Shown here in pieces: positions 1 through 64,000 of a stretch of 64,000 nt of DNA (position 1 is the stretch's first letter; the number at the start of each line of letters is the position of its first letter). Where the stretch lies: IMG/VR virus record IMGVR_UViG_3300033153_008341; one strand, written 5' to 3'. Both the position numbers and the translations under genes were made by a program. This DNA is from a virus. The notes beneath the pieces are model-generated. The model was not told the DNA's origin. It made no database searches and saw only the letters and a list, made by a program, of their open reading frames with translations.

Positions 1-847
1 AAACGTCAAAAGTTATTGCCAAAAGAGTGAAATACGTGAAAAAAAGATCGCCAGAGAAAAAATTTGTGAGGAAAAAACAGCAGATAAACATTAAGTCTGT
101 TGAATATCCCGATCATCCACGTTGGCTACAAGCAACTAAGTGGCCCGAAAGAAAGCATATACGCATTTGTGTTGGTAGTGACATTGCATGGATAAAGCGG
201 AGACACGCTCGTCAACTTGGCAAGTTCCTGTTGAAAGTCACAGGGGCACCGAATAGGCCACTAAAAAAGGCATAGAAAAAAATTATGAGCCGACTAATTA
301 TCAGAGTGGAAATATACTCGGAAAAAGTTAATTTGCCAAAGGTTTTCACAGCAGAGGTATTGACCGCTTTGATTCGGAAAGAATTAGGACCGGAACCTTC
401 AATAGGCGTGGAAATAACAAAGACTGGAAGATTATGACAAAAAGTCCTCAACAAGTTAAGGCTGACGTAAAACAAAGAAGAGCAGACGGGCTGAAAAATT
501 GTTACATGAAAAATCCTTCCTTTAGTCGTGTTTTGGAAGGTGTATTCTGTCCGACAGGAGCCGAAATGGAATCGGTAAGAAGTCTACAAGAGAGCTCACC
601 TTATTCGATAACTGTTTCGGCTCCAAAAATAAGGCTAAGTAAATGAAAAAATGGAAGGTAACAGCCAGTACGATTATCAAAGTTGAAGATGACACTTCTG
701 CCTCAGAGATTGAGTTTTTAGCTTGTGAGATTATATACAACGGGATGCAAGTTCGCAATGAGAAAGTTCTGGTGGAAATTGAGGAGTACAAACCTGAGGC
801 CGCGAATGGACACCTAAAAAAGGGCTGAAAAAAAGCACTGAAAAGTT

Positions 848-1060
848 ATGATTTGTAGAAACGACTTAACAAGAGATTGTAGGAATATAAATTTTTTACT
901 GAAAGAATACCCAAAAGGTTTCGGAGTGGGTTGGCAGGCTTTGGGTAACAAAAATTTGCTCCTACTTTTCCTTTTGTGGTGTTTGCCGATAAACGACGTA
1001 GAAAAACAAAGGACTATGTACTTTGCAGATGAGGATTTATATGCTGCGATGGAATTGTAA
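848..1060 (+). CDS. small protein, member of expanded paralog family (hydrophobic core LLLLFLLWCLP)
   Basis: Translation contains YPKGFGVGWQALGNKNLLLLFLLWCLPIND, resembling the FPKxW..WL.L....NPL.FLFVWL core seen in about 25 other small ORFs in this window. Confidence 0.4.
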   Translation: MICRNDLTRDCRNINFLLKEYPKGFGVGWQALGNKNLLLLFLLWCLPINDVEKQRTMYFADEDLYAAMEL

Positions 1061-1295
1061 CTCAGGAATTGATTATGTGTAAAAAAGCCATTAGAAGATT
1101 AAAAAGAGTTGGCTGGTTTTGCACAATAGGGATATTAAGTACTGTAATTTTCCTTTGGTGTATTTTACCTTTGGATAAAATGTCATTTCTTATAGCTGTG
1201 CTTGTTGAAACTGCCTTTGCCCTTTGGGCGATACTTTGGATAGGCTCAAGTATGAAAAAGACAATAAAGAGCATAAAAAAATATAAGCCATAAAA

Positions 1296-1481
1296 TTGCG
1301 TGATATGATTGATATGAACGAATCACTTGCAAGGTTTCCAAAAGGTAGTTGGCATCCAGAATGGCTTGAACTTTGTATGTGTAGTCCTATGTTATTTTTG
1401 TTTGTTCGGTTTTGTGGCGTGAATACTGGTTGGCATTGGAATGTGATATTAAAAGGAGCAAAGGAAAGAAGCAAAAGGTGA
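1296..1481 (+). CDS. small protein, paralog family (FPKGSWHPEWLELCMCSPMLFLFVRF)
   Basis: Shares the FPKxxW..EWLxL...SPMLxLFV motif with 4422..4622, 3038..3277 and 7922..8110. Overlapping arrangement with neighbouring ORFs. Confidence 0.6.
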   Translation: MRDMIDMNESLARFPKGSWHPEWLELCMCSPMLFLFVRFCGVNTGWHWNVILKGAKERSKR

Positions 1482-1488
1482 AGTTATC

Positions 1489-1686
1489 ATGGTAAAGAAA
1501 AAACACATACAAAAGTTGAATAACTTTCCCCGTGAGTTTCATCCTCATTGGTATATGTTGTACAAATTGAATCCACTCATATTTTTGTTAGTGTGGTTAA
1601 GTGATATGACTGCTATGTTCTCATTTTACAGGTTGTTCAAAGATACGTTGGAGAAAAAGTGCCAAGAAGCCGGGTTAAGTACATGA
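1489..1686 (+). CDS. small protein, paralog family (FPREFHPHWYMLYKLNPLIFLLVWLSD)
   Basis: Motif FP.EFHPHWYMLYKLNPLIFLLVWLSD matches the family consensus W..W..LY..NPL.FLFVWL.D. RBS-like GGAG upstream. Confidence 0.65.
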   Translation: MVKKKHIQKLNNFPREFHPHWYMLYKLNPLIFLLVWLSDMTAMFSFYRLFKDTLEKKCQEAGLST

Positions 1687-1759
1687 AAAAGTTACACCAC
1701 CCATCCTTTCTTGGTGTGTCTGCGAACCGGGAGTTTGCCTCCACTTTCTTCCGGTCGCT

Positions 1760-2221
1760 TTGCGAAAGGGCCAAGGGTTACTGGACCATGACTCTTGGCC
1801 CAAAATTACTGAAACAGTTAAGGGACGGAATCTAATGGGAATGCATACTTACGCTTACTGTGGCTTTGGGCTACTTTATACGGTATTAGATAATGTCACC
1901 GTAGATGAGGACGAAGTTGGACCTGATGAAAGGCTCAGTCTTATGGTAGAACGGGCTGGACATGAATGGGATAAATTTTTTGAAGGGTTAGATTTACAGT
2001 GGCTTTATTTCAATGAATATGACTATGACCCAGATCATCCGAATGGCTACTGGTTAATTTGTCCTAAAATTTTCAAGCTGGAAGGATATGATGGGGTAGA
2101 AAGCTATGATGTTTCCAGCATAACCATAACGCCACAAGATGAAGAACGGCTAAAAAAAGTCGCAGATTTTCTTGGGATAAAGTACGAACCCAAAGTTCAC
2201 ATCGCAGGATATAATGGATGA
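1760..2221 (+). CDS. hypothetical protein (153 aa)
   Basis: Long ORF in the same orientation as its neighbours; no recognisable motif. Confidence 0.5.
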   Translation: MRKGQGLLDHDSWPKITETVKGRNLMGMHTYAYCGFGLLYTVLDNVTVDEDEVGPDERLSLMVERAGHEWDKFFEGLDLQWLYFNEYDYDPDHPNGYWLICPKIFKLEGYDGVESYDVSSITITPQDEERLKKVADFLGIKYEPKVHIAGYNG

Positions 2222-2444
2222 CATAAAGAAAAGCATGATTGTTCATGAAGGTAAGATGGGACAAGTGTATGTTCACTGGATTCCGGTATTTAAGGGTAAT
2301 GCACACTTTGGTCTTTTCCTTCTTGCTTTTGAAAAAGAGATAGGAGTAGGGACAGCAACAAAAACAATATGGGACCAGTTAGCTAAGAAGTTTAACATCG
2401 AAAAGAAATATGAAACTTATAACTATTGGAAAGAAAATAAGTAA
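2214..2444 (+). CDS. small protein, paralog subfamily B (VHWIPVF..FGLFLLAFEKE..IWDQLAKKF)
   Basis: Shares HW[IF]PV-hydrophobic-LE..V...[IV]WxQ with 2448..2663 and 3274..3492. Confidence 0.6.
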   Translation: MDDIKKSMIVHEGKMGQVYVHWIPVFKGNAHFGLFLLAFEKEIGVGTATKTIWDQLAKKFNIEKKYETYNYWKENK

Positions 2445-2447
2445 GGA

Positions 2448-2663
2448 ATGAAACAAATAATCTATGACTTCCACGGTTTGTTTATACATTGGTTCCCAGT
2501 TTATAGTAAGAGCCTTGTGTTTGGTGTATTTATGATTGCTTTAGAACAGCAAGTCAGCAACCAAATAGCTGTACAAGTGTGGGATCAAATGGCCAGAAAA
2601 GAAGGGATCAATACAAAACAAAAGATAAACTTTAGACAATGGAAAGAGAAAGTTAAAAAATGA
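2448..2663 (+). CDS. small protein, paralog subfamily B (IHWFPVYSKSLVFGVFMIALEQQ..VWDQMARKEG)
   Basis: Alignable with 2214..2444 and 3274..3492 over the whole length. Its stop overlaps the start of the next ORF (ATGA). Confidence 0.6.
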   Translation: MKQIIYDFHGLFIHWFPVYSKSLVFGVFMIALEQQVSNQIAVQVWDQMARKEGINTKQKINFRQWKEKVKK

Positions 2664-3034
2664 CAAAATCAATTAACTCGAAAGAAAAAAGGGATTGTTT
2701 TAGGGTCACAATTAAGGCTTACAAACGATGGGCAGACGGGGAAGAAAGGGTGATTGGTACCGCAACCTTAACTTACCATGATTTTATCCCAACTTACAAC
2801 GAATGTGGTACGATAATGACAAGAGCGTGCAAACTTCTTCGTTCGGCAATTACACGAATTAGAAATGGCAAAGCGGTACTACAAGGGGAAAGACATACAG
2901 CAGTTAAAAGATCTATGCACGCAGTTGAAGATGAACAAGAGGGAAGTGAGATAGCTAACTATAGGCAAGTTTACAGTATTAAGTTTAAGAATAGAGAAGA
3001 TGCCAAATCGAACTTAGGGAAAAGGCAAAATTAA
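2660..3034 (+). CDS. hypothetical protein (124 aa)
   Basis: ORF with an ATGA overlap to the upstream gene; no recognisable motif. Confidence 0.5.
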   Translation: MTKSINSKEKRDCFRVTIKAYKRWADGEERVIGTATLTYHDFIPTYNECGTIMTRACKLLRSAITRIRNGKAVLQGERHTAVKRSMHAVEDEQEGSEIANYRQVYSIKFKNREDAKSNLGKRQN

Positions 3035-3037
3035 CAA

Positions 3038-3277
3038 ATGTTAAACAGTTATGATATGTCACCTGAATTAAGACTGGAAATAGACACAGCCAGGGCAAAT
3101 AAAACGCCTGAAAGATTGATTGACTTAATTTGGCTCCACTATTTTCCAAAAGGTTGGCATTCGAGTTGGCTTAGTTTGTACCACTTCAACCCTTTAGTGT
3201 TTATCTTTGTGTGGCTTGGAGATATTGAGGTTGATCGACTTGCTTTAACCACAAGGTATGCAAAGAGAAAACAATGA
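3038..3277 (+). CDS. small protein, paralog family A (FPKGWHSSWLSLYHFNPLVFIFVWLGD)
   Basis: Near-consensus family motif. Confidence 0.65.
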   Translation: MLNSYDMSPELRLEIDTARANKTPERLIDLIWLHYFPKGWHSSWLSLYHFNPLVFIFVWLGDIEVDRLALTTRYAKRKQ

Positions 3278-3492
3278 GTAGCTCATTTATAGAATATGAA
3301 AGTTTATTTGTACATTGGTTTTCTATGTATAGGAGAAACATCCTTTGGGCTTTATTTATTCTTACTTTGGAAAAAAGTGTTGATTATGAGCCTACCCGTG
3401 CTATATGGGCTGGGTTTGAAAAAAGGTTTAGCATAGAGTGTACCAAAATACCTTTTTACGAATGGAAGGCACAAGTGAAAAATGAAAGATGA
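3274..3492 (+). CDS. small protein, paralog subfamily B (VHWFSMYRRNILWALFILTLEKS..IWAGFEKRF)
   Basis: Alignable with 2214..2444 and 2448..2663. ATGA overlap with the upstream gene. Confidence 0.6.
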   Translation: MSSSFIEYESLFVHWFSMYRRNILWALFILTLEKSVDYEPTRAIWAGFEKRFSIECTKIPFYEWKAQVKNER

Positions 3493-3633
3493 AGTTCTTT
3501 TCCCTGTATGCATGGGTACTTTTGTGGTTGGGTGTAAAGTGGTAGGACTGGATAACACAATGACTTTAATGTTGGCCATGATATTTGTGTCAGCTTTAGG
3601 TTGTGCTCTAATAATTAAGAGGAGGAAGAAAAG

Positions 3634-3828
3634 ATGATTACTGCTGTTGATCTTTTGATGGTCTTAGTTTGTATCATTTCATGGTCTGCTTCTGGCTATG
3701 TATTGGGTACAAATGGCAAAAGGTGGTATCACCAACTAACTTTGTGGGGTGGATTCATGGCTGGAACAGTAAGCGTCATGTTTTTACTGTACAGGTGTGA
3801 AATACAAACATACATACCGGGAATGTGA
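3634..3828 (+). CDS. small membrane protein (64 aa, two hydrophobic helices)
   Basis: Strong SD site AAGAGGAGGAAG 8 nt upstream of the ATG; hydrophobic segments. Confidence 0.55.
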   Translation: MITAVDLLMVLVCIISWSASGYVLGTNGKRWYHQLTLWGGFMAGTVSVMFLLYRCEIQTYIPGM

Positions 3829-4239
3829 GGAAAAAGTGAGTGACGCAATCACAAAACAACTAAACAGAATGGATGATGATAGACTCAAAGCTACATGGGA
3901 TGCCTTGTGTTATGTTGATCCAACTCAGTTTGGAAAAGAAGGCTGGAAATCTGAGTGGCAGCAAGGGTTCACGATGGACGATTGGGCACAAGGAGTTGAT
4001 GGTGAGATGGAAAAGAGGGGATTGAAAGGGTTAGACAAAGAGGAAAAGCAAAACTATGGATTTGACGCTTAACATAGGTGGGTGGATATATGCAATATCC
4101 ATAAGAACTTTATGGGACTAATTAAATTGATGAAATATTTCCCAAGCAGGTGGATTACTGCTTATTGGGCACATAAGAAAGGTTACGTTTACTCAAAATC
4201 AGAGGGTAAAATTTGGTGGTATGTTAAGAGGAAGTAAGT

Positions 4240-4425
4240 ATGACTAATATAAGAATAGATTCCAAAGAGTTTGTAGAGAGAATTGCAGAACTTGCAGAGA
4301 GCCGGTGTAACAGCAACTGGGTTATGTTGGCAGCCATAAGTTCTCTGTTACTTTGTTTTGTTTGGGCCTTGCCCAACCCAACTGGTATCTACGTACTAAG
4401 ACGCTTGATGGAAAAAAGTAAATGA
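4240..4425 (+). CDS. small protein, paralog family (ERIAELA...NWVMLAAISSLLLCFVWALP)
   Basis: Clear paralog of 4422..4622: SKEFVERIAELA / SPKFIERIEELA and LLCFVWALP / LLCFVWGLS. Confidence 0.65.
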   Translation: MTNIRIDSKEFVERIAELAESRCNSNWVMLAAISSLLLCFVWALPNPTGIYVLRRLMEKSK

Positions 4426-4622
4426 TGGACTTCATAAAATTAGATTCTCCCAAATTTATAGAACGTATAGAAGAACTTGCACTTAAGACACCCTATGATA
4501 GTGAGTGGGTTGATTTAGCTTGCTTAAGTCCAATGTTGTTGTGTTTTGTTTGGGGTTTATCCGATGTAGCCAGTTTCCGTGTCTTAGCACAAATAATGAA
4601 GAAAGCAAATAATGGAACTTAA
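4422..4622 (+). CDS. small protein, paralog family (EWVDLACLSPMLLCFVWGLSD)
   Basis: Tandem paralog of 4240..4425; its core also matches 1296..1481. Confidence 0.65.
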   Translation: MMDFIKLDSPKFIERIEELALKTPYDSEWVDLACLSPMLLCFVWGLSDVASFRVLAQIMKKANNGT

Positions 4623-4851
4623 ATTTACAGATTGCAGTAGTTCAAAGTTTAAGGTGTATCAGAGACAATGTGTAGGCAAGAAAAGACACAGGACAAGGTC
4701 TTTAGCTAAGCAAGCTGCTAAAAGATGGTCGGAAGAAGATGGCATAAAATATGTTGCTTATTTGTGTCAATGGTGTAATCATTACCATACAGGGCATAGA
4801 AAAACTTGGAAACGTAGAGTTCAAAGAAGATTGGAAACAAGGAATGAATGA
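4612..4851 (+). CDS. small basic Cys/His-rich protein (putative zinc-binding, 79 aa)
   Basis: C..C...CQWCNHYHTGH cluster; very basic (KKRHRTRSLAKQAAKRW). Confidence 0.4.
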   Translation: MELKFTDCSSSKFKVYQRQCVGKKRHRTRSLAKQAAKRWSEEDGIKYVAYLCQWCNHYHTGHRKTWKRRVQRRLETRNE

Positions 4852-5566
4852 CAAAAGTTTCAAATTCGTAGTTATAGCGATGTTGTGCATGATAGCAGCT
4901 ATTTTAGTAGTTGATACTATATATGGTATGATGTCGCCAATCTTCTGGCTTATGGCAATCGTAGCAAGTTTTGCAGGTTTACTTGCTGGGCGTAAAAACA
5001 AAGAGGAATCTAACCGTGAGTGACAAACTAAGGCAACAATTCCAAGATTTGTGTGAGCTGTCGCAGAAGTCAAGGGAATTAAGAGCTTTAATCAAGGTGT
5101 ATGATGACAGCTACGGAACTCAGTTTCTCAATGAGCTTCTCGGCCATTGGTTAAATACTGACCTTAGAGTCGTGAAGTTTCTTGAACTTGAAACTTTGAA
5201 ACTGTCAAAGAATACAGAGTTTATGGAACCACAGATTCAGGTAAGGCCGATCAAAGGTGCGAAGGCATAATATAGGACATCCAAATTTCCCTTCATATTT
5301 TGAGAAAGAATTTCTTCAGTATAGAGGGGATAAAAAATGTTGGGAAAAGGTGTACCGAAAGAACAATATGTACTTTGCTTTCGTTTGGGAAATGATAATA
5401 CATATTGATATATCAATCGGCTTAAAAATAGTACAAAGATCATTGAGGGTATTATGACCGCAATACAGAAAGGGGTAAATCATGCAGACCCACAAATAAT
5501 GGGTCTTACTATCTCCTATCATTCACAATTTACGAGATTCATACAAAACATAGTTGGTTTCATCAA

Positions 5567-5822
5567 GAGGGGTCGAAAGTTTCTAACACTAAATAAGAAA
5601 CTGAGCATATTTCGACCCCTCAAATTAAAAAGCTTAGGGCCGGATTATCTCAGCTCTGACCGATCCCTACTGATAAGGTTTCCCCTCCCCCAACCTTGTC
5701 ACATCGGTTTGGATGAATTTTCCGGCCTAACAAATTGGGGCTGAACATAACTACCGGAATTTGCGGGTATGGCTTAGTGAGTTTGTTTGGCGATAAAACA
5801 CTAAACCTGTTCAGCCCCCAAA
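5567..5822. ncRNA. candidate structured non-coding element with three consecutive long-stem hairpins
   Basis: Hairpin 1: perfect 12-bp inverted repeat GAGGGGTCGAAA (5567-5578) / TTTCGACCCCTC (5610-5621), with an inner GTTTCT/AGAAAC stem. Hairpin 2: TTAGGGCCGGA (5634-5644) / TCCGGCCTAA (5721-5730). Hairpin 3: TTGGGGCTGAAC (5735-5746) / GTTCAGCCCCCA (5809-5820). Local GC is higher than the flanks. The overlapping ORF 5454..5744 has low-complexity, non-protein-like translation in this part. Confidence 0.3.
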
Positions 5823-6050
5823 TATAAAGGGTTAAAGAGATGAAATGGAGAACTTTTAAGAAGGTATTCTATCTCGTCATAGCAATCAACCTTGTGGCTA
5901 TAGGGATAGAAACATACGGATACGTAAGGTACTTCCAATTCGATACACTCCCAACTTTGTGGTTGTATGGTGTTGCCTGTACAACTCTTGGCATAATAGG
6001 AATAACGACTTTATATTGCATGAACAAACCCTGAAGTAAAGGAACTAAGT

Positions 6051-6488
6051 ATGATATTAACAATTATTATTGGCCTAATTGTTCTATGTGTTGCACTGAT
6101 AAGAGTTGCAATATGGTTGGATGATAAAAACGCAGATAACGGAGTTGTAGCCCTTTCCGGCGTTGCTGGTGTCGTTTGTGGTATATTAGGTGCCATTCTT
6201 TTGATTGGTTGGCCCGTGCAGTATGACTCACATATGTCCGAGCAAATTTGGGTAGATTCCTTTATCAGTTCAGACATTCACCAAGAATACCTTGAAATCC
6301 TTCAGTCATCACCTGAAAGTGTTATACAATTGGAAGTGACCGGTAAGAATATGGGTCAATGGTATCGGGACGTAAAGCAAGCAAATTGTATCATTGAAGA
6401 TCATAGACGTTCAAACGCTAACTTCTGGGACCCATTCTACCCCGATTGGAACTCACCGGACCCAATAACCTTTCAAAAAGGCGAGTAG
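6051..6488 (+). CDS. membrane protein (145 aa, N-terminal TM helices)
   Basis: Hydrophobic N-terminus ILTIIIGLIVLCVALIRVAIW..ALSGVAGVVCGILGAILLIGW. Confidence 0.5.
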   Translation: MILTIIIGLIVLCVALIRVAIWLDDKNADNGVVALSGVAGVVCGILGAILLIGWPVQYDSHMSEQIWVDSFISSDIHQEYLEILQSSPESVIQLEVTGKNMGQWYRDVKQANCIIEDHRRSNANFWDPFYPDWNSPDPITFQKGE

Positions 6489-6543
6489 AATTTAACAGTG
6501 AGGTGTACGCAAAGACGAGTTTGGATAACTGAAAGGTGGAGAA

Positions 6544-6927
6544 ATGGCTAACTTAAAGATTCTCGTTTGTGGATCGAGAACTTGGTCCAATTTAGGTCAA
6601 GTGCTAAACAAACTGGCTGCACTTGTAATTCAAGAGGTAGCAAAGCGGAGGTTAGAGCCATATGAAATCACCATAATTTCAGGGGGAGCAAGTGGAGCAG
6701 ATTATTTTGCTGAAGTGTTTGCTAAGGCGTATGATTATAAACTTATTGTAATCAAACCACAATGGTCAAGATATGGTAAGAGTGCTGGATTTCGTCGAAA
6801 CATTGAGATGCTCGAATTAGAACCAGATTTTGTGGTTGCCTTTTGGGATGGTAAATCAAGAGGCACAAATTCTACAATGACAGAGGCAAAAAAACGATCA
6901 ATTGAAGTGATATGCTACAGGATGTGA
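6544..6927 (+). CDS. SLOG-family (DUF2493 / DprA-LOG-like Rossmann) protein
   Basis: KILVCGSRTWSN ... ISGGASGADYFAE ... GKSAGFRRNIEML ... FWDGKSRGT matches the glycine-rich nucleotide-binding signatures of the DUF2493/SLOG family. SD-like GGTGGAG upstream. Confidence 0.6.
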   Translation: MANLKILVCGSRTWSNLGQVLNKLAALVIQEVAKRRLEPYEITIISGGASGADYFAEVFAKAYDYKLIVIKPQWSRYGKSAGFRRNIEMLELEPDFVVAFWDGKSRGTNSTMTEAKKRSIEVICYRM

Positions 6928-7745
6928 AATGCGAAAGTTAAGAGATATTAAGTTTACTGCTGAAGAACACATGCAAGGGTTGATTAGTAAAATGTCAGAC
7001 TTAGAACTATTGGCTTGCTATCAATCCTTACAATTCACTGCTCCTACAAGTTTTGGCATAAGAGGGTTAGAGTCTTATTGGGATGATCAAAGAATGATTT
7101 CCTATTCTACTTGGATAGAGCATTTAGACAGTGCAATACGAAATAGAAAATTGAACCTGGATATCATGTGAAAAGTGAAATTATGAAAGAAAAAATCGCC
7201 AGGAAAATTTATGCGTAAGGATGTTAAAGGTCATACATTTTCAGTTGGTTGGGCGAAGATGGCTATAAAAAACCCTGTTGGAACTTTGTTCATTTACTTT
7301 TGGTTTGAATATGTACATGGGGAAGGTTTTAGTACCATATGGAACGAGATAATTGGGAAACAAGGTGAAGAAACTATTGAGGTAGACCTTGACACTTGAA
7401 AGTTTAGCATGTTTAGGCGGGATGACGTTTAGTGTAGTTGGTTACATACAATTTCGTTCCATGTTACGAAGGGGGGCAAAGTTACGAACGGCAGTCTTAG
7501 TTTGGGCTATGGTTTGGCTTGCTGGAATATGGATTACCACAATGATAGTTGAGGCAAAGTTTGGTGGATAATGAAAACAATGCTATTATATTTCAATTTT
7601 GAGACAATAAGAAAGCAACATAGTGGTTGGGGTAAAATTGTCAGATCAAATATATTATTCGGGATATTACTCTTTGAATTAGCTAATACCTCACCCAAAT
7701 CGTTATCACAATTAAGGTTGATGGATAATATAGAGAAATGCTTAG

Positions 7746-7925
7746 ATGACAAACAAAAAAGGTAGGGATAGAAACCTTAGGTGGTTAAAGACTTTTCCAA
7801 AAGAGTGGAGTAGGGAATGGCTGGAACTTTATAAAATAAATTCTTTAACCTTTTTGTTTGTTTGGTTAGGTGAAAGTAAACTTGATATCATATATATTTC
7901 AAATAGACTCAAAAAATTGATATGA
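7746..7925 (+). CDS. small protein, paralog family A (59 aa, FPKEWSREWLELYKINSLTFLFVWLGE). Not in the supplied ORF track because it is below the length cutoff
   Basis: My own translation from the ATG at 7746 gives MTNKKGRDRNLRWLKTFPKEWSREWLELYKINSLTFLFVWLGESKLD... The stop overlaps the start of 7922..8110. Confidence 0.55.
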   Translation: MTNKKGRDRNLRWLKTFPKEWSREWLELYKINSLTFLFVWLGESKLDIIYISNRLKKLI

Positions 7926-8110
7926 AAGAGCCACTTATTCCAGATTTTATTGAGTTCCCAAAAGAATGGAGTTGGCAATGGTTAAAACTTTACAAAATGA
8001 ATCCAATACTTTTCCTGTTTGTTTGGGTGGCTGAAGTAGATGTATGGGAAGATCACCTTTTAGACAATTTAGTAAGGAAAGAAAAGGATGTACTTAATTT
8101 GTTACCGTAG
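7922..8110 (+). CDS. small protein, paralog family A (FPKEWSWQWLKLYKMNPILFLFVWVAE)
   Basis: Consensus family motif; tandem to 7746..7925. Confidence 0.65.
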   Translation: MKEPLIPDFIEFPKEWSWQWLKLYKMNPILFLFVWVAEVDVWEDHLLDNLVRKEKDVLNLLP

Positions 8111-8483
8111 GGGACAAACTACACTACCAGACAATATGGGGGTAATGCTTATTGATGAAATGGATGCCAACATAGCATTAACAGTTGGACTTAATCAACT
8201 CCGAAGCAATGGAGAAGTAAAAGAGTTTCGGTTAATTTCCCAAGAGAAGCTCCAAATAGTAGGGAGTCATACCCGTGAACTTTCAATAGGAGCAATAGTT
8301 TACCCTGTGATAGAAGTTAAAAAGATTGATGGTATAAGCCCTGTCAAATCTATTATTCGATTAGCAGTAGAAAGAGCCTTTGCTTTTTATAATGGAAATC
8401 AAACGAAAGCAGCTAAGGCTTTAGGAATGTCAAGGAACACATTACGACATCACTTAGGGTTGGCGAAGTACCCATATGAATAA
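8088..8483 (+). CDS. Fis-family HTH DNA-binding protein
   Basis: C-terminal GNQTKAAKALGMSRNTLRHHLGLAKYP resembles the Fis/NtrC-type helix-turn-helix (GNQT.AA..LG..R.TL..KL). Confidence 0.55.
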   Translation: MYLICYRRGQTTLPDNMGVMLIDEMDANIALTVGLNQLRSNGEVKEFRLISQEKLQIVGSHTRELSIGAIVYPVIEVKKIDGISPVKSIIRLAVERAFAFYNGNQTKAAKALGMSRNTLRHHLGLAKYPYE

Positions 8484-8744
8484 AAAGCAAAAAGTGAAGT
8501 TAATAGAAAGATTGGGAAGTGGGAAGGTGAAATTTTACATTTCTGACAATTTCTATGTTCGATGCGTTTCTGCGTACTTAGCAATCGCTCAACATCAACC
8601 TCTATTTTTCTTGTTTGTAGTATATATGGTGCATCGTCAATCAGAAACTGATACTGGTAACTTAGATCGAATAAACCGTAACAATTTTTGGAAGAATATG
8701 GAGAACATATTGTTCGCAAAATACAAAATTAAAGGAGCTTAAGT

Positions 8745-9047
8745 ATGTTGGAAACTTTTATAACAACAATTGCTGTTCTTGTGTTTATTTACACTGGATT
8801 AGTAATACTCCGGCTTATCTTTGATGACCAAGTTAAATTCAGAGACAAATTGAGACGCCTTGCGTTGCATATAGATGAACCTGAGTTTCGAGGTATAAAT
8901 ATAATCCATCACCCACTTTACAAAGAAGTTCAAGAAGTTCCTCTTATGCGTATGATGGTGCAACCTTGGCGAACGAGTAGGAGCTTTTATAAAGGCACCA
9001 AAATTTTAGCCTTGTACGATAAAAGTCAAAGGGTTAAGAAAGGATAA
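8745..9047 (+). CDS. hypothetical protein with N-terminal TM helix (100 aa)
   Basis: Hydrophobic N-terminus; SD AGGAG upstream. Confidence 0.5.
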   Translation: MLETFITTIAVLVFIYTGLVILRLIFDDQVKFRDKLRRLALHIDEPEFRGINIIHHPLYKEVQEVPLMRMMVQPWRTSRSFYKGTKILALYDKSQRVKKG

Positions 9048-9050
9048 TGA

Positions 9051-9254
9051 AACCAGAAAGTTTTACTCTTTTTCCCAGACCAAATAAACACACATTGGAT
9101 CTCAATAATCAAAAAACATCCTTTATGGTTTCTCTGGATAGTTTTAATGGATTTTCATTACTTTCAAGATGATTGGGTAGAATACCAGCAAATGTGGACA
9201 AATTTAGGCGATAGGTTAGATTTAGAAAAAGGATATGAAGCATTCAAACCTTAA
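9051..9254 (+). pseudogene. paralog-family reading frame lacking an in-frame start codon (possible pseudogene or frameshift-dependent product)
   Basis: The frame opening after the TGA at 9048 encodes ...DQINTHWISIIKKHPLWFLWIVLMDFHY... (family motif). It has no ATG/GTG/TTG before the motif. A 42-codon ORF (ATG 9047) runs in the -1 frame over its 5' part. Confidence 0.3.
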
Positions 9255-9429
9255 GGAAACTAATTTAGTACTCAGGTATCAAGGTTATAGCCTAATTTGG
9301 ATTCCAGTAACAAAGTTCAACCCTTTATGGATTTTGTTTCTTATGTTGTTGGGTAAACAAGAAGTAGACAGTAAGATGGTATGGATTAAAATTAAACAAA
9401 AAGCAGTGATTGAAGGATGGAGACCATGA
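9235..9429 (+). CDS. small protein, paralog family (IWIPVTKFNPLWILFLMLLGKQEV)
   Basis: W.PV..FNPLWILFLML core, hybrid of subfamilies A and B. Confidence 0.55.
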   Translation: MKHSNLKETNLVLRYQGYSLIWIPVTKFNPLWILFLMLLGKQEVDSKMVWIKIKQKAVIEGWRP

Positions 9430-9866
9430 CGGAACGAAGGGGTAATATGTTTGATGTTTTAGGAACTGCGGATTATTTTCTTGTGACAACCAATTCAACC
9501 ATAAACCGCTTCGGAAACCTTGTGATGGGTAGAGGAGCAGCCAAACAGTTATGTGAGCATTGTCCAAAAGTAGCAAAAGCGTTAGGTGATAAGATTCGAG
9601 GATCGGATTATTATATACAAGACTCAGGATTATATGTGAAAAAATCAAGGCTTTGGGCGTTTCAAGTCAAAAGGTATTGGAAACAAAAGGCTAACCCTTT
9701 CTTAATCCGCACAGCTACCATGATTTTGATTGCTAAAGCAAAAAACAACCCAAGTAAAGAGTTCCACTTAAACTTCCCTGGTATTGGTAACGGCGGATTG
9801 CCTATAAATCAAGTATTACCAACGGTTCAAGAATTGCCAGATAATTGTTTTGTGTGGAGATGGTAG
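9417..9866 (+). CDS. macro-domain-like protein (putative ADP-ribose binding/processing)
   Basis: N-terminal FDVLGTADYFLVTTNSTINRFGNLVMGRGAAKQ resembles the macro motif GDIt.l.vDaIVNaAN..L.gGGGVdgAIhraAG. C-terminal NFPGIGNGGLP resembles macro AFPAISTGVYGYP. Confidence 0.4.
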   Translation: METMTERRGNMFDVLGTADYFLVTTNSTINRFGNLVMGRGAAKQLCEHCPKVAKALGDKIRGSDYYIQDSGLYVKKSRLWAFQVKRYWKQKANPFLIRTATMILIAKAKNNPSKEFHLNFPGIGNGGLPINQVLPTVQELPDNCFVWRW

Positions 9867-10758
9867 TGCTTCGTCTAAAATTATTGGCGGACCAAATGAA
9901 CTGTGTGTTAAGTGGTTCTCCTGAAGGTTACAGAAGGGCTATCTTAGTAGACAATATGTTACCGATATTTCAATCAAATCTAATTTTTGGTTTGTTTCTT
10001 GGTAGGTTAAGCCTTCTCCCTTCTATCAATGGGGTAGGTAAATATATAGGGAGCGGAAAAGTTGATGGATATAGCCTTGTGTACAACAGACTGGTTTTAC
10101 TCTGTTCAAGAAGGACAAAAAGGATTTAACAATGAAAATTCGAAAATTACCTGAGCAAGAGAAAAGAGTTGAAAGTGGACCAGTATGTTTTGGTGATGAC
10201 TGGCCAGGATTATTTTTGCGAGGTGATAGTTGCATTTGGGCTGTAACGGCTTTGAAAACAATTTTAGCAGAGACTAAATTTGCTTCTTTCATCGAGGAGA
10301 AGAATTTACAAGACCTAATAAAATACTTTGAAAGTCCATTGAGAAAGTTACCGGAAAGGAAAGTTGATGAACAAGGTTGAACAGGGAATGGCAGATATCT
10401 TGGGTGGGTTATGTATCATTCGCTCAGCAGTCAAAATGCTCAAAGTTTGGAATGAACAAGATTTAGAGGTATTTGAACGGTTGATGATAGAAGGCAAGAA
10501 AAAAATTACTGCGGGGGAAAAGCTTATAGGAGAAGCTGATGGACGAGAGAATCTTCAAGGCAAGGTTCGAGACGGAAGTGTTGGATGGAGAAGTAGTGAG
10601 TCCATTCAAGAAGAAAGAGACAGAGAGGGAGTACCAGCAGTATAGACAAGATCATATTCAAGGCGCAGATGAAGTGAGTGGAAGTATCAGACCAGACGCA
10701 AAGAAAAATTTCAAACGTATAATGCACGAACTTCGAAAAGGAAGGTAACAAGGAAACT

Positions 10759-11118
10759 ATGAAAAAGAGATCATTTGCTCGAACATATTGGCCTGCTACA
10801 ATTCCGTTAGCTCTGTTGGTAGTTATATATTTCGTGCTTTTCCCGCCAACGATCAAACATTCCGAACCGGAAGAATGGCACCCACCGAAAAAGGAAAAAA
10901 CATGGGATGCGGTAATTATTGACAAACGTAAGAAAGGGGATGTATCTTACTATATGATAGTTCGCAGGGAATCGGGTAGTGGAACTGGCTTTGTTGACTC
11001 TATCCATACCGCGAATGTAACTATTTACACCAGCTTTGGGCGTCATGATAGCGTAAGAATGTATGAAGATAGGCACGTAGCATCATATTGGAAAGCGGGC
11101 TATGGAATTGGAAAATAG
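10759..11118 (+). CDS. hypothetical protein with N-terminal TM/signal segment (119 aa)
   Basis: WPATIPLALLVVIYFVLF hydrophobic segment. Confidence 0.45.
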   Translation: MKKRSFARTYWPATIPLALLVVIYFVLFPPTIKHSEPEEWHPPKKEKTWDAVIIDKRKKGDVSYYMIVRRESGSGTGFVDSIHTANVTIYTSFGRHDSVRMYEDRHVASYWKAGYGIGK

Positions 11119-11323
11119 TATAACACAACACCTAACAATGATAGACCCAAAAGGAGATTGGGCAGATATCCTTTGGAGAGTATCACCTAACCCTGCAAAT
11201 TGGCAAGTTTTGTTTTTGTATCATCCTGTCTTTTACTTATTTTTAGGTACACTTGATAGAAGATATGAGGACACACATGTTTTTAACCTTTGTGTGAGAA
11301 TAGGAGAAAGATATGGTATATGA
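11102..11323 (+). CDS. small protein, probable paralog family member (ILWRVSPNPANWQVLFLYHPVFYLFLGTLD)
   Basis: W..SPNP...W..LFLYHPVFYLFLG resembles the family core. Confidence 0.4.
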   Translation: MELENSITQHLTMIDPKGDWADILWRVSPNPANWQVLFLYHPVFYLFLGTLDRRYEDTHVFNLCVRIGERYGI

Positions 11324-11696
11324 GTTAGTAGGCATCGTAGAGAATCGTGGGGTTTGGTTGAATGGAGAAAAGTTAGACCCGAAGGAAAGTTTGCAACACC
11401 GAAACCATAGTTCAGATGGGTTTAATTGGGGTTATTTAGGCTCAGGCCCAAGTCAGTTAGCCTTAGCTGTCGCGTTGAAGTTGTTTGATAAATACACAGC
11501 CTTAGCGAACTACCCAAGGTTAAAGGAGCAAATAATATCCCACTTAGATAGAGAGAAATGTTTTGTTATACGGTTTGAAGTGGCCGGACTTTCACATGCA
11601 GAAGGTTGGCGAGCTAACTTTGTAGTAATAAGTTTAATCCTCTACCCTTCAATGGAAAAGTTAAGAGCATCAATGACAAATAATTATGTCTATTAA
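11313..11696 (+). CDS. hypothetical protein (127 aa)
   Basis: ORF in the gene array; no recognisable motif. Confidence 0.4.
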   Translation: MVYELVGIVENRGVWLNGEKLDPKESLQHRNHSSDGFNWGYLGSGPSQLALAVALKLFDKYTALANYPRLKEQIISHLDREKCFVIRFEVAGLSHAEGWRANFVVISLILYPSMEKLRASMTNNYVY

Positions 11697-11948
11697 GTTA
11701 GAAAGAGAAACTGCCGAGTTAAAGTGGTTAGGGGCTAAGTCTAATGAAATTTTGATAAGGGTAAGAGAAATAAAGATAGCGTCAAGAATACCGATAAGTT
11801 TACAAATACAAGAAACGTTCAAGCTCAAAAAAGTTGAAGTCTATGTGAGTAGGTTAGATTTTGTGTTTGGTGATTACGCTAAGAGAGTTTACACCAATCG
11901 AACCTTCTTCTTCTGGCTTTTAGCTCTTGAGGGTTATAGAGGAACACA

Positions 11949-12269
11949 ATGGCAACCGTAAAATCAGGCTACACAATGAGAAAATGCACCGTTTGTTTAA
12001 AGAAACGGAAAAATACAAGATTTGGTGGAATAGTTATTTACCAAGTAATTGAAGCCAGGAAACGGTTAAAAATTAAAGATGACACAGAGATAGGATGGAA
12101 TGGATATGTTTGTCCCTCCTGTATTGAGCTTGTTAAATCTGTGGGTGAGGAGCTTCTTAAGAAAGGTCGTAAGCCGACCAAAGTGGTCAAAAAGCCTAAG
12201 TCCAGAGGACAAAGAATGGCTGAAAACAATAACAATCTTACCAGAGGAGAAAGATTAAACACCAAGTAA
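11949..12269 (+). CDS. zinc-ribbon protein with basic C-terminal tail (106 aa)
   Basis: CTVC ... CPSC (C-x2-C ... C-x2-C) plus a lysine-rich tail KKGRKPTKVVKKPKSRG. Confidence 0.5.
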   Translation: MATVKSGYTMRKCTVCLKKRKNTRFGGIVIYQVIEARKRLKIKDDTEIGWNGYVCPSCIELVKSVGEELLKKGRKPTKVVKKPKSRGQRMAENNNNLTRGERLNTK

Positions 12270-12499
12270 CTAACTCAAACCTTCGCCGGGAAAGGACAAC
12301 GGATGGAATTTCTCATTATTCATCGGACGCAAAATTCAGGTAAATTAGGGTTGACAATCGTTGAAGCCGATTCGCAAGTACCCGCCATCATTGCAGTAGC
12401 ATCAAGTTTGGACAAGAGTGATGACGTTGTAGAATTGGAAGCAATAGATTTGTCTGAAATACCCAAGATTGAAATGAAAGATTTGAGAGGGAAAAGTTA

Positions 12500-13021
12500 A
12501 TGTCGCAAGAAATGCACATCCATGTCATGGAAGGTATGGAAGAAGAAGATTTACGGACTTTCTTCGGTCTAACTGTAGGTAGTAAATACAGTATAACATT
12601 AGAAGCAGAGAATTACATCAAAAAACTTGACACCGATGATCCTTCAAAGTGGACAACTGAACAATCTGAAAAAGTAACAACCTTAATAGAAAAAGGACAA
12701 AAACAATACCCTGAAGTTATGAGTAAGTATGACAGTGCTTTCGCCAAAGTCTCTAACACCCCCAACACAAGGATTGGGGAAGTTAACTGGGTTACAGCAG
12801 CAGCGACCAAAAATTTTAAGGCTTTCGTTCCGACAGCAATTGCAATGATAAGTGAGTTAATTGGTGAAGAATTGCCTATCTTGGATAACGAGCTGGAAAG
12901 GAGAATTGTTGAAGCGCTGAAAAAAGAAAATATTACACACTATTCGCTTACCCCTGAAAGAGCATTAGCTTCATTTTTAGCTTCTCACAAGGGTAAGAAA
13001 CTGTTTATCGTTAACTGGTAG
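12500..13021 (+). CDS. hypothetical protein (173 aa)
   Basis: ORF with overlapping start (TAATG). Confidence 0.5.
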   Translation: MSQEMHIHVMEGMEEEDLRTFFGLTVGSKYSITLEAENYIKKLDTDDPSKWTTEQSEKVTTLIEKGQKQYPEVMSKYDSAFAKVSNTPNTRIGEVNWVTAAATKNFKAFVPTAIAMISELIGEELPILDNELERRIVEALKKENITHYSLTPERALASFLASHKGKKLFIVNW

Positions 13022-13029
13022 GAAAGGAA

Positions 13030-13278
13030 ATGGAGACAACGAAGATTTTCAAAAAAGCTGTGTTCTGGGTTATGGCCGTAGTATGTTCAATGTTTCTATG
13101 GCATTTCTCAGGCGTATTCATCTATGATACTTCAACTGGGAACTTTCTCCTGGGCTTAGCCCTTGTACTTTGCTTGGTATTCTTTTGGGGGTACCAACTT
13201 ATAAGGTTGTTAGCTTGGGTTAATTCAATATGCAGCACAAACGAAAAGGAAAAGAAAGATGCGAAGAGCGAAAATTAG
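13030..13278 (+). CDS. small membrane protein (82 aa, 2 TM)
   Basis: Two hydrophobic helices. Immediately upstream of, and overlapping, the SPFH gene. Confidence 0.5.
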   Translation: METTKIFKKAVFWVMAVVCSMFLWHFSGVFIYDTSTGNFLLGLALVLCLVFFWGYQLIRLLAWVNSICSTNEKEKKDAKSEN

Positions 13279-14251
13279 TTTGCTCTGTTTAATTGTGCTT
13301 CTTGTGACTTTTGCTGGTTGCACAAAAATTGAACCAGGATACGCGGGTATCGTCGTCAACGAATGGGGCGGTGATCGTGGTGTTCAAGAATATGTGGTTC
13401 GTACTGGTAAGGTATGGTACAACCCTTTTACCCAAACCGTAATCGACTGGCCTATACAGGTGCAAAGATCCGTATGGACTAAGAGTGCCAAAGAAGGCTC
13501 GGAAGATAACGAAGAAATTAAGTTTAATGATGAGAACGGATTAGGAATCTCCGCTGATATTGCTTATGCCTTTGAGTGGAGAAAGAGTCGTTTGCCTTAT
13601 TACTACGTAAAATTCCGAGACAAAACCGTTACCGAGTTTATGGATGAGTATGCAAGGGACCGTGTTCGAGAGTACATATCCAATATTGCCAGTACGTACT
13701 CAGTTGAGGATCTATTACGACTAAAGGGACAAGTAGCGATGGAAGCGTTGGATTCCATAAACCATCATTTTGCTCACATGGAATATGAAGAAACCGACGA
13801 CAATGGTATAACTACCCTTGATACTATCGACATCGGCGTCCACTTCACAGCCTTAGGTTTTATTGGTGAACTTCGTCCACCGGATAAAGTGATTCAAATG
13901 ATTGAGGATAAGATTAGTGCCACTCAATTAGCGTTGAAAGCTGAAAATGAAGTTCAAACTAAGAAGGCTTTGGCTGAACAAATGGTGGTAACGGCACGAG
14001 GAAAAGCTGACGCCCAAATTGAGAAAGCAAGAGGAGAAGCAGAAGCTCAAATTGAACGTAAAAGAGGTGAAGCAGAGGGAAATAGACTCTTAGCCGCCTC
14101 AATTACTTCAAACTTAGTTACATGGCGTAGAATTGACGTACAGCACGCTACAATTGAAAAATGGGCTGGACAAGTCCCTCAGTTTGTAAATGGGGGTGAT
14201 GGCAATGGTGGTGGAATAATCTTCCAACTGTTGCAACCGTCCACCCCTTAA
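13259..14251 (+). CDS. SPFH/band-7 (prohibitin/HflK-C-like) domain lipoprotein
   Basis: Signal peptide with lipobox LLVTFAGC. SPFH core EPGYAGIVVNEWGGDRGVQEYVVRTGKVWYNPFTQTVIDWPIQVQ. C-terminal Ala/Glu-rich coiled coil ARGKADAQIEKARGEAEAQIERKRGEAEGNRLLA, typical of HflK/C and stomatin relatives. Confidence 0.8.
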   Translation: MRRAKISLLCLIVLLVTFAGCTKIEPGYAGIVVNEWGGDRGVQEYVVRTGKVWYNPFTQTVIDWPIQVQRSVWTKSAKEGSEDNEEIKFNDENGLGISADIAYAFEWRKSRLPYYYVKFRDKTVTEFMDEYARDRVREYISNIASTYSVEDLLRLKGQVAMEALDSINHHFAHMEYEETDDNGITTLDTIDIGVHFTALGFIGELRPPDKVIQMIEDKISATQLALKAENEVQTKKALAEQMVVTARGKADAQIEKARGEAEAQIERKRGEAEGNRLLAASITSNLVTWRRIDVQHATIEKWAGQVPQFVNGGDGNGGGIIFQLLQPSTP

Positions 14252-14280
14252 TATATGTCTAAAAGGCGTAGATTAACCAT

Positions 14281-14574
14281 TTGGCGAGGTTCTTAAGAAG
14301 AACTTTAGGAAATGTCTATTATTCATGTGAAATTGAGGCGGGCAAATTAACTATGTCCATGGTTATTCCATTGCCCGTCTCACATTCAAAAGAGGAAGAT
14401 ATGTCAGACAAAGGAAGTGGTTTTAAGTGGTTTATCCATGAAATGGGATTGGTAGTTCTTATAATTGTCATTTCACAATTATGCTTTTTCGGAGGCCTTA
14501 ACCTTCTGGGTGTAGTGTTGCTTGTTGTCGGTGGTGTCTTAGGGTTTTACAGATTTACCCATTGGGATTGGTAA
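14281..14574 (+). CDS. small membrane protein downstream of the SPFH gene (possible NfeD-like partner)
   Basis: Two C-terminal TM helices (LVVLIIVISQLCFFGG, LLGVVLLVVGGVLGF). SPFH genes are commonly paired with membrane partners. Confidence 0.4.
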   Translation: MARFLRRTLGNVYYSCEIEAGKLTMSMVIPLPVSHSKEEDMSDKGSGFKWFIHEMGLVVLIIVISQLCFFGGLNLLGVVLLVVGGVLGFYRFTHWDW

Positions 14575-14864
14575 TGAACTTCTTTACCGACAGACTATGG
14601 TTAGATTTATTAGGTTCTGATGGTGAAGTGTATGAAATTGTAGCAATCAAGTATAAAGCTGAAACATTTACACAAATATGGAAAAGAGAAGGATGTGGGG
14701 CAACCTTAGTTGCCGAAAGCAATGCAAAACATAAACTTTATGAGTGCTTATTTTGCCATAATCCGATAGATCGCACAGATTTCAAAGACGAAGTGTCAAT
14801 GAGGGAATTTTGGATAAGCGGTTTGTGCGCCGCTTGTCAAGAAACTATTTTTAAGAAGGGTTAA
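14562..14864 (+). CDS. zinc-ribbon protein (100 aa)
   Basis: CLFCHNP...CAAC (C-x2-C...C-x2-C). Confidence 0.45.
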   Translation: MGLVMNFFTDRLWLDLLGSDGEVYEIVAIKYKAETFTQIWKREGCGATLVAESNAKHKLYECLFCHNPIDRTDFKDEVSMREFWISGLCAACQETIFKKG

Positions 14865-15384
14865 ACTATGAAAGAAAAAGGAATGTAACAATGCCTTACT
14901 TAGAAAGGAAAGAAGATGATTATTGAAAAACTTAACATCAGTAGTCTTTCCGAACGGGTAAGGGGTGAATTTGTACATGGGGATTCAGGTCCAATGTGCC
15001 TGAAACGCATAGGCAACACAGTTTATGCAATAATGATGCGCAGGGGTTCGTTTGAAATTTTTTACCCCTTTCCTGGAAAGAAAGAACCAATGTCTACGTT
15101 TCGTAAGTTAACAGACGTAGTAGAATTTTTAGAGAATATGGAAGTCGTCAGAGTTCTAAGTGAAGACTTAGACGATGAAATATTAGAAAGTTGAGAAGTT
15201 TATGCTCTTATTTTTGTCAGAAGCACAACAAGATCAGATTGAATCCTTCTTGAGAGAAGGTTTAATTACTGATGGTAACCACCACAAACAGTGGTATTTA
15301 GCTCAAATCACTAAAATATTAGCTCCTCAACTTCATATTGAAGATGAGGGAATTCCACCTTAACTTTAACTGAAAGGTCGTCCC

Positions 15385-15666
15385 ATGAAAGTAGTTGTGG
15401 ACGTAAAAGAAACAGAGATCGGCGGATTGCTAAGAAGGTATGGCAATCTAAAACTATTGGAAGGGAAGGCTCCAATGGTTATCCGACGTAAGGTGCATGT
15501 CAAAGCTAACAAATCCAACATACGTTGGACAAAGGCCAACGACAGAACCTTGGAAAAAGCAGTTGCCAAAGGCTTGTCACAAAAAGACATTGCCAAAAAA
15601 CTCAAACGTACCGTTTCGTCCATTGCGTTTCGTAAGCGGAATTTGGGCTTAAACAAACGGAGATAA
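15385..15666 (+). CDS. helix-turn-helix DNA-binding protein (93 aa)
   Basis: RWTKANDRTLEKAVAKGLSQKDIAKKLKRTVSSIAFR resembles the sigma-region-4/GcrA-like HTH (W..E...L......G.S...IA..L.RT). Confidence 0.45.
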   Translation: MKVVVDVKETEIGGLLRRYGNLKLLEGKAPMVIRRKVHVKANKSNIRWTKANDRTLEKAVAKGLSQKDIAKKLKRTVSSIAFRKRNLGLNKRR

Positions 15667-16262
15667 AGGAAAAGGGAGTCGAGGGAAACTTCGGCTCCCT
15701 AACTTAAGAGGTAGTATGTGAATAGATCAGATTTAAGGCTCTTGGAAAATTGTATGATGTGTAACCTTTCCGATAAAGAAGCAACTATTTACGTCACATT
15801 CCCTAACGGACTATTTAAGGCTATTTACTTCGTTCCAATACGACTCCTTGCACTCTATCTGTTGATAGGAAAACACCCTATGGAAGCTTTCCATACTACT
15901 GTTTATGGTAGGATTGTTTGGATAGAAAATTCAACACCAAGACCTTCACGTCTTGATGACACTCTAACATCAAATGGAATAACTTATATCCCATAAGGGT
16001 TTCGCTATTATGCAATTACCAATTCAAAGTGAAATAAACATGGTAGCAAATTGGGTGGGAGATGTTAAAGGATGTGACGGAACAAATTTGACTGGATGGA
16101 TGACATGGTCAGGATTAGAAAAAGGATGGGTACCAAGTGCTTTGAAAGTTGGAAATTCTAACTTTATCATTTTCTTGTTAGTTTGTTTCTGTAGGTCCGG
16201 TGGTGATTGTAAAGGGTGGGGTTACACAAAACTTACGGGACTTTTCCAAAGAGTGACTAAAG

Positions 16263-16502
16263 ATGCCAAAATGTAGACATAACATTGATGTAACAGATGA
16301 AATGAAACACCTTGAAGTTGCTTATAAACCCCACCAGTTTAAAGAATGGTTGAAATTTTTATGTACCATGAAAAACCCTCTTTTTTGCTACTTTATTCTC
16401 GTAATGGAGTGGGTTGAACCAGATATGAACACTACATACTTATTCACTGACGATAAATTATTCAATATAGCCAGGAAGGCGTATAATGACAAAAGGTCTT
16501 AA
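16263..16502 (+). CDS. small protein, paralog family (EWLKFLCTMKNPLFCYFILVMEWVE)
   Basis: EWL.F.....NPLF.YFILV core. Confidence 0.5.
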   Translation: MPKCRHNIDVTDEMKHLEVAYKPHQFKEWLKFLCTMKNPLFCYFILVMEWVEPDMNTTYLFTDDKLFNIARKAYNDKRS

Positions 16503-17118
16503 ACAATCACCAAACTATTCGGTAATGCCAATCGGGTTTGATTGGAACGAATTTCGAAGGTTAACCAGCGAAAGAATAACCACGAACCGTATGCACCAGA
16601 CAGAGATATTACAACAAATTCATCCACACTTGGGTGTTATCGACTCTAAAACAAGAACTTTACGGGGGAATGTTGCAGCAAAAAAAACTCGGCAATTTAT
16701 ACAATCGTCAGAGACTTCGGAATTAGGCTTTCATGTAATCCATTACGTTGACTGGAGATTAGGTAGATGCTTTATACCAAATTCCGGTAAAGATTTTGTG
16801 TTCCCTTTGGATATCAATTTATTGAAAAGCCTAACATTGCGTAACATAAATCGAGTCCAAACAGCTATGTACGAAAGTTGGGCTGAATGTTTTACAGGGA
16901 TAGTTAAACTATTCACTATGGCAACTCCACGAGAAAAACAATTCAGTCTCGAAAGGTGGATAGAAAAATGTGCAGGAAATAAGGAAGAAGCGTTACACTT
17001 TGTCGTGCAGAAAACAATTCTAGAGTTTGATCCAGAGGATTTAGTGGCCACTCCCAGAAACATGAATTTAAGAGACAAGGGAGGTGTCCACAAAGTTCAA
17101 CCTAAGAAACCTTTTTGA
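16486..17118 (+). CDS. hypothetical protein (210 aa)
   Basis: Long ORF; no recognisable motif. Confidence 0.5.
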   Translation: MTKGLKQSPNYSVMPIGFDWNEFRRLTSERITTNRMHQTEILQQIHPHLGVIDSKTRTLRGNVAAKKTRQFIQSSETSELGFHVIHYVDWRLGRCFIPNSGKDFVFPLDINLLKSLTLRNINRVQTAMYESWAECFTGIVKLFTMATPREKQFSLERWIEKCAGNKEEALHFVVQKTILEFDPEDLVATPRNMNLRDKGGVHKVQPKKPF

Positions 17119-17381
17119 GGGGTTCACCACGTATTTCGCTCATAAATGGCTAAGTGTACGGGAGTGAAGTCCTTTCAACCTTTCACCTTCGCTTCCGTAT
17201 TACTTAGTCGCCAAATGGTCGCGTGAAACTTTCACTTGCTTCGTTTCGCGTGTGTCTTGCTTCGTTTCGCGTGTGTCATGTAAAACCGAATTCCGTGCGG
17301 TAAGAATGGGCAGAAAAATTTTGGAGCGAAAAATTACATAAATCGGAAAAGGCAAAGAAAAAACGGCCAGGAAAAAAAATT
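17119..17381. promoter_or_regulatory. 262-bp non-coding region with a 21-bp tandem repeat and a palindrome (candidate regulatory region or origin)
   Basis: Largest ORF-free gap in the plus-strand array. Contains the palindrome GTGAAAcTTTCAC (17223-17235), a perfect tandem duplication CTTGCTTCGTTTCGCGTGTGT x2 (17235-17276), recurring TCGCGTG and CCTTTCA words, and an A-rich tract before the next gene. Confidence 0.45.
17235..17276. repeat. perfect 21-bp direct tandem repeat (2 copies)
   Basis: cttgcttcgtttcgcgtgtgt repeated head-to-tail. Confidence 0.9.
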
Positions 17382-18227
17382 ATGAGAAGAATAACACTTA
17401 GACAACTTCAAGCAATTGGTAGGAAGTTTTGTAAAATAAACGCATCTCCCGCCAGATATTATAATAAAAAAGTAGGGGAATTGATTATAAAAAGAAACTG
17501 TAGTGCTGGGGTGAATTCAAGCTACTTTGTTAAGTACAAAGGGTATGAAGTATTTGTCAAGAACTGTGAAGACTATAGATACAGTGAGCAAACAGAGCTG
17601 AACTATTCTATATTAAATGAAATATTAGGCTTCTCAATTGTACCTAAAACAATCTTAGTCCCAGATACAAAAATAATAGTCCAAGAAAAAGTATCTGGTA
17701 GAACCTTTGCACGCTTAGAGTGGGTAACAGACCGCACAAGAAAACAAAGACAAAAAAGTATAAAGGACTTTCTTAAATCCCAAAACCTTTCAGAGTGGAT
17801 TTTCTTAGATGGGTTATTTTACAGTTCAGACAGACATTCCAACAACATGATGTATTCTTTTCGAAACAAGGTCTTTAGAGTTTGGTTAATAGACAATGGG
17901 TTTTCTTTACACACAAATAACAGATATTGGGATGATGGGGAACTCGAAAGTATAATAGATAACCATGACATAAATAACCCATTCAAAAATTGGAAATTTC
18001 ATCCTAAAACACAAAAGTCGATAACAAATTGGCTCTTATCCTTTGGTCCTAAGCCATTCACTGTTAAATGGAAAAGAGTTTTTTTAATTGAGATGACAAA
18101 CCTGTTAAATTTAAGAAAAGCTCCTACGGGATATAATCGATTTGAATCGTTCAAAGCAGGAATGAAAAGGATTCAACATATGTACAAATCAAAATTCACC
18201 TCAATACAAGGAGATAAATATAGGTGA
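17382..18227 (+). CDS. PI3K/PI4K-like atypical protein/lipid kinase domain protein
   Basis: Catalytic-loop-like YSSDRHSNNMMY (compare PI3K GDRHsdNIM, DRHxxN) followed by LIDNGFS (compare IDFGH metal-binding motif). Upstream G-rich loop, EVFVKNC (VAIK-like Lys) and ELNYSILNEILG (alpha-C Glu) are in kinase-typical order. Confidence 0.55.
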   Translation: MRRITLRQLQAIGRKFCKINASPARYYNKKVGELIIKRNCSAGVNSSYFVKYKGYEVFVKNCEDYRYSEQTELNYSILNEILGFSIVPKTILVPDTKIIVQEKVSGRTFARLEWVTDRTRKQRQKSIKDFLKSQNLSEWIFLDGLFYSSDRHSNNMMYSFRNKVFRVWLIDNGFSLHTNNRYWDDGELESIIDNHDINNPFKNWKFHPKTQKSITNWLLSFGPKPFTVKWKRVFLIEMTNLLNLRKAPTGYNRFESFKAGMKRIQHMYKSKFTSIQGDKYR

Positions 18228-18231
18228 AAAA

Positions 18232-18555
18232 ATGGTAAGAAAAAAGAAACCAAAGTTTGATATCAAAAAATTAGCTGTCATTTGGGCTTTGCAGTCTGTA
18301 GATTTTAAGGAATTATTGGTATTGGATATTTTACAAATTGAAAGGGGGCGAGGAATTATTGGTAAAAAGAGAGATGCGCTAAGAAACGGATTCATCCCAA
18401 AAGAAGCTCGTATCTTAGAAGATTTTAGGAATGTACCAATAGGAAAGATTGAAGGTTATTACAAAAAACTAACACAGATTCCTTGGTACAAATTAGAGGC
18501 GTTTAGAAAACAATATCGACTAATACAAACACTCTTTAAAGAAGGGGCAATTTAA
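18232..18555 (+). CDS. hypothetical protein (107 aa)
   Basis: ORF directly downstream of the kinase gene. Confidence 0.45.
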   Translation: MVRKKKPKFDIKKLAVIWALQSVDFKELLVLDILQIERGRGIIGKKRDALRNGFIPKEARILEDFRNVPIGKIEGYYKKLTQIPWYKLEAFRKQYRLIQTLFKEGAI

Positions 18556-18556
18556 T

Positions 18557-18940
18557 ATGATTGTCTTAATTTCAATCTGTATCCTTTGTGAAATTGCGCA
18601 ACTCCTATCCTTCTCACAACTTTCGGCCGCTTGGCATGGATACTACCAAATAAAAGACGCTGACCTTGATACGCGAACATCTTTTGTTGTATCAATGCCA
18701 ATTACGTTCCTCTGGGCCATACTTATTGCTATTGTTTACTGGGTGATGTTTGCCTTGGTGTTGTTATTTGGCCTAATTTCCTTCCAATTATATGCACTCT
18801 TAGGAGTCTTAGCTGTCTTTATGATTAGCTTAGCGAAGTTCAAAACATATAAGAAATCACTAAAAACCTTTCGCATCTTTTATGTACTCGATTCATTAGT
18901 TTGTGTCGCTATTTGGGTGTTGATAAGGTATACACTATAA
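18557..18940 (+). CDS. integral membrane protein (127 aa, about 4 TM)
   Basis: Four hydrophobic stretches. Confidence 0.5.
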   Translation: MIVLISICILCEIAQLLSFSQLSAAWHGYYQIKDADLDTRTSFVVSMPITFLWAILIAIVYWVMFALVLLFGLISFQLYALLGVLAVFMISLAKFKTYKKSLKTFRIFYVLDSLVCVAIWVLIRYTL

Positions 18941-19358
18941 TAAGGAGTTGACATGAAATTAATAAATGGGAACAAATATGACGTAAATGACGTATTAAAG
19001 GGGAGTCAGTGTATTTGCGGAGCTGATTTGGATTTTCAAATTTTTCCAGACGCCAACTGCATAGACTGGGTTGCAGAGTGTGGGTGTGGTAGAACAATAT
19101 CCTTGAACCAAAGTACAATTTTAGAATGTGACATAGATGAAAATGGAATTGCAACAATGAACCTTGATAATGAATCTCAAACAAACCAAAAGGAACCAGA
19201 ATGAATTGGCAAGAAAAACTAAAAACAGAGGGGCTAAAGGCTCGCCACCTGAGGTGCAATGGTCAACTGGTTGCCTCGGTAATCTACGATGCCGAGGGTA
19301 ATGATGGCAGCTTTACATACGCAGATGATGAAGCGGGAGCCAAGTATGTCAGGTTTAG

Positions 19359-19745
19359 ATGGGTCGTCAAATCGCTTATGACCGGTACTGTGCAGCCAAA
19401 GTGAAAATCCAAGAGTATAAGGAAACGAAGGAAGAAAATCTACATCCATACCATTACATAGGGGGAGATGTAGATCGAATCCATGGTATTACGGTCGATT
19501 TTTCCACTTATGGAGAGATGCCCTTGAGCGCAATGTACGAATTGTTCGCTACTTTCAGAGATTACAACGAAAGACAGATCAAAAAACTCCGCGATAAGAT
19601 CTTCCATGATTTGGAAATTTTGCAACAAAGACTGGGGAAATATGGAGTCAAGAAGGAAGAAATTGAGAAACATGGGTGGGTATATGTTTTGTTGGGTTCG
19701 ATAGACAACGAAGTGGAAAAAATTACCGAAGAAGCCCATAAGTGA
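19359..19745 (+). CDS. hypothetical protein (128 aa)
   Basis: ORF; no motif. Confidence 0.4.
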   Translation: MGRQIAYDRYCAAKVKIQEYKETKEENLHPYHYIGGDVDRIHGITVDFSTYGEMPLSAMYELFATFRDYNERQIKKLRDKIFHDLEILQQRLGKYGVKKEEIEKHGWVYVLLGSIDNEVEKITEEAHK

Positions 19746-19784
19746 CAGTGTTGACTACGGTTAGTTTAACCGGAAGGTGGAACA

Positions 19785-20204
19785 ATGACTGAAGATAAAT
19801 ATTTACTACTTGAAAAAGCCAAAAACCTACTCCCTATGGATGAGACACATGAGCATTACTATACCTTTCTGTTTATCGCCTTAAGGATGGTAGGTTGTTC
19901 CATCACCACTTCAGTCCAAGTTATCCAAGCAGAGTCCCGTGAAGCTGAGGTCGTGGTGTGTTATCATGACCTCTATAAGGATCTAAACACTTATGGAATA
20001 TTGATGCAAGAAGGTGGTAAAAGACCAAACCTAATCAGTGAAAGTGATTTAGAAAAAATGGAGACTGAATCGGGACAGCCTAAAAATAACTTCGGACAAA
20101 TGGTGTGGATTGAAACAATAACTAGGGTGCCTAAGTCAAGTGAAGAATTTGCAAGGGAAATCAAACGGATTAAGGCAGAGCTGGTAAACCCAGCTGGTGG
20201 ATAA
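19785..20204 (+). CDS. hypothetical protein (139 aa)
   Basis: ORF; no motif. Confidence 0.45.
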   Translation: MTEDKYLLLEKAKNLLPMDETHEHYYTFLFIALRMVGCSITTSVQVIQAESREAEVVVCYHDLYKDLNTYGILMQEGGKRPNLISESDLEKMETESGQPKNNFGQMVWIETITRVPKSSEEFAREIKRIKAELVNPAGG

Positions 20205-20469
20205 TGTGAGGCCAAACGTTAAGTACGGACAAGGGCAACTTGAGGAACTACTTAATGAGCTTCTTACGGGGGAAACGTTAGGGATAAACTGTACACTATT
20301 AAAGAAATATCCTACTTTTCTTTTATTCATTTTTTGCCTTTCCTTCGAAGTAGAGTTTAAGTATTGGAATAATTATAACCCCGGCGATGTTGATGGGGGG
20401 AGTCCAGGACGTAAAGTTTTGAAAATACTGTTTGAAAAACATCTTAACCTAAAGGAACCTTCGAAATGA
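20197..20469 (+). CDS. small protein, possible paralog family member (LLKKYPTFLLFIFCLSFEVE)
   Basis: YPTFLLFIFCL hydrophobic core. Confidence 0.35.
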   Translation: MDNVRPNVKYGQGQLEELLNELLTGETLGINCTLLKKYPTFLLFIFCLSFEVEFKYWNNYNPGDVDGGSPGRKVLKILFEKHLNLKEPSK

Positions 20470-21005
20470 CCTTCAAAGACGTAACTGAAATTTTAGAAGA
20501 GCGGGAAATGACAGAAGATGAAATCAAAGAATGCACCGTTCTTATCAAAGCGAATATTGAAGAAGGGATGAAAACTATCAGAGCATTGTCTCATGAGGCC
20601 TACAGCAGGGCCCAAAGTTTGATTCTGAATATGTCGGATGATGAAAATTTGTTCTACTTAATGATGCAACAAATGGGTTACTCAAAAACTGTTGTTGATA
20701 GAGACCTTGCTGCAATACAAAAAGTGGTAGAAGAGCTTGAAGCAGATAGGAAAACTGAGGTTACTGATGGGGAATGATGATGGTACTATAACAGTATCTG
20801 AACTTATCCAAGATCTTTTGGATCAACCTAATACGGGTGGAGATGAAATAATTACATTTAGATATCCAGTATTGATGCTCTTTTTAATGTATTTTGGAGA
20901 GTACCAATATTTGTTGGGGATAAAAGGGGTTGACACATCAGAGAGTTTGAAAATGTTAGAAAGAACATTTGATGCTGTTTACGAACAAGCACAAAAGGAG
21001 AGTAA

Positions 21006-21560
21006 ATGTATTTAGTAAAGTTGACACGGGATGGAACTGATCTTTGCAATAAGGTTTGCAGGAGTTTGATTGCGTTTTATGTAGATCACACTTTGGAAAT
21101 TGCAACGAGTATTATTAGGGTTCCAAATCAAGAAGAGTTTTTCAACATGAGGCCGTTGTTAAAAAAGGCTGAAGAACTGGCATTTGAAAGAGTAAATGTG
21201 ACAGTTAAAGAAGAACCGGAGGAAGGGGTGATTTGTTGGAGTTTATCAGAACCTCAAAACGTCCAAGTTTTAGAAACTGATATGTATCTCTCCATCAAGC
21301 AAGACAACCAAGATTTGATTAAGTTGAGAGAGGCTAACATCGTTCTACTCTTGGGGGTTGAAAGAGTTGCACCTAATGAGATTTTGCCATTCATATTGAT
21401 GGCAGGTGCTAAAAATTACCAAGATTATGCCTACATCTATGGCTTTGCTAATCGTTTGATCACTCAGCATGGTGACAAGCTCTCCAATATGGATATGGAT
21501 ATGATTGAAGAGCGTGACCAAAAGAGTGCAACAGATATTCTAGAGGAGTTAAACGAATAA
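21006..21560 (+). CDS. hypothetical protein (184 aa)
   Basis: ORF; no motif. Confidence 0.45.
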   Translation: MYLVKLTRDGTDLCNKVCRSLIAFYVDHTLEIATSIIRVPNQEEFFNMRPLLKKAEELAFERVNVTVKEEPEEGVICWSLSEPQNVQVLETDMYLSIKQDNQDLIKLREANIVLLLGVERVAPNEILPFILMAGAKNYQDYAYIYGFANRLITQHGDKLSNMDMDMIEERDQKSATDILEELNE

Positions 21561-21675
21561 TGTTTGGACCCAACGAAGATAAGATGACAAGTTCTTTGTT
21601 AAGGATTCGTTTTTATACGATGCTCTTAACTCTCGTAACCAATCAGGAAATCACCGAAACTAAAAAGGAGTAATC

Positions 21676-21996
21676 ATGCAGTTCAAAGAAGGTGAGATAA
21701 CTGTTTCCACCCCAGGTGCTGATCATCCTGAGCATACAAAGCTGTTCGTTTCAGTCTTGACACGGATGCTGAATAAAGGAATTGATAATCCGGCATTTCA
21801 GCTTCATGCTTTGTCCTTGCTTTGTACTGGTAAATCGTTCATAGAACTGATTACCAAAAACAACGCTGATTCAGAGCAATTGGTGGAAGCTGCAAAAACT
21901 ATGGCAGAGGGTTTGCTAGATGTAATTGTTCAAACTGGGGATATGTCAGGTACCACTATTGATGACATTTTGGACAACTTAGGTAGGAGAAACTAA
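21676..21996 (+). CDS. hypothetical protein (106 aa)
   Basis: ORF with AAGGAG SD site. Confidence 0.5.
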   Translation: MQFKEGEITVSTPGADHPEHTKLFVSVLTRMLNKGIDNPAFQLHALSLLCTGKSFIELITKNNADSEQLVEAAKTMAEGLLDVIVQTGDMSGTTIDDILDNLGRRN

Positions 21997-23009
21997 TGTT
22001 ATTGGATAAACAAGGAAACCCTCTCCCTCCTCTCCCCCCAGCTATTAAGAAGAAAAATCTGACATTTCAGATGTTTCTTATAGTGTTTGCGGAACTCATG
22101 CGAAGAATGCGATATCAGTATTACCACCGCTCTGCCTCAACCAAATGGTTAAACCCCACTATTGTAAGGAGTGGAATAAAATTTGACCCTATTCTCTTAT
22201 CATTGAGACTTAACAATACCCCACATCGACCCAAGAGTTATTTCACAGCTTGGAATATATTCAGATGGGAAATTAAAAGTGCGTTGGAGAAGCGTGTTAT
22301 CACTGAACAAACCTTAGGATTGATTGTTAAATGTTTCCCTGGAAGGTTGGAATGGGAAAATATGCAAGCAATGGGAGCAAACCCCTCTGCAGAAATAGTA
22401 AAGAAGATTACCTTGGAAACTGGGGATATTGATTTTTATACCCAGAGCATGAGTCGCTACTACAATAATACCACTTCGACTATTACATCACTTACAGATG
22501 TAAATACTGTTCTTGACAAACTTGTAGAAAGTGGGCAAAAAGTTACAGGATTTTCCGCAGGCGGCCTTAAAAGAATGATAGAGGGCATAAAATCAGAGAT
22601 TCAAACATCAAAAAATCTTGACTCTTATGTAAAGCTGTATAACAAACTTAAAACAGTGAAAGGGTATACGACATCAACAAGAGCTTTATTGATAGTTTAC
22701 TTAATTAAATATAGTTCCGATCCCGATAAAATAAACAAATTGAAAATTTTATTGAAGAAGGAAAAATCAAAACGAGTATGGACAGATTTTAAGGAGCATG
22801 TATTGAATGACATATTTGAAGTGTCATACCAGTACAGTTACAAAGCTTCAGGGTATATTGGAAGCTTTAAGAAAGGAAAGAAAGGAGAATTAGAGAAATT
22901 CCTGAAAGAAGTTGAATCAACACCCCAGTTGCAATACTACTGGAAACAAACAAAGCTAAAAAAGACAAAAGAAATGCTTGAAAAAGATCAGTTGAAAGAA
23001 AAGGAATAA
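21996..23009 (+). CDS. hypothetical Lys-rich protein (337 aa), upstream partner of the MoxR/VWA pair
   Basis: Its start overlaps the previous stop (TAATG). Translationally adjacent to the MoxR gene (4-nt gap). Confidence 0.5.
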   Translation: MLLDKQGNPLPPLPPAIKKKNLTFQMFLIVFAELMRRMRYQYYHRSASTKWLNPTIVRSGIKFDPILLSLRLNNTPHRPKSYFTAWNIFRWEIKSALEKRVITEQTLGLIVKCFPGRLEWENMQAMGANPSAEIVKKITLETGDIDFYTQSMSRYYNNTTSTITSLTDVNTVLDKLVESGQKVTGFSAGGLKRMIEGIKSEIQTSKNLDSYVKLYNKLKTVKGYTTSTRALLIVYLIKYSSDPDKINKLKILLKKEKSKRVWTDFKEHVLNDIFEVSYQYSYKASGYIGSFKKGKKGELEKFLKEVESTPQLQYYWKQTKLKKTKEMLEKDQLKEKE

Positions 23010-23012
23010 AAC

Positions 23013-24311
23013 ATGCACTTGATTCAGATGCCACGTTTTATTGAAATCTGTTATGAAGCACGCCGCGTCCCGTTTGTCTGGGGACCAAAAGGTGTAGGAA
23101 AATCAGACGGTGTTCGACAAGCTGTTGAAGCACTTGGTAACAAAATGAATGTCCCGTTCGGTTTGGTTGATCTCCGTCTTGGTTGTATGGAAGTCGGTGA
23201 TTTGATTGGAATTCCGAGAACAAGGGAAGTGTCCAAAGGATTGTGGAGAACTGTTTATGCCGTTCCCGATTGGTTCCCTATTCCCGGACAATTGGACGCT
23301 AACGGTGTCCTCGTCCCTGAACATGGCTTGGTTTTTTTGGACGAGTTTAACAGGGCAGGCACAAACGATGTCATCCAAGCTATGTTTCAATTTATCTTGG
23401 GTGAGAAGGTAATTTACACAGATGACAAGGGGAAGGTATGCAAAAGGATAGACAGATACCTTCACACACACAAACTCCCTAAGGGTTGGAGTGTAGCCTG
23501 TGCTGGAAACCCCGACACCTCTGACTATGTGGTTCAAGCTTTGGATACGTCCATGTTGGATCGCTTAATTCAGGTGGTTGTTGACGTGGAGAAGAAGGTT
23601 TCGGTCCATTGGATGCAGAACAACTTGGAAAATGATGAAATTTGGAAGTTTGTGAAAGCTACCAGAGAGGCTCTTGGGAAGCCCGAAGATTGTAGGATCA
23701 ACGTTCAGCCCTCGTCTCGTTCATATGAATTTGTGGACGATATGTTGAAATGTATGAGCGAAGATGATTTTGATAACTTCGGACTGGAAGTTTTGATTGG
23801 TATCGTTGGTGAAACCGTCGGTACTTTGCTGTATAAGCATCTGAAATCCACACTCTTGAAGCCGTTGACTGCCAAGGAAGTTATGAATTGCAAGGACTTT
23901 GATAAGTTTATCAAAGAAAAGATTACCCAGTACATCAGCAAAGCCAAGAATCATTTGGAGTTGATCGACGTGACCTTGGATGACATTCTGAAGGAAGTCA
24001 AGGAAAAAGAGCCGACCGAAGCTCAGTCTTTGAACATTACCTTGTTTACAGAATTGATTCCGGCCGATATGGCGTTAAAATTCATGCAAGAAGGTGCTGC
24101 GATGGAGAATTTCATCAACGTGATCTTGACGCTGATGAACCAAGAGCGTAATGCCTTCACCTTGGAAATGATTAAGGCCATGGGTTATGAAGAAGGGGTG
24201 ATCAAAGAAAACTTGGAGAAGTTGGACAAGATCGTGAAAGAGTATGAAGAACAGATGTCAACAACGAAAGCCGCAAAGAAAACAACGACAACGAAGAAGA
24301 AAGCTAAGTAA
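23013..24311 (+). CDS. MoxR-family AAA+ ATPase
   Basis: Walker A GPKGVGKS, Walker B LVFLDEFNRA, and the MoxR-type arrangement ...VPFGLVDL...EVGDLIGIP. Lys/Thr-rich C-terminal tail. Confidence 0.75.
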   Translation: MHLIQMPRFIEICYEARRVPFVWGPKGVGKSDGVRQAVEALGNKMNVPFGLVDLRLGCMEVGDLIGIPRTREVSKGLWRTVYAVPDWFPIPGQLDANGVLVPEHGLVFLDEFNRAGTNDVIQAMFQFILGEKVIYTDDKGKVCKRIDRYLHTHKLPKGWSVACAGNPDTSDYVVQALDTSMLDRLIQVVVDVEKKVSVHWMQNNLENDEIWKFVKATREALGKPEDCRINVQPSSRSYEFVDDMLKCMSEDDFDNFGLEVLIGIVGETVGTLLYKHLKSTLLKPLTAKEVMNCKDFDKFIKEKITQYISKAKNHLELIDVTLDDILKEVKEKEPTEAQSLNITLFTELIPADMALKFMQEGAAMENFINVILTLMNQERNAFTLEMIKAMGYEEGVIKENLEKLDKIVKEYEEQMSTTKAAKKTTTTKKKAK

Positions 24312-24607
24312 GGAAGAAAGGCAATATCGAAGAAACAAACGAAGAACCTGTGACAAAAAGTAGAAGCGTATGAAAAAGTTGAATAGTGCTGTTGACAATC
24401 TGATATCCCCTGTTCCAAATTTTGATTTTAACAACGCAAGTAACTCGATATTTTTTGAAGAATTTTCAATTACCTTCTTTGAACACTATGGATACGTCAA
24501 TAATCCTCTACCAGTACTTTGGATTGTTTCAATTTACTGTTATACTCTTGACGCCAAGTCGTGGCATTATTTTTTGAAAATAATTCAACAAAATAAGGAA
24601 AAAAAGA

Positions 24608-25858
24608 ATGACAAAAAAAGAGGATGAAAATAAAAACATCCGTGATGAAATGAAAGAGATCTTCAAGGATAATTTTTACGAAGCTCGCAAAATGTTACTC
24701 CACGAAGATCCTTTCTACGCTCATATGTTGTACCAGTGTGGGATAGAAATGACAGAAGAAGTCAAGACTATCTCTATCCGGGAAGAAGATGGTACTGTGT
24801 ATCTCATATACTCAGAGAATTGGGTCAATAGTTTGAACATCGACCAAGTGGTTGAAGCAATTAAGCATGTTCTCAATCATTTAATCTATGGGCATTTGAC
24901 CAGTGAGATGTTTAAGGCCAAAGATGGTGACACAAAGATGGATATTGCAGAGGATTTGGCTATCAATACCTCACTCGACCAGTCCTTGTTGCCGGACGGG
25001 TTTAAGAAACCCACTGATTACAAGTTACCAGAAGATAAATCCACCTATGATTACTACAACAAGCTTCCTGATGATTGCTGCCCCAAAAAAGGAAAGCAAC
25101 AAGGCAAAGGTGGTGGCGAAGGTGAAGGTGAAGGGGAAAGTGAGTATGGTGAAAAACCAGGTGACAATCACGGACATATGAAATCTACGGTTAGTAAGTC
25201 TCAAATGCAAAAACAAGTTAAGCAAATGGTTCAACAGGCTCACAAAAAAGCAGGCGGGAGACCACCTTCAAACTGTGGGCAAGGGATGAAAAAGTTGATG
25301 GCTATACTGCTTATGCCAGCAGAGGTACCATGGAATGCTATTCTCCGAAACTTTGTGTCCTTTTCAAGCAAAGTAAAAAGAGAAAACACATGGAAGAGAC
25401 CAAATCGCAGATTTGGTGAGGAATTTCAAGGGAGAAGGAAGGTACAGACCCTCAAAATTATGGTTTGTATTGATGAGTCCGGTTCAGTAGCTGACAACGA
25501 GTGGAAACAGTTCATCGCTGAAATTGATGGTATTCACAAGACTAAGCTGGCTACTATTACTATCGTAAAGTTTACCGCTGGGGTTGAAAAGGTGTTTGAA
25601 TATAAAAACATCCAAGAGGTTATGAAAGAACGCTTTTACGGTGGAACTTGTTTCCAACCTTGTCTGGACTTAGCAGCAACAGAGAAGCCGGACTGTGTTG
25701 TTTTCTTAACCGATGGTTACAACGCAGAGTATGATGACTTGAAGTATACAAGGTTCGGAACTGTTCTATTTTGTCTTACCCCCAGTGGTAGAGAAAATAA
25801 GAACGGAAGAAACCTCTTTATCAAAAAAATTAACAAAGAGGAAGACATGTTTTGGTAA
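24608..25858 (+). CDS. von Willebrand factor A (VWA) domain protein with N-terminal DUF2201-like region; MoxR partner
   Basis: MIDAS motif IMVCIDESGSV (DxSxS), then ...TITIVKFTAG... and VVFLTDGYN. Gly/Glu-rich linker. Located directly after the MoxR ATPase. Confidence 0.7.
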   Translation: MTKKEDENKNIRDEMKEIFKDNFYEARKMLLHEDPFYAHMLYQCGIEMTEEVKTISIREEDGTVYLIYSENWVNSLNIDQVVEAIKHVLNHLIYGHLTSEMFKAKDGDTKMDIAEDLAINTSLDQSLLPDGFKKPTDYKLPEDKSTYDYYNKLPDDCCPKKGKQQGKGGGEGEGEGESEYGEKPGDNHGHMKSTVSKSQMQKQVKQMVQQAHKKAGGRPPSNCGQGMKKLMAILLMPAEVPWNAILRNFVSFSSKVKRENTWKRPNRRFGEEFQGRRKVQTLKIMVCIDESGSVADNEWKQFIAEIDGIHKTKLATITIVKFTAGVEKVFEYKNIQEVMKERFYGGTCFQPCLDLAATEKPDCVVFLTDGYNAEYDDLKYTRFGTVLFCLTPSGRENKNGRNLFIKKINKEEDMFW

Positions 25859-26123
25859 AGGCTAATTGGGTCGTCGTTTGGTCATCCGCTGATGTAAAAG
25901 TAAAGGACAGGAAGGATTATCTTAAGTACCAAGATCCTGAAACCACTGGTGGAACACCAAGTGCTTATCTTCGATTGTGCGATATATACTTTCAAAATAG
26001 ATTATTTCTATTCTTCTGCACTATCTTAGGTGTGTTTACTATAGATTATAACGAAAATAAAGAATTTGGTGTTCCAGCGGATGAGTGTTTGGAAATTGAA
26101 GAACTGATGGAAAGAAAATTAGG

Positions 26124-26369
26124 ATGAACCATTTTTATAAACTTCCTTGGTCTTTGAGTAGTAAGATTGAAGCAAGCCAATTCCTACAATTAGGGGTAGT
26201 ACGTCAAGAAGTACACACACAGTATATAGGACCATTTATATATGCAACTTTAGGGGTTCCCTTATCGTTTGTATTATTCACTACATTACTGGAGATATAT
26301 GATATCTCTGATGCTGGGCAATGGGACGTTGATAATAAGATAGAAGACATGAAAGGAAAATTATGCTAA
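26124..26369 (+). CDS. small protein, sub-paralog pair with 26704..26994 (GPFIYATLGVPLSFVLFTTLLEIYDI)
   Basis: GPFIYATLGVPLSFVLFTTLLEIYDI compared with GPFMWFVVFQNYSVNGLLFVTLLKVFDIYY. Confidence 0.45.
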   Translation: MNHFYKLPWSLSSKIEASQFLQLGVVRQEVHTQYIGPFIYATLGVPLSFVLFTTLLEIYDISDAGQWDVDNKIEDMKGKLC

Positions 26370-26703
26370 GATACGCAAATGGGGATGAAATTTTAGATGG
26401 AGACCTGTGCACTACAGTACATCGAGCAACCTTTGTTCGATTATACTTTGTAGTCTCAGATGGGGTTACTCTGAGGTTGAGAGAGTTACTTTCAACCAGG
26501 CTGAGGGAGATAAAACCAAAAGACTTTGTAGAACTCAAAAGCGGTAAAGGAAAGAAGCACGACAACCTCAATCTAATTATGAGAAAGGATAATTGGACGC
26601 TAATTCTAAACAAGTTGGCGGAGAAGGCTAACAAGATTGATTTAGATAAAGATTTCTCACTGCCCGATAACATCTTGGAAGCCTGGACACGGACAAATAA
26701 AAG

Positions 26704-26994
26704 ATGAAAGAATTTTTTATAGACATTGATGAAGAGGGTTTATCAGACACTCCTAATATTACTCATCCACCTTCTGGCGGACAACTTCACGGACCCTTTA
26801 TGTGGTTTGTTGTGTTTCAAAACTATTCCGTAAATGGTTTACTTTTTGTAACACTGTTGAAAGTATTTGATATATACTACCATGGAAATATATACTTGGA
26901 AGATATATTGAAAGAGAAACGCAAGTGGAAAAGACCTAAACAAGTACCTAAAAATCTACGCTTATCTACTTTCCCCTTTAAGGACAGATGTTAG
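26704..26994 (+). CDS. small protein, sub-paralog pair with 26124..26369
   Basis: Shared GPF.....hydrophobic..LL..(F/Y)DIY core. Confidence 0.45.
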   Translation: MKEFFIDIDEEGLSDTPNITHPPSGGQLHGPFMWFVVFQNYSVNGLLFVTLLKVFDIYYHGNIYLEDILKEKRKWKRPKQVPKNLRLSTFPFKDRC

Positions 26995-28223
26995 AAGTAT
27001 TAGTCCTGTTTTTCATAGCTGTTGCCGCTGTATATCTTTGTAGTTGGATGGCGGTACACCCTATCCTTTGGACGAAAGATGAAAGAGAAGCGTGGAAAAA
27101 TGCCCAACAAGAGGTAACAGAGGAGTTGGAGCGTAAAGATAGTGGTGAAGAAGTGAGGTCAGTTGATGAAACTCTTACCGCTAAATTAACTGAAACATAT
27201 TTAACCCTGGATAATTACGTTGGGCAAGCATTAAGAATTGAATATTTGAAGGGACACATTAAGAAAGCCCAAACGGATGGTGCACCCTTACCTCATATTG
27301 TTCTCTGGGGTAGTGGTGGACTTGGTAAATCTACTCTTGTGAAGGCTGTTGCACAATATATGGGTGGAAGATTTATTGAATTAGTACCAGCAAATCTCAA
27401 GAGTACACAAGAATTATTCAACATCTTTTTCAAAAAGGTTTGTCCTTCATGTGAATTTATGAATCCATATAGCACTACAAGATGTTTATCATGTAAAGAG
27501 AATGTATCGGTTTACTTCACTCCCAAGGTTCAATTGATGAATGGGGATATAATTTTCTTGGAAGAGTGTCACGCCCTCAAGGATGATGTAGAGGAAGCTA
27601 TGTATTCTTTATTACAAGATGGTTATATGCAGTTAAGATTCAATGGAGTAGATCAGAGGGTAGAGTTTCCCAGGATAACTATTGCTGGAGCTACTACAAA
27701 ATTAGGGGATTTGAATAAACCTTTCAGGGATAGGTTCAAATTGAACATAAAACTTGAACCTTACTCGACCGAAGAAATCAGCTACATTACAAAGATATAT
27801 GGAGAACACAAAGGACTATCTTTCTCAGCTCAGGCCTTAGAAATGTTGTCCAAAATCAGTCATGGTGTACCCCGAATAGCTAAAAAATATGTGGATGATA
27901 CTTCAACACTATCAAGCCATATCACAGGGGTAGAAATCAAACAAATTATGGCTTTGTTAAGAGTAGATGTCAATGGATTAGACGTAGATCACCACAAAAT
28001 AATGAGCTACATCTTAACACGAATGAAGGCAGTGAAAAATGGTGGGGCTGGTGCTGCTGCCATAGCTTCTGCTGTTGCTATCCCAAAGACTGTTTATGAA
28101 GAAGTATATGAACCCCCCTTACTCTACCAAGAATTAGTGTTTCAAGGTAGTAAGGGTCGAAGGCTTACTGAAAAGGCTTTGAAGATGTATTACCCCAAAG
28201 ATATTAAAGACGTTAAAGAATGA
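26988..28223 (+). CDS. RuvB-like AAA+ ATPase with N-terminal TM helix and inserted C4 zinc ribbon
   Basis: Collinear with RuvB. YVGQ...LPHIVLWGSGGLGKSTL is Walker A. IIFLEECH is Walker B. ITIAGATT is sensor 1. PFRDRF is the Arg finger. GVPRIAKKYV matches RuvB GTPRIANRLL. Differences from RuvB are a CPSC...CLSC zinc ribbon inserted between Walker A and B and a hydrophobic N-terminus LVLFFIAVAAVYLCSWMAV. Confidence 0.7.
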   Translation: MLEVLVLFFIAVAAVYLCSWMAVHPILWTKDEREAWKNAQQEVTEELERKDSGEEVRSVDETLTAKLTETYLTLDNYVGQALRIEYLKGHIKKAQTDGAPLPHIVLWGSGGLGKSTLVKAVAQYMGGRFIELVPANLKSTQELFNIFFKKVCPSCEFMNPYSTTRCLSCKENVSVYFTPKVQLMNGDIIFLEECHALKDDVEEAMYSLLQDGYMQLRFNGVDQRVEFPRITIAGATTKLGDLNKPFRDRFKLNIKLEPYSTEEISYITKIYGEHKGLSFSAQALEMLSKISHGVPRIAKKYVDDTSTLSSHITGVEIKQIMALLRVDVNGLDVDHHKIMSYILTRMKAVKNGGAGAAAIASAVAIPKTVYEEVYEPPLLYQELVFQGSKGRRLTEKALKMYYPKDIKDVKE

Positions 28224-28420
28224 GCGAAGTTCCCTTACATTTACTTGATAAAGAAGGGCGTCTTGTAATTTGGGGGGCAAATCCAAGGCTATTTTGGCCT
28301 TGTTTAGTATCGAACTCTACTTTTTTACTGTTTCTATATGCGGTGAGAAGAGTAAAAGCTAATTTTTATACTGATACATTATTCAAAATGATTAGTAACA
28401 AGGTAAAATTCAATGCGTAA
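28220..28420 (+). CDS. small protein, paralog family (LVIWGANPRLFWPCLVSNSTFLLFLYAV)
   Basis: W..NPRLFW.......FLLFLY core. Confidence 0.45.
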   Translation: MSEVPLHLLDKEGRLVIWGANPRLFWPCLVSNSTFLLFLYAVRRVKANFYTDTLFKMISNKVKFNA

Positions 28421-28940
28421 AAATTACTATAAATGAAAAGTTCAAACAAAATTACAACAATGCATCCCAGTATACCAAAATATTATAATAAGTTACTTGT
28501 TATCTTGGGTGTAGCTAATGTGTTTAGTGATAGAGAAGTTTATGTTATGGGTCAATCAATGTTTGTACTCTTTGTAGTGGGACTTGAAAACTGTAGTGGA
28601 AGAACACCAGGTCTTTATGTTAGAGCAATGAACAAAGGCTGGAAAATAAAACAAGGAGAAGTACAATGCTAAGGATTAACAGGACAAAAGCTGTCTACAA
28701 AATACTGAACAGTGAAGGTAGAATGTTCAGTGTGTCATGGAAAACTCAGGGTGGGAAAGAAAGAAAACTAAATGGTAAGTTGCCAAAAGTTACAAACAAA
28801 AGAAAAAATCAAGACAAGATTTTTGGTTATCTCACCTTGTTTGATGTCCACACTAAGACGCACAAACGAGTTAACACGAGAACTATACGAGAGCTATCAA
28901 TAGGAAAGCAAACCTTTCATGTTCGATAAAGAGATGATGA

Positions 28941-29285
28941 ATGAAAACTTATTACAAAATAGTAGATATGATCAATGGAAATATGAAGTTCCTCTATCAT
29001 GGATTGAACGGAAGCCTAACAATCCCTTTAAGAGGTTGGATAATGGCAGAGAAACGGGAGGTAACAGATGGAAGTTGTAGTACAAGATACGTTTCAGGCT
29101 TTCATGTGTTCAAAACCAAAGAAGAAGCTGATAAGTATTTAGGAAGATTCAGAAAGTTAAAAACTAAATTGGTTGTTGCTGTTCATTGTAGGGGAATAAG
29201 GAAGAAAGAACATAGTAATGCCCCTGTATTTCTAGCTGATAAGATTAAGTTAATATGGAACGTTAGGTTTAATGACAATAATTAA
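28941..29285 (+). CDS. hypothetical protein (114 aa)
   Basis: ORF; no motif. Confidence 0.4.
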   Translation: MKTYYKIVDMINGNMKFLYHGLNGSLTIPLRGWIMAEKREVTDGSCSTRYVSGFHVFKTKEEADKYLGRFRKLKTKLVVAVHCRGIRKKEHSNAPVFLADKIKLIWNVRFNDNN

Positions 29286-29526
29286 AGGAAGAAATAACCT
29301 ATTGGGAGTTGGACGGGTGGCATTCAAGAATGAAATTTTTGGGAATACACTTACCAATGTTGAATTTTGGCATAGCTCTTGGAAAGTCCTACTTGAGCAG
29401 AAAAATAACACTTGGTTTCTTTTTTACTATTGTTTAGCTATAGGTAATCATGATATTACACTTAGCCATACCAAAGTGATGGCAAACAAGATTAAATGAT
29501 ACGTATTTCAAGAGTACAGGGACAAA

Positions 29527-29712
29527 ATGTGTCGGCTATTCGGAAAAGAAGTTAAAAAGGTAATAAACTGGGAAATCAATTGGCGATATCTTTTGATGGT
29601 ACGAAACCCTTTATGGTTTTCTTTAATTTATTTGCTCACGGTTCATTCATCTGTAATAACATACGATGTAATTAAGAAATTAGGGGGAAGAATAAAGGAC
29701 AAACATGGGTAA
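29527..29712 (+). CDS. small protein, paralog family (NWEINWRYLLMVRNPLWFSLIYLLTV)
   Basis: W..W..L....NPLWF.LIYLL core. Confidence 0.5.
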   Translation: MCRLFGKEVKKVINWEINWRYLLMVRNPLWFSLIYLLTVHSSVITYDVIKKLGGRIKDKHG

Positions 29713-30277
29713 ATTATTCACTTGGGGGAATAAGAAGCTACCAAAGACTACTGCTATCTTTAACATGACACCTGCCACAACCTGTCCTTCTAATCAACTA
29801 GGGCTTTGTCAATTAAAAGAACCAAACAAAAAATGTTATGCTATGGTAGCAGAAAAGATGTACAAAAACGCCTTGTCTCATAGACTAAGACAGTTAGATT
29901 TCTGGTCTACCTGTACAGCACAAGGGTTTGTTAACCAACTGATAGGTGAGAAGAAAAGGAAACACCTTTTGAAGTTACGTTTTAACGAAGCCGGTGACTT
30001 TGTTTCTCAGAACTCGGTTGTAAAAGCAGAGGAGGTTGCTCGTATACTTGCTGAAGAACATAACGTCATAACTTATTGTTACACAGCCAGGAAAGATTTG
30101 GACTTCACTATAAGGAAGCACTTAATAATAAATGGGTCAAATTTTATGGTGGACAATAATTTCAAGGTAATCTATAAGGGACAACCAGCAGGGAATATAG
30201 TTTGTCCTCAAGATTGTAGGGTTTGTGCTATGTGTTCGAAAAGAAAGAAGTTAACTATATCAGTTAGGATTCATTGA
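29705..30277 (+). CDS. Cys-rich hypothetical protein (190 aa)
   Basis: Conserved-looking Cys positions (TTCP, C..C, CPQDCRVCAMC); no family assignment possible. Confidence 0.45.
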   Translation: MGKLFTWGNKKLPKTTAIFNMTPATTCPSNQLGLCQLKEPNKKCYAMVAEKMYKNALSHRLRQLDFWSTCTAQGFVNQLIGEKKRKHLLKLRFNEAGDFVSQNSVVKAEEVARILAEEHNVITYCYTARKDLDFTIRKHLIINGSNFMVDNNFKVIYKGQPAGNIVCPQDCRVCAMCSKRKKLTISVRIH

Positions 30278-30474
30278 TGCAAGTGAGATATTCTCTGGGG
30301 TGTACAGAGGAAAGACCGATGATAATACTTGGTCATGACAGTAAACCTGGCCTGTGTCTTGTTCACAGGTTACCTGGACTAAATTTACTTTATGTCTTAT
30401 TCGTCTTTCTTTTGAGGGCACCGACTGAAACAAATGAAAACTATACACGATTAGGACTACGGAAATGCACGTAG
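30274..30474 (+). CDS. small protein, tandem paralog pair with 30465..30680
   Basis: PGLCLVHRLPGLNLLYVLFVFLLR...TRLGLRK compared with KLCYIRRLVGMNLIYVWFILLLL...EKLGLDT. Confidence 0.5.
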   Translation: MMQVRYSLGCTEERPMIILGHDSKPGLCLVHRLPGLNLLYVLFVFLLRAPTETNENYTRLGLRKCT

Positions 30475-30680
30475 AATATGATAGTGATTATGGTAATAAT
30501 TACACAGGTTGGTCGAGTATGGTAGTTTTCTCTCCAAGGCGTAAACTATGCTATATAAGGAGACTGGTAGGAATGAACCTAATATACGTTTGGTTTATTC
30601 TACTGTTATTACCACTAAAAATACAATGTTCACCACATTTTGAGAAACTTGGGTTAGATACTAATAAGATTATACCATAA
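30465..30680 (+). CDS. small protein, tandem paralog pair with 30274..30474
   Basis: See the partner entry. Confidence 0.5.
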   Translation: MHVEYDSDYGNNYTGWSSMVVFSPRRKLCYIRRLVGMNLIYVWFILLLLPLKIQCSPHFEKLGLDTNKIIP

Positions 30681-30691
30681 AGGGACAAAGG

Positions 30692-31585
30692 ATGATTACA
30701 AAACCACTACTAGCCGCAAAGTATGAAGAAGAAACAGACATCAATTTTGACAAGGACAACTATTATTTGGCTACCCCTAAGATAGATGGGATAAGAGCCT
30801 TAAAACCCCACATTAGTTTAGTTAGCAGGTCTTTCAAACTAATTAGAAACAAATTTATCCGGGAGTATTTAGAAAAAGCATTACCTAAAGGAGCTGACGG
30901 AGAAATCTTGGTTGGTGAAACATTTCAAGAGACAACCAGTGGGGTTATGAGAGAACATGGAGAACCAAACTTTCGATTTTGTTGGTTTGATTATGTAAAG
31001 AGTAAGCTAAGTGCTACCTATATGCAGCGGGTCATTGATATGAGAGACTATCGATTAAGTGATCCTGACGGTAGAATCACTATCCTAAACCCAGTTAAGA
31101 TATTGAGTATGGAAGAGTTCCGAGAGTTCGAACAAAAATGTTTGGATCAAGGACATGAGGGGGTAATACTTCGAGACCCATATGGAGGATATAAGTGTGG
31201 TAGATCAACACTTCGAGAAGGTATCTTGATAAAGGTTAAGAGATTCTCTGATAGTGAAGGTAAAATTATTGGTTTTATTGAAGGAGAACACAACTTAAAC
31301 AAAGCAGAGCAAGATAACTTTGGAAGAACTAAAAGATCAACTGCCAAAGCCGGGAAGGTGAAGGCTGGCACGTTAGGTAAGTTTTTGCTACGGGATATTA
31401 AAACTGGTGTGGAGTTTGGATGTGGTACGGGGTTAGGATTAACCATGAAGTTGAGACAAATAATTTGGGACGATAGAGACTCGTACTTAGGACAACTTGT
31501 TAAATACAAATACTTTGAAGTTGGAGTTAAAGAAAAGCCAAGACATCCAGTATTTGTAGGATTTAGAAGTCAAGACGATTTATGA
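30692..31585 (+). CDS. ATP-dependent DNA ligase
   Basis: Motif I PKIDGIRAL (KxDGxR), motif III GADGEILVGE, motif IV EGVILRDP, motif V LIKVKRF. Confidence 0.8.
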   Translation: MITKPLLAAKYEEETDINFDKDNYYLATPKIDGIRALKPHISLVSRSFKLIRNKFIREYLEKALPKGADGEILVGETFQETTSGVMREHGEPNFRFCWFDYVKSKLSATYMQRVIDMRDYRLSDPDGRITILNPVKILSMEEFREFEQKCLDQGHEGVILRDPYGGYKCGRSTLREGILIKVKRFSDSEGKIIGFIEGEHNLNKAEQDNFGRTKRSTAKAGKVKAGTLGKFLLRDIKTGVEFGCGTGLGLTMKLRQIIWDDRDSYLGQLVKYKYFEVGVKEKPRHPVFVGFRSQDDL

Positions 31586-31911
31586 AGATTGTTAAAGTAT
31601 CAAACCTAATACCACTCAAACGTGGGCCACTGCCACTCGACCTCTCTGAGATATTAACTGCTGAAGATTGGTTTTCCGATGTTGAACTTTTCTACATCAA
31701 CAATAACCTTGTGGCTCTCTTTGTAGCTAACTTACAAGGGAAAAATACTGGTAGTGATGTGATTGATACTTTCATTCTTAAACTTGATAAATTAAAGCAT
31801 AGACCTGGTATGAATGTAACTATCAATAACAACGGACTACCAAGATACGACCAAGTGACGCTTAAAAAACTACTTGATACACCAACATCCAAAATGTTAG
31901 GAAAGGTATGA
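31582..31911 (+). CDS. hypothetical protein (109 aa)
   Basis: ORF overlapping the neighbouring genes by 4 nt on each side. Confidence 0.45.
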   Translation: MKIVKVSNLIPLKRGPLPLDLSEILTAEDWFSDVELFYINNNLVALFVANLQGKNTGSDVIDTFILKLDKLKHRPGMNVTINNNGLPRYDQVTLKKLLDTPTSKMLGKV

Positions 31912-32435
31912 TGACAAGTCGAATTATATTAACCTTTGACTGTCTAAGATCATGCGAGGGTTGTTGCAATACCGACAAAGGACTAATGGATCAAGCAATA
32001 ACAGTTGACAACTTAGAGCAATGTGTTACGTTATTTGATGAAATAATCCTAACAGGTGGTGAGCCTTTACTATATCCTGACTTAGTTAATCAGGTGATAA
32101 CTGAAATCCGTGAAAGGTGGAACGGCAAAAAAATATACTTGTACACAACGATCTTTACTCCTGAATTAAAAAAAATTGTTGATAGAATAGATGGTGTACA
32201 TTACACTCTACACGAGGGTTGTTCGGACAAAGACGTTTATGCCTTCTTAGACTTTCAAAGATTCATAGCCAAAAGAAAAGGCTCTTTCAGAGCTTATATA
32301 GATCCCAGAGTTAAACGAATCATACATATCTACCCCTCATATTGGACACGCGTAGAAGTAAAACCATGGTTAGACAACTGCCCCCTGCCATCAAATGAAA
32401 CACTCTTCATATATGGCAAAAGAACTACAACATAA
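31908..32435 (+). CDS. small radical SAM protein (QueE/NrdG-like activase family)
   Basis: CLRSCEGCC contains the CX3CX2C 4Fe-4S motif near the N-terminus. ILTGGEPLLYPDL is a glycine-rich SAM-binding motif. At 175 aa it is typical of small activase or 7-carboxy-7-deazaguanine synthase-like enzymes. Confidence 0.6.
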   Translation: MMTSRIILTFDCLRSCEGCCNTDKGLMDQAITVDNLEQCVTLFDEIILTGGEPLLYPDLVNQVITEIRERWNGKKIYLYTTIFTPELKKIVDRIDGVHYTLHEGCSDKDVYAFLDFQRFIAKRKGSFRAYIDPRVKRIIHIYPSYWTRVEVKPWLDNCPLPSNETLFIYGKRTTT

Positions 32436-32566
32436 CTTCTTCTATGGACGAGAGTATACTACTTTACGGGAACATGGGAAATGTTTCTGTTTATTCGTAG
32501 TAATATTAGCAGATAGATGGGCAAACAAGGACGATGATGATCTCACATCTTATTTTACCCATTTAG

Positions 32567-33163
32567 GTGTTTTACTTAGGCTTGTTACCAGATTGGAAAA
32601 GAATGAACGAAAACATAAAAAATAGGATTATCATAGGGAAAAAGGGCCAAAATTTAGGTGTCCATCCGTCAGTCATCCTTGTAAACCCAAAGTATGGACA
32701 TAACGTAGGTGCGGCTTTAAGGGCTTGCTCATGCTTTGGATTAAAACAACTATGGTACACAGGGAATAGAATCAAACTTGAAGACAACAAGCGGTTACCA
32801 AGAGAAGAACGATTCAAAAGGTATCAAGATGTAGATTTGGTACAGTATGATTACCCCTTTGACCAATTCAAAAATGTTGTTCCAATAGCTTTAGAAATAA
32901 CTCCAGGGGTTGAAATGTTACCCCAATTTGAACACCCTGAGAATGCAGTCTATGTCTTTGGTCCTGAGGATGGATCGATACCTGGGGCAATGCTAAGACA
33001 TTGTCATAGGTTTGTTATGATACCAACTAAACATTGTACAAATTTAGCTGCCGCCGTTTATATTACCCTATATGATAGATTGATTAAGAGACAGCAATTA
33101 GGATTAGAACCAATAGCACCTGCTTGTGATGTCTTAAATGAAACAAGAGGATTCATGGACTAA
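32567..33163 (+). CDS. SPOUT-class (SpoU/TrmH-like) RNA 2'-O-methyltransferase
   Basis: Motif 1 HNVGAALRACSCFG (N.GAiiRt), motif 2 YVFGPEDGSIPGAM, motif 3 IPTKHCTNLAAAVYITLYD (SLNvs.A.aI.ly). Confidence 0.7.
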   Translation: MFYLGLLPDWKRMNENIKNRIIIGKKGQNLGVHPSVILVNPKYGHNVGAALRACSCFGLKQLWYTGNRIKLEDNKRLPREERFKRYQDVDLVQYDYPFDQFKNVVPIALEITPGVEMLPQFEHPENAVYVFGPEDGSIPGAMLRHCHRFVMIPTKHCTNLAAAVYITLYDRLIKRQQLGLEPIAPACDVLNETRGFMD

Positions 33164-33178
33164 AAGGAAACTCAGCTA

Positions 33179-33724
33179 ATGGAAACAAAAAAGCAACACC
33201 TGTTTGAGACAAAGGTTACACCACTCTTGCCTTACCTTCATCGTCTCGCAGTATCAATAACAAAACACAAAGAAAAGGCAGAGGACTTAGTTCAACGTAC
33301 CATGTTAAAAGCATTTCAAAATTGGGAAAGATTTGATTACCGTTCCGACGTTCATTGTCGAGCATGGGTAATAACAATTATGAACAATGAATTCCTAAAC
33401 ATGCTAAGGACAGAGAAGAACAGCTGGGGAAGTTTAGAAGAAGAAATATATAGGTACATGCCCACTACTACTCTTAAAGCTAACCCTGAACGAGCCTTGC
33501 TTATTAAAAATTTAAAAGAGGATATGGAAAAAGCCATAAATGAACTACCAAAAGAAAACAAGACAGTTATGACTTTACGATTGGTTGAAGAAAGATCGTA
33601 TAGTGAAATAGCAGAGATGACGGGCCTTCCTATGAACAAAGTGAAAAAACAAATCTATGCTGGAAGGAAACATGTACAAAAATGCTTGAAGGCTTATCGA
33701 AATAAGCTTAAGAGCAGCCAATGA
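33179..33724 (+). CDS. ECF-type sigma-70 family RNA polymerase sigma factor
   Basis: Region 2 DLVQRTMLKAFQNWERFD...RAWVITIMNNEFLNMLR. Region 4 HTH VMTLRLVEERSYSEIAEMTGLPMNKVKKQIYAGRKHV. Confidence 0.85.
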   Translation: METKKQHLFETKVTPLLPYLHRLAVSITKHKEKAEDLVQRTMLKAFQNWERFDYRSDVHCRAWVITIMNNEFLNMLRTEKNSWGSLEEEIYRYMPTTTLKANPERALLIKNLKEDMEKAINELPKENKTVMTLRLVEERSYSEIAEMTGLPMNKVKKQIYAGRKHVQKCLKAYRNKLKSSQ

Positions 33725-33939
33725 TAAACTTAAAACCCTTTGTAAATAAAGGGGAGGAATCTTGGTGGAGCTGCCACAAGACGTATTATTCAACCAAGGA
33801 ATTACATACACTAAACAATGCGATCTTTGCTCTTTTCTTAGCACACATAGAAAAACAAACAGTAACGAAAAGAACGAGTACGTTTGCAAGTATTATCAAC
33901 GCTGTTTTTAGTACACTGGAAATGAAATTAGAATCATGA
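33721..33939 (+). CDS. small protein, tandem paralog pair with 33936..34154
   Basis: KELHTLNNAIFALFLAHIE compared with QELVAVQNSIFVIFVTGLH. Confidence 0.45.
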   Translation: MINLKPFVNKGEESWWSCHKTYYSTKELHTLNNAIFALFLAHIEKQTVTKRTSTFASIINAVFSTLEMKLES

Positions 33940-34154
33940 GAAACGTTAATAGTGAACAGTACAAAGATGTAGATAACATGTACAAACCACAAGAACTTGT
34001 TGCTGTACAAAATTCAATCTTTGTGATTTTTGTGACTGGTTTACATTTAACAATGCCAGACGGTAATGGTGTTATTAACAAAGCACTTAGTCGTATACTC
34101 AACGTCGATGAAGATATGCTCCCTTGGTATATAGAAAAGGATAAAGATGTTTAA
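33936..34154 (+). CDS. small protein, tandem paralog pair with 33721..33939
   Basis: See the partner entry. Confidence 0.45.
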   Translation: MRNVNSEQYKDVDNMYKPQELVAVQNSIFVIFVTGLHLTMPDGNGVINKALSRILNVDEDMLPWYIEKDKDV

Positions 34155-34350
34155 GAACGTCAGTTTAGGTAGTGCACGTTTCCTTAATGTTCCAAGGTTT
34201 GAGAGTCAGGATGATAGATTTAGAATTTCCCCTACCTTCTTCTACCCAAACATACTAAATACCAACATTACTGCCCTGTTATTTTTTTACTTATTCTATT
34301 GTACTTATTGTAAAGAAACAGGGTTTGAATTATCAGCAGTGGAAGACCGC

Positions 34351-35379
34351 TTAGAATATCTTCTCAGCAATCCACGCTCTTGCCTCCTCAATTGATATTT
34401 TTAGATGCCAAGAAACCAGGTAAATTGGACCGCCACCTTTTTGACACCCAAAACAATACCATATGTTTTTCTTTCCACCTACCCAGAGCGATCTATTACG
34501 CTCTTTCCCTTCCTTGTGGTGTGGACAACGCACCCACAATTCATCTCCCTTATCCACAAAATGCTCGTTTTGAAACAGAACACGACCCACCCCCGCGATT
34601 GGCACCTTGTCTTCCGCGCAATTTCTTAAATTTTTTTTCGTTTTTTCTTGTCTTAAAGCGAATGGCGCGGTTTTTAATGGGACAGAATTTTTTATTAGGA
34701 ACTGAATCCGTTCCACGGGATTTTTACCGGTTGCAAAGAACAGATTGGTGTCCATTTTAGAAGCGCTCTTACCTGGGAAAGTTATAATTGCCACCTTGGA
34801 AGCCACATGGAATATCTTAGAGGCCACGTTGACAGCACCAAGATTACCAGAAGGATCGCGGTCGAATAAAATATAGCAAGCGACTCCTGTAAACTTGGCT
34901 ATAGCATCATCAGGTAGTTTAACACCCATCACTGCACAGGAATTGAGCTTGTTCTGAACCAGAGTTAAACAATCAATAGGGCTCTCAACTATGACAACCC
35001 CAGGCCTAAGCAATGCTTTAGAATTATACAACCCGCTTTTTGGTAGGTTAGGGAGGGTCTTGTGAGGAACAAGTTTGTCCACCATAGTCCTACCATACAG
35101 GTTTGTATACCCACCATTGTTAACCACTGGAAAGGTAATATACCCCTCGAAAAAATCCAGCCTGTTTTTATCAATTACCCCAAGATCTATCGCTTCTTGC
35201 AGGGTATCTCCGGTGAATGTAGTGGAGACGATCTGGCCCATAGCATACCCTAGCTCATGTTCTTTGATGATCTCCTCAGATAGTCCCCTATCTTTTGTCA
35301 AATAATTCAATGCCTCTGGGCACTGCCAAAGGTTATCTTGGTATAACTTGGTTACCGTTTTTAACAGGTTGCTCTTCAT
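34351..35379 (-). CDS. DnaG-type DNA primase (zinc-binding + TOPRIM)
   Basis: CHC2 zinc finger CPHHKE...WYCFGCQKGG. TOPRIM Glu (EGYITFPV) and DxD (ILFDRDPSGN). Confidence 0.85.
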   Translation of the reverse strand: MKSNLLKTVTKLYQDNLWQCPEALNYLTKDRGLSEEIIKEHELGYAMGQIVSTTFTGDTLQEAIDLGVIDKNRLDFFEGYITFPVVNNGGYTNLYGRTMVDKLVPHKTLPNLPKSGLYNSKALLRPGVVIVESPIDCLTLVQNKLNSCAVMGVKLPDDAIAKFTGVACYILFDRDPSGNLGAVNVASKIFHVASKVAIITFPGKSASKMDTNLFFATGKNPVERIQFLIKNSVPLKTAPFALRQEKTKKNLRNCAEDKVPIAGVGRVLFQNEHFVDKGDELWVRCPHHKEGKERNRSLWVGGKKNIWYCFGCQKGGGPIYLVSWHLKISIEEARAWIAEKIF

Positions 35380-35974
35380 TCCGTATTTGTTCCACTATAT
35401 AGTCTAGATCTTCTTTTACTTCAATTCTTAACTCGTCTGCTTTGTAAAACAACTCCCTTAAACTACGTGTCAGGTACACAGAATAATACTGGTCCAATTT
35501 AACTGCCAACTTCTGTAACCTCTCAACCGGTGCAAAATATTTGGCCGTTTCTTCGCCAAGCAGAATAATATGCTTAGGTCTAACAGTTTTTATCTCAGCC
35601 AAGAGGCGGGGTTGACAAGCATCTATCTCATCTTGTCTAGTTTCCCCAGCGCACAATACCATAGTAGAAAAGTAAACACTGTTGTCTAAGTTGATCGTAC
35701 GAGACATATACCGAACCATCCCTTGAAGTTTCTGGCTCGGAATATCGCTGAAAGGAACCCCAGTTTCTACATCGTACGGAGTAGGTTTTAGGCCCAAGAA
35801 CATTATCTTAGGCCTGAGAAAACCATAACCGAATACCATCCCTTTACGATCCTTGGATAGGGGGCACAGAGTGCAGTCTTTATATTCCTTCTTGAACTCT
35901 ACCAAAAGATCAGTTTTTTCAAATGGTATATAGCTATTAGGCTTTGTCTTCAGTTGGTCATAAAAAGTTGGCAT
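35333..35974 (-). CDS. uracil-DNA glycosylase superfamily protein (family 4/5-like)
   Basis: CTLCPL near the N-terminus followed by GMVFGYGF..IMFLGLKPTPYD, resembling family-4 UDG. The location next to thyX and the primase fits replication-associated UDG-like phage genes. Motif match is only approximate. Confidence 0.45.
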   Translation of the reverse strand: MPTFYDQLKTKPNSYIPFEKTDLLVEFKKEYKDCTLCPLSKDRKGMVFGYGFLRPKIMFLGLKPTPYDVETGVPFSDIPSQKLQGMVRYMSRTINLDNSVYFSTMVLCAGETRQDEIDACQPRLLAEIKTVRPKHIILLGEETAKYFAPVERLQKLAVKLDQYYSVYLTRSLRELFYKADELRIEVKEDLDYIVEQIRNEEQPVKNGNQVIPR

Positions 35975-36852
35975 TAGTACCCTTTATCCTCAAATACTGC
36001 AGTGCTTATAGCTCCACCTAACTTTTGTACTTTCCTTAAGAACTCCTTTTTCTCTCTTCTAGTCATCCCATTATCAGGATTGAAACCTTTCAACCCTAAC
36101 TCTTCATTGTACTTATTGATGGTGTCTAGTTCAGGTCTAGTAAAAGTCACGGCGTTTAATGCATAGTCTTCAAACGCCTCATATGCCAATGGGAATTTCT
36201 CTTCCACCATCTTAGCCATGATGTTTGCGTACTGTCTAATCTCCCATTGAGCGGCATGGTCCATACGTAAACCTAAGAAATGAAAGATGTTGCGAAGATC
36301 ACACTTCCAATACATCTCTGAGTATACACCAACAGGTAAAATAATACGAGCCATCTCTCTAGCCACACCCTTATTCAAAAGTTGTTGATGCTCAGTAAAC
36401 GTCTTGTCATAGCATCCAATTTCATGGGCAATAGATTCGGAAGATGATCCCTGTTTATTAGTTTTGGATTGGAGACGAAACTTGCTTGGCGTATAAGTGT
36501 CGTCCCCTATCTCAATATACCTACCGGATAACTCATTGATTGAAGCTGTGCGATGTCTGTGCCATTGCCTAAATACAAAGATAGGGGCCTTGACAAAGAA
36601 ACGCATTTCGCACATTTCGAATGGTGTCATATGCTGACTACGCATTAAAAAACGCAACAAGTCCCTATCAGATGATTGGGGTTTAGAGTTCTCCTTCTTT
36701 GCCGCGTATGATATTCTAGCCGAATCAGTTATTGTTTTATCGGTACCCATAACGTCGAGCAATACGACTACTCCATGGTCTAACACTTTAACTGGGATAT
36801 TCATAGTTATACACGTAATCTCCACTGGTTTTAGCTCCGTCATCCAACACAA
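35974..36852 (-). CDS. thyX: flavin-dependent thymidylate synthase ThyX
   Basis: ThyX signature RHRTASINELSGRY (RHRX7-8S). Length and surrounding conserved blocks are consistent. Confidence 0.9.
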   Translation of the reverse strand: MCWMTELKPVEITCITMNIPVKVLDHGVVVLLDVMGTDKTITDSARISYAAKKENSKPQSSDRDLLRFLMRSQHMTPFEMCEMRFFVKAPIFVFRQWHRHRTASINELSGRYIEIGDDTYTPSKFRLQSKTNKQGSSSESIAHEIGCYDKTFTEHQQLLNKGVAREMARIILPVGVYSEMYWKCDLRNIFHFLGLRMDHAAQWEIRQYANIMAKMVEEKFPLAYEAFEDYALNAVTFTRPELDTINKYNEELGLKGFNPDNGMTRREKKEFLRKVQKLGGAISTAVFEDKGY

Positions 36853-37042
36853 CTTTCATTGGAATGGTAACTGGCAAGCTTGTTACTGGGTGTTTGTACA
36901 CAAAATAATAAAACGGATATTGATTTGCAGTCGAAATCTTAATCCTTATGCAACCCTCCTCAGGGTTTATCAGGTTTATCTGCTTCCTATCCTGTGCGTC
37001 CCGGACCCCCACAACATGCCCGTTGGAATCTGAGAAATACAT
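36788..37042 (-). CDS. small hypothetical protein (84 aa) between recA and thyX
   Basis: ORF fills the gap between RecA and ThyX but overlaps the ThyX start by about 65 nt; uncertain. Confidence 0.3.
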   Translation of the reverse strand: MYFSDSNGHVVGVRDAQDRKQINLINPEEGCIRIKISTANQYPFYYFVYKHPVTSLPVTIPMKVVLDDGAKTSGDYVYNYEYPS

Positions 37043-37044
37043 AT

Positions 37045-38007
37045 CTATACCTCACTTAATTTACTCCTTATTTCATTCAACATATCAGGGTTGGCTTGCA
37101 ATAAGTCAATGGCATTCTCCTTACCTTGACCTAAACGATTCGAATTATAACTATACCAAGTCCCCGACTTATCTATCACGCCCTGTTTTGTTCCCAACTC
37201 TAATATCTCTCCAGCTACACTTATACCCTTATTAAACTTGATAGCAAATTCTGCTTCTTGAAATGGGATGGCTGTTTTATTTTTCACAACCCTAGCGCGA
37301 ACTCTCACTCCTTTCGTTTGCTGGATTTCTTTTAGGGAAGATATTTTACGAACATCAACTCTTGTACTACAAAAATATCTAAATCCAGTCCCTCCGGCAG
37401 TGGTCTCTGGATTACCGAATACAACCCCTATCTTATAGGTAATCTGATTCACATAAATGATTGTAGTATCATGTCTAGCCGCAATAGGAATAACTCTCCT
37501 CAAATGTTGTCTGTTTAAACGGGCGGCTAAACCCATATGAGAGTCACCTGGGTCACCCTCCAATTCTGACTTAGGTAACAAAGCAGGTATAGAGTCAAGT
37601 ATGATTAAAGAAATCTCCCCTGTGTCTCCTAAGTGCTCAATCACATCGAAAGCTTGTTCAGCACAATCAGGTTGGGAAACGTATAACTGATCAATATCCA
37701 GACCCAAATTTTGTGCATAAGAGGGGTCAAAAGAATGTTCAGTGTCAACTAAAAGGACAGGCCCAAACTTCTGTGCTTCTACCATAGCATGAATACACAA
37801 GGTTGTTTTGCCAGAGGATTCGGGTCCTGAAATTTCGTGCAACAAACCCTTAGCAAAACCACCACCCAAGGCACGATCTAAACCAATTGAGCCACTAGAA
37901 AGTCTTTCTCTCCCTACAATAGCCCTGTCATGTAGCTGTATAACCACAAAATCTCCATGTGCTTTTTTGAGATCTTCTATTCCTTCTTCTAATTTACTCT
38001 TTTCCAT
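37045..38007 (-). CDS. recA: RecA recombinase
   Basis: Walker A GPESSGKTT, LIILDSIPAL, ARLNRQHLRR, YVNQI, and GNPETTAGGTGFRYFCSTRVDVRK (RecA loop 2 / L2 region). Confidence 0.95.
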   Translation of the reverse strand: MEKSKLEEGIEDLKKAHGDFVVIQLHDRAIVGRERLSSGSIGLDRALGGGFAKGLLHEISGPESSGKTTLCIHAMVEAQKFGPVLLVDTEHSFDPSYAQNLGLDIDQLYVSQPDCAEQAFDVIEHLGDTGEISLIILDSIPALLPKSELEGDPGDSHMGLAARLNRQHLRRVIPIAARHDTTIIYVNQITYKIGVVFGNPETTAGGTGFRYFCSTRVDVRKISSLKEIQQTKGVRVRARVVKNKTAIPFQEAEFAIKFNKGISVAGEILELGTKQGVIDKSGTWYSYNSNRLGQGKENAIDLLQANPDMLNEIRSKLSEV

Positions 38008-41000
38008 CTATCTTCTCTGATACCTTAAAGGTTGAAATTCTTCCATTACTACTAACTTCAATTACACTTTGTGCCACATCTTTCAACTCTGTAATATGGG
38101 TGATGAACAATACCCTGTTAAAAATTTCACCCAAACGTTTGAAGATGTCTTTCACAACCACCTTGTTTTCATCATCTAAAGCTCCCATCCCTTCATCAAC
38201 AATAAACAACTCAACCATACTACCCATACGTAAAGACAGGAGGTGAGCCATGGCCGCGCGGAGAGCCAAGGAAACCAAGACTAACTCCGAACCAGATGCC
38301 TCCAAAACGTCGCGTTTTCCTTTAGCATCTGATATGTAGATACTAATTTCATCACGACTACCACCACTTGACAAGGTCTTGTATGAGTCAATGGAGATAG
38401 AGATCATACCATTTGTAGTCTCCGCTAGCAGATCTTGAGCAAACTTCTCAATGATTGGTAGAGCCTTATCAACAATCCCAAAGATCACACCAGTCTTACT
38501 CACTAAGTCTGTGTACTTGTTAGTGTATAATTGATAATCCTCTATTCGTTCTCTCCGTTCTTTCTCCTTTTCTACTTGTTCGCTTAGTGTCCTGATATCA
38601 GTAATACCCTGCTCACAACGATACACCTGGGTCTCATAGTTCTTAGTCTTTTTGTTGCACTCAGTTAAATCCAAACGAGTATCGGCCAGTTCTTTTTTAT
38701 GCCTATCAATCGTGGCTATCCTGGTTGCCAATTCAGATCGACGAACAACCATAGAATCCCTACGGTGGAAGAGATCATCCTTTTGTAAGCCGTATGCCAC
38801 CAGTAACTCCATTATGTTTTCTAGTATATTAACACCGGAGGACAATTTTTGTTCCATTTCTTTCCATTTATTTTGTGTTTCTTCCTTGTGTAAACCAACC
38901 CACTCCATGTGTTTTTGCTTATCATAGGGAGAAGACTCCAGAAGGGACTCTAAATGGATAATGCGGTCCTTAACATCCGACACTTTTAGAAGATGTTCTT
39001 TGATCTGGTTCTCTATTATCTCATTAGTTTCTTCAAGCTTAATCCGTACCTTGCTTTTTTGCTCTTGGATTCTGGCATTCAAGGGACAGTCAGCCTTGGA
39101 ACAATCCAGTAATTTCGCGTCCTCAATCTGACCAATCAAAGAGCCTCTGGCGGTTTCCATGGACTTCAAAACGTCTTTGTGTTCCGCCTCCAGTTTTTCT
39201 ATATCACGCTTAAACGCACTGATTTGATTACGTCTTTCATTATTCCGAACGATCTCCTCAGAGGCCTCAGCTAATTTTTCTTGGAACTTCTGCTGTCTCT
39301 GTAGACCTCTGGTAATAACAGACCTATCAGCTAAAATTCCCTCCATTCGTTCTTGTTCAATCCTTTTAAGTTTGATCTTATATCTAAGGCCTTCAGTCTC
39401 TTCTCTTATCTTACCCAACTTTACATCAAGCTCTTTGTATTCTTCCCCCATCTCTTCATAGCTGTGAATATTTTTGGACAACTCTTCGATGTGGGTTAAC
39501 AAACGTCCCTGTACCACCTTCTCGTTATACAGGAGCCTGTTAAACTCTTCCAGTAATTCATGTGGCTTACTATCAACTAGGTTGTTTAACTGCTCCGTGT
39601 AGGCTGTTAACCTACCTTGGGACTGTTGTAACTTATCACGAATTTCCTTCTTCAACAAGTTAACCTCTGAAACTCTCTTATCCAACACATCTATCTGAAG
39701 ACAGTCCAAGACGATCTTTCTCCTGTCAGCGGGTTTCTTTTCCACCAAGAGATCAATCTTGTTTTGCGGGGAATAGACAGTAGACACAAACACATCGAAA
39801 GTACCTACTAATTTTTCTATGTTAACTTGAGTGGTCTTAATATCAGCCCCACTTATATCAATCCAATTTTCTTCAATCATTTTGGATAACTTAAGTATAG
39901 TCCCAGTCTTTGCTCGAATTCGTTCAATCTTGTACGGACTATTATGGGAAGTGAAATGTAACTCAACACTACATTGAGTTTCTTCGTTTCGAATTACAGA
40001 CTTGACATCTTTGTTTCTTAAAGTAATACCAAATAATGCCCATACAATAGACTCAACCAAAGAACTCTTACCGGTTTTGTTGGGGCCAAATACACCAACT
40101 ACGGGACTAAGTTCGCCAAACACAAGTGTTGGTGTCTCTGGACCAAAACACTTAAAGTTAGAAACCTTAAGACTATCAGGCTTAAAATTGATCCCTTTAT
40201 CTTCCTCCACCAAGTGTTTCTTTTTAAGCCTAGCCTCAACAACTTCTGCAACTTTCTTAACTCCTGGGTTAAACTTGTGATCATCAATATACTTAAAGAT
40301 TAAGTCCTTAATAGTATGCTGCTGGAAATTTTCAAATGAGATAGTACCGGATTGTTTGATCTTTTTATACTGTGGAACAATCTTGATGTCCTTAGCATTT
40401 TTGAATTGTCCACTAACCTTAACATGGTTTACTTCACCCGTTTGTTTCTGCCCTACTTTATACTTTACTCTGACACGAACATCAGTATAATCATACGTGT
40501 TATTTATACGACGTAGCAATTCCCTAGTTAACTCCGTTTTGTACGTACTAATATCCCCAGCATCAACCGTTTGATAAGGATACAACTGTGGTAGTTCCAT
40601 GAATTTAGGCTTCAAATCCTCCCACAGCACCCACCCAGTATTACTAGAGTCAGCAAAGTTCAACGGGGCTGGGCACCCAGGATATACCGCAGTACACTTC
40701 AGTTCTTCTCCCTCTTCAATGCCCTGATACTTGTGCAAATGCCCTGCCATAACAGCATCAAACTGTGACCAGAAAACCTTAGACATAATTACATCTTTAC
40801 CAACACCTATAGCTTCTTCTGATGCTAAGTAACTGTCACTGATGTTAAAACCCTCAAGAGTCCCATGGTAAATTAAGACATTCTTCTTGCTGGGATCTAA
40901 AGTAAAAGCATTAAGCACTTTTTTGTTAAGGTGTAGCACACTAGCATCAGCAGCACCAACATTAACTAGCTCTTTCTTGGATGGGTACCCAAACATATGG

Positions 41001-41353
41001 AACCTGTAATTATCAATATCAACGTACTCCCCAATTGTGCCATAAACCTTCAGCAACGAGTCATTGGTAAAGACAGCAGAAAGGGAATCAACCTTGATCT
41101 CAGACATACTGGCGTCATGGTTCCCAGGAATTATGATTATGGAATACCCGTCAAGAGTTTCCTTGAAAAATTTACGTGTTAATTGCACCTGCTTCGGACT
41201 AAGTTTGTCGCGATGAACAAACATGTCACCGGCAAACACAATCAAGTCGGGATTTTGTTCCCTAACTTGTTTTCCTAACTGTCCAAGTATTTTTTCAAAC
41301 TCTTGTATCCGTGCGTCACTTATATGGATGTCAGCAAAATGTGCTACTTTCAT
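37994..41353 (-). CDS. fused SbcD-SbcC (Mre11-Rad50-like) nuclease-ATPase, single 1119-aa polypeptide
   Basis: N-terminal calcineurin-like phosphoesterase motifs DIHISD, AGDMFVH, GNHD. At about residue 410 the Rad50 Walker A FGPNKTGKSS. Long coiled-coil middle. C-terminal ABC signature LSSGGSRDEI and Walker B LFIVDEGMGALD. Confidence 0.85.
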   Translation of the reverse strand: MKVAHFADIHISDARIQEFEKILGQLGKQVREQNPDLIVFAGDMFVHRDKLSPKQVQLTRKFFKETLDGYSIIIIPGNHDASMSEIKVDSLSAVFTNDSLLKVYGTIGEYVDIDNYRFHMFGYPSKKELVNVGAADASVLHLNKKVLNAFTLDPSKKNVLIYHGTLEGFNISDSYLASEEAIGVGKDVIMSKVFWSQFDAVMAGHLHKYQGIEEGEELKCTAVYPGCPAPLNFADSSNTGWVLWEDLKPKFMELPQLYPYQTVDAGDISTYKTELTRELLRRINNTYDYTDVRVRVKYKVGQKQTGEVNHVKVSGQFKNAKDIKIVPQYKKIKQSGTISFENFQQHTIKDLIFKYIDDHKFNPGVKKVAEVVEARLKKKHLVEEDKGINFKPDSLKVSNFKCFGPETPTLVFGELSPVVGVFGPNKTGKSSLVESIVWALFGITLRNKDVKSVIRNEETQCSVELHFTSHNSPYKIERIRAKTGTILKLSKMIEENWIDISGADIKTTQVNIEKLVGTFDVFVSTVYSPQNKIDLLVEKKPADRRKIVLDCLQIDVLDKRVSEVNLLKKEIRDKLQQSQGRLTAYTEQLNNLVDSKPHELLEEFNRLLYNEKVVQGRLLTHIEELSKNIHSYEEMGEEYKELDVKLGKIREETEGLRYKIKLKRIEQERMEGILADRSVITRGLQRQQKFQEKLAEASEEIVRNNERRNQISAFKRDIEKLEAEHKDVLKSMETARGSLIGQIEDAKLLDCSKADCPLNARIQEQKSKVRIKLEETNEIIENQIKEHLLKVSDVKDRIIHLESLLESSPYDKQKHMEWVGLHKEETQNKWKEMEQKLSSGVNILENIMELLVAYGLQKDDLFHRRDSMVVRRSELATRIATIDRHKKELADTRLDLTECNKKTKNYETQVYRCEQGITDIRTLSEQVEKEKERRERIEDYQLYTNKYTDLVSKTGVIFGIVDKALPIIEKFAQDLLAETTNGMISISIDSYKTLSSGGSRDEISIYISDAKGKRDVLEASGSELVLVSLALRAAMAHLLSLRMGSMVELFIVDEGMGALDDENKVVVKDIFKRLGEIFNRVLFITHITELKDVAQSVIEVSSNGRISTFKVSEKIDGKE

Positions 41354-41880
41354 GAAGTGATTCCTAGGTAATTGATTTTCACATCAGTGGCAGTCAACGG
41401 CTTCATTCCACCTGATATATACATTGTGTCTGTTGTGTCTGTAGTGTCTGTATAGCCGATGGATGTTGTATAGGTTGGATATTGTTGGTTCTTTATATGA
41501 TTGGTAATCCAACCAAGCAACGGATTAACTTTTTGTGGTTGAATCAAACCCAAAAACATAATACCTAAGCTATTTTTATGCTTTAGTATCTTTGTCCACT
41601 CAACACAATTACCTTTAATCCAAACCCCAAACATATCATGTCTTATCAATTCTTGTTCTTCTGTGGGCATATTAAAACTTGGGTGATTGTTAGGCCAAGT
41701 TGCAAATGCTCCCCACCAAGTACCTACTGGATATGTAGCACCCACCACCGGACTCTTTGTTATAAGCTCTTTCCATGTGCCTTGTGTCATATAGGATTCA
41801 CCGTAAGGAAGTACAGTGTCCATTTGGGCCCACTTCACCGTTTGCCAATTTTTCCTGTATTCATTAGTAGACATCGTCAA
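41350..41880 (-). CDS. hypothetical protein (176 aa), Trp-rich
   Basis: ORF with an ATGA overlap to the downstream gene; no motif. Confidence 0.5.
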   Translation of the reverse strand: MTMSTNEYRKNWQTVKWAQMDTVLPYGESYMTQGTWKELITKSPVVGATYPVGTWWGAFATWPNNHPSFNMPTEEQELIRHDMFGVWIKGNCVEWTKILKHKNSLGIMFLGLIQPQKVNPLLGWITNHIKNQQYPTYTTSIGYTDTTDTTDTMYISGGMKPLTATDVKINYLGITS

Positions 41881-42505
41881 TTATCCTTCTTTTCAAGCAA
41901 GTTTTTGGGGTAAAGTACCAATCGTCCTTTGCCTTTTTCCTAAACTCATCAATTGTAATAGTTGTATTTGTCAATAAACTCTTCACTAGTCGCTCATAAT
42001 GTTCTGTAGTTACTCTTACATCTAGATTGTGCTGTTGCAATGACATAAACTCAGTTTCCCAATTAGGATAATGTAACATCAATGAACCATACTTAGACAT
42101 CTTTACATAGTCCCCCGCTAACGCAAGCAAACCAGCCCCAGAGTATGCGGCACCTACAATATCAACATGAATATCATTGATAGCCCTCTCGAATTCTGTA
42201 ATTATACATTGAGTGTCAAGTACATTACCACCTATGCTATTAATTTTCACATAGATAGGTTTATCCCTGACTTCATCCAACCCCACAATATGATCACTTA
42301 TCTCTTTTGATAGTTGTTCGTCAATAAACCCATAAACTATGATTGTTCTGGTGATTAAATTTATACGATTTGCACTCAACCTACCTTCAATATTAACAAG
42401 ATCAACAGATTCGGTGTCCCTATCATCCATTTCAATTTCCTCAGATCTTAGTTGTTGTTTTTTTCTCATGTGGAATACCCTCGACAAAACGTCCCACGTT
42501 GGCAT
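41864..42505 (-). CDS. ClpP-family serine protease
   Basis: Active-site Ser context GAAYSGAGLLALAGD (ClpP GxAAS-M-G) and His context SLMLHYP (ClpP iMIHQP). 213 aa. Confidence 0.7.
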   Translation of the reverse strand: MPTWDVLSRVFHMRKKQQLRSEEIEMDDRDTESVDLVNIEGRLSANRINLITRTIIVYGFIDEQLSKEISDHIVGLDEVRDKPIYVKINSIGGNVLDTQCIITEFERAINDIHVDIVGAAYSGAGLLALAGDYVKMSKYGSLMLHYPNWETEFMSLQQHNLDVRVTTEHYERLVKSLLTNTTITIDEFRKKAKDDWYFTPKTCLKRRIIDDVY

Positions 42506-43784
42506 GACTAACCAAATCTATAATCTGGTTGACTTGTCCATAACGATTCTTAGCGAGAACAATTTGTGTATGTTTTTTACTGAATTTTGCTTCCTCATTA
42601 AACTTATCAGGACAATGCAACATGAGAGTAACAGCGGAATCATGGCTAGTTGATTTACAATCTCTAAGATCGTTAACTGTTACTGGTAACCCACTCTTCC
42701 TTTCATCGGGGTTTGTGTTTACCTGCTGTAGAATTAGCACTGCAACATCTGATTTCTTAGCCATCGCCACCAATTTCTTTGAAGACATCCCGATTTCACG
42801 TTCTCGATTGCCTTCCCTCATTGATTTGTCAGTAATCAAATTGATATGATCAATAATAACCAACTTCAAACCAGGATATTTTAATTTAGCAAAGTGAGCC
42901 TTAGCTAAAATTTCGTTGATATCAAAAGTCTCATCTTCAATAAGTAACCTATCACCCTGCTTCAAATAAGTAAGAGCTTGCTTAGCCTTGTCCACCTCAG
43001 ATTCTTTCAAACTACCGGCCATCAAGCGCATAATTGGGACATTACTTCTTAGGGCAATGAACCTGTTTATGAGTTTCTTCTTGTCATCTTCCAACATAAA
43101 GTACAAAACTTGGGCGTCGGCCCCTATAACGGAGTTACTTATCTGAACGGCCATTTGAGTCTTACCGTCAGATGTCCCACCACCTAACACCCACGTATTC
43201 TTTAGTTGTAGTCCCAAGGTATGAAGATCCAAAGTCTTGTACCCTGTAGGTAAATCAATTACACCTTCTATACTTTTATACTTGTTATAGCGCTCAACCT
43301 TTTGTTTCAAGTCTTTAAGATATTCACCTTCAATACTACTCACAGTGTCTATATTTATGCCGTGGTTGATTGTGACCTGTAAAAGTTGAGCCTCCGCAAT
43401 ACGAACCAAGTCGTTACTCTTACTGTCCTGCATCACAGATTTGTGTTGTAGATATTCCCCTATCTGTTTAAGTTTATCCTTTCGGGATACCTCACACAAC
43501 TCTTCATAGATTAAATTTAGATCATCAGGGGCAGTTGTATCCTGCTCAATCAGCTCTATGATTTCTCTAACTAACTCATCATCTTTGAACTTAAACTTTA
43601 AATCTTGATACGTAGGACTTTTATTATCAATAAGATAGTCTACAATAACCAGATAGATTTCGTAGTATATCTTATCACTAAAATCATCTACAGATACCAT
43701 TTTGTCCAAAGACGTTAAAGCAGATAGATCATTCATAAAACTAGACAAAAATTGAATGTCTAACATTGATGTTGTATAAGCCAT
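42441..43784 (-). CDS. DnaB-family replicative DNA helicase
   Basis: Walker A VLGGGTSDGKTQMAVQ, Walker B LVIIDHINLI, and an N-terminal domain typical of DnaB. Confidence 0.85.
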   Translation of the reverse strand: MAYTTSMLDIQFLSSFMNDLSALTSLDKMVSVDDFSDKIYYEIYLVIVDYLIDNKSPTYQDLKFKFKDDELVREIIELIEQDTTAPDDLNLIYEELCEVSRKDKLKQIGEYLQHKSVMQDSKSNDLVRIAEAQLLQVTINHGINIDTVSSIEGEYLKDLKQKVERYNKYKSIEGVIDLPTGYKTLDLHTLGLQLKNTWVLGGGTSDGKTQMAVQISNSVIGADAQVLYFMLEDDKKKLINRFIALRSNVPIMRLMAGSLKESEVDKAKQALTYLKQGDRLLIEDETFDINEILAKAHFAKLKYPGLKLVIIDHINLITDKSMREGNREREIGMSSKKLVAMAKKSDVAVLILQQVNTNPDERKSGLPVTVNDLRDCKSTSHDSAVTLMLHCPDKFNEEAKFSKKHTQIVLAKNRYGQVNQIIDLVSHANVGRFVEGIPHEKKTTTKI

Positions 43785-45637
43785 TAAATTATCTCACAAG
43801 CGTCACCAACACATGCCGCGTTCTCTTGCCTCTTTGTGTAGTCACCGTCTTCTCTAACCTCTGATAGATCAACCGATTTTAACTTTCTAATCATCCTTTT
43901 ATAGGTTTCTTCATCAATTTGTTCATAAGGTGGTTGGATATAAGTATGGTCATCGTAAGGTAAAACTGCTAATGCTGTATAATTTTCCTTGTTCTCCCAC
44001 ATCCAATTACCAACTCTTTCCCACTCATTTGATTTGATTGTTACAGTGGTAGAAACATTGTTTGTGTTATGCCCTTTTACATGTCCACCCTTAACCCAAT
44101 TCCTGTATACTTTGACAACCCTAGTAAGTAATTGTAAAGCAGTCTCAGTTTTCATAACAGCATTTTCAGGTGCTTTTTGCGGAACACAAATTTTAGCCTG
44201 TATTGTGGGTTTGAAATAATCCTCTTCAATCAACTCTGGATGATGGGCTTGTAGGTATTTGTAGATGGCCTCAGTTTTATTCACAGTTATCCGTCTGATA
44301 TAATAAGGATAATGCCACGCATGTATACCACTTGAACAACCCAAAACCAAAGACGCTGTACCACTAGGTTTAACTGTTGTGCATCTTGAAGCCCAACGAA
44401 CCCCTATGAGATCAGCCACCCGTTTATTTTCTTCTATTACAATCTTAGCGGCTTCCTTCATATCTAACTCCACAACAATACCAGACGCTATACCCGTAAT
44501 CCCTACCCCAATGAGTGCGTCTCTCTCCGTAACCTCTTTCCAAACCTCTCGTAGATAATGAAAGCTAGTGTAAGCGGCCTGTAGTGTTCCGATAAAGGCG
44601 GCGGCTTTAGCTCTTGCGTTAAAGTCTTCTTGTGATACTATGTTACTACCATTGATCTCGGTAAGATTACAGAACTGATGTGGCTTCAATGATATTTCAG
44701 CACACGGATTCGTCCCTACCTCTTGATCATTGGTAAAGAAGATTCCAGGTTCACCACTCCGGCTGTTCTGTATCTTTTCCCAAAGCTTTCTGAATGATTC
44801 TTCTTGAATTTTGTGACGTAAAATAACAACAGAGTTATTTGCTAACGCCCTTTGTGGGTTCTTCTCATACCAATTCCCAAATTTACATGTTAACATCTCA
44901 TGATCACGGAAAGAGAATAAAGAGATAAAGCTTGAACGGCGAATACCACCCGACAAAACCGCATCAGCCAAATAACAATTTATATCATGAACCTCAATAG
45001 GCCTGAGTTGATCTCCTGATACCTTTCGATCAAGGGCACGTTTAATCTGGTGAAGACAATGAACTAACGGCTCTGGACCTGGGGCTACACCACCAGATGT
45101 TTTTAATGGGGAACCTTTTGGACGAATATCAGAGAAGTCAAAATCTGGTACTGACTTGCGTGGTCCCATATATGACTCAATCAACACCCGAACAGCATCA
45201 GCCCAACCTTCTATGGAATCTGCAACCAAATAACGCCTAGACTTTTGGGGCTTTATAATCTCCGGTAACTTTTCTACGTGGTGTAGTTGAACCGAATACC
45301 CCACCCCTGTGCCACTAAGAAGCAAGAACATGATCTCACTAAACGCATCAATATGATCCATGTGGATAAACGAACAATTGTATCCCCTGACTGGGTTTAA
45401 TTCAATAGCCTTGCCAGCAAACTGCATACTCCTCATTGAAGGTAAGAGTTTCTTATCATACACAAATTTATAGACTTCCTCAATTTCCTCCTTAAGTGTT
45501 GGAAACCTTTTGATGTGCATGTTTTTATTTCTAGTTACTAATTCTTCCCATGTTTCTCTTCGACCTAACTTCTTGTCATATTTTGAATACTTCATGAAGA
45601 CAGTTATATCGCTCAAAATTTGTATACTTCTATCCAT
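43784..45637 (-). CDS. nrdJ: ribonucleotide reductase, class II (adenosylcobalamin-dependent, NrdJ-like)
   Basis: Active-site motif TNPCAEISL (NPCGEI), a C-terminal Cys pair CVGDAC, and 617 aa. No adjacent small-subunit (NrdB) or NrdD/NrdG-type gene. Confidence 0.75.
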   Translation of the reverse strand: MDRSIQILSDITVFMKYSKYDKKLGRRETWEELVTRNKNMHIKRFPTLKEEIEEVYKFVYDKKLLPSMRSMQFAGKAIELNPVRGYNCSFIHMDHIDAFSEIMFLLLSGTGVGYSVQLHHVEKLPEIIKPQKSRRYLVADSIEGWADAVRVLIESYMGPRKSVPDFDFSDIRPKGSPLKTSGGVAPGPEPLVHCLHQIKRALDRKVSGDQLRPIEVHDINCYLADAVLSGGIRRSSFISLFSFRDHEMLTCKFGNWYEKNPQRALANNSVVILRHKIQEESFRKLWEKIQNSRSGEPGIFFTNDQEVGTNPCAEISLKPHQFCNLTEINGSNIVSQEDFNARAKAAAFIGTLQAAYTSFHYLREVWKEVTERDALIGVGITGIASGIVVELDMKEAAKIVIEENKRVADLIGVRWASRCTTVKPSGTASLVLGCSSGIHAWHYPYYIRRITVNKTEAIYKYLQAHHPELIEEDYFKPTIQAKICVPQKAPENAVMKTETALQLLTRVVKVYRNWVKGGHVKGHNTNNVSTTVTIKSNEWERVGNWMWENKENYTALAVLPYDDHTYIQPPYEQIDEETYKRMIRKLKSVDLSEVREDGDYTKRQENAACVGDACEII

Positions 45638-45646
45638 CGCTCTCCT

Positions 45647-45913
45647 TTACAGACTGAACTCGGTGTCATCTATTATACTGTTCTTGTCATGGATAAAATC
45701 TTCATCCGTAGCCGTATTTCTACACATCGCAAATAAATAATGAGATTTAGCAACCGGCTTCATCTTGTCTAATTTGTGCACAGGAAAACTGTGAACACAT
45801 TTTGTAACATGTTCATAAGTAAAAATTCTACACATCTTACCTACAACAGCGTAATCCACCTTACCCATTACCTTGTCAATAAGGTCGGTTAGTTTTCGAT
45901 ATTGCTTGTTCAT
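45647..45913 (-). CDS. hypothetical protein (88 aa)
   Basis: ORF immediately upstream of RNR on the minus strand. Confidence 0.45.
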   Translation of the reverse strand: MNKQYRKLTDLIDKVMGKVDYAVVGKMCRIFTYEHVTKCVHSFPVHKLDKMKPVAKSHYLFAMCRNTATDEDFIHDKNSIIDDTEFSL

Positions 45914-45928
45914 GTTACCTCTATATTT

Positions 45929-46005
45929 TGGTGGACGTGGGGGGAATCGAACCCCCGTCGAGCAATTCAGCCGAAACCAAATTACCCCGAAACCCTGACA
46001 CGCCC
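45929..46005 (-). tRNA. tRNA-like element with non-canonical internal arms (degenerate tRNA or attP-type tRNA segment)
   Basis: Minus-strand sequence GGGCGTGTCAGGGTTTCGGGGTAATTTGGTTTCGGCTGAATTGCTCGACGGGGGTTCGATTCCCCCCACGTCCACCA (77 nt). Perfect T-arm GGGGG-TTCGATT-CCCCC. 7-bp acceptor stem GGGCGTG/CACGTCC (one G-U). Discriminator A and encoded CCA. D and anticodon arms do not fold canonically; the best fold is a 4-bp stem with a 9-nt loop. Confidence 0.45.
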
Positions 46006-46008
46006 ATA

Positions 46009-46557
46009 TTAATCAAAATCATAGACATAATCATCCATAATAGTTTTAACCTCAACCCCGTGCTTACGTTTGAAATCTCTTCGACCTTTTCTGGCTAATG
46101 CCCTGTCAATAAACCAAACACCATTCAAATGATCGTACTCGTGCAAAGCTACGGCCGCTGATTGTGAGTTAAAAGTTCTCTTAATCTCCTTACCATCCTC
46201 ACCCAGCATCAACATAGTAACAGAAGAGGGTCTGAGAACATAATAAAAAACCCCAGGAATGGATAGGCAACCCTCATATGAGGACTGTACTGGACCTTGA
46301 AAAATGCTTTCAATTATGGGGTTTATAACCACCGTCGGCCCGTCTTTTTCATCCATTGCTGGGTACTGGTTGAACACAAATATACGTGAAGGAATACCTA
46401 TCTGTATAGCTGACAGACCTGCTCCATACGGCCCCAAGTCTCCTAGCGTGTCTTTCAAGTCCTGAACAATACTTTTAACTCCTGCGTCAATCTTATACAC
46501 AGGCCCTGAAACTTCTCGGAGAATTTCGTCTTTGATTGTACAAATTTGCCTAACCAT
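46009..46557 (-). CDS. def: peptide deformylase
   Basis: Motifs GAGLSAIQIG (GxGxAAxQ), EGCLSIPG (EGCLS) and HEYDHLNG (HExxH). Confidence 0.9.
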   Translation of the reverse strand: MVRQICTIKDEILREVSGPVYKIDAGVKSIVQDLKDTLGDLGPYGAGLSAIQIGIPSRIFVFNQYPAMDEKDGPTVVINPIIESIFQGPVQSSYEGCLSIPGVFYYVLRPSSVTMLMLGEDGKEIKRTFNSQSAAVALHEYDHLNGVWFIDRALARKGRRDFKRKHGVEVKTIMDDYVYDFD

Positions 46558-47143
46558 TTTTCTGCTTCTCCAAGAACTCCTTGAACTTAAGAACTAGATC
46601 ATGGTCTTTATAAGGTGTAGTATGGATAGGAAACCTACCATCACCTGTGTAAGTCAAAGCTTTACGAATTGACGTTGCTACCGGAACATCTACTGATTCC
46701 CCATCTTTGATCTCTGCTGTTCCTTCCCATGTAGAAGCGGAGCTTCCGTCAGTCCATTTACCTGTGGTAATACTAGCCTTTGCCAACAACCTGTTACCAA
46801 CTTGGATAACTTCAGTAGTAATACTAAAGTCGGGGTGTTTATCAGCAAAGATAGCTATGTGTCCATCAATTCCTAAATATGGGACTATGGACTTATAATA
46901 TACCGACCACTTTCCTTTGTTATCCCATTGACCTATTTTATCCCAACCAAATTCTTTCTGGAGGGCTTTCATAGTATCAGGGTCTGCTTGTTCCCACCAG
47001 ACCTTTGTCGTTTGTTGAACTGTCTGCAAATAACCATGGTACTTTTCGTCGAGCTCAGAATAGGCTACAGCGAATCGCCGTAATTCCTCTTTTTGTAGCC
47101 CCGAAACGGCCTCCTTGATTTTTGCTATTTTCCAATCTTCCAT
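46550..47143 (-). CDS. hypothetical protein (197 aa), first gene of the minus-strand replication block
   Basis: ORF overlapping pdf by 8 nt; no motif. Confidence 0.55.
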   Translation of the reverse strand: MEDWKIAKIKEAVSGLQKEELRRFAVAYSELDEKYHGYLQTVQQTTKVWWEQADPDTMKALQKEFGWDKIGQWDNKGKWSVYYKSIVPYLGIDGHIAIFADKHPDFSITTEVIQVGNRLLAKASITTGKWTDGSSASTWEGTAEIKDGESVDVPVATSIRKALTYTGDGRFPIHTTPYKDHDLVLKFKEFLEKQKNG

Positions 47144-47194
47144 GCTAACTCCTTGTTACGTGCTGAGGTACGTATATATAACGCATTTCAGCCA

Positions 47195-47223
47195 AAAAAG
47201 TTCTTAAAAAATCAGAACTTTTT
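47195..47223. promoter_or_regulatory. 10-bp perfect inverted repeat in the divergent promoter region (candidate operator)
   Basis: AAAAAGTTCT-taaaaaatc-AGAACTTTTT lies between the start of minus-strand gene 46550..47143 and the plus-strand recombinase start at 47275. Confidence 0.4.
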
Positions 47224-47274
47224 CACTTTTTTGGTGTTTATGATAATAGTAGTTATCAAACCAGAGGAGTAGAG

Positions 47275-48090
47275 ATGTACGACGCATTCAAAAAACACCT
47301 AGAAGGCCTGGATTCTAGCCCTAACACCATACGAAACTACACCACAGACCTAAAAATGGCTCAGAGACACGGGATAATTACCGAAAATCTGGCCTCAATG
47401 GACCTCAAAAAGCTGGTCAATTTAGACGTAAAGCCTAGAACCAAGCAGAGAATGAGGGCCGCAATACGGAGATACGCCAGGTTCTGTGCAGGTACTGGTA
47501 TTATCAGTCAGGTGCCAGCCGAACTGACCAACTTGGACCTGCCAAAAATAACCAGGAACATCCCTAGAGTCACCCGTTCAGGGAAGGCTAAGGAGTTGCT
47601 GGCTAAAATTGATGACGCGGAATTGTCCCTAATCATTCACCTCTTGGCGACTACGGGATGCCGAATATCATCCCTTGCGGACCTCGAAATTGAGGATTTT
47701 GGTACTAAATCTGTCTTGTTCAGGACCTCCAAAGGGGGTAAACCGTATGTGTCGATCCTTACCCCCGACACCAAAGAAGCATTCCTAAAGCACATCAAAC
47801 ATAGGGCTTCTGGATACGTTTTTTTAACTAATGCTGATCGCAAAGCTACCCCTGATAGCCTACGTGGTAAGCTCTACGCTGGACTTGGTGAAGATTATGT
47901 AAATCCCCACAGTTTTAGACACGGAGTAGCAACAGAGCTTATTGAAAATGGTGTAGATCTAACAGTTGTAAAAACCTTCATGAACCACACCAGCGTTACA
48001 GTTACAGAGACCTATGTCCACTTAGCAGATGAATACATAGTGAAGAAACTCAAAGGTAAACACCCAATGTTAAGTGATTCTGTTGATTAG
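47275..48090 (+). CDS. tyrosine site-specific recombinase (integrase / XerD-like)
   Basis: Catalytic residues in order: TGCRISS (Arg), HSFRHGVATEL (His-x-x-Arg), TETYVHL (Tyr nucleophile). 271 aa with no large N-terminal arm-binding domain. Confidence 0.85.
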   Translation: MYDAFKKHLEGLDSSPNTIRNYTTDLKMAQRHGIITENLASMDLKKLVNLDVKPRTKQRMRAAIRRYARFCAGTGIISQVPAELTNLDLPKITRNIPRVTRSGKAKELLAKIDDAELSLIIHLLATTGCRISSLADLEIEDFGTKSVLFRTSKGGKPYVSILTPDTKEAFLKHIKHRASGYVFLTNADRKATPDSLRGKLYAGLGEDYVNPHSFRHGVATELIENGVDLTVVKTFMNHTSVTVTETYVHLADEYIVKKLKGKHPMLSDSVD

Positions 48091-51000
48091 ATCAATAAGT
48101 TGAATGGTAGGGCTGGTTTTACTCAAAAATACAGCCTTACCACCCAATGAATAGGTTTCTTCAGCAATACCTAAACCAGCAGGGTCTTTATACTGGTCAG
48201 CTGGGATGTAAAAAACTATATCGTCAGAATGTGTATTCATCATTCGTGGTCTTATCTGGAATGCCCCATACCTATAGTTTGAACCTGGATATACATTGTT
48301 ATTACTCAGAATCAAGTCAAAGTTATTACCAGAGATAATTGACCCAGCACTAGTAAATGTTTTGTAATATGTATAGTTATTATTAACAAGCCTGTACCCT
48401 AACGTAAATTGATCCTGCTGTGAGTATCCTACCCCTACCCAAGTCACCCCTCGAAAAGAGTTCAACTCAGAACGAGTAAACTCAGCGTCAACACCATATC
48501 CACCATATGTTGATATTCCGTATGTTGCTACAGTTACTGCTCCCGTTGTTGCATAACAAACACCATAAATAGTAGCCTCTGCATTTGCTGAATCACAATA
48601 TGCAAGTAGCATAGTACCAGAAGGACTCACATCAAAATCTAACGCTGTTAAATTACCTGAAACATGAGCCAACTTGTCATATGATTCCATCACTGACCCA
48701 TATATATTCAACTTGAATATTGTAAAGTGACTAGCTAAAGCACTTTGTTTCGACATATAATAATATCTGTTGTCGGAGTATCGCAACGCCCCAACGTAAC
48801 CATCAGCATCAGTGCTTAGGAGAGTAGGATTACCCCAGTATGTATGCAGAGCATCGCCGGTGAGATCTCTATTGGTTGAAATATCAGAGAAAGAAGAGTA
48901 AGCAAAACTAGAATCCGTTGAAGCAAACAGGATCATTAAAGTAGTGTCGGTGTCGGTGGCTGGATATGGCCTTGCTATTAACGGGTAACCCCCATTATAG
49001 TTCTCATCAAACGTACTATCTAAAGGTCGCGATTCACTGGATGTTCGATTAAAAGTGTCAGAAATCCAACCAACATGAAGATAGGTAGCAAAGCTAGGGT
49101 TTTGGTGAAGCTGGACAAAATAATAACCAATGCCTTTATCATCAATTGTCCCCATAGTTAAGTTGATTGCCCACTGTGTACCTGTTCCCAATAATCCAGG
49201 GGTAGCTTCTATTCGTAGTTCTTTAGTTACTAGATAGATATTCTTATCTCTAAATTGTAGCTCATTTGTTGTAATAGTGTCAGTTTCAATCTCATTGGCA
49301 GTGATAGCCTCAGCGGCAACGTTCTGTGTAATAACCGAATCAGCCTCAATCATATGGCCACGAATTAAATTACCCTGTAAATAATCTGCTGTTACAGACT
49401 TGGTATCATAGTAAGCTCTAGCTGGGGCCTCATCCTTTTCTTCAAATTGAACACCATCTATATGAAGTGTTGCACTAGTAGTTAAAGAATCATATCCAAG
49501 TGTTATTGATATATTAGTAATAGATGGGGTTGCAATATAAAATGTTCCGGTGACTCTTTCCCAAGTTGTTCCAATATCAGAGTAGATAGAGGATTTAAAT
49601 TTTACTAGTTGTGTTTGGTTATCGCGTGCAAGAATGTTTATTTTCAAATCTTCTAAATCATTCACACATCTAGCATAACAACTAAAAACATATTTTCTTG
49701 TGTTTCCAACATATGGTAATACATGTATATCATTTTGTGCTATATAGCTATGACTAGCCTCTGGTGGTATTTCTACATAGTGTGTACCATGATAGGCATC
49801 CCCACTCTTGACATTATATCCATTATTATATTCTACTTTAGCCAATGGTGTTGAGCCATATGTTTGTGGTTTCCAACCATGTGCCCATACAGTGCCACTA
49901 CTAGTTCGATAAACTCTTTCAAAACTAGAGTTGTCTAACATATTTCGAAATTTATCTTTATAATCCGCAACAGGGAAAAGGTATTTATAGTCAGAGATAG
50001 TTGAAAAATTACCTGCAACATCTTCAATTTGGGTGTAATAAATGTAGTCTTTCCAAGGATCAACCTCTTTGTCCACATAAAAGTTAACACCTGCATCTAC
50101 TGAAGTGATGGTAGCAAAGGTAGTTCCTTTAAACGCCACTGTTTCTTCAAGATAAAAAGCGTCACCAGCAAGACCCACCACAGTTTTATAATGCACCTGT
50201 AAACGCATAAGTGTATTAGCACTAGAGTGAATATATGAAAAATCTTGAACTCTCCAATCTACTGATGTATCAACACTTTTATTCCACACAGATGCAACTA
50301 CAGACCCATCACCTGCTTCAATCAATTTTAACCCATAAAAAGGGTTGAGATTAGAAGCATCCCTATATCTAGAAAATGCTGTTATCGTTTCTCCATCGCG
50401 CACTTTAAAGGTATTGCTATTTGCTATATATACAGCTGTCACACCATCTGCTGGGATAATGATAAAACAATGGTCGCCATGAAAAGGAATTGAATCAATT
50501 ACAGCCTTGGCGGCGATATTATCAGCGGTGGCAATGATCCAATGTTCAGCATCAGTATTTGCTTTCATCTCTTGGAATATGGGGTTGTTATTCAATACCT
50601 CAGTTTGAGATCTAAATATATGGGTTTTATACAACCCTGATAAACCATCTGCAATCTTACTATTATCCCACACTACTCTGTTGGCAGCTTGAAGACCTTC
50701 AGACCTTTCTCTATAATTGAAATACTTAAATTTTTGGCTATCCCACGTAGGCTGTTGTATATCTATCGGAACATGTAGAGTTTCATCTGAACCACTAAAA
50801 TTCTCCTCGATATCTTTTACTCGAAACTTTGCCCACCAATTAGAACCAGTTGAAAGTGTTAATTGACCATTAAATTCCGTCCATGCAGACCAATCACCAG
50901 AGACCTTGGTTGAGTAAAAATATGAAGCTATCGCATTTGTACCTTCATACATCAACGAAGCGGTGATAGCTTGATTAAACCAACCATTAGCATTAGGCTC

Positions 51001-53478
51001 TGTGGGTGATCCTCCAGCCAACAAGATAGCACTAAATTGCAAGTTAGCAATATCAGCCAAAGGAGTACCCGTAGCCGATATGGACCCTGAAGCGTTACCA
51101 AAAGTATCTACGGCTATGATATATCTGCTAGCTTGAGCAGTCGAAGTAGTCAACTCAGCATACGTATTGATTGTGCCTGTACCAGAAACCTCGGCTAGTA
51201 TATTGGTCAAAGCACCATCAGTATATATTTTGATTGATTTAAGATCATCAGCTGTCGGATTAGTCCATTGATGATATAACCCACCAGTGTTACCGGTTAA
51301 AGTATAACTTGTTGGGGTTTTAGGGGCTGTAGTATCACCAGAAAGAACACTAGCGGGGACGGAGAAGCTAGACCTGTTTCGTAATGGAGAATTATCGTAG
51401 GCGTCTAGGTAATATGTATAGGTTGTGTCAGGTACAATCTCAAAATCATCCCAAGTTATGATAGCGCCATCGCTTGTTTGTCTTGGTCGATCAATAATAT
51501 GTACAGACTGATTGATATAAATAGATGAGCCGGCACTAGCAGCAAACGTTGGAACAGTTCGAACAAGTGTATAAGGGGTAGCAAACACAGCATAGTTGAT
51601 ATTACTAGACTCCATCGTAGCTGCAGTAAATCCATGTATCCGTCTGTTCAAAGAGACTATAGTACCACCAGTATTGATCGTAGCGTAATACCCTAAACTG
51701 AAAAAGCTAGCAGCAGCAGGGAACTCAAACCCAGGGTAACTTCTATCAGACTTCGTGCCTAACGTGGTATTCTCTAAGTAATAAAAAGGCCCTTGATCCA
51801 ATTGGAGAGTAGAGATAGTAGAAAGTTGAGCTTTTGCGTTGTCATAGAATTTAATTTGAAAAAGCTCACTGAAGTTTCCAAACTTATTAGGGGTTTGTTC
51901 AAGGGAAATACCACCGAAATCTATGGTAGCGTTGTTATACGGACTTAGTGTAGCTGGTATATTAAACTGTAAGTATGCACCGGAAGATGAACTAGGAGTA
52001 AAGGCAACCCCACTACGTGAATATCCAACCCCCGTCATAAGTGTTGGGCTAGTGAATAACGTCGCATCCGCTAAACTACGAATTGAAAAACTATATGGTT
52101 GAGAAATGTGGGATGATGCCATAACACTCAAGTGATAAGTAGCAGCAGTACTCACGTAAAAACTCAATGTTGCATTTTGGGACTTGACCTGAGAAGAATC
52201 CCCAGAAGATCGAATAGTTCTCAACACCCCCAAGCTTTTATTGTGGAGGGTGGACAAAAATGTTGTTAACCCAGTTTGTGTCCACCGGCTTGGGTTAGAC
52301 TTATACCCATCAGCATTATATGGTACTGTGTCAAGTAACTCATTTGATGTGTAAAGGTCAACGAAGTATAAACTAGCAAGGGTGTTAGAAATTAAAGTAG
52401 AAGTGATAGAATACGTACCTGATGTAGCCCTAGTGTGTAGGAAAAAATGAGAACCACTTCTTTTAGATGTCACGTCTGCCTTAATTGTTCCTGCAGTTAA
52501 CTCCCAATCAGTGTTCGCATCAGCAAAAATTGGGTTACTAATATGGTTCTTAGGAACATGCATTACCCTAGATACAGTAGGGTTAAGCGAGGTTACCCCA
52601 GACGTAAAGGAGATAATATCACTAGAGTTTAATGTGCTGTTGGGCAAAACCGTGAAGAGGTGCTGGTCTTCGGTGTTGTTAGAAGTGGTTAACTTAGGTA
52701 AAGTTCCCGGTAAACCAGATTGAATTGTTATCCCAGTGTCATATTTTTCTGACCGGTAAATTCCATTCCCAGCAAAATCTATCGACATATCCCTATTCCA
52801 ACGAAGGGTATTTTTACCACGAGCAACTTCACCTTGAACCACATTATACTGTATGGAGGGGGTAGCCCAAACAGGGACAGAAGGAGCTGTAACATCCAAA
52901 TGTCTCCACGAGGTGATATTGGAATAGTCACTGCCAAAAGCAAAATACCCACCCACGTTGGTATAGTACGTAACTATAATAGTGTTCCACGTATTTGGTT
53001 CAATAGGAATACTTATATTCTTACGCTCTCTACTAGTAGATGATTCATGTAGCAAAGTCAAGGTCGAGTCATTCTCATCTTTCCTGTAAATACGCACATT
53101 ACCAAACGCTTTAGTGTATGCTAAACTAAGAGAAACAGCGTCCACCGAATACAGTTGAACACCCAACATTCTGTTAGTATAGGGCTCATTATGCGGGAAA
53201 ACAGTGGCCTGTGACTCCAACACATCCCATACTATATGACCACCGGCCTCTTTGAATTCCTCAGGAGAAACCCCTTTGGGTCTTTCTGTGCCACTTTGTC
53301 GTTGCAACAAATAAATTCCTGATGTCCAAGACGGATTTACTTGCTGAACGGTTCGTTCTATCTTTGGCTCTTTCCTATTGCTAACACCTACCACTTTTGC
53401 TTGTGTTAAGTCAGTCTCAAGAGACTTGCGAACCTGTTCCTCAATTTGTTGTTTGATTATTTCCAATATATTTGACAT
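48070..53478 (-). CDS. tail fibre / host-recognition structural protein (1802 aa)
   Basis: Very long Ser/Thr/Asn/Gly/Tyr-rich ORF, typical of beta-structure-rich fibre or adhesin proteins. Last gene of the tail block, 3' of the large tail protein. Confidence 0.5.
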   Translation of the reverse strand: MSNILEIIKQQIEEQVRKSLETDLTQAKVVGVSNRKEPKIERTVQQVNPSWTSGIYLLQRQSGTERPKGVSPEEFKEAGGHIVWDVLESQATVFPHNEPYTNRMLGVQLYSVDAVSLSLAYTKAFGNVRIYRKDENDSTLTLLHESSTSRERKNISIPIEPNTWNTIIVTYYTNVGGYFAFGSDYSNITSWRHLDVTAPSVPVWATPSIQYNVVQGEVARGKNTLRWNRDMSIDFAGNGIYRSEKYDTGITIQSGLPGTLPKLTTSNNTEDQHLFTVLPNSTLNSSDIISFTSGVTSLNPTVSRVMHVPKNHISNPIFADANTDWELTAGTIKADVTSKRSGSHFFLHTRATSGTYSITSTLISNTLASLYFVDLYTSNELLDTVPYNADGYKSNPSRWTQTGLTTFLSTLHNKSLGVLRTIRSSGDSSQVKSQNATLSFYVSTAATYHLSVMASSHISQPYSFSIRSLADATLFTSPTLMTGVGYSRSGVAFTPSSSSGAYLQFNIPATLSPYNNATIDFGGISLEQTPNKFGNFSELFQIKFYDNAKAQLSTISTLQLDQGPFYYLENTTLGTKSDRSYPGFEFPAAASFFSLGYYATINTGGTIVSLNRRIHGFTAATMESSNINYAVFATPYTLVRTVPTFAASAGSSIYINQSVHIIDRPRQTSDGAIITWDDFEIVPDTTYTYYLDAYDNSPLRNRSSFSVPASVLSGDTTAPKTPTSYTLTGNTGGLYHQWTNPTADDLKSIKIYTDGALTNILAEVSGTGTINTYAELTTSTAQASRYIIAVDTFGNASGSISATGTPLADIANLQFSAILLAGGSPTEPNANGWFNQAITASLMYEGTNAIASYFYSTKVSGDWSAWTEFNGQLTLSTGSNWWAKFRVKDIEENFSGSDETLHVPIDIQQPTWDSQKFKYFNYRERSEGLQAANRVVWDNSKIADGLSGLYKTHIFRSQTEVLNNNPIFQEMKANTDAEHWIIATADNIAAKAVIDSIPFHGDHCFIIIPADGVTAVYIANSNTFKVRDGETITAFSRYRDASNLNPFYGLKLIEAGDGSVVASVWNKSVDTSVDWRVQDFSYIHSSANTLMRLQVHYKTVVGLAGDAFYLEETVAFKGTTFATITSVDAGVNFYVDKEVDPWKDYIYYTQIEDVAGNFSTISDYKYLFPVADYKDKFRNMLDNSSFERVYRTSSGTVWAHGWKPQTYGSTPLAKVEYNNGYNVKSGDAYHGTHYVEIPPEASHSYIAQNDIHVLPYVGNTRKYVFSCYARCVNDLEDLKINILARDNQTQLVKFKSSIYSDIGTTWERVTGTFYIATPSITNISITLGYDSLTTSATLHIDGVQFEEKDEAPARAYYDTKSVTADYLQGNLIRGHMIEADSVITQNVAAEAITANEIETDTITTNELQFRDKNIYLVTKELRIEATPGLLGTGTQWAINLTMGTIDDKGIGYYFVQLHQNPSFATYLHVGWISDTFNRTSSESRPLDSTFDENYNGGYPLIARPYPATDTDTTLMILFASTDSSFAYSSFSDISTNRDLTGDALHTYWGNPTLLSTDADGYVGALRYSDNRYYYMSKQSALASHFTIFKLNIYGSVMESYDKLAHVSGNLTALDFDVSPSGTMLLAYCDSANAEATIYGVCYATTGAVTVATYGISTYGGYGVDAEFTRSELNSFRGVTWVGVGYSQQDQFTLGYRLVNNNYTYYKTFTSAGSIISGNNFDLILSNNNVYPGSNYRYGAFQIRPRMMNTHSDDIVFYIPADQYKDPAGLGIAEETYSLGGKAVFLSKTSPTIQLIDLINRIT

Positions 53479-53480
53479 GT

Positions 53481-56400
53481 CTATTCCTTGTAAAGCTGAA
53501 CCCCAATAAGTTTGTTATAAGCCACACGATTATAGTCTTGAGCCCCTCTATAAAAAATAGGGTAGTAAATAGCCTCTCTGCCTAATTCTGGTATGTCTCG
53601 ATATGTGTAAGGACCAGTAGAAAATTCCCTCAATTGTAAAGCCCAGTTGACAGTCCCATCATGGTACCCTCTTGTTTGATTATTGTCTGTAGCTAAGAAA
53701 GAAGGTGCTCTATAAAAGACACTTCGACCCAAGACATGCTTACGACCCGAAAAATCGGTAATGGTTAATTTTAAAGCGTGAACATGGGTCATTCCTACTA
53801 AATCATATATTGCCTTAATTTTATTTTCGGCCTCTGGGGTTATATAAGGCAACTCAGGAGCACCCAAATACACTTCAATATCCCGATCTTGGTTGATAGT
53901 CCATGTATGGCTCTGTTGAATTTCCAAAGGGTCTTCGTATACTTGTACTAAATCAACCTTACCTGTACGATAAGTGCTATAGGTTGGATTCTCATAATCA
54001 TCACCGCCGGGATTCATCCAATCCTCTTGTGTCCACATAGCATAATGGTATAAAAATACAAGTATCTTTCTTTCAACTGTTAAATTTACAATCCTGTCAA
54101 CATTAAACTTACTCTTAACAACATACCTTAACCCTTTATTGTCATTTTCAGTTCCTGAATAATAATAGTGGTAATCTGGATGCATGTCTCGAATTTTTAG
54201 GTCTATACCTGGGGCTCTCCTCCAGCTCTCACTTAAAGAGGTATAGTCAATCCCTGAAGCCCTTGCTCCACCACCATCTGTGTCAGTATGTCTAAATTCC
54301 TCAAAAATACCATCGCTACCCCATGAGATGTTGTACCCTTGTGGGCGCATCACTGTATGTATTTTTCTCAAATTTGGGATACTTAGAACTTCCGTAACCA
54401 ACTGTTTAGTAGGGTCTCGATATTGTACTTCAAAATAGAATTGACCATATTTTTCTTCTGACTTATTCCACACATAATAACCTTGACCTGGACGATAAGG
54501 AGCAATATTCACTGACTGATGGTCACTATCAATCCACTTGGCCCGAACAGAAGATATGTCGGGCTTCCATCTATAATTTTTATGGTTGTTATTAGTGAGT
54601 CTAGCTAAGCTGTTTGGGTCGTCACCATATGAGGGAAAATCATATGAGTGTCCACCTTGTCTTCCATAACTACCACAATTCTCTTGATTATGCCTACCAG
54701 CCGCATCAATCATACCCCAAGTATAAGAATATTTCCCAGGCTGGAAACTATCCCACCCAGCAGTATCAGTATAAGTGTTAGGGGTACCTGTTAAGATGTC
54801 TACAATTACCCCCATATGGTTCCGAACAAGTACTTTTACTTGACCAGAGAATAAAAGATCAAACTCAACAGCGGGTTGTACATTAAACTCCTCCGTGACA
54901 TATGGACTAATTTGCGTCTCTATAAATTTAGCGTCAGGATTACCAACAAGAACCGAAAAATCAGCTATAGTAGAAGTATTGAACATGCCTCTTGTCAAAT
55001 CGGTAAAAGTGATAGTAGCCCACGCAGCCTTTTTAATGGGGTTGATGTATGTGTTCAGCGTAGAGAAAACCACACTACCATATTTAATCACCTCATTATT
55101 AAACTTGATATAACCAGAGTATGGCATAGCCCTCTGCAACTCAGCCTGTGTAGGTACATTCCCTTCTATATCATTCCAACGATACAGGCCAATTATTGTA
55201 TCATCACCAGGATCTGGGTAGTTATTCATGCTATACTCAGTAGACTCAACCTTCTCTTCTTTTTTAATCGGGATACCTACATTATACACTTTAGGATTCA
55301 GGAAAACTGTATTGCCCAAACGAGTTAGACTGGGAATTGGGTATGAAATAAAACTTTCCCAAGGCTCAAAAGACTCTAAAGTTAAACTAGTAGTGTACCT
55401 ACCATTGGCACCATACACATCATTTATTCCACTAATATAAAAATCATGCATGGTAGCCATAGAAGACGTTTTTATATCTTTAACCTTGATTTTATCCCCG
55501 ACCTCTAACAACGGTTGACCAATCATATCTAATTGTGGTGTTATAGCTTTCTCAAATGTATTAAAACGTTTAGCTGTTTCACTCGCCAACCACAAAGCTT
55601 TACGTTCTGTAGCCACCTTAGGCTCAATAATCATTGTTTGAAGTCGACGACCAACAAAATGGTTGCTAGACAAAGAACCAATCGATTGCCTATCTATTGC
55701 TCGACCAAGTACATGCTCCTGTACAGGATTCTTAGGATTGATAACCTTCTCTGGTTGTTCAGGATCAACACTCAAGTTTGATGACACGCCCCGTAATCTT
55801 CCAACTACCACCACATCATTTCTCACATTACCGGCATCTGATCTGATTCCAGCATTAGTAACTACTGCTAAATTAGGTGATTCGTCACCAGTATAATAGG
55901 TATCAACCTCATCATCATAATTTTTGTCATAAATCAACAAGGAATTGATAGAAACTGTGGACGTACCTTTTGTGGTCAAATTTAGTGAATAACTACCATA
56001 GTTATAATCACCTAAACCTAACACACATGGGTTATACCCAACAGTATCGTCGGTACCATCAAGGAAAGACCGGGCTGTTGTGTGATTAGTATGATAATCT
56101 AAACTAGCTACTTGACCTAACGTAGGATTAGACAATTTGATATGAATGGTGCCTGTATTAGGTCCTACATCAAACATTAGCTTAGCTGTTCGTCCAATAT
56201 AGGTTGCAACAATTTTGGAACCCTCTGTTTGGGTTGCTAGAGAAAAAGCATAAAATTTGCTAGCACCAATAACCTCTGTCCAGTTACCAGTAACCAACAT
56301 TTCATCTGTTGATTTAGTTTGTGCCGGTCCTTTTACTGACTCTTGATAAAAATCCCCATCATTGTTAAAACCGTAAGAAAATCCGTAATTGTCCATCAAA

Positions 56401-57707
56401 GATTGTAGGTTATCCCCAATGGCTGCTCCGACGGAGAATTGCCAGATATATTCTGAATCCGCTAAATTCTCATCAGTTGTCAAAGGGGCACCATAACTAA
56501 GAGACTTCTCTAATTTAATCTGTACTGAGTTATCCAACCCCTTCTCATTAACCAAATATCTACCGGTATCTATTACATTTTCGACATTCAGTTGTTTTCT
56601 TCTTGCTTCTAACGTTTTAGGGTCAATGTAAGCGTTGATAAGAAGACTATCAACAGCGTCTTTAAAATGCCAACCATCATATGTACGTGGTTTTGTGTCA
56701 CCTGCAACGCCACTTTCATTTTCGGGGCGTCGATAATCGAAAGCTAAGTAATCACTTACGTTTGGATACCCCTCGTTAAAAGCATCCCGCAAAAACACGC
56801 CCCAATCATAAACTTCAACCTTAACTTGATCCCCACGAGTGGATCTATCAATTGTCCATCCCCTAACTTGACCCGCAAACTTTGTAAGTGTAGACGGAGT
56901 CCCACTATAGTCATACCCAGCATTAAATTCAACCATCCTAAACTTACGTATTTTGATGGTAGCGTTGGTTGTGTGCTGAAGATAATCACCGTCTTTCTCA
57001 TATGTATATCCCACAGAGGCTGTAGATTGAACTAATGGGAGTGTAAATTCTAATTTCCCAACTTGTTTTTTGTTTATGTCAATATTAATGTTGCTTGTAT
57101 AGGGTAAAGCATATGAATTTATTCCAATTGCATCATCCAATGTATTATAAAAGTTACCAGTCGACATAGGGATGGGTTGTAAAACACTAGCATTTTTCCA
57201 AGTAACACAGAGGGTATTTGATTTCTGACTAAACTTATTGGGGCTTACATACCAAATTTCTACAGTATTGCTTACGCCCAATCCTGTCACATTTAATGAG
57301 GCTACAATATTATCTGATGTTAGATCAACAGTGGCTAAATTAGTTGAATTTACTTTAATTCTAGCCTTACCATGGCCTGTTAAATAAAACGTAGCTGTAG
57401 TCCCACTGTTTTGATCAAATTTTCCTTGATAATGAAGCCCAAATAGGTTCCCATCATTGTAATTAGGGGAAATCTCAGGTGGATACCCCTTACCATAATG
57501 GAATTTTACCAAGGGAGTCACACCTGTCCACTTAGCAATAGATGTAAATACATCATTGATAGTAGCAGCCACATACATATCCACTTTAGGTGGACGGTGT
57601 TTAACCGTATATGTGGTATCTGTGTAAACTAACTCGGAATAAACCGTGCTATACCTAGACTTGTTTGGCTCTACGTTGTTGATAGTAGGAAAAATATATG
57701 GGATCAT
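53481..57707 (-). CDS. large tail structural protein (1408 aa; tail tip / baseplate-associated)
   Basis: Position between the tape-measure-like gene and the fibre gene; size and composition. Confidence 0.45.
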   Translation of the reverse strand: MIPYIFPTINNVEPNKSRYSTVYSELVYTDTTYTVKHRPPKVDMYVAATINDVFTSIAKWTGVTPLVKFHYGKGYPPEISPNYNDGNLFGLHYQGKFDQNSGTTATFYLTGHGKARIKVNSTNLATVDLTSDNIVASLNVTGLGVSNTVEIWYVSPNKFSQKSNTLCVTWKNASVLQPIPMSTGNFYNTLDDAIGINSYALPYTSNINIDINKKQVGKLEFTLPLVQSTASVGYTYEKDGDYLQHTTNATIKIRKFRMVEFNAGYDYSGTPSTLTKFAGQVRGWTIDRSTRGDQVKVEVYDWGVFLRDAFNEGYPNVSDYLAFDYRRPENESGVAGDTKPRTYDGWHFKDAVDSLLINAYIDPKTLEARRKQLNVENVIDTGRYLVNEKGLDNSVQIKLEKSLSYGAPLTTDENLADSEYIWQFSVGAAIGDNLQSLMDNYGFSYGFNNDGDFYQESVKGPAQTKSTDEMLVTGNWTEVIGASKFYAFSLATQTEGSKIVATYIGRTAKLMFDVGPNTGTIHIKLSNPTLGQVASLDYHTNHTTARSFLDGTDDTVGYNPCVLGLGDYNYGSYSLNLTTKGTSTVSINSLLIYDKNYDDEVDTYYTGDESPNLAVVTNAGIRSDAGNVRNDVVVVGRLRGVSSNLSVDPEQPEKVINPKNPVQEHVLGRAIDRQSIGSLSSNHFVGRRLQTMIIEPKVATERKALWLASETAKRFNTFEKAITPQLDMIGQPLLEVGDKIKVKDIKTSSMATMHDFYISGINDVYGANGRYTTSLTLESFEPWESFISYPIPSLTRLGNTVFLNPKVYNVGIPIKKEEKVESTEYSMNNYPDPGDDTIIGLYRWNDIEGNVPTQAELQRAMPYSGYIKFNNEVIKYGSVVFSTLNTYINPIKKAAWATITFTDLTRGMFNTSTIADFSVLVGNPDAKFIETQISPYVTEEFNVQPAVEFDLLFSGQVKVLVRNHMGVIVDILTGTPNTYTDTAGWDSFQPGKYSYTWGMIDAAGRHNQENCGSYGRQGGHSYDFPSYGDDPNSLARLTNNNHKNYRWKPDISSVRAKWIDSDHQSVNIAPYRPGQGYYVWNKSEEKYGQFYFEVQYRDPTKQLVTEVLSIPNLRKIHTVMRPQGYNISWGSDGIFEEFRHTDTDGGGARASGIDYTSLSESWRRAPGIDLKIRDMHPDYHYYYSGTENDNKGLRYVVKSKFNVDRIVNLTVERKILVFLYHYAMWTQEDWMNPGGDDYENPTYSTYRTGKVDLVQVYEDPLEIQQSHTWTINQDRDIEVYLGAPELPYITPEAENKIKAIYDLVGMTHVHALKLTITDFSGRKHVLGRSVFYRAPSFLATDNNQTRGYHDGTVNWALQLREFSTGPYTYRDIPELGREAIYYPIFYRGAQDYNRVAYNKLIGVQLYKE

Positions 57708-58111
57708 TAGGAGTTCTCTGGTAGGAGTGTTATTTCAACATTATACTTAATCTGTCCACCTCTTGGAATAGAAACAGCTATGTCAGTTACACGAACCAAC
57801 AACCAAGTAGCAGGAGGTGAAATTCTGTAGTCCGCAGTACCAAAATTAACATATTTCTGACTATCAACATACCCCTTTAATGTCCCTATCATTGTACCAA
57901 AGTTAGTATAATTGTCCCGTATATTGGTCCAATACATCTTATAGGGCCTGGAGTCAAAGTAAACTGATTGTTTTACTTTCGACCCGTCTAATGTATCCAC
58001 AGTTGTATATGCATCATCATAGTTCAGTTCTAAACGAGAAGGATTTAAGGGAACTGAATAAGCACCAGAATAGGTGGCGGTATCATTAAATGCAATTCTT
58101 GTTATGGCCAT
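57707..58111 (-). CDS. small tail-module protein (134 aa)
   Basis: Stop/start overlap coupling with both neighbours (ATGA). Confidence 0.45.
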   Translation of the reverse strand: MAITRIAFNDTATYSGAYSVPLNPSRLELNYDDAYTTVDTLDGSKVKQSVYFDSRPYKMYWTNIRDNYTNFGTMIGTLKGYVDSQKYVNFGTADYRISPPATWLLVRVTDIAVSIPRGGQIKYNVEITLLPENS

Positions 58112-58113
58112 AA

Positions 58114-61100
58114 TTACCTCAAATTTGACAACGCTCTTGGAGATCTTGAATAAACGTCTTCAAGCTGTTGTGTAAGTGTATCAATTGTCCCATTATCCAA
58201 ACCACCCGATACATTAAAGTTGTTCTGTATAGTGATTCCTCCTGCAGCAACCCCTTGTCCAGCCGGTAAAACAAAACCTGCTGGTGCATTGAATATCTCT
58301 GGTGTGAGTCTCTCAACTAATTGTGCAGTGTTCTTTTCAATCTGAGAAAGAATTTGAACTTGTTCTTCCTCCGGTTCTTCAACACTACGCCCAAGAAGAC
58401 CACCAAATATGGACCCTATAAGTCCTCCACCAATTAGACTAACAATATCCAAGTTCTTAAAAAATAATCCTAATTCTTTGCCTTCACGCTCTGCTTTAGC
58501 TTCTGCACTAGACTTCAATATAGGACCAAGAATACCCCCAAGAGTTTGACCAACATCTGATCCTAATTTAACATCCTCTGGTCGGGTTCCAACTGATTTG
58601 GCTATAGCTAAACCAACTGCTTGTGATACAAGAGTACCAATTCGCCTAGCCGCTGATTCAATAAGAAGTTTCAGTTGGGCTGCTGATCTAGCCGCTTCTA
58701 ACTCTGCTGCTGCTGCTTTTTCTGCAGCTTCTCTTGTATTAGCCTCAATGTGGTCCAACAAAGCATCTGAATGAACAGATGTAGTATGGATTGCTGCTAC
58801 ATGGCCTAATGTATCAACTTGTGTAGCCAAAAGAGGTGTAATTGAAGGCTCGATGTCTAATATAAGTTCTGTCTCTTGTGCTTTCATGGTATTCTTTAGT
58901 TCCACTAAAAGACCAGCTAACCTATTAGCTTCTTCAGTACCCTTTGTAGTCCTATGCTGAAACTCCGAAAACAATTTTTCATACTTTTCACTTAAAGTTC
59001 TACCAGACTCATTTATTGCATGTTGCAAAATCTCATATTGTTTTTGTTCTTGAGGGCTAAGGGGGGTAGACAGTTTTCTAGCTTCTGCAATCTCTTTTAA
59101 AAGCCTCTCAATTTCAGTTTGTTCTACTTGAGCGGCCTGTTGTCCTGGTCCTGGTGGTCTTAAAAGATCCCATACTCTATCTAGTTCCCAGTTTTCTATA
59201 TTTTCTAATGCCTTCAGGTTTTGTCTTTCCTGTTTTGTGGTAGCTGCTGCCCTAGTCTGGAAATCTGCAAATAGTTTTGCATTTTCGGTTGTTAATACAA
59301 CACCAAAATCCCTCATTAAAGATGCTAACTCATCATACTTCTGGGCTTCTTCCAAACTTAACGGCTGAGGTCCACGTAGCGCATCAATGGCATTAGAAAC
59401 GGCCAAACCTTCCTTAGAACCAGTAGTAACACCAGCCTCTGTGATAGCTAATCTATTTAATGCATCACTCATACCCCACAACGCATTATTCAAGACATGT
59501 AAATCCAAAACAAGCACTTTAGGCTCTTCTGCTTTCTCAGCTGTTTTTTGTAAAGCAAGAGTTTCTTCTTGTATCCCCTTCAAATCATCAAGACTTTGTG
59601 TTTGTTTTTGGGCTTCTTCAATAGCCTCATCTTGTTTGGTGTTATAAAGAGTCATCAACTTATTTTGATCTTCTGATAAAGCAATACCGGCTTTTTCTAG
59701 ATCTTGAAGCTCATTATATTTTTTGAGTTGTTCTGGATTTAGTGCTTGGGTTTGTCCTGGAATAGTTCCCGTCGATCCCTCTGTTGTACTACGTAAATCA
59801 ATCTCTTCGCCTCGTGCAGTGGCCTGTAAGGCTTGATAAACCTCTTTGACCCATTCAGGGGTTCTCGCAATGATGTCGTCCATAAATAAACGGGCACCAC
59901 GTAAATGTCCATCCTCAATTATTTGACCTACCACACCACCAGCATCTTCCAATGGACTACGAAGTGCCTTTTTAAACTCTTCATCGTCAACAGCATCCTT
60001 CATGGCTTTTTGGGCGGCTTTTACCATGGTTTCCACATCAGAACGGAGCCTGATAAACACACCCTCCGAAACATCTCCTATGGCCTGTGCAATTACTTGA
60101 GCATCTGTATTTGCCATCACATCAGTTATACCACTGAATAAATCAGCGAATAGATTTCGAAGTCCACCTGTTTCCTGTAATCTTTCAAACCACTTGTCTT
60201 GGTCCGCTATAATATTTTCAATAGTGCTCTCAATATCTGATACACTTGATCCTATAGCATCATATGCCTGTTTTATCTCTTTCTGAATTCCCTTAATTGG
60301 TCGTAGAAGACTACTAATTTTTTCTTGGGCTTCTAATTCACTAGTTAATCTGATGGCACGTTTTTGTTCTATGTTGCCCGATGCAGCTCTAAGTCGTATG
60401 CCTTCCTTTTGTGCATCATTAATCTCACGATAAAAACCAGCATTTGCTTCCACAGCTTTCAATGGGTCCCTCTGGAATTGCAAGTTGTTAAGCTGTATCT
60501 GTATACCAAGAACCTCTTTTACTAAACTGGCCCATTTTGCAGCAAAAGCTACCCGTTTTTGTTCCTCTTTGACACCGGCAAGAATCTCATATTTAATACG
60601 GGCAAAGAATTTAAGTTGTGCTTCTAAGTGTTGCGTGTTTGCTTCGTGTTGTCTACGTTTCAAAATCAACTTCGTGTTGATAATATCCAAAGTATCGGCC
60701 ATCTTTTGAAGCTCTTTATTATCTCTTGCAGCATAGCCTTGACCTGTCTGTATAGCAGCGTTAACAGCTGTCCATTGAATTTCAAGATCAGCTATTTCTT
60801 TGGCGCCCTTTTGAACCCCGCTGATAACACGCCTTATAGCAGAGTCTACAGTAGATATAGCTTCTTTATTAACACTAAATACACCAGGTAAATCTCTAGT
60901 AGCATTTGCTAACACCCGTAGAGCTACAAATTGCTCTGCGAACGCAGCTATAATAGTGGCATTAGATTTTTTGATTGAAGATGTAACAGCGGCTGTGTTG
61001 AAAGTAACAGCGAATAACTTAGTAGTAACTTCCAGCGCTTTTGTCAGCCCAGGTAATACCCCCCCTATAGCTGATGCAAGTTTTCCTGCTTGAGTTATAT

Positions 61101-63681
61101 TCAACAACCCATTATCAACCATACGTTGTAATTCAATATTGACTTCTTCATAGATTGTTTGAAGAGCTCTAGCATTCCTGCGGCCCTTATCTGATTCAAA
61201 CACATTTGATAAAACAACACCAGCGTCTTGGGCTGCCCTAAGAATTTTATCATTGGCTCCAGCTAATGATAAGATGTCTAAAGCCGCACTTTTGGCAGCT
61301 TTACCTATTTGGTTTTCTAGTTGCCCTTGTAGTTTTACTTGTGCCTCAGTTAATTCTACTGTTGTATTTTTAAGACTATCCAACTGAGTTTGGTATGAAG
61401 CAATACCGGTTATAGCTGCTTCTACATTTAATCCGACAAGAAACTGTTCCTTACCCGTTACTGGCGGAAGGTTTAAAGTATCTCTTACAGTGTTACCGGT
61501 CTCTGCTATTTCGCCCATCATCCTGTTAAACTCTGCACCAAGTACAATAAATCTCCCAAGTTCGTCCGTGAAATTAGCACCCGTGAAAAACTGCTCAAAA
61601 TTTATACCAAGCAAGTCAACATTTTCAAACGCCTTTTTAATTTTTGCTTTGAATCCCTCTTGGTCAGCTGCTGGTTCTAAACGTAAAACCAAGGCCTGAT
61701 CTGTCGTCCCTACAAACTTAACTAAGTCGTTGAGTGTAGAGTTTAGTTCAGCCTTAAACTTCCCAACACCTTCATGGAATGGGATTAGTGAAATCTCTTC
61801 AAGACCACGTTTAGTCTCTTGTAAAAGCTTAACAATTTCTTCTAATTGACCTGCTGTAATATTCTCAGCAGATGTTCCAAAAAGTAGTTTAGAAAAAGCC
61901 TCAACTGCATCTTCAGCAGCAATATTACCATCTTTTGAAAGTTCAATAAGTTCTTCTATGGTTTTTTTGATAGCGCTAAATTTGGCTTCAACATTAACAT
62001 TGGCTATGGATGCAAAATTGATATTTTGTAATGCTGCTTTCCACTCAATAAAACGTTTAGTTGATGCTTCAATAATCCTATCTCTACGTTTGGCGTCACG
62101 AGTAAAGAACTCATAAGCACCCGCAAGAATAGCAAGACCAGCTGCTGCACCTAAGATTCCAACCCCCCAAAAAGTAATAGCAGGAGTAGCTCTCTTCACT
62201 AGCCTAGTCATATTAAACAAACTTCGATTAAGCTTCTTTACAGCCTGCTCCTTGTGTAGGGTTTTTGCCGCTGCTTTTAATGTCTCTCGTGTCATTTGAG
62301 GCATTACAGATCTGAATCCTTTGACAGCTATAGACGCAACACCAAAAGAAAAGGCCAAAGAGGTCAATGTCTTAGGAAGTTTGCTACCTACTGCATCAAT
62401 AGCACCACCAACACCAATTTTAACTCTTGTAAGAGAGTCTGCAATACCACCAGAAGAACCAATAACACTTTCCGCAAACTTACTGATTTGGTTAGAAGCA
62501 ATCTGTGATCTTTTAGCATAAGTATCCAACACATCTTGATTGGCCCTAAATGCGTCACCACTGGCCTTTTGTGATTTCTCCAAAGCTTCAAACGCTCTAT
62601 CCATATTACCTAACAAAGCTTGGAATTTTGTATACTGTCTAACCTGAGCAAGTACAATAGCTATATTTTGTTTTTCTACCTGACTTGCAGTTTTAAGAGC
62701 TACGCTCAAATCTTTAAGAATATCACGAATTGAACGAAACCCTTCAGCGCTAGAAAAAACAGCCACCCCTAATTTACCAAGTGCTCTAATTCCTTCTTCA
62801 GATACAATACGAGAAAACACACGCTTTAATGAGTTGGCTGCTTCTTTACCAGACACACGCGATGCTTCTGCAAGGGCAGCGATGTTGGCAAATAGGTCAT
62901 CAATGTTTCCACCTAAGGCTTTTACAGCAGGACCAATGGCGGTAATAGCATCAATCAAATCACTAGCAGTAACGGCAAAGTCAGCTTGGATTCTCATAAC
63001 CTTATCGATAACTTTTTCAGAATCAGCAAATGCAATACCAAAAATTTTGTTGGCTGCAATGATAGCATTAAAAGCTCTTACTGTATCTGCTCCAGCAGTA
63101 TTCATAGCTAACAAAGCCGTACGAGTAGCACTAATAGCATTTTCTGCAACTAAACCAGCTTGAGAGAACTTCTTCAAAATCTCAAACACTTCTAATGGTG
63201 CAACACCAAAGCTAATGGATAAATCAAGCGCCTCCCCTTTTAAGAACTCAAAGTCAGTCGCCCTTGGCAACACCTTTCTAAGTTCAGCCATAGCAGAGTT
63301 AACATCAATAGTTAAATCATAGAACTCTTTCAATTTTATAAACGCACCAAAGATTAAAGCAGCCATAGAACCCCATACAAACACACGACGAGACACATCT
63401 GCTAAAGCATTTTTAGTTTGCCCTGCAGCTTTGTTAAAGTTTTTTACGTTTGTTGTAGCGGTTCCTATATGACCACCAGCAGTTTTAGTCTTTTTACCTA
63501 AATCCTGTACGGCGTTGCCTCCTTCTTTTATCTTCTTAGGATCAACAGGATCGAATTTAAGATTAGCAGCTGCCCCTGGTTTATAGGCTTTTAATTTGGC
63601 TGTTATTTGTGTTAAGCCCGCTTCTAATCCTTTTGTATCTATTGCAGTAGTGATTATAAACGGAGCTGTGTTTTGTGCCAT
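58114..63681 (-). CDS. tail tape-measure-like protein (1855 aa)
   Basis: Extremely long, Ala/Lys/Glu/Leu-rich and predominantly helical, with internal hydrophobic segments. Lies upstream of the distal tail genes. Confidence 0.5.
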   Translation of the reverse strand: MAQNTAPFIITTAIDTKGLEAGLTQITAKLKAYKPGAAANLKFDPVDPKKIKEGGNAVQDLGKKTKTAGGHIGTATTNVKNFNKAAGQTKNALADVSRRVFVWGSMAALIFGAFIKLKEFYDLTIDVNSAMAELRKVLPRATDFEFLKGEALDLSISFGVAPLEVFEILKKFSQAGLVAENAISATRTALLAMNTAGADTVRAFNAIIAANKIFGIAFADSEKVIDKVMRIQADFAVTASDLIDAITAIGPAVKALGGNIDDLFANIAALAEASRVSGKEAANSLKRVFSRIVSEEGIRALGKLGVAVFSSAEGFRSIRDILKDLSVALKTASQVEKQNIAIVLAQVRQYTKFQALLGNMDRAFEALEKSQKASGDAFRANQDVLDTYAKRSQIASNQISKFAESVIGSSGGIADSLTRVKIGVGGAIDAVGSKLPKTLTSLAFSFGVASIAVKGFRSVMPQMTRETLKAAAKTLHKEQAVKKLNRSLFNMTRLVKRATPAITFWGVGILGAAAGLAILAGAYEFFTRDAKRRDRIIEASTKRFIEWKAALQNINFASIANVNVEAKFSAIKKTIEELIELSKDGNIAAEDAVEAFSKLLFGTSAENITAGQLEEIVKLLQETKRGLEEISLIPFHEGVGKFKAELNSTLNDLVKFVGTTDQALVLRLEPAADQEGFKAKIKKAFENVDLLGINFEQFFTGANFTDELGRFIVLGAEFNRMMGEIAETGNTVRDTLNLPPVTGKEQFLVGLNVEAAITGIASYQTQLDSLKNTTVELTEAQVKLQGQLENQIGKAAKSAALDILSLAGANDKILRAAQDAGVVLSNVFESDKGRRNARALQTIYEEVNIELQRMVDNGLLNITQAGKLASAIGGVLPGLTKALEVTTKLFAVTFNTAAVTSSIKKSNATIIAAFAEQFVALRVLANATRDLPGVFSVNKEAISTVDSAIRRVISGVQKGAKEIADLEIQWTAVNAAIQTGQGYAARDNKELQKMADTLDIINTKLILKRRQHEANTQHLEAQLKFFARIKYEILAGVKEEQKRVAFAAKWASLVKEVLGIQIQLNNLQFQRDPLKAVEANAGFYREINDAQKEGIRLRAASGNIEQKRAIRLTSELEAQEKISSLLRPIKGIQKEIKQAYDAIGSSVSDIESTIENIIADQDKWFERLQETGGLRNLFADLFSGITDVMANTDAQVIAQAIGDVSEGVFIRLRSDVETMVKAAQKAMKDAVDDEEFKKALRSPLEDAGGVVGQIIEDGHLRGARLFMDDIIARTPEWVKEVYQALQATARGEEIDLRSTTEGSTGTIPGQTQALNPEQLKKYNELQDLEKAGIALSEDQNKLMTLYNTKQDEAIEEAQKQTQSLDDLKGIQEETLALQKTAEKAEEPKVLVLDLHVLNNALWGMSDALNRLAITEAGVTTGSKEGLAVSNAIDALRGPQPLSLEEAQKYDELASLMRDFGVVLTTENAKLFADFQTRAAATTKQERQNLKALENIENWELDRVWDLLRPPGPGQQAAQVEQTEIERLLKEIAEARKLSTPLSPQEQKQYEILQHAINESGRTLSEKYEKLFSEFQHRTTKGTEEANRLAGLLVELKNTMKAQETELILDIEPSITPLLATQVDTLGHVAAIHTTSVHSDALLDHIEANTREAAEKAAAAELEAARSAAQLKLLIESAARRIGTLVSQAVGLAIAKSVGTRPEDVKLGSDVGQTLGGILGPILKSSAEAKAEREGKELGLFFKNLDIVSLIGGGLIGSIFGGLLGRSVEEPEEEQVQILSQIEKNTAQLVERLTPEIFNAPAGFVLPAGQGVAAGGITIQNNFNVSGGLDNGTIDTLTQQLEDVYSRSPRALSNLR

Positions 63682-63686
63682 GATTA

Positions 63687-63938
63687 TTAACCAATTGTGA
63701 AATTTTGTTTATTTCGTTGTTCGACACGTTGACCTCGTCCTGGTTGGGTATGGCCGGAGGGGCTGGATTTTTTAGCTTTCAGGCTATCCTTCCAGTCTTG
63801 GACATAGTCATCCAATGCGTCATCGTGTTCTAATATCTCTTGTGAGGGTGGTGGAGGGCCTTCGCCAGAGGTTACCCAATCGTAATAGCGTAACCAACTA
63901 AGAAGGTATGTTTGATGATCCGTTAAATCAGCGGACAT
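63687..63938 (-). CDS. small protein upstream of the tape-measure gene (83 aa; possible tail-assembly chaperone region)
   Basis: Position immediately 5' of the tape-measure-like gene on the minus strand. Confidence 0.35.
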   Translation of the reverse strand: MSADLTDHQTYLLSWLRYYDWVTSGEGPPPPSQEILEHDDALDDYVQDWKDSLKAKKSSPSGHTQPGRGQRVEQRNKQNFTIG

Positions 63939-64000
63939 TCGATATTGGTTGTTGGGGAATTTGAAAAGAGGTTGGCCGTGATCCTTGGCATACCGATAAG

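Follow-up and report, generated by a model that had tools for sequence, protein, structure and literature searches.

Host-takeover and pre-early modules have been described in SPO1 (gp37-gp60), in T5 (the pre-early region) and in Twort-like phages (the terminal-repeat 'Tre' genes). Small orphan gene blocks are where phages keep their host-takeover and anti-defence functions, and they are hard to study because they are usually made of unrelated singletons. The block analysed here lies at the start of a 64,000-nucleotide window (the whole stretch of DNA that was analysed, from IMG/VR record IMGVR_UViG_3300033153_008341). It shares with the SPO1, T5 and Twort-like modules a dense co-directional arrangement of many 50-150-codon genes without database homologues, the proximity of replication genes and the interleaving of small membrane proteins. 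Those modules consist mostly of unrelated genes, however, whereas here a single family accounts for 15 of the approximately 40 genes (more than one-third) in the first 9.5 kb. Early timing, a genome-end position and strong early promoters that the host recognises characterize the described modules, whose products act on host machinery; in the present case the comparison draws on gene order and strand, and from these only the early expression of the family is assumed.

Phage T4 offers a second comparison, since its small early proteins GoF, MotB.1 and Frd.2 have dissimilar sequences and a common LSm-like fold (PMC12152347). In both cases several small uncharacterised early proteins of one genome may have descended from, or converged on, one scaffold. 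The T4 set has three members, which adopt a beta-rich LSm-like fold and have counterparts in other phages, whereas the present set has 16-19 members that are predicted to be all-helical, are recognisable by sequence and lack relatives elsewhere. In large eukaryotic DNA viruses, genes for host range or immune evasion have expanded as multigene families or 'genomic accordions', such as ASFV MGF and poxvirus K3L. There, as here, a small viral gene was amplified in tandem and then diverged into an array of paralogues, although the viruses and hosts are different, neither sequence nor fold is related, and any tie of copy number to adaptation is in our case an analogy.

A first-pass annotation had listed nine small ORFs between 848 and 4622 as paralogues, and all nine were found where it had placed them, on the plus strand and with the common motif. 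Its wording of "at least ten consecutive" genes was less accurate, in that nine were listed and unrelated genes lie between them (those at 1069, 3482 and 3634 encode genuine membrane proteins), but the family itself is larger and extends well past 4622. Decoy-controlled HMM iteration over the ORFs of the window gave a family of 19 plus-strand genes, of which 15 lie between 848 and 9429 (those at 5257, 7211, 7571, 7746, 7922 and 9235 being absent from the earlier list) and the other four at 16263, 20197 (marginal), 29272 and 29527:

848..1060, plus strand, divergent A-type member, 70 aa, YPKGFGVGWQALGNKNLLLLFLLW; leave-one-out E 3.5e-4, rank 1
1296..1481, plus strand, A member, 61 aa; BLASTP; leave-one-out E 4e-8
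1489..1686, plus strand, A member, 65 aa; BLASTP; leave-one-out E 1e-9
2214..2444, plus strand, B member, 76 aa; BLASTP; leave-one-out E 4.5e-6
2448..2663, plus strand, B member, 71 aa, four helices in the AlphaFold model; leave-one-out HMM
3038..3277, plus strand, A member, 79 aa, AlphaFold-modelled; BLASTP; leave-one-out E 2e-14
3274..3492, plus strand, B member, 72 aa, start overlapping the stop of A member 3038..3277; leave-one-out HMM
4240..4425, plus strand, A2 member, 61 aa, the sole member with a 19-residue uncharged stretch; BLASTP, hydropathy
4422..4622, plus strand, A2 member, 66 aa, start/stop overlap and 46% identity with 4240..4425; BLASTP
5257..5457, plus strand, intermediate member, 66 aa, CWEKVYRKNNMYFAFVWE; 14.1 bits, above all 4140 decoys
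7211..7399, plus strand, intermediate member, 62 aa, GWAKMAIKNPVGTLFIYFWFE; 13.6 bits, above all decoys; A-only HMM rank 3
7571..7765, plus strand, distant B-like member, 64 aa, GWGKIVRSNILFGILLFE; 13.9 bits, above all decoys
7746..7925, plus strand, A member, newly found, 59 aa, FPKEWSREWLELYKINSLTFLFVWLGE; leave-one-out E 1.4e-13
7922..8110, plus strand, A member, newly found, 62 aa, FPKEWSWQWLKLYKMNPILFLFVWVAE; leave-one-out E 1.5e-12
9235..9429, plus strand, A/B bridge member, 64 aa, with IWIPV (B-like) and NPLWILFL (A-like); A-only and B-only HMMs
16263..16502, plus strand, distant member, 79 aa, FKEWLKFLCTMKNPLFCYFILVMEW; iteration 2, 17.2 bits against a best decoy of 10.8
20197..20469, plus strand, marginal and uncertain member, 90 aa; 10.7 bits, best decoy 9.0
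29272..29499, plus strand, distant member, 75 aa, SSWKVLLEQKNNTWFLFYYCL; 17.0 bits; BLASTP E 3e-6 to 29527..29712
29527..29712, plus strand, distant member, 61 aa, INWRYLLMVRNPLWFSLIYLL; 12.5 bits, above all decoys

There are at least 16 paralogues, and probably 19, of 59-90 residues on one 66.6-kb contig, and the source (JGI) annotation independently has every one of them as a gene call. The true start of 1296..1481 is probably the ATG at 1305, giving 58 aa, as in the JGI call P0007; the JGI starts of 2214..2444 (69 aa) and 3038..3277 also lie a few codons downstream. When each of the 12 core members was scored against a profile built from the other eleven, each took first place among the roughly 450 window ORFs outside the training set (E 2e-14 to 3.5e-4), the weakest being 848..1060 at 15.3 bits. 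The best of 4140 shuffled decoys in this test did not score above 9.4 bits. BLASTP joins 1296, 1489 and 3038 (E 1e-3 to 3e-9), 4240 with 4422 (46% identity, E 6e-15) and the three B members with one another (E 2e-8 to 6e-12). The B genes had been taken for an interleaved subfamily, which holds only transitively, through the intermediates at 9235, 5257 and 7211. The A-only HMM did not match the B members, nor the B-only HMM the A members, and hhalign of A against B gave a probability of 13%. Both HMMs ranked 9235..9429 first (13.4 bits with A-only, 19.7 bits with B-only, no decoy of 4140 scoring as high), and 5257..5457 came second with the A-only and fourth with the B-only HMM.

The family arose largely through local tandem duplication. 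Six of seven adjacent gene pairs overlap or lie at most 27 nt apart, the remaining pair having a gap of 242 nt, and start and stop codons overlap in four of the seven. Selection on protein sequence maintains the family. Identity within the core is 0.49, 0.59 and 0.40 at codon positions 1, 2 and 3 (background 0.28), and the best DNA pairs among members reach 71-75% identity across merely 49-81 nt; with the leave-one-out results, these values bear out the initial suggestion of old duplications under protein selection rather than a DNA repeat. Conservation is limited to about 27 residues, the flanks being essentially unalignable across subgroups.

The first-pass annotation could place these proteins in no characterised family, and profile searches of curated families and of protein and DNA collections agree. 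No consistent match was found in Pfam, PHROGs, NCBIfam, PADLOC or PDB sequences; in Pfam-A, PHROGs v4, NCBIfam 20 and PADLOC-DB 2, no profile match at or above a curated or significant threshold recurred across members. The sole curated-family match below E 0.05, Pfam DUF5338 (PF17273) over 27 residues of 2214..2444 (E 0.005), scored 17.3 bits against a curated cut-off of 25.9 and involved one of the 19 members, and was treated as chance. Two word-indexed searches of 5.8 billion clustered proteins returned self matches only, an exhaustive hmmsearch of 1.84 billion representatives self matches and two repeat-protein false positives only, and DNA-pattern scans of IMG/VR and GTDB genomes chance matches only; none of 50,697 phage records was matched by tblastn. 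The family is without a detectable relative beyond its 66.6-kb contig in the collections searched. As it is seen on one contig only, conservation across phages cannot be used as evidence.

AlphaFold models, for which the input was a shallow alignment of 16 paralogues, were of moderate confidence (mean pLDDT 66 and 74, pTM 0.40-0.43), with residues 41-60 of 3038..3277, the core, at a pLDDT of about 90. At that moderate confidence, the core of about 27 residues is predicted to open with an amphipathic helix (H1) bearing an invariant Trp, W-x2-[LVM]-[YF], followed by an Asn/Ser-Pro helix cap (N-P break) and a 10-residue helix (H2) hydrophobic on every face, [LM]-x-F-[LI]-F-V-W-L, which an acidic residue usually closes. 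The C-terminal helix (H3) would be amphipathic and mostly basic, B members would have one further Trp-containing helix, and the N- and C-terminal parts are predicted to be free to vary. Fold searches with the models returned nothing specific.

The window belongs to the genome of an uncultured tailed phage that is very divergent. Tape measure, SbcCD, RNR, DnaB, RecA, ThyX and ClpP genes lie on the strand opposite to the small-gene block, which also contains a macro domain, a SLOG/YspA domain and a Fis-type HTH, with a sigma factor at its end. A sigma-70 promoter scan showed no enrichment (31 found, 34.9 expected), nor did a terminator scan. This genomic context fits host takeover, exclusion and anti-defence alike and does not discriminate among them.

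We tentatively propose, at a probability of about 0.4, that at this locus a small helical scaffold underwent a lineage-specific tandem expansion, and that the paralogues are diversified early host-interaction proteins. The hydrophobic helix would lie buried in the middle of a small helical bundle, whether monomer or oligomer, and would not span the membrane. The paralogues would constitute a diversified repertoire of small early proteins, each showing a different surface of the common scaffold to a host target or defence component, and the repeated duplication and divergence may reflect an arms race or a broad host range.

It is conceivable, if somewhat unlikely, that the proteins are instead membrane-associated. 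The hydrophobic helix, either by itself or in a kinked hairpin with the amphipathic helix before it, would then dip into the cytoplasmic membrane and serve as a monotopic or interfacial anchor, with the basic C-terminus at the inner leaflet. Such proteins would act at the envelope (e.g. in superinfection exclusion or by modulating transport, division or lysis timing). H2 is uniformly hydrophobic and without a polar face (Eisenberg mean 0.86, moment 0.14), H1 and H3 being amphipathic; aromatic residues (Trp/Tyr) flank H2, the C-terminal tails are basic in most members, and the array also encodes, between the family members, many small proteins that are genuinely TM. Signal peptide and lipobox are both absent, however, and the first helix of most members contains Lys, Glu or His. 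A TM segment was taken to need about 18 or more uncharged residues in a hydrophobic segment and a favourable insertion energy, judged on crude hydropathy and dG scales (Hessa values, not a trained predictor). By this measure the neighbouring membrane proteins, our positive controls, pass (summed dG -4.3 to +0.95 kcal/mol), whereas 18 of the 19 members do not (+4.6 to +9.3 kcal/mol), their uncharged runs being 7-16 residues long, and only 7-12 in 17 of the 19. The exception, 4240..4425, passes and reaches TM-like hydropathy (19-residue uncharged run, KD 2.08, summed dG 0.14). On these crude scales, a single-pass TM small phage protein (exclusion, holin-like) was not supported for the other 18. 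The earlier description, an amphipathic or TM helix after a Trp-rich segment, survives in its helix and in the Trp-bearing amphipathic helix of the AlphaFold models, but not, in 18 of 19 members, as a TM helix.

That the paralogues are small nucleic-acid-binding regulators, binding different DNA or RNA sites to reprogramme transcription, strikes us as quite improbable. The hydrophobic helix would then be helix 1 of an HTH-like tri-helical unit, fullest in the B members, whose C-termini (e.g. LAKKFNIEKKYETYNYWKEN) look by eye like the helix2-turn-helix3 of an HTH; most members carry a net basic charge, and the N-terminal 'F-P-K-x-W ... hydrophobic helix' resembles the start of lambda-O/HTH_36-type winged helices. 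Yet none of the 19 matches any Pfam or NCBIfam HTH family, even at E<=5, the PDB sequence search gave no match, and the A members lack a recognition helix because only one helix follows the hydrophobic one.

Equally hard to favour is the view that the core is a common docking or targeting element rather than a fold, giving one shared partner or location to functional variable tails. The capsid-targeting sequence common to otherwise unrelated T4 internal proteins is an analogy, and the restriction of conservation to the core, between unalignable flanks, is what this view would expect. The tails of 15-35 residues, however, leave little room for cargo, the motif is internal rather than terminal, AlphaFold puts it at the structured centre of the protein, and the family genes sit with replication and early-type genes, on the strand opposite to the tape measure gene. 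A T4-type internal protein with an N-terminal targeting peptide and prohead-protease site was not supported, the motif starting 15-45 residues from the N-terminus.

Finally, a DNA repeat (e.g. a recombination site or a regulatory element) across which spurious ORFs happen to run could explain the short stretches of 60-75% DNA identity between nearest members, but it is effectively refuted by the codon-position pattern, with identity concentrated at positions 1 and 2, and by the decoy-controlled HMM scores: the motif is in frame everywhere and at a similar place, in ORFs of similar length and on the coding strand only, distant members encode the same residues with different codons, and no antisense ORF scores with the family HMM.

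A copy number of 16-19 is unusual for a phage of such size and implies sustained selection for diversification, and the paralogue alignment provides a built-in map of scaffold versus variable residues. Should the proteins turn out to be no more than structural or membrane fillers, theirs is just another orphan family. Should each copy instead prove to act on a different host factor, the family would amount to a natural, compact library of small binders and a phage example of adaptation through gene amplification. A bolder version of our proposal, which we consider doubtful, is that some 19 diversified binders are built on one private mini-scaffold (Trp helix, N-P cap, all-hydrophobic helix) as an effector or anti-defence "multigene family". 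Were this true, every copy would neutralise a different host protein or immune system, and the locus would be the phage counterpart of the poxvirus and asfarvirus gene-amplification arms race, on a fold without relatives.

The first-pass annotation listed nine open reading frames (ORFs) between 848 and 4622. All nine are present, but its "at least ten consecutive" genes proved a loose description, since unrelated genes are interleaved with the nine; the family itself has roughly double that number of members. Some members, named here by start coordinate, carry the FPKxW...NP[LM]xF[LI]FVWL motif (group A), and others HW[IF]PV followed by a hydrophobic helix (group B). By pairwise BLASTP within the window, the A members 1296, 1489 and 3038 are linked (E 1e-3 to 3e-9), 4240 and 4422 are 46% identical (E 6e-15), and the three B ORFs (2214..2444, 2448..2663 and 3274..3492) are mutually linked (E 2e-8 to 6e-12). 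Beyond the region first described, two of the best A members occur at 7746..7925 and 7922..8110, and a gene similar to both groups at 9235..9429. When 12 members were each scored with a leave-one-out HMM, trained on the eleven others, against the ~450 remaining ORFs of both strands, all 12 ranked first (E 2e-14 to 3.5e-4, the weakest being 848..1060); the top score among 4140 shuffled decoys did not exceed 9.4 bits. An iterated HMM with a decoy-based threshold then added 5257..5457, 7211..7399, 7571..7765 and 29527..29712, followed by 16263..16502 and 29272..29499 and, lastly and marginally, 20197..20469. The resulting 19 members all lie on the + strand and are all gene calls in the source annotation, while antisense ORFs, an internal negative control, did not score against the family HMM.

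The proposal that B is a subfamily of the A-type family holds transitively but not by direct detection. The A-only HMM missed the three B proteins, and the B-only HMM did not lift A proteins above decoys. However, 9235..9429 ranks first with both (13.4 bits with A, 19.7 bits with B; none of the 4140 decoys equals it), and 5257 and 7211 rank 2-6 with both. Alignment of the A and B profiles with hhalign places the same motif in the same register, at a low probability (13%, P 0.002). On these comparisons A and B probably form a single superfamily, which falls short of proof.

The consensus of the best-conserved members is [FY]-P-[KR]-x-[WF]-x3-W-[LIV]-x-L-[YC]-x2-[NS]-[PS]-[LM]-x-F-[LI]-F-V-W-L-x-[DE]; the amphipathic stretch after it is, in most members, rich in Lys and Arg. 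An AlphaFold2 model of 3038..3277, computed from a 16-paralogue alignment, has a mean pLDDT of 74 (about 90 at residues 41-60) and places a helix at 42-50, the Asn-Pro break, and helices at 52-61 and 67-78, with two weaker N-terminal helices; the model of the B member 2448..2663 has four helices (pLDDT 66). The predicted architecture is thus helical around a single wholly hydrophobic helix, the second, which is hydrophobic on every face (Eisenberg mean 0.86, moment 0.14) and flanked by amphipathic helices. Foldseek searches of the models against BFVD returned nothing, and fold searches were uninformative. We tentatively favour, at a probability of about 0.4, a reading in which this helix would lie buried at the centre of a mini-bundle that may be oligomeric, the variable helices at either terminus would serve as functional surfaces, and the copies would constitute a diversified set of early host-interaction proteins.

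Membrane association, including an interfacial or monotopic anchor, is a less likely alternative that still carries some weight. The first-pass annotation had suggested an amphipathic or transmembrane helix. At least eight genuine small membrane proteins, recognised by hydropathy and insertion energy, are interleaved with the members:

1069..1293, 3482..3637, 3634..3828, 4751..5023, 5840..6034, 6051..6488, 7389..7571 and 8745..9047, + strand, small membrane proteins

Kyte-Doolittle 19-residue maxima are 0.85-1.7 in the family versus 1.8-2.9 in these eight neighbours, and the summed Hessa-scale insertion energy (a simple sum) is +4.6 to +9.3 kcal/mol for 18 members versus -4.3 to +0.95 kcal/mol for the neighbours. 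The uncharged run around the motif spans 7-12 residues in most members, and 4240..4425 alone looks transmembrane-like. By these crude measures the family as a whole does not share a classical membrane span, and a transmembrane helix is unlikely. Nucleic-acid binding is doubtful; it is equally doubtful that the conserved core is a shared docking motif.

The earlier view that these are old duplications under protein selection rather than a DNA repeat is borne out. The closest pairs share just 71-75% DNA identity over 49-81 nt. Over a 27-codon core, the mean identity among A members is 0.49, 0.59 and 0.40 at codon positions 1, 2 and 3, against a composition background of 0.28, and the B values are nearly equal (0.51, 0.61 and 0.40). 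The motif lies consistently in frame, at a comparable position in ORFs of comparable length. The codon-position pattern and the constant in-frame placement argue for old duplications kept by protein-level selection, and a DNA artefact can be set aside as very improbable. Members occur as adjacent gene pairs in seven cases (1296/1489, 2214/2448, 3038/3274, 4240/4422, 7571/7746, 7746/7922 and 29272/29527), six of them with a gap of at most 27 nt or an overlap; in four (4240/4422, 7746/7922, 3038/3274 and 7571/7746) start and stop overlap. With 848 separated from 1296 by a single unrelated gene, these pairs make tandem duplication the obvious generator of the family. Two pairs of small paralogues unrelated to the main family also occur, and this phage appears to duplicate small genes generally. 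They are listed here together with a direct repeat:

3797..4072 and 6929..7171, + strand, unrelated small paralogue pair (BLASTP E 7e-7)
30274..30474 and 30465..30680, + strand, unrelated small paralogue pair in tandem (BLASTP E 1e-4)
245..281 and 798..834, direct repeat of 37 nt, 73% identity (GGC.C.GAAT.G.C.C..AAAAAGG...GAAAAAA)

Each copy of the direct repeat sits at the 3' end of a gene, and the two genes lie shortly upstream of 848..1060, where the family begins.

As first proposed, the family could not be placed in any characterised one. Scans of the 19 members against Pfam, PHROGs, NCBIfam and PADLOC produced no hit that recurred across members; a match to DUF5338 in one of the 19 (E 0.005, under the cut-off) was treated as chance. 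The A and B profiles found nothing among PDB sequences. Searching 5.8 billion protein clusters with the family profiles recovered the contig's own proteins alone, and an exhaustive hmmsearch of 1.84 billion representatives gave self matches apart from two repeat proteins; in databases of such size, a relative separated by the distance between A and B would escape detection. The two exceptions (P0009 and P0010), an LRR protein and a low-complexity repeat protein, were rejected because their scores sum 7-8 partial matches. Searched by tblastn, one A and one B member matched none of 50,697 phage records, and none of the 77 matches to a family-alignment pattern in IMG/VR was confirmed. A degenerate DNA pattern for NP[LIMV]xF[LIMV]FVW, scanned in IMG/VR and GTDB (one genome per species), gave 8 and 72 matches, respectively; HMM scoring showed that these share only the selected nonapeptide, as in the LpxK N-terminus. 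The 13 metagenome loci carrying homologues of the neighbouring SLOG gene (identity at most 44%) lacked the family. The idea that the motif begins a winged helix of the HTH_36 or lambda O type was unsupported by profiles or fold searches.

The array lies among orphan small genes, on the same strand as the ligase and sigma-factor genes, and beside three recognisable domains:

6544..6927, + strand, YspA/SLOG-domain protein, mid-array (PF10686, E 3e-11)
8088..8483, + strand, protein of 131 aa ending in a Fis-type HTH (PF02954, E 9e-7)
9417..9866, + strand, macro domain protein, 149 aa (PDB 5m31, "Appr-1-p processing domain protein", E 1.4e-3; phrog_335, E 1.8e-14)

This context is compatible with the host-interaction reading. 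The macro domain protein could reverse ADP-ribosylation and is for that reason an anti-defence lead, for example against DarT-type toxins; its gene begins inside the end of member 9235..9429. The Fis-type HTH gene directly follows the 7746/7922 pair, and its product may be an early regulator. A promoter and terminator scan showed no enrichment, the promoter scan being uninformative on expression timing. Start codons in the array have A-rich sequence upstream and few strong Shine-Dalgarno motifs, which hints at a host with weak Shine-Dalgarno usage.

The window has a G+C content of 36-41%. The first ~34 kb are coded on the + strand, as a long series of mainly small genes closed by a DNA ligase, a radical-SAM protein, a SpoU methylase and an ECF-like sigma factor; the remainder is mostly - strand, and GC skew flips at the switch. 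Genes in the - strand half specify a tape measure protein of 1855 aa, an SbcC-like nuclease, ribonucleotide reductase, DnaB helicase, RecA, ThyX, UDG, a ClpP-like protease, peptide deformylase and primase. By this gene content the window is a portion of a tailed phage. Further features are:

13259..14251, + strand, SPFH/Band-7 protein with an N-terminal lipoprotein-like signal (PF01145, E 6e-17)
33179..33724, + strand, ECF-like sigma factor with regions 2 and 4, one of the genes that close the + strand block
47275..48090, + strand, tyrosine integrase/recombinase, the sole + strand gene within the - strand block
48070..53478, - strand, giant ORF of 1802 aa (no Pfam/PHROG match; no tblastn match in 50,697 phage records)
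53481..57707, - strand, giant ORF of 1408 aa (no Pfam/PHROG match)

The SPFH/Band-7 gene is flanked by small membrane proteins; the strand switch and GC-skew reversal (about 34000) directly follow the sigma factor region; the two giant ORFs adjoin each other beside the tape measure gene; and the integrase is present although the remaining gene content looks lytic (RNR, RecA, SbcCD, ThyX, peptide deformylase). The phage is remote from all described ones: positions 1-8000 had no megablast match among 50,697 phage records, the identity of its DnaB helicase to known phage helicases does not exceed about 25%, and this helicase as a probe found no related phages in IMG/VR. The protein database assigns every family protein to one JGI contig of 66,585 bp.

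Phages are known to carry blocks of small orphan genes that include paralogues, and the early modules of SPO1 and T5 are such blocks. T4 likewise has small, paralogous early proteins, in its three-member LSm-like family (PMC12152347). The present family stands apart from all these examples in scale (16-19 copies in at most 66.6 kb), in density (15 of about 40 genes in 9.5 kb), and in its all-helical predicted scaffold, fully hydrophobic central helix and lack of detected relatives; it would therefore be a member of no named family. Our analysis confirms and extends the original observation, and supports its interpretation save for the transmembrane helix. What emerges is a tandemly amplified family of small proteins, private to this phage and conserved at the protein level; known from one uncultured contig, it is new, and its expansion striking.

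Follow-up and report, generated by a model that had tools for sequence, protein, structure and literature searches.

A triple hairpin in the early gene block of an uncultured tailed phage is most likely an intercistronic mRNA structure

Introduction

The long early polycistronic mRNA of phage T7 carries hairpins between its genes, the RNase III sites R0.3 to R1.3, in which a long stem contains an asymmetric internal loop and is not followed by a U-tract; like intercistronic stabilizers, these hairpins cap the ends of the processed mRNAs. In lambdoid phages, the Rho-dependent terminators tR1 and tL1 close the immediate-early units, lie between early gene blocks, and consist of untranslated C-rich, G-poor RNA followed by pause hairpins. 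Structured non-coding RNA is also found within the early transcripts of temperate phages and prophages, downstream of the early promoter: DicF is a small RNA processed from a prophage operon, and the put RNAs of phage HK022 act in cis. The PeSL cassettes of T4-type phages comprise a repeated, sequence-conserved motif of ~100 bp with a strong sigma-70 promoter and stem-loops that terminate transcription, and they occupy intergenic positions where small orphan early genes abound (PMC2839356). The Shine-Dalgarno sequence and start codon of the next gene lie at the 3' edge of the PeSL motif, and recombination of the motif can delete cassettes.

Here we describe an element at 5567-5822 of a 64,000-nucleotide window, the whole stretch of viral DNA that we analyzed (IMG/VR record IMGVR_UViG_3300033153_008341). 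It consists of three adjacent hairpins, H1 to H3, and sits between early genes. With the T7 sites it shares the position in a presumed long early polycistronic mRNA, the long stem with an asymmetric internal loop (in H1), and the missing U-tract, and by analogy it may likewise cap processed mRNA ends. It differs from them in having no similar sequence, in comprising three tandem units with no genes between, and in that cleavage is here only proposed; T7 sites are also smaller than H2 and H3, which span ~90 nt, one of them as a three-way junction. As in PeSL cassettes, stem-loops occupy an intergenic position among small orphan early genes, and the next start codon follows H3 at 21 nt; cassette deletion of the PeSL kind would explain stacked hairpins. 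Unlike PeSL motifs, however, the hairpins described here share no sequence and adjoin no promoter, and a role in termination is only hypothetical. The likeness to tR1 and tL1 lies in the C-rich, G-poor untranslated RNA with hairpins behind it, and this phage, as lambdoid phages do, carries an integrase gene, but here a large share of the C-rich RNA is base-paired, and neither a nut-like element nor an antiterminator was recognized. DicF and the put RNAs differ from the element in size and fold; the element has no Rfam match, and a discrete RNA or a part in antitermination would be hypothetical.

Results

The phage and its early gene block

The window makes up almost the whole of a 66.6-kb JGI metagenome contig. 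It belongs to a tailed phage and encodes a 1855-aa tape-measure protein, ribonucleotide reductase, ThyX, a tyrosine integrase, a DnaB-type helicase, a primase, a RecA/UvsX-like recombinase, and a fused SbcCD-like nuclease. Between 1 and 34 kb lie ~100 small, tightly packed genes, all on the positive strand and each with an AAAGGA-type Shine-Dalgarno site. The element is located within this early block, between early genes, and read-through transcription across it is therefore expected.

Other genes recognized in the window were those for an ECF-type sigma factor (33179-33724), a ClpP-like protease (41864-42505), and a peptide deformylase (46009-46557). The SbcCD-like nuclease is a single-chain SbcD-SbcC fusion of 1119 aa (37994-41353), and no DNA polymerase gene was recognized within the 64-kb stretch. 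Proteins of 1802 and 1408 aa, encoded at 48070-53478 and 53481-57707 (-), adjoin the tape-measure gene; neither matched Pfam or PHROG, and a tblastn search of 50,697 phage records with the 1408-aa protein was empty as well. The small early genes include a family of paralogues at 3038-3277, 4240-4425, 4422-4622, 7746-7925, and 7922-8110, partly arranged as tandem pairs and sharing the motif W..LY..NP..F(L/I)FVW(L/V).

Structure of the element

5567-5621, positive strand: hairpin H1; the lower stem is perfect over 12 bp and the upper stem has 6 bp, with a bulge of 8 nt on the 3' side and a loop of 11 nt
5622-5633, positive strand: A-rich single-stranded spacer AAATTAAAAAGC between H1 and H2
5634-5730, positive strand: hairpin H2, a 32-bp rod with internal loops and 4 G-U pairs; outer stem of ~10 bp
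5735-5822, positive strand: hairpin H3, in which a perfect stem of 11 bp closes a three-way junction

The initial annotation of this DNA had reported three back-to-back hairpins with nearly perfect 10- to 12-bp stems. Inspection of the sequence together with a repeat finder confirmed the three hairpins, with outer stems of 12, ~10, and 11 bp. The description of the stems was correct for H1, whose arms (5567-5578 and 5610-5621) are complementary at 12/12 positions, and for H3, whose arms (5737-5747 and 5808-5818, GGGGCTGAACA/TGTTCAGCCCC) pair at 11/11 positions; the 12-mer originally given for H3 has one mismatch, and the outer stem of H2, TTAGG(G)CCGGA/TCCGGCCTAA, requires one bulged G to pair. 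The outer stems of the element are formed by perfect Watson-Crick pairing, without G-U pairs. The GTTTCT/AGAAAC stem that had been placed inside H1 is present, giving this hairpin 18 bp in total with no G-U pairs. Folded singly, H1 had a z-score of -6.6 and H3 one of -4.4.

In the minimum-energy fold of H2, 5637-5644 pairs with 5721-5728, and the 32-bp rod then extends to the apical loop UCCCCUCCCCC. This C-rich loop of 11 nt (5681-5691; also given as TCCCCTCCCCC) is carried by a 10-bp apical stem, 5671-5680/5692-5701. The fold of H2 was specific to the positive strand (z = -4.7, versus -0.8 for the negative strand). The spacers between the arms of the hairpins measure 31-75 nt, and the end of the H3 stem lies 21 nt before ATG 5840. 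The minimum-energy and centroid structures both contained all three hairpins, and no competing fold was found. The pentamer CAAAT is located at or just past each stem, at 5621-5625 (starting on the last base of the H1 stem), 5731-5735, and 5819-5823; this motif was defined post hoc, after inspection of the sequence, and has a background frequency of 2.4 per kb in the early region.

RNA folding, which had been proposed as a check, revealed a strong structure: the positive strand between 5555 and 5835 folded with -94.5 kcal/mol (z = -5.3), and 0 of 200 shuffled sequences were equally stable. When 280-nt windows on both strands were compared after correction for GC content, the one on the element ranked first of 1820, with a narrow lead over the next (z of -3.5 versus -3.2). 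The 64-kb stretch contained 5 perfect stems of at least 11 bp as opposed to 2.2 expected; of 300 dinucleotide shuffles, 4 contained two such stems within 300 nt of each other and 3 contained two that were GC-rich. The structure of 5567-5822 is beyond chance. At a scale of 100 nt, several coding regions of the 64-kb stretch folded as well as the element did. The region immediately upstream, 5271-5566, had no significant structure (z = -1.05).

The GC content of the element was raised, as previously noted: 0.48-0.49, compared with 0.32-0.38 in the AT-richer flanks. Its GC skew was reversed relative to that of the surrounding genes. The strand evidence inside the element itself was mixed. H2 favored the positive strand, H1 and H3 showed no strand preference, and the H3 interior folded better on the negative strand. 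When the element was folded as DNA, the two strands were alike, with z-scores of -5.3 and -5.2.

The initial annotation had also stated that no T-run follows the hairpins on either strand and that they are not simple intrinsic terminators. The first statement is true for the positive strand, where the tails AAATTAAAAAG, CAAATTGG, and CCAAATATAAAG contain no U-tract, and false for the negative strand, where H2 is followed by GCTTTTTAATTT (the spacer 5622-5633, read on this strand, is the T-run behind H2) and H3 by AATTTGTT. The second holds on the transcribed strand; a terminator scan of 5500-5900 was also empty. On the negative strand, H2 and H3 have U-rich tails, yet the 60-90 nt between their arms are not canonical for an intrinsic terminator. 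A classical attenuator, one of the roles initially suggested, is unlikely, there being neither a U-tract nor a competing fold.

Hairpins at other early gene junctions

Five further hairpins were found in the early block:

557-624, positive strand: H0, GGAGCCGAAA/TTTCGGCTCC, then AAAAATAAGG; 18 nt before ATG 643; -27.4 kcal/mol on the positive strand versus -23.2 kcal/mol on the negative
1767-1801, positive strand: 13-bp junction hairpin, then AAAATTA; 33 nt before ATG 1835; -21.3 versus -16.5 kcal/mol
14337-14382, positive strand: junction hairpin after stop 14251; stem end 20 nt before ATG 14400; -19.2 versus -11.2 kcal/mol
15673-15700, positive strand: junction hairpin of 12 bp with a tetraloop, 7 nt past stop 15666; 17 nt before start 15718; -21.1 versus -12.0 kcal/mol
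17148-17209, positive strand: 22-bp hairpin, 30 nt past stop 17118, then GCCAAATGG; -28.5 versus -17.3 kcal/mol

Each of the five was 4-11 kcal/mol more stable on the positive strand, owing to its 2-4 G-U pairs. Thus, as a class, these sister hairpins are structures of positive-strand RNA rather than DNA palindromes. The distance from the hairpin end to the next start codon was 17-20 nt in four of the five by our summary, the individual values being 18, 20, and 17 nt and, for the hairpin at 1767, 33 nt; those at 17-20 nt sit just ahead of the Shine-Dalgarno site of the next gene. None of the five has a U-tract, and A-rich tails related to CAAAT follow the hairpins at 557, 1767, and 17148. The hairpins share no sequence, and the element belonged to no direct-repeat family of the 64-kb stretch.

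The hairpin at 17148-17209 is contained in the largest gene-free gap of the early block (17118-17382, 263 nt). Behind it, at 17235-17276, are two perfect tandem copies of CTTGCTTCGTTTCGCGTGTGT. This gap may be a regulatory region ahead of the gene at 17382.

Coding status of the element and its neighborhood

5357-5414, positive strand: imperfect, operator-like palindrome preceding the next feature
5405-5432, positive strand: sigma-70-like match TTGATA-16-AATAGT (9/12), a match to the consensus only
5454-5744, positive strand: open reading frame (ORF) of 96 codons spanning H1 and H2, with H3 outside; judged spurious
5476-5555, positive strand: C-rich, G-poor stretch with a C/G ratio of 2.25, within 5271-5566
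5616-5695, positive strand: second C-rich stretch, with a C/G ratio of 2.42 and 29 C in 80 nt, largely paired within H2
5840-6034, positive strand: first downstream gene candidate, 64 aa, with the hairpin, ribosome-binding site, and ATG arranged as in other early genes
5988-6017, positive strand: promoter-like site (10/12) inside gene 5840-6034, ahead of gene 6051

The ORF at 5454-5744 had been described as not resembling a protein. The ORF exists, but its codon score, -14.5 bits in total, was lower than any other among the 42 ORFs scored, and each of the three frames was negative across 5590-5830. Its product had no Pfam match and was missing from the gene calls of the source pipeline; an HMMER scan of 1.84 billion representative proteins returned three multi-stretch repeat-type matches and not the product itself, none of them a real homologue. 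Since codon scores are negative, gene calls are absent, and the only protein matches are of the repeat type, the stretch 5567-5822 is non-coding. It forms part of ~570 nt (5271-5839) without convincing coding.

None of 12 candidate products within 5024-6050, the 96-codon ORF included, was present in the source gene calls, compared with 10 of 15 small genes tested outside that interval. The exact product of 5840-6034, which by eye looks like a two-helix membrane protein, was missing from these calls. Within the early block, where the median C/G ratio is 0.70, the two C-rich stretches rank among the top 1% of windows. In a promoter scan, promoter-like sites were no commoner than expected from shuffled sequence.

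Search for relatives and known RNA families

An Rfam scan, the second check that had been proposed, assigned the element to no known family. With Rfam 15, nothing in the element reached the gathering level, and no credible family appeared at E values of up to 10; the best sub-threshold match, to a microRNA model (17.9 bits versus a threshold of 58, E = 0.97), reflects hairpin shape only. The scan of 4850-5600 returned nothing. ARAGORN called 0 tRNA or tmRNA genes in the 64 kb, and the element had no match to Rfam clan CL00001.

Used as exact patterns, the stems of H1, the apical hairpin of H2, and the stems of H3 had 0 matches in IMG/VR, and locus searches of the same collection anchored on the neighboring 145-aa and 330-aa proteins found nothing. 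By blastn, the region had no match even at E = 1 among 50,697 phage records (INPHARED) and 72,556 plasmids (PLSDB). A scan of JGI metagenomes for the H3 stems, in a collection that does not include the source contig, yielded 48 loci, all of them unrelated palindromes with different interiors. The neighboring proteins are singletons: in a set of 5.8 billion protein clusters the 145-aa protein matched itself only, and the best non-self match of the YspA-like neighbor was 46% identical and lay on a non-syntenic contig. No cultured relative came to light when the helicase, recombinase, and 1408-aa protein served as tblastn queries. None of the collections searched (IMG/VR, JGI metagenomes, INPHARED, PLSDB, and protein clusters) yielded a relative of the phage.

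The metagenome scan also brought up a repeated palindromic element, unrelated to the phage, on at least 8 contigs. Its outer inverted repeats, ATAGATAAATGC/GCATTTATCTAT, enclose GGGGCTGAACCCCG, a TCAAAG/GTCAAAA array, and GGGGTTCAGCCCC. The loci (L005, L008, L012, L018, L019, L023, L029, and L036) come mostly from metagenome Ga0268262, and L019 comes from Ga0182488.

Discussion

A probable mRNA structure at a gene junction

The element is most likely one more intercistronic mRNA structure in the early operon of this phage, unusual only in being tripled and in occurring in a lineage without relatives. Among the roles that had initially been listed (a structured RNA, an origin or packaging signal, or an attenuator), an RNA-level role is the best supported; an origin or packaging signal found no support. 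Our tentative preference is for a non-coding part of the positive-strand early polycistronic transcript, a tripled form of the junction hairpin of this phage that would act in processing, stability, or insulation. The RNA level is favored by indirect evidence: the sister junction hairpins are specific to the positive strand and stand at a set distance from start codons. The CAAAT at the end of each stem (5621, 5731, and 5819) also argues for an mRNA-level role, as does the succession of lower stem, asymmetric internal loop, and upper stem in H1, which we take to be the layout of T7 RNase III sites. T7-type RNase III sites comprise about two turns of double-stranded RNA, often with an internal loop, and lie between cistrons. 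The shapes of H1 (12 + 6 bp with an 8-nt asymmetric loop) and H2 (32 bp with internal loops) would be compatible with such a site, which shape by itself does not define.

If the element is transcribed as expected, its long Watson-Crick stems would be targets or barriers made of double-stranded RNA. RNase III might cut inside these stems, or RNase E might act on the A/U-rich segment behind each of them, CAAAU(U/A), and such cleavage would split the long early transcript into segments. The hairpins could then cap the ends so formed, protecting them from exonucleases, and leave the following gene's ribosome-binding site clear of upstream folding and upstream ribosomes. H3 would be the regular hairpin, placed directly ahead of the ribosome-binding site of gene 5840, and H1 and H2 would be extra units with no gene behind them, either orphaned by cassette loss or released as stable small hairpin RNAs. 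What the sequence shows is the structure, its non-coding nature, the missing terminator tails, and the class of sister hairpins; from these we infer transcription through the element, its cleavage, and an effect on stability.

Several observations count against this mRNA-level reading. No homologue was found that could lend comparative support; strand evidence within the element is mixed, and its DNA folds equally on both strands. The perfect Watson-Crick outer stems would suit DNA palindromes or young repeats equally well, a simple processing site does not need three units without an intervening gene, several coding regions fold as well at 100 nt, and the CAAAT motif was defined post hoc.

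At present the element is a candidate, another intergenic region with unvalidated structure, and has no bearing on a long-standing question. If the mRNA-level reading is true, an uncultured phage punctuates its long early transcript with hairpins placed at a set distance upstream of start codons, most elaborately in the triple hairpin. This would be a simple and testable case of transcript architecture, in a lineage for which neither cultured nor sequenced relatives are known, and the hairpins might serve as insulator parts.

Alternative explanations

A somewhat unlikely alternative is a Rho-dependent termination or attenuation zone that bounds two early transcription units. C-rich untranslated RNA would load Rho and the hairpins would cause pausing, with the genes downstream reached by antitermination or from a new promoter; lambda tR1 and tL1 would be the closest analogy. 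The rut region of such a terminator is ~80 nt of poorly structured, untranslated RNA that is rich in C and poor in G. The ~570 nt without convincing coding (5271-5839) suit such a zone, and so does the high C/G ratio of the positive strand at 5476-5555 and 5616-5695, but much of the latter stretch is paired inside H2, which should hinder the loading of Rho. The part without significant structure, 5271-5566, is followed by hairpins within the next 150 nt, as a zone of this kind would have it; H3, however, is placed before a ribosome-binding site in the same manner as hairpins inside clearly continuous operons. The promoter-like site at 5988-6017, ahead of gene 6051, could restart transcription, but matches of this quality are no commoner than in shuffled sequence, and no antiterminator protein was identified.

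We consider it unlikely that the element is a free-standing non-coding RNA of ~260-380 nt, expressed from its own promoter near 5405-5432 and acting in trans, either by pairing of the H2 loop UCCCCUCCCCC with G-rich or Shine-Dalgarno-like sequences or as a decoy. The region does contain the strongest 280-nt fold of the 64 kb, and a C-rich 11-nt apical loop on a 10-bp stem within a hairpin specific to the positive strand would suit this role; however, no target stood out when each loop was scanned for duplexes with either strand of the 64 kb. The promoter-like site upstream is accompanied by an operator-like palindrome, but the match is weak (9/12) and no better than chance. Such an RNA would also have no Rfam family and no terminator at its end. 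A bolder form of this idea, a new three-domain phage non-coding RNA with a regulated promoter of its own that acts in trans as an anti-Shine-Dalgarno mimic, sponge, or anti-defense decoy, is improbable; as a sponge, its UCCCCUCCCCC loop would capture G-rich host or phage RNAs or RNA-binding proteins, and the RNA would belong to no described family. The chance of H2 acting in trans through a C-rich seed gives the element some added promise.

The hairpins might instead be a remnant without function, stacked at one junction after small gene cassettes were deleted or generated as palindromes by template switching during replication. This is rather unlikely. The early region is indeed a mosaic of orphan small genes and paralogues in which hairpins are normally single at gene junctions, but three strong hairpins have all been kept here in a very tightly packed genome. 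The perfect outer stems resemble those of young repeats, and the genes on either side have the opposite GC skew; the extended inner helices of H2, which contain G-U pairs, nevertheless exceed a simple inverted repeat, and a CAAAT tail is common to all three hairpins.

That the element acts as DNA is quite improbable; read as extruded or single-stranded hairpins, it would be an origin or single-strand initiation signal, a signal for packaging or for an injection stop, or a site of recombination. The DNA folds are equally strong on both strands (z of -5.3 and -5.2), the outer stems are perfectly palindromic, and three consecutive hairpins resemble G4-type primase-dependent initiation signals. 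However, spacers of 31-75 nt between arms disfavor cruciform extrusion, and the sister hairpins are specific to the RNA strand. No tandem repeats or iterons were found near the element. The nearest DnaA-box-like matches are at 1.1 kb and 9.6 kb, and no DnaA boxes were seen within several kb. The helicase, primase, and recombinase genes are located at 34-45 kb and the integrase at 47.3 kb, which places the replication and integration genes 30-40 kb from the element. No T5-like genes that would accompany a T5-like injection-stop signal were found, and the phage carries an integrase.

A protein of 96 aa truly encoded at 5454-5744, with the hairpins as incidental mRNA structure, is very improbable: its ATG has a GAGGG Shine-Dalgarno-like sequence 6 nt upstream, but the ORF has the worst codon usage of the 42 tested, no Pfam match, no source gene call, and only three repeat-type matches among 1.84 billion proteins, and H3 falls outside it anyway.

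A number of other identities were considered and rejected. The element is not a PeSL cassette, as no conserved repeat family includes it and no promoter-like site adjoins H1-H3. As an attC site, H3 would depart from the RYYYAAC...GTTRRRY consensus at position 4 on each side (GCTGAAC/GTTCAGC), H1 and H2 have no boxes at the inner ends of their stems, and no integron integrase is encoded nearby. The sequence also led us to reject a MITE with a target-site duplication, as well as hammerhead and other ribozyme cores. No reverse transcriptase gene was found nearby, as a retron would have. N4-type hairpin promoters, which have stems of 5-7 bp and loops of 3 nt, were rejected on the sizes of stem and loop.

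Additional observations

At 47190-47234, an A-tract, the stem AAGTTCT/AGAACTT, and a T-tract form a structure that could terminate transcription in both directions. It is situated between the divergent genes 46550-47143 (negative strand) and 47275-48090 (positive strand), the latter encoding the integrase, and is the only canonical terminator noticed in the 64 kb, by eye in the fold survey rather than by a terminator scan.

A 77-nt miniature tmRNA was found at 45929-46005 on the negative strand. Its acceptor stem of 7 bp includes G3:U70, and a T-arm and an encoded CCA are present, but the mRNA-like and pseudoknot middle is wholly absent. It scored 53 bits against the Rfam tmRNA threshold of 47, and ARAGORN called nothing there. 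It adjoins the peptide deformylase gene, and the tyrosine integrase gene is 1.3 kb away. The 27 nt at its 3' end had an exact match in a single full tmRNA of the GTDB genomes searched, that of an uncultured gammaproteobacterial metagenome-assembled genome (CAZXPY010000003.1; locus L051, 1616-1969). Compared by eye, the identity of the two reaches 31 nt, and the 5' GGGCGTG is common to both. The miniature tmRNA is either an ssrA-derived attP core, in which case it would point to the host, or a phage RNA consisting of the tRNA-like domain only, which, if phage-encoded as such, could interfere with trans-translation.

Follow-up and report, generated by a model that had tools for sequence, protein, structure and literature searches.

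Type II PI4-kinases are anchored to membranes through a palmitoylated CCPCC insertion, and the CCPCC motif defines the family. In PI kinases, the loop after the metal-binding motif sets the lipid specificity. Type II PI4-kinases are generally regarded as eukaryotic enzymes, and very few phage-encoded kinases are known to have been studied, T7 gp0.7 being the classic example.

Kinase domains have been described in polyvalent proteins, which are large multi-domain proteins of phages and prophages, and stand-alone versions were found as well (Iyer, Burroughs, Anand, de Souza, and Aravind 2017, PMC5512222). The kinase family in question is described as Ser/Thr/Tyr-kinase-like, without any of the C-terminal subdomain, with a Glu residue that precedes strand 2, and with an insert that separates the catalytic His and Asp residues (PMC5512222). 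These kinase domains were predicted to phosphorylate host proteins like the T7 kinase, and comparative evidence led to the proposal that the MuF-fused and polyvalent domains are effectors packaged in the virion and injected together with the DNA (PMC5512222). In T4, Alt is injected from the head, while ModA and ModB are not (PMC5512222). Literature searches on phage PI3/4-kinase-like proteins yielded no characterized member, just a Mimivirus PI-kinase and the paper on polyvalent proteins.

The DNA analyzed here, referred to as the window, is the whole 64,000-nucleotide stretch of an IMG/VR virus record (IMGVR_UViG_3300033153_008341). It is a fragment of a tailed-phage genome that encodes a class II-type ribonucleotide reductase, a DnaB-like helicase, an SbcC-like nuclease, a ligase, clamp-loader-like ATPases, and a tape-measure-like protein; no tRNAs were found in it. 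The ribonucleotide reductase is nearest to that of Microcystis phage Mel-JY01 (60.6%), and for the DnaB and tape-measure proteins the identity to any cultured phage is only about 25%. Judging from these proteins, the window has only distant relatives among the cultured phages.

The kinase gene and its active site

An earlier note on this DNA had reported an ORF for a PI3K/PI4K-like kinase with the motifs SSDRHSNNMMY and LIDNGFS, a glycine-containing loop, a VFVK lysine, and an alpha-C Glu, lying directly downstream of a repeat-containing non-coding region. All of these are present as described, the non-coding region being a 263-nt spacer with a 21-nt tandem duplication. The features of the locus are given below, together with their conservation in two alignments of the family domain, A1 (14 copies) and A3 (a broader set of 18 sequences including IMG/VR members).

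17119..17381 (no strand): upstream non-coding spacer of 263 nt, in which a 21-nt unit is perfectly duplicated in tandem (17235-17276)
17382..18227 (+ strand): kinase gene, stop codon included, with an ATG start, for a stand-alone type-II-PI4K-like protein of 281 aa
17499..17522 (+ strand): glycine-containing loop CSAGVNSS (residues 40-47) between beta1 and beta2 (model strands 34-38 and 46-52); G43 invariant in A3; aligned with GSSGSYFVK of PI4K2A
17550..17561 (+ strand): beta3 VFVK (57-60) with the predicted ATP-binding K60, invariant in A3; aligned with AVFKP of PI4K2A; FKP or WKP in the relatives
17595..17597 (+ strand): alpha-C glutamate E72 (model helix 68-82), invariant in A1 and A3 and present in 29 of 29 aligned copies
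17637..17690 (+ strand): IVPKT strand (86-90) to hinge VQEK (100-103); P88 and Q101 invariant; aligned with IVPRT and FQLFVEG of PI4K2A
17808..17846 (+ strand): D143 and the putative catalytic loop DRHSNN (150-155; nt 17829-17846); D143, D150, R151, and N155 invariant and H152 nearly so; aligned with LDYIIRNTDRGNDNWL of PI4K2A
17889..17900 (+ strand): IDNG (170-173), the putative equivalent of the DFG metal-binding motif; D171 and N172 invariant; aligned with AIDNGLAF of PI4K2A

The SSDRHSNNMMY and LIDNGFS motifs are residues 148-158 and 169-175 of the protein, and the spacing from D150 to D171 is 21 residues. Written as a degenerate DNA pattern, DRHxxN-14 residues-IDNG has one match in the window, at nt 17829, and none in 100 dinucleotide-preserving shuffles. 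There is a single copy of the kinase domain in the whole window. The N-terminal helix is conserved in two stand-alone relatives, P0003 and P0005, and reads MRRITLRQLQAIGR in the query, MATRISMRQLMAAGRR in P0003, and MVSKMSVRELQAFGRQ in P0005. Since this helix is common to the three proteins, the ATG start of the query is supported. The spacer upstream of the gene is presumed to be regulatory; searches within it gave no Rfam match, no sigma-70-like promoter, and no intrinsic terminator.

The columns E72, V87, P88, Q101, D143, D150, R151, N155, D171, and N172 are invariant in the 14 copies of A1, and K60 is nearly invariant. In the 18 diverse members of A3, the invariant residues are G43, K60, E72, P88, Q101, D143, D150, R151, N155, D171, and N172, which by alignment correspond to the complete set of catalytic residues in a protein-kinase-like enzyme. 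The IMG/VR relatives were obtained by scanning with a degenerate DRHxxN-IDNG motif pattern; in columns outside this selection pattern, E72 is kept in 29 of 29 sequences, Q101 in 28 of 29, and D143 in 32 of 32. As the query motifs coincide with invariant columns of the family alignment, they are not chance matches. Certain copies in the tandem protein P0004 have DRN in place of DRH and IDNN in place of IDNG.

Fold and comparison with type II PI4-kinases

By itself, the query matches Pfam PF00454 at 14.4 bits (E 0.035), which is below the Pfam gathering score of 27.1, and the match covers the correct profile region (116-174), at the catalytic loop. PF00454 is matched individually by 11 of the 14 domain copies at E <= 0.1 (best E 1.9e-7). 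Its gathering score is exceeded by eight of ten IMG/VR relatives (27.2-42.5 bits) and by P0002, a protein with tandem copies (115 bits). When the PDB was searched with profiles, A1 found PI4K2B at E 4.9e-7, and A3 found PI4K2A (5.5e-17), PI4K2B (1.4e-15), and Fam20C (3.4e-10). A3 matched Vps34, p110-alpha, and ATM only marginally (E 0.03-0.2), and this holds for the comparison with PI3K classes I-III, type III PI4K, and PIKK, from which the query also differs in having no accessory domains (no helical PIK or FAT, C2, RBD, or FATC domain was found in it). A search of 5.8 billion proteins with A3 recovered eukaryotic proteins named 'phosphatidylinositol 4-kinase type 2'. A phosphatase, the sole match of the query alone in a phmmer search of the PDB, was rejected as spurious.

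The alignment of A3 with PI4K2A consists of three collinear stretches that span the G-loop GSSGSYFVK, AVFKP, alpha-C, IVPRT, FQLFVEG, LDYIIRNTDRGNDNWL, and AIDNGLAF. Because PI4K2A itself reads AIDNGLAF in this collinear alignment, the IDNG motif is a hallmark of type II PI4K. In contrast, the His residue of DRH is a PI3K/PIKK-like feature, replaced by Gly in PI4K2.

An AlphaFold2 model was built on the 14-sequence alignment (pLDDT 80.2, pTM 0.83, at a depth of only these 14 aligned sequences). It is a confident model, in which a helix at the N-terminus is followed by an N-lobe of five strands plus alpha-C and by a four-helix C-lobe, and the query is entirely explained by the kinase core and the one N-terminal helix. 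Residues 181-200, a putative substrate or activation loop, are of low confidence (pLDDT 56-58). The model from the query sequence alone had a pLDDT of 35 and was not used. When the alignment-based model was compared with the PDB by Foldseek, the top match was PI4KII-alpha, and all 50 matches listed were kinases or pseudokinases. The second-tier structural neighbors are mostly protein kinases, namely CtkA, Fam20C, HipA-like proteins, actin-fragmin kinase, CotH, and PIKKs. The SCO1664 family (TIGR03843), Fam20C, CotH, HipA, CtkA, and actin-fragmin kinase all score clearly below PI4K2, and the query has neither the N-terminal segment of Fam20 nor its disulfides.

The earlier note had held that the absence of a kinase fold, or the loss of the motifs in close homologs, would speak against its interpretation, and had proposed a profile search and a Foldseek search as the check. 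Both searches gave a PI3/PI4-kinase-type fold and the motifs are kept in all homologs. Thus, the kinase interpretation is supported. The label PI3K/PI4K-like is right about the fold and can be narrowed, as the protein is specifically related to type II PI4K (PI4K2A/B), while PI3K, Vps34, and PIKKs are marginal by sequence. The query has the features of the PI3/PI4-kinase superfamily, which are DRHxxN, a metal-binding Asp about 20 residues further on, the beta3 Lys, the alpha-C Glu, and, in the model, the bilobal fold. The profile alignments and the model together indicate that the protein is a homolog of the eukaryotic type II PI4-kinases reduced to a catalytic core of about 280 aa.

The comparison with PI4K2A and PI4K2B (PDB 4hnd, 4hne, 4pla, 4wtv) shows significant profile similarity over the G-loop, beta3, alpha-C, the hinge, the catalytic loop, and IDNG. 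On the other hand, the query is 281 aa long, while the crystallized catalytic-domain constructs of PI4K2A are 340-380 aa, or about 100 residues longer. The query has no CCPCC palmitoylation insert or membrane-binding elements, and its DRHSNN loop is of the PI3K/PIKK type, while PI4K2 has DRGNDN. The loops after IDNG are unrelated, and the query comes from a virus of prokaryotes. Lacking the CCPCC insert, having another catalytic loop, and being unlikely to act on lipids, the query should not be classed as a type II PI4K proper, as PI4K2A/B and yeast Lsb6 are.

[quoted passage not shown] Compared again by description only, the query family differs in that it keeps a four-helix C-lobe and is specifically PI4K2-like.

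Relatives and their domain architectures

An exhaustive HMMER scan of 1.84 billion representatives revealed seven real relatives. P0003 and P0005 are full-length stand-alone proteins with 31-34% identity to the query, and P0006 and P0009 are more distant stand-alone relatives. In P0008 (874 aa), the kinase domain is C-terminal, in a layout like that of fusions to MuF-like minor head proteins. P0002 (3027 aa) and P0004 (1678 aa) each have 5-6 tandem copies of the domain; those of P0002 are intact, and a gene for a major head protein is located downstream of its gene. P0007, a PYRIN-repeat protein from the same scan, was rejected as spurious, having no match to the seed profile and unrelated Pfam matches. 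The minimal, stand-alone, basic clade of the query, P0003, and P0005 thus has three members in the 1.84 billion representatives.

The motif scan of IMG/VR gave 24 loci (L005-L028), of which 23 are true members (hmmsearch E 1e-6 to 1e-24); the other, L016, is a chance match to the motif. In nearly all of the members, the kinase is the C-terminal module of a protein of 580-1100 aa, and the N-terminal parts are Phage_Mu_F, head-morphogenesis, or minor-head-protein domains. Pfam Phage_Mu_F is matched above its cut-off by L007, L008, and L015, and PHROG head families are matched by L007, L008, L009, L013, L015, and L028. The structure neighbors in BFVD include proteins of uncultured Caudovirales that UniProt automatically names 'PI3K/PI4K catalytic domain-containing protein' (a name borne by A0A6J5L1V5 and A0A6J5MJB0), fusions to portal and head-morphogenesis proteins, and giant proteins annotated as ART in the cultured Mycobacterium phage Onyinye and Gordonia phage GodonK. 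The query itself matches phrog_3162, a PHROG family of unknown function, at E 4.4e-7. Since the domain is already visible in automatic annotation (UniProt/BFVD, precomputed Pfam hits, and PHROG 3162), the finding is not categorically new.

Three further relatives have other contexts. P0011 is a fusion of an intact 2H phosphoesterase (HVTV twice, with a faint match to Acb1) to the kinase, and its gene is found on a phage-like contig, with an Acb2/Tad1-hairpin gene four genes upstream and a NUDIX giant directly downstream. The occurrence of this Acb1-like 2H-phosphoesterase fusion near an Acb2/Tad1-like gene is a hint of a non-protein target. P0012 and a PLD-family gene form a pair flanked by IS elements on a contig of 266 kb, and P0013 lies within a non-structural block of a phage.

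The reach of the searches differed greatly with the query used. A word-indexed homolog search of 5.8 billion proteins with the query alone found nothing beyond the query itself, and with a single protein or A2 as the query no relatives were found in viral or metagenome contigs. A tblastn search of 50,697 deposited phage records with the query gave no match even at E <= 1. The kinase domain is nearly absent from deposited phage genomes. To this extent the earlier view that such an enzyme is unusual in a phage holds true, but uncultured tailed phages carry the domain repeatedly, fused to MuF, portal, or head proteins.

The kinase modules of the phage MuF, portal, and polyvalent proteins (L005-L028, A0A6J5L1V5, A0A6J5MJB0, and phrog_3162) belong to the same domain family as the query and have identical catalytic residues. 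While these modules are C-terminal in virion-associated proteins of 580-1480 aa, the query is a stand-alone protein of 281 aa encoded in a non-structural block, and no MuF or portal domain was found in it with Pfam and PHROG. Lacking a MuF domain, it lies outside the class of MuF-fused effectors although it carries their effector module, and it works like a stand-alone paralog. Its gene lies in a plus-strand block of small ORFs, none of which has a Pfam or PHROG annotation. The window and the contigs of P0003 and P0005 (1.2 and 1.7 kb) have no conserved neighbor in common, so that there is no guilt-by-association for this clade.

Proposed role and alternative readings

Starting from the gene, its fold and homology, its intact and invariant active site, and the architectures and contexts of its relatives, I infer a catalytic activity, an expression timing, a substrate class, and a biological role for the protein. 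It is probably a small, active kinase. By analogy with solved PI3/4-kinases, K60 in beta3 and E72 in alpha-C would position ATP, the D150-R151-H152...N155 loop would perform the phosphotransfer, and N155 and D171 of IDNG would hold the Mg2+ ions. I consider it likely that the protein is a soluble, catalytically competent, ATP-dependent phosphotransferase of the PI3/PI4-kinase fold, which is made in the cell and phosphorylates a host or defense component early in infection, most likely on Ser/Thr residues of a protein.

By prediction, the MuF-like, portal, and giant 'polyvalent' fusions travel in the capsid and enter the cell along with the DNA. Because the query is a stand-alone protein encoded among small ORFs of the non-structural arm, it would be synthesized inside the cell and not injected, just as the early-made ModA and ModB of T4 differ from the injected Alt. 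It is the position of the gene among small ORFs that suggests early expression. Since its domain family is fused to head proteins in many uncultured phages, the query is a probable effector in the infected bacterium, and the context favors an injected or early effector. The phosphorylation of a host or defense component early in infection may then lead to takeover or counter-defense. The parallel with T4 is a functional analogy only, as the Alt and Mod proteins are ADP-ribosyltransferases and not kinases. The parallel with the T7 gp0.7 kinase, which modifies host proteins at the onset of infection, is also functional only, with no sequence relationship detectable in the searches run here.

By analogy with the T7 kinase, the substrate would most likely be a protein Ser/Thr residue. 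A protein substrate is favored because the second-tier structural relatives are mostly protein kinases, because the lipid-specific elements of PI4K2 are absent, and because the loop after IDNG varies in length and sequence across the family. No transmembrane segment is predicted in the query (the highest 19-residue hydropathy is 1.27), and its only Cys residues, at positions 17, 40, and 62, form no cluster. Counting against the reading as a protein kinase, the closest characterized homologs are lipid kinases. The query has a pI of 9.98 and a net charge of +25, and this high basicity (pI about 10) is common to P0003 and P0005, unlike most of the MuF-fused domains. The basicity may indicate a nucleic-acid, ribosome, or membrane-proximal target. 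Since the stand-alone clade is so strikingly basic, unlike most MuF-fused domains, its target may differ from theirs.

Four other readings were weighed and are given here in order of falling confidence. The kinase might act on a nucleotide, an RNA end, or another small molecule, and thereby inactivate a defense signal or heal RNA ends cut by host nucleases, alongside phosphoesterases. The fusion of a 2H phosphoesterase to the kinase in P0011 suggests such an activity, which I nevertheless regard as unlikely for the query.

A genuine lipid kinase, which would phosphorylate host phosphatidylinositol or another lipid headgroup and remodel the membrane in infection, is improbable. The type II PI 4-kinases are the best matches by both sequence and structure, and the high basicity could favor binding to anionic membranes. 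However, phosphatidylinositol is lacking in most bacteria, and the loop after IDNG is not only variable across the family but acidic in the query (net -3). Also against this reading are the scattered Cys residues, the lack of a hydrophobic segment, the shortfall of about 100 residues from the PI4K2A catalytic domain, and the DRH..N loop where PI4K2 has DRGNDN. Thus, lipid kinase activity of the query is unlikely.

It is very improbable that the protein is a growth-arresting toxin kinase like HipA, or a defense or superinfection-exclusion module carried by the phage, and not a takeover effector. The matches to PI4K2 are far stronger than those to HipA. The query has no HipA N-terminal domain, and neither the HipA_N/HipA_C features nor an adjacent HipB-type antitoxin was found; no conserved antitoxin-like or HTH partner adjoins the gene. 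The query has no match in PADLOC or NCBIfam, and the relatives have only weak PADLOC matches to PDC-M03A and PD-T4-6 that do not extend beyond the catalytic loop. Moreover, the dominant architecture of the family is a fusion to a virion head protein. Least credible of all is a pseudokinase or a structural or scaffolding domain that binds without phosphate transfer: the tandem arrays of 5-6 copies in P0002 and P0004 could suggest a structural or binding role and some P0004 copies have the DRN and IDNN changes, but the catalytic residues are all invariant in 18 diverse members including the query, and conservation is centered on the active site and not on surfaces.

A further possibility, which I regard as speculative and rather unlikely, concerns the family as a whole. 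Its target may be other than a protein (a defense second messenger, an RNA end, or a membrane lipid), which would be a new principle of counter-defense, and/or this prokaryotic-virus clade, which keeps DRH and has no membrane insert, may be ancestral to the eukaryotic type II PI4-kinases.

With this family, a second phage kinase family, unrelated to T7 gp0.7, is now defined well enough for testing. Its core resembles that of the eukaryotic type II PI4-kinases and has a complete predicted catalytic set, and it is often fused to proteins predicted to be packaged in the capsid. The stand-alone form of 281 aa is its simplest member, which makes it an obvious protein to express, to solve the structure of, and to use in the search for substrates. 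Should a host or defense protein prove to be the target, the kinase would add a new mechanism of takeover or counter-defense; a lipid or nucleotide target would come as a greater surprise. The family is also relevant to the prokaryotic ancestry of type II PI4-kinases.

Tandem and fused forms of the kinase domain

The kinase domain was found repeated within two giant proteins, and joined to or paired with other domains at several loci.
L004 75-9158: P0002, 3027 aa, with 5-6 tandem kinase-domain copies whose predicted catalytic residues are intact
L029 8001-9545: P0011, a 2H phosphoesterase fused to the kinase domain
L030 6404-9125 and L031 768-3489: conserved two-gene cassette, a 517-aa PLD-family (PLDc_2) protein followed by P0012
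L028 5656-8631: head-protein-kinase fusion, 992 aa, with an intein-like insertion between the head and kinase domains

P0002, encoded upstream of the gene for a major head protein, has an N-terminal module of about 330 aa with no assigned function, which is duplicated (residues ~1-330 and ~990-1330), and the linkers between its modules are rich in alanine and lysine. The other giant protein, P0004 (1678 aa), has five kinase-domain copies, some with DRN and IDNN. In the L028 fusion, the insertion matches Pfam Intein_splicing with an E-value of 1.4e-5, which is under the cut-off of that model.

The 2H phosphoesterase part of P0011 has two HVTV motifs, a match to Pfam 2_5_RNA_ligase2, and a faint match to Acb1. 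An Acb2_Tad1_hairpin gene (L029 3537-3902) lies four genes upstream of the P0011 gene, which is directly followed by a gene for a NUDIX protein of 1294 aa. P0011 and its neighbours look like a phage counter-defence island. On a 266-kb contig, the cassette encoding the PLDc_2 protein and P0012 (a kinase-family protein of 374 aa) has IS elements of the IS21, IS66, and IS3 types on either side; this cassette is a candidate defence or toxin module of bacteria, making use of the same kinase domain.

Other genes of the window and deposited phages

The window also has the following genes.
37994-41353, minus strand: 1119-aa protein, an N-terminal metallophosphoesterase-like (SbcD-like) region plus an SbcC-like ATPase
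43784-45637, minus strand: ribonucleotide reductase (RNR), with 60.6% identity to the Microcystis phage Mel-JY01 enzyme
48070-53478, minus strand: giant ORF, 1802 aa, zero Pfam matches
53481-57707, minus strand: giant ORF, 1408 aa, zero Pfam matches
58114-63681: tape-measure-like protein, 1855 aa (PhageMin_Tail), adjoining the two giant ORFs

The two giant ORFs may code for polyvalent proteins or for atypical components of the tail or virion. The 1119-aa product appears to be a single-polypeptide SbcD-SbcC fusion. The likeness of the RNR to that of Mel-JY01 could indicate a cyanophage link or a horizontally transferred RNR gene. Among deposited phages, the best identity of the helicase and the tape-measure protein is only about 25%. 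No tRNA genes were found within the window.

Upstream spacer and charge of the stand-alone kinases

The kinase gene of the window (17382-18227, plus strand) is preceded by a spacer which is large against its densely packed surroundings.
17119-17381: non-coding spacer, 263 nt
17235-17276: perfect 21-nt tandem duplication inside the spacer, CTTGCTTCGTTTCGCGTGTGT twice

The 21-nt repeat does not occur elsewhere in the window. Searches of the spacer gave no match to an Rfam family and no sigma-70-like promoter or intrinsic terminator. The spacer with its duplication may serve the transcription unit of the kinase gene as a regulatory element or as a site where proteins bind.

The stand-alone clade consists of the window kinase and its closest stand-alone relatives P0003 and P0005; all are extremely basic, with pI values of 9.6-10.1 and net charges from +15 to +27. 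In contrast, the same domain is mostly acidic or neutral when fused to MuF-like minor head proteins. The difference in charge suggests that the stand-alone kinases have a localisation or target other than that of the MuF-fused copies, such as nucleic acid, the ribosome, or the membrane.
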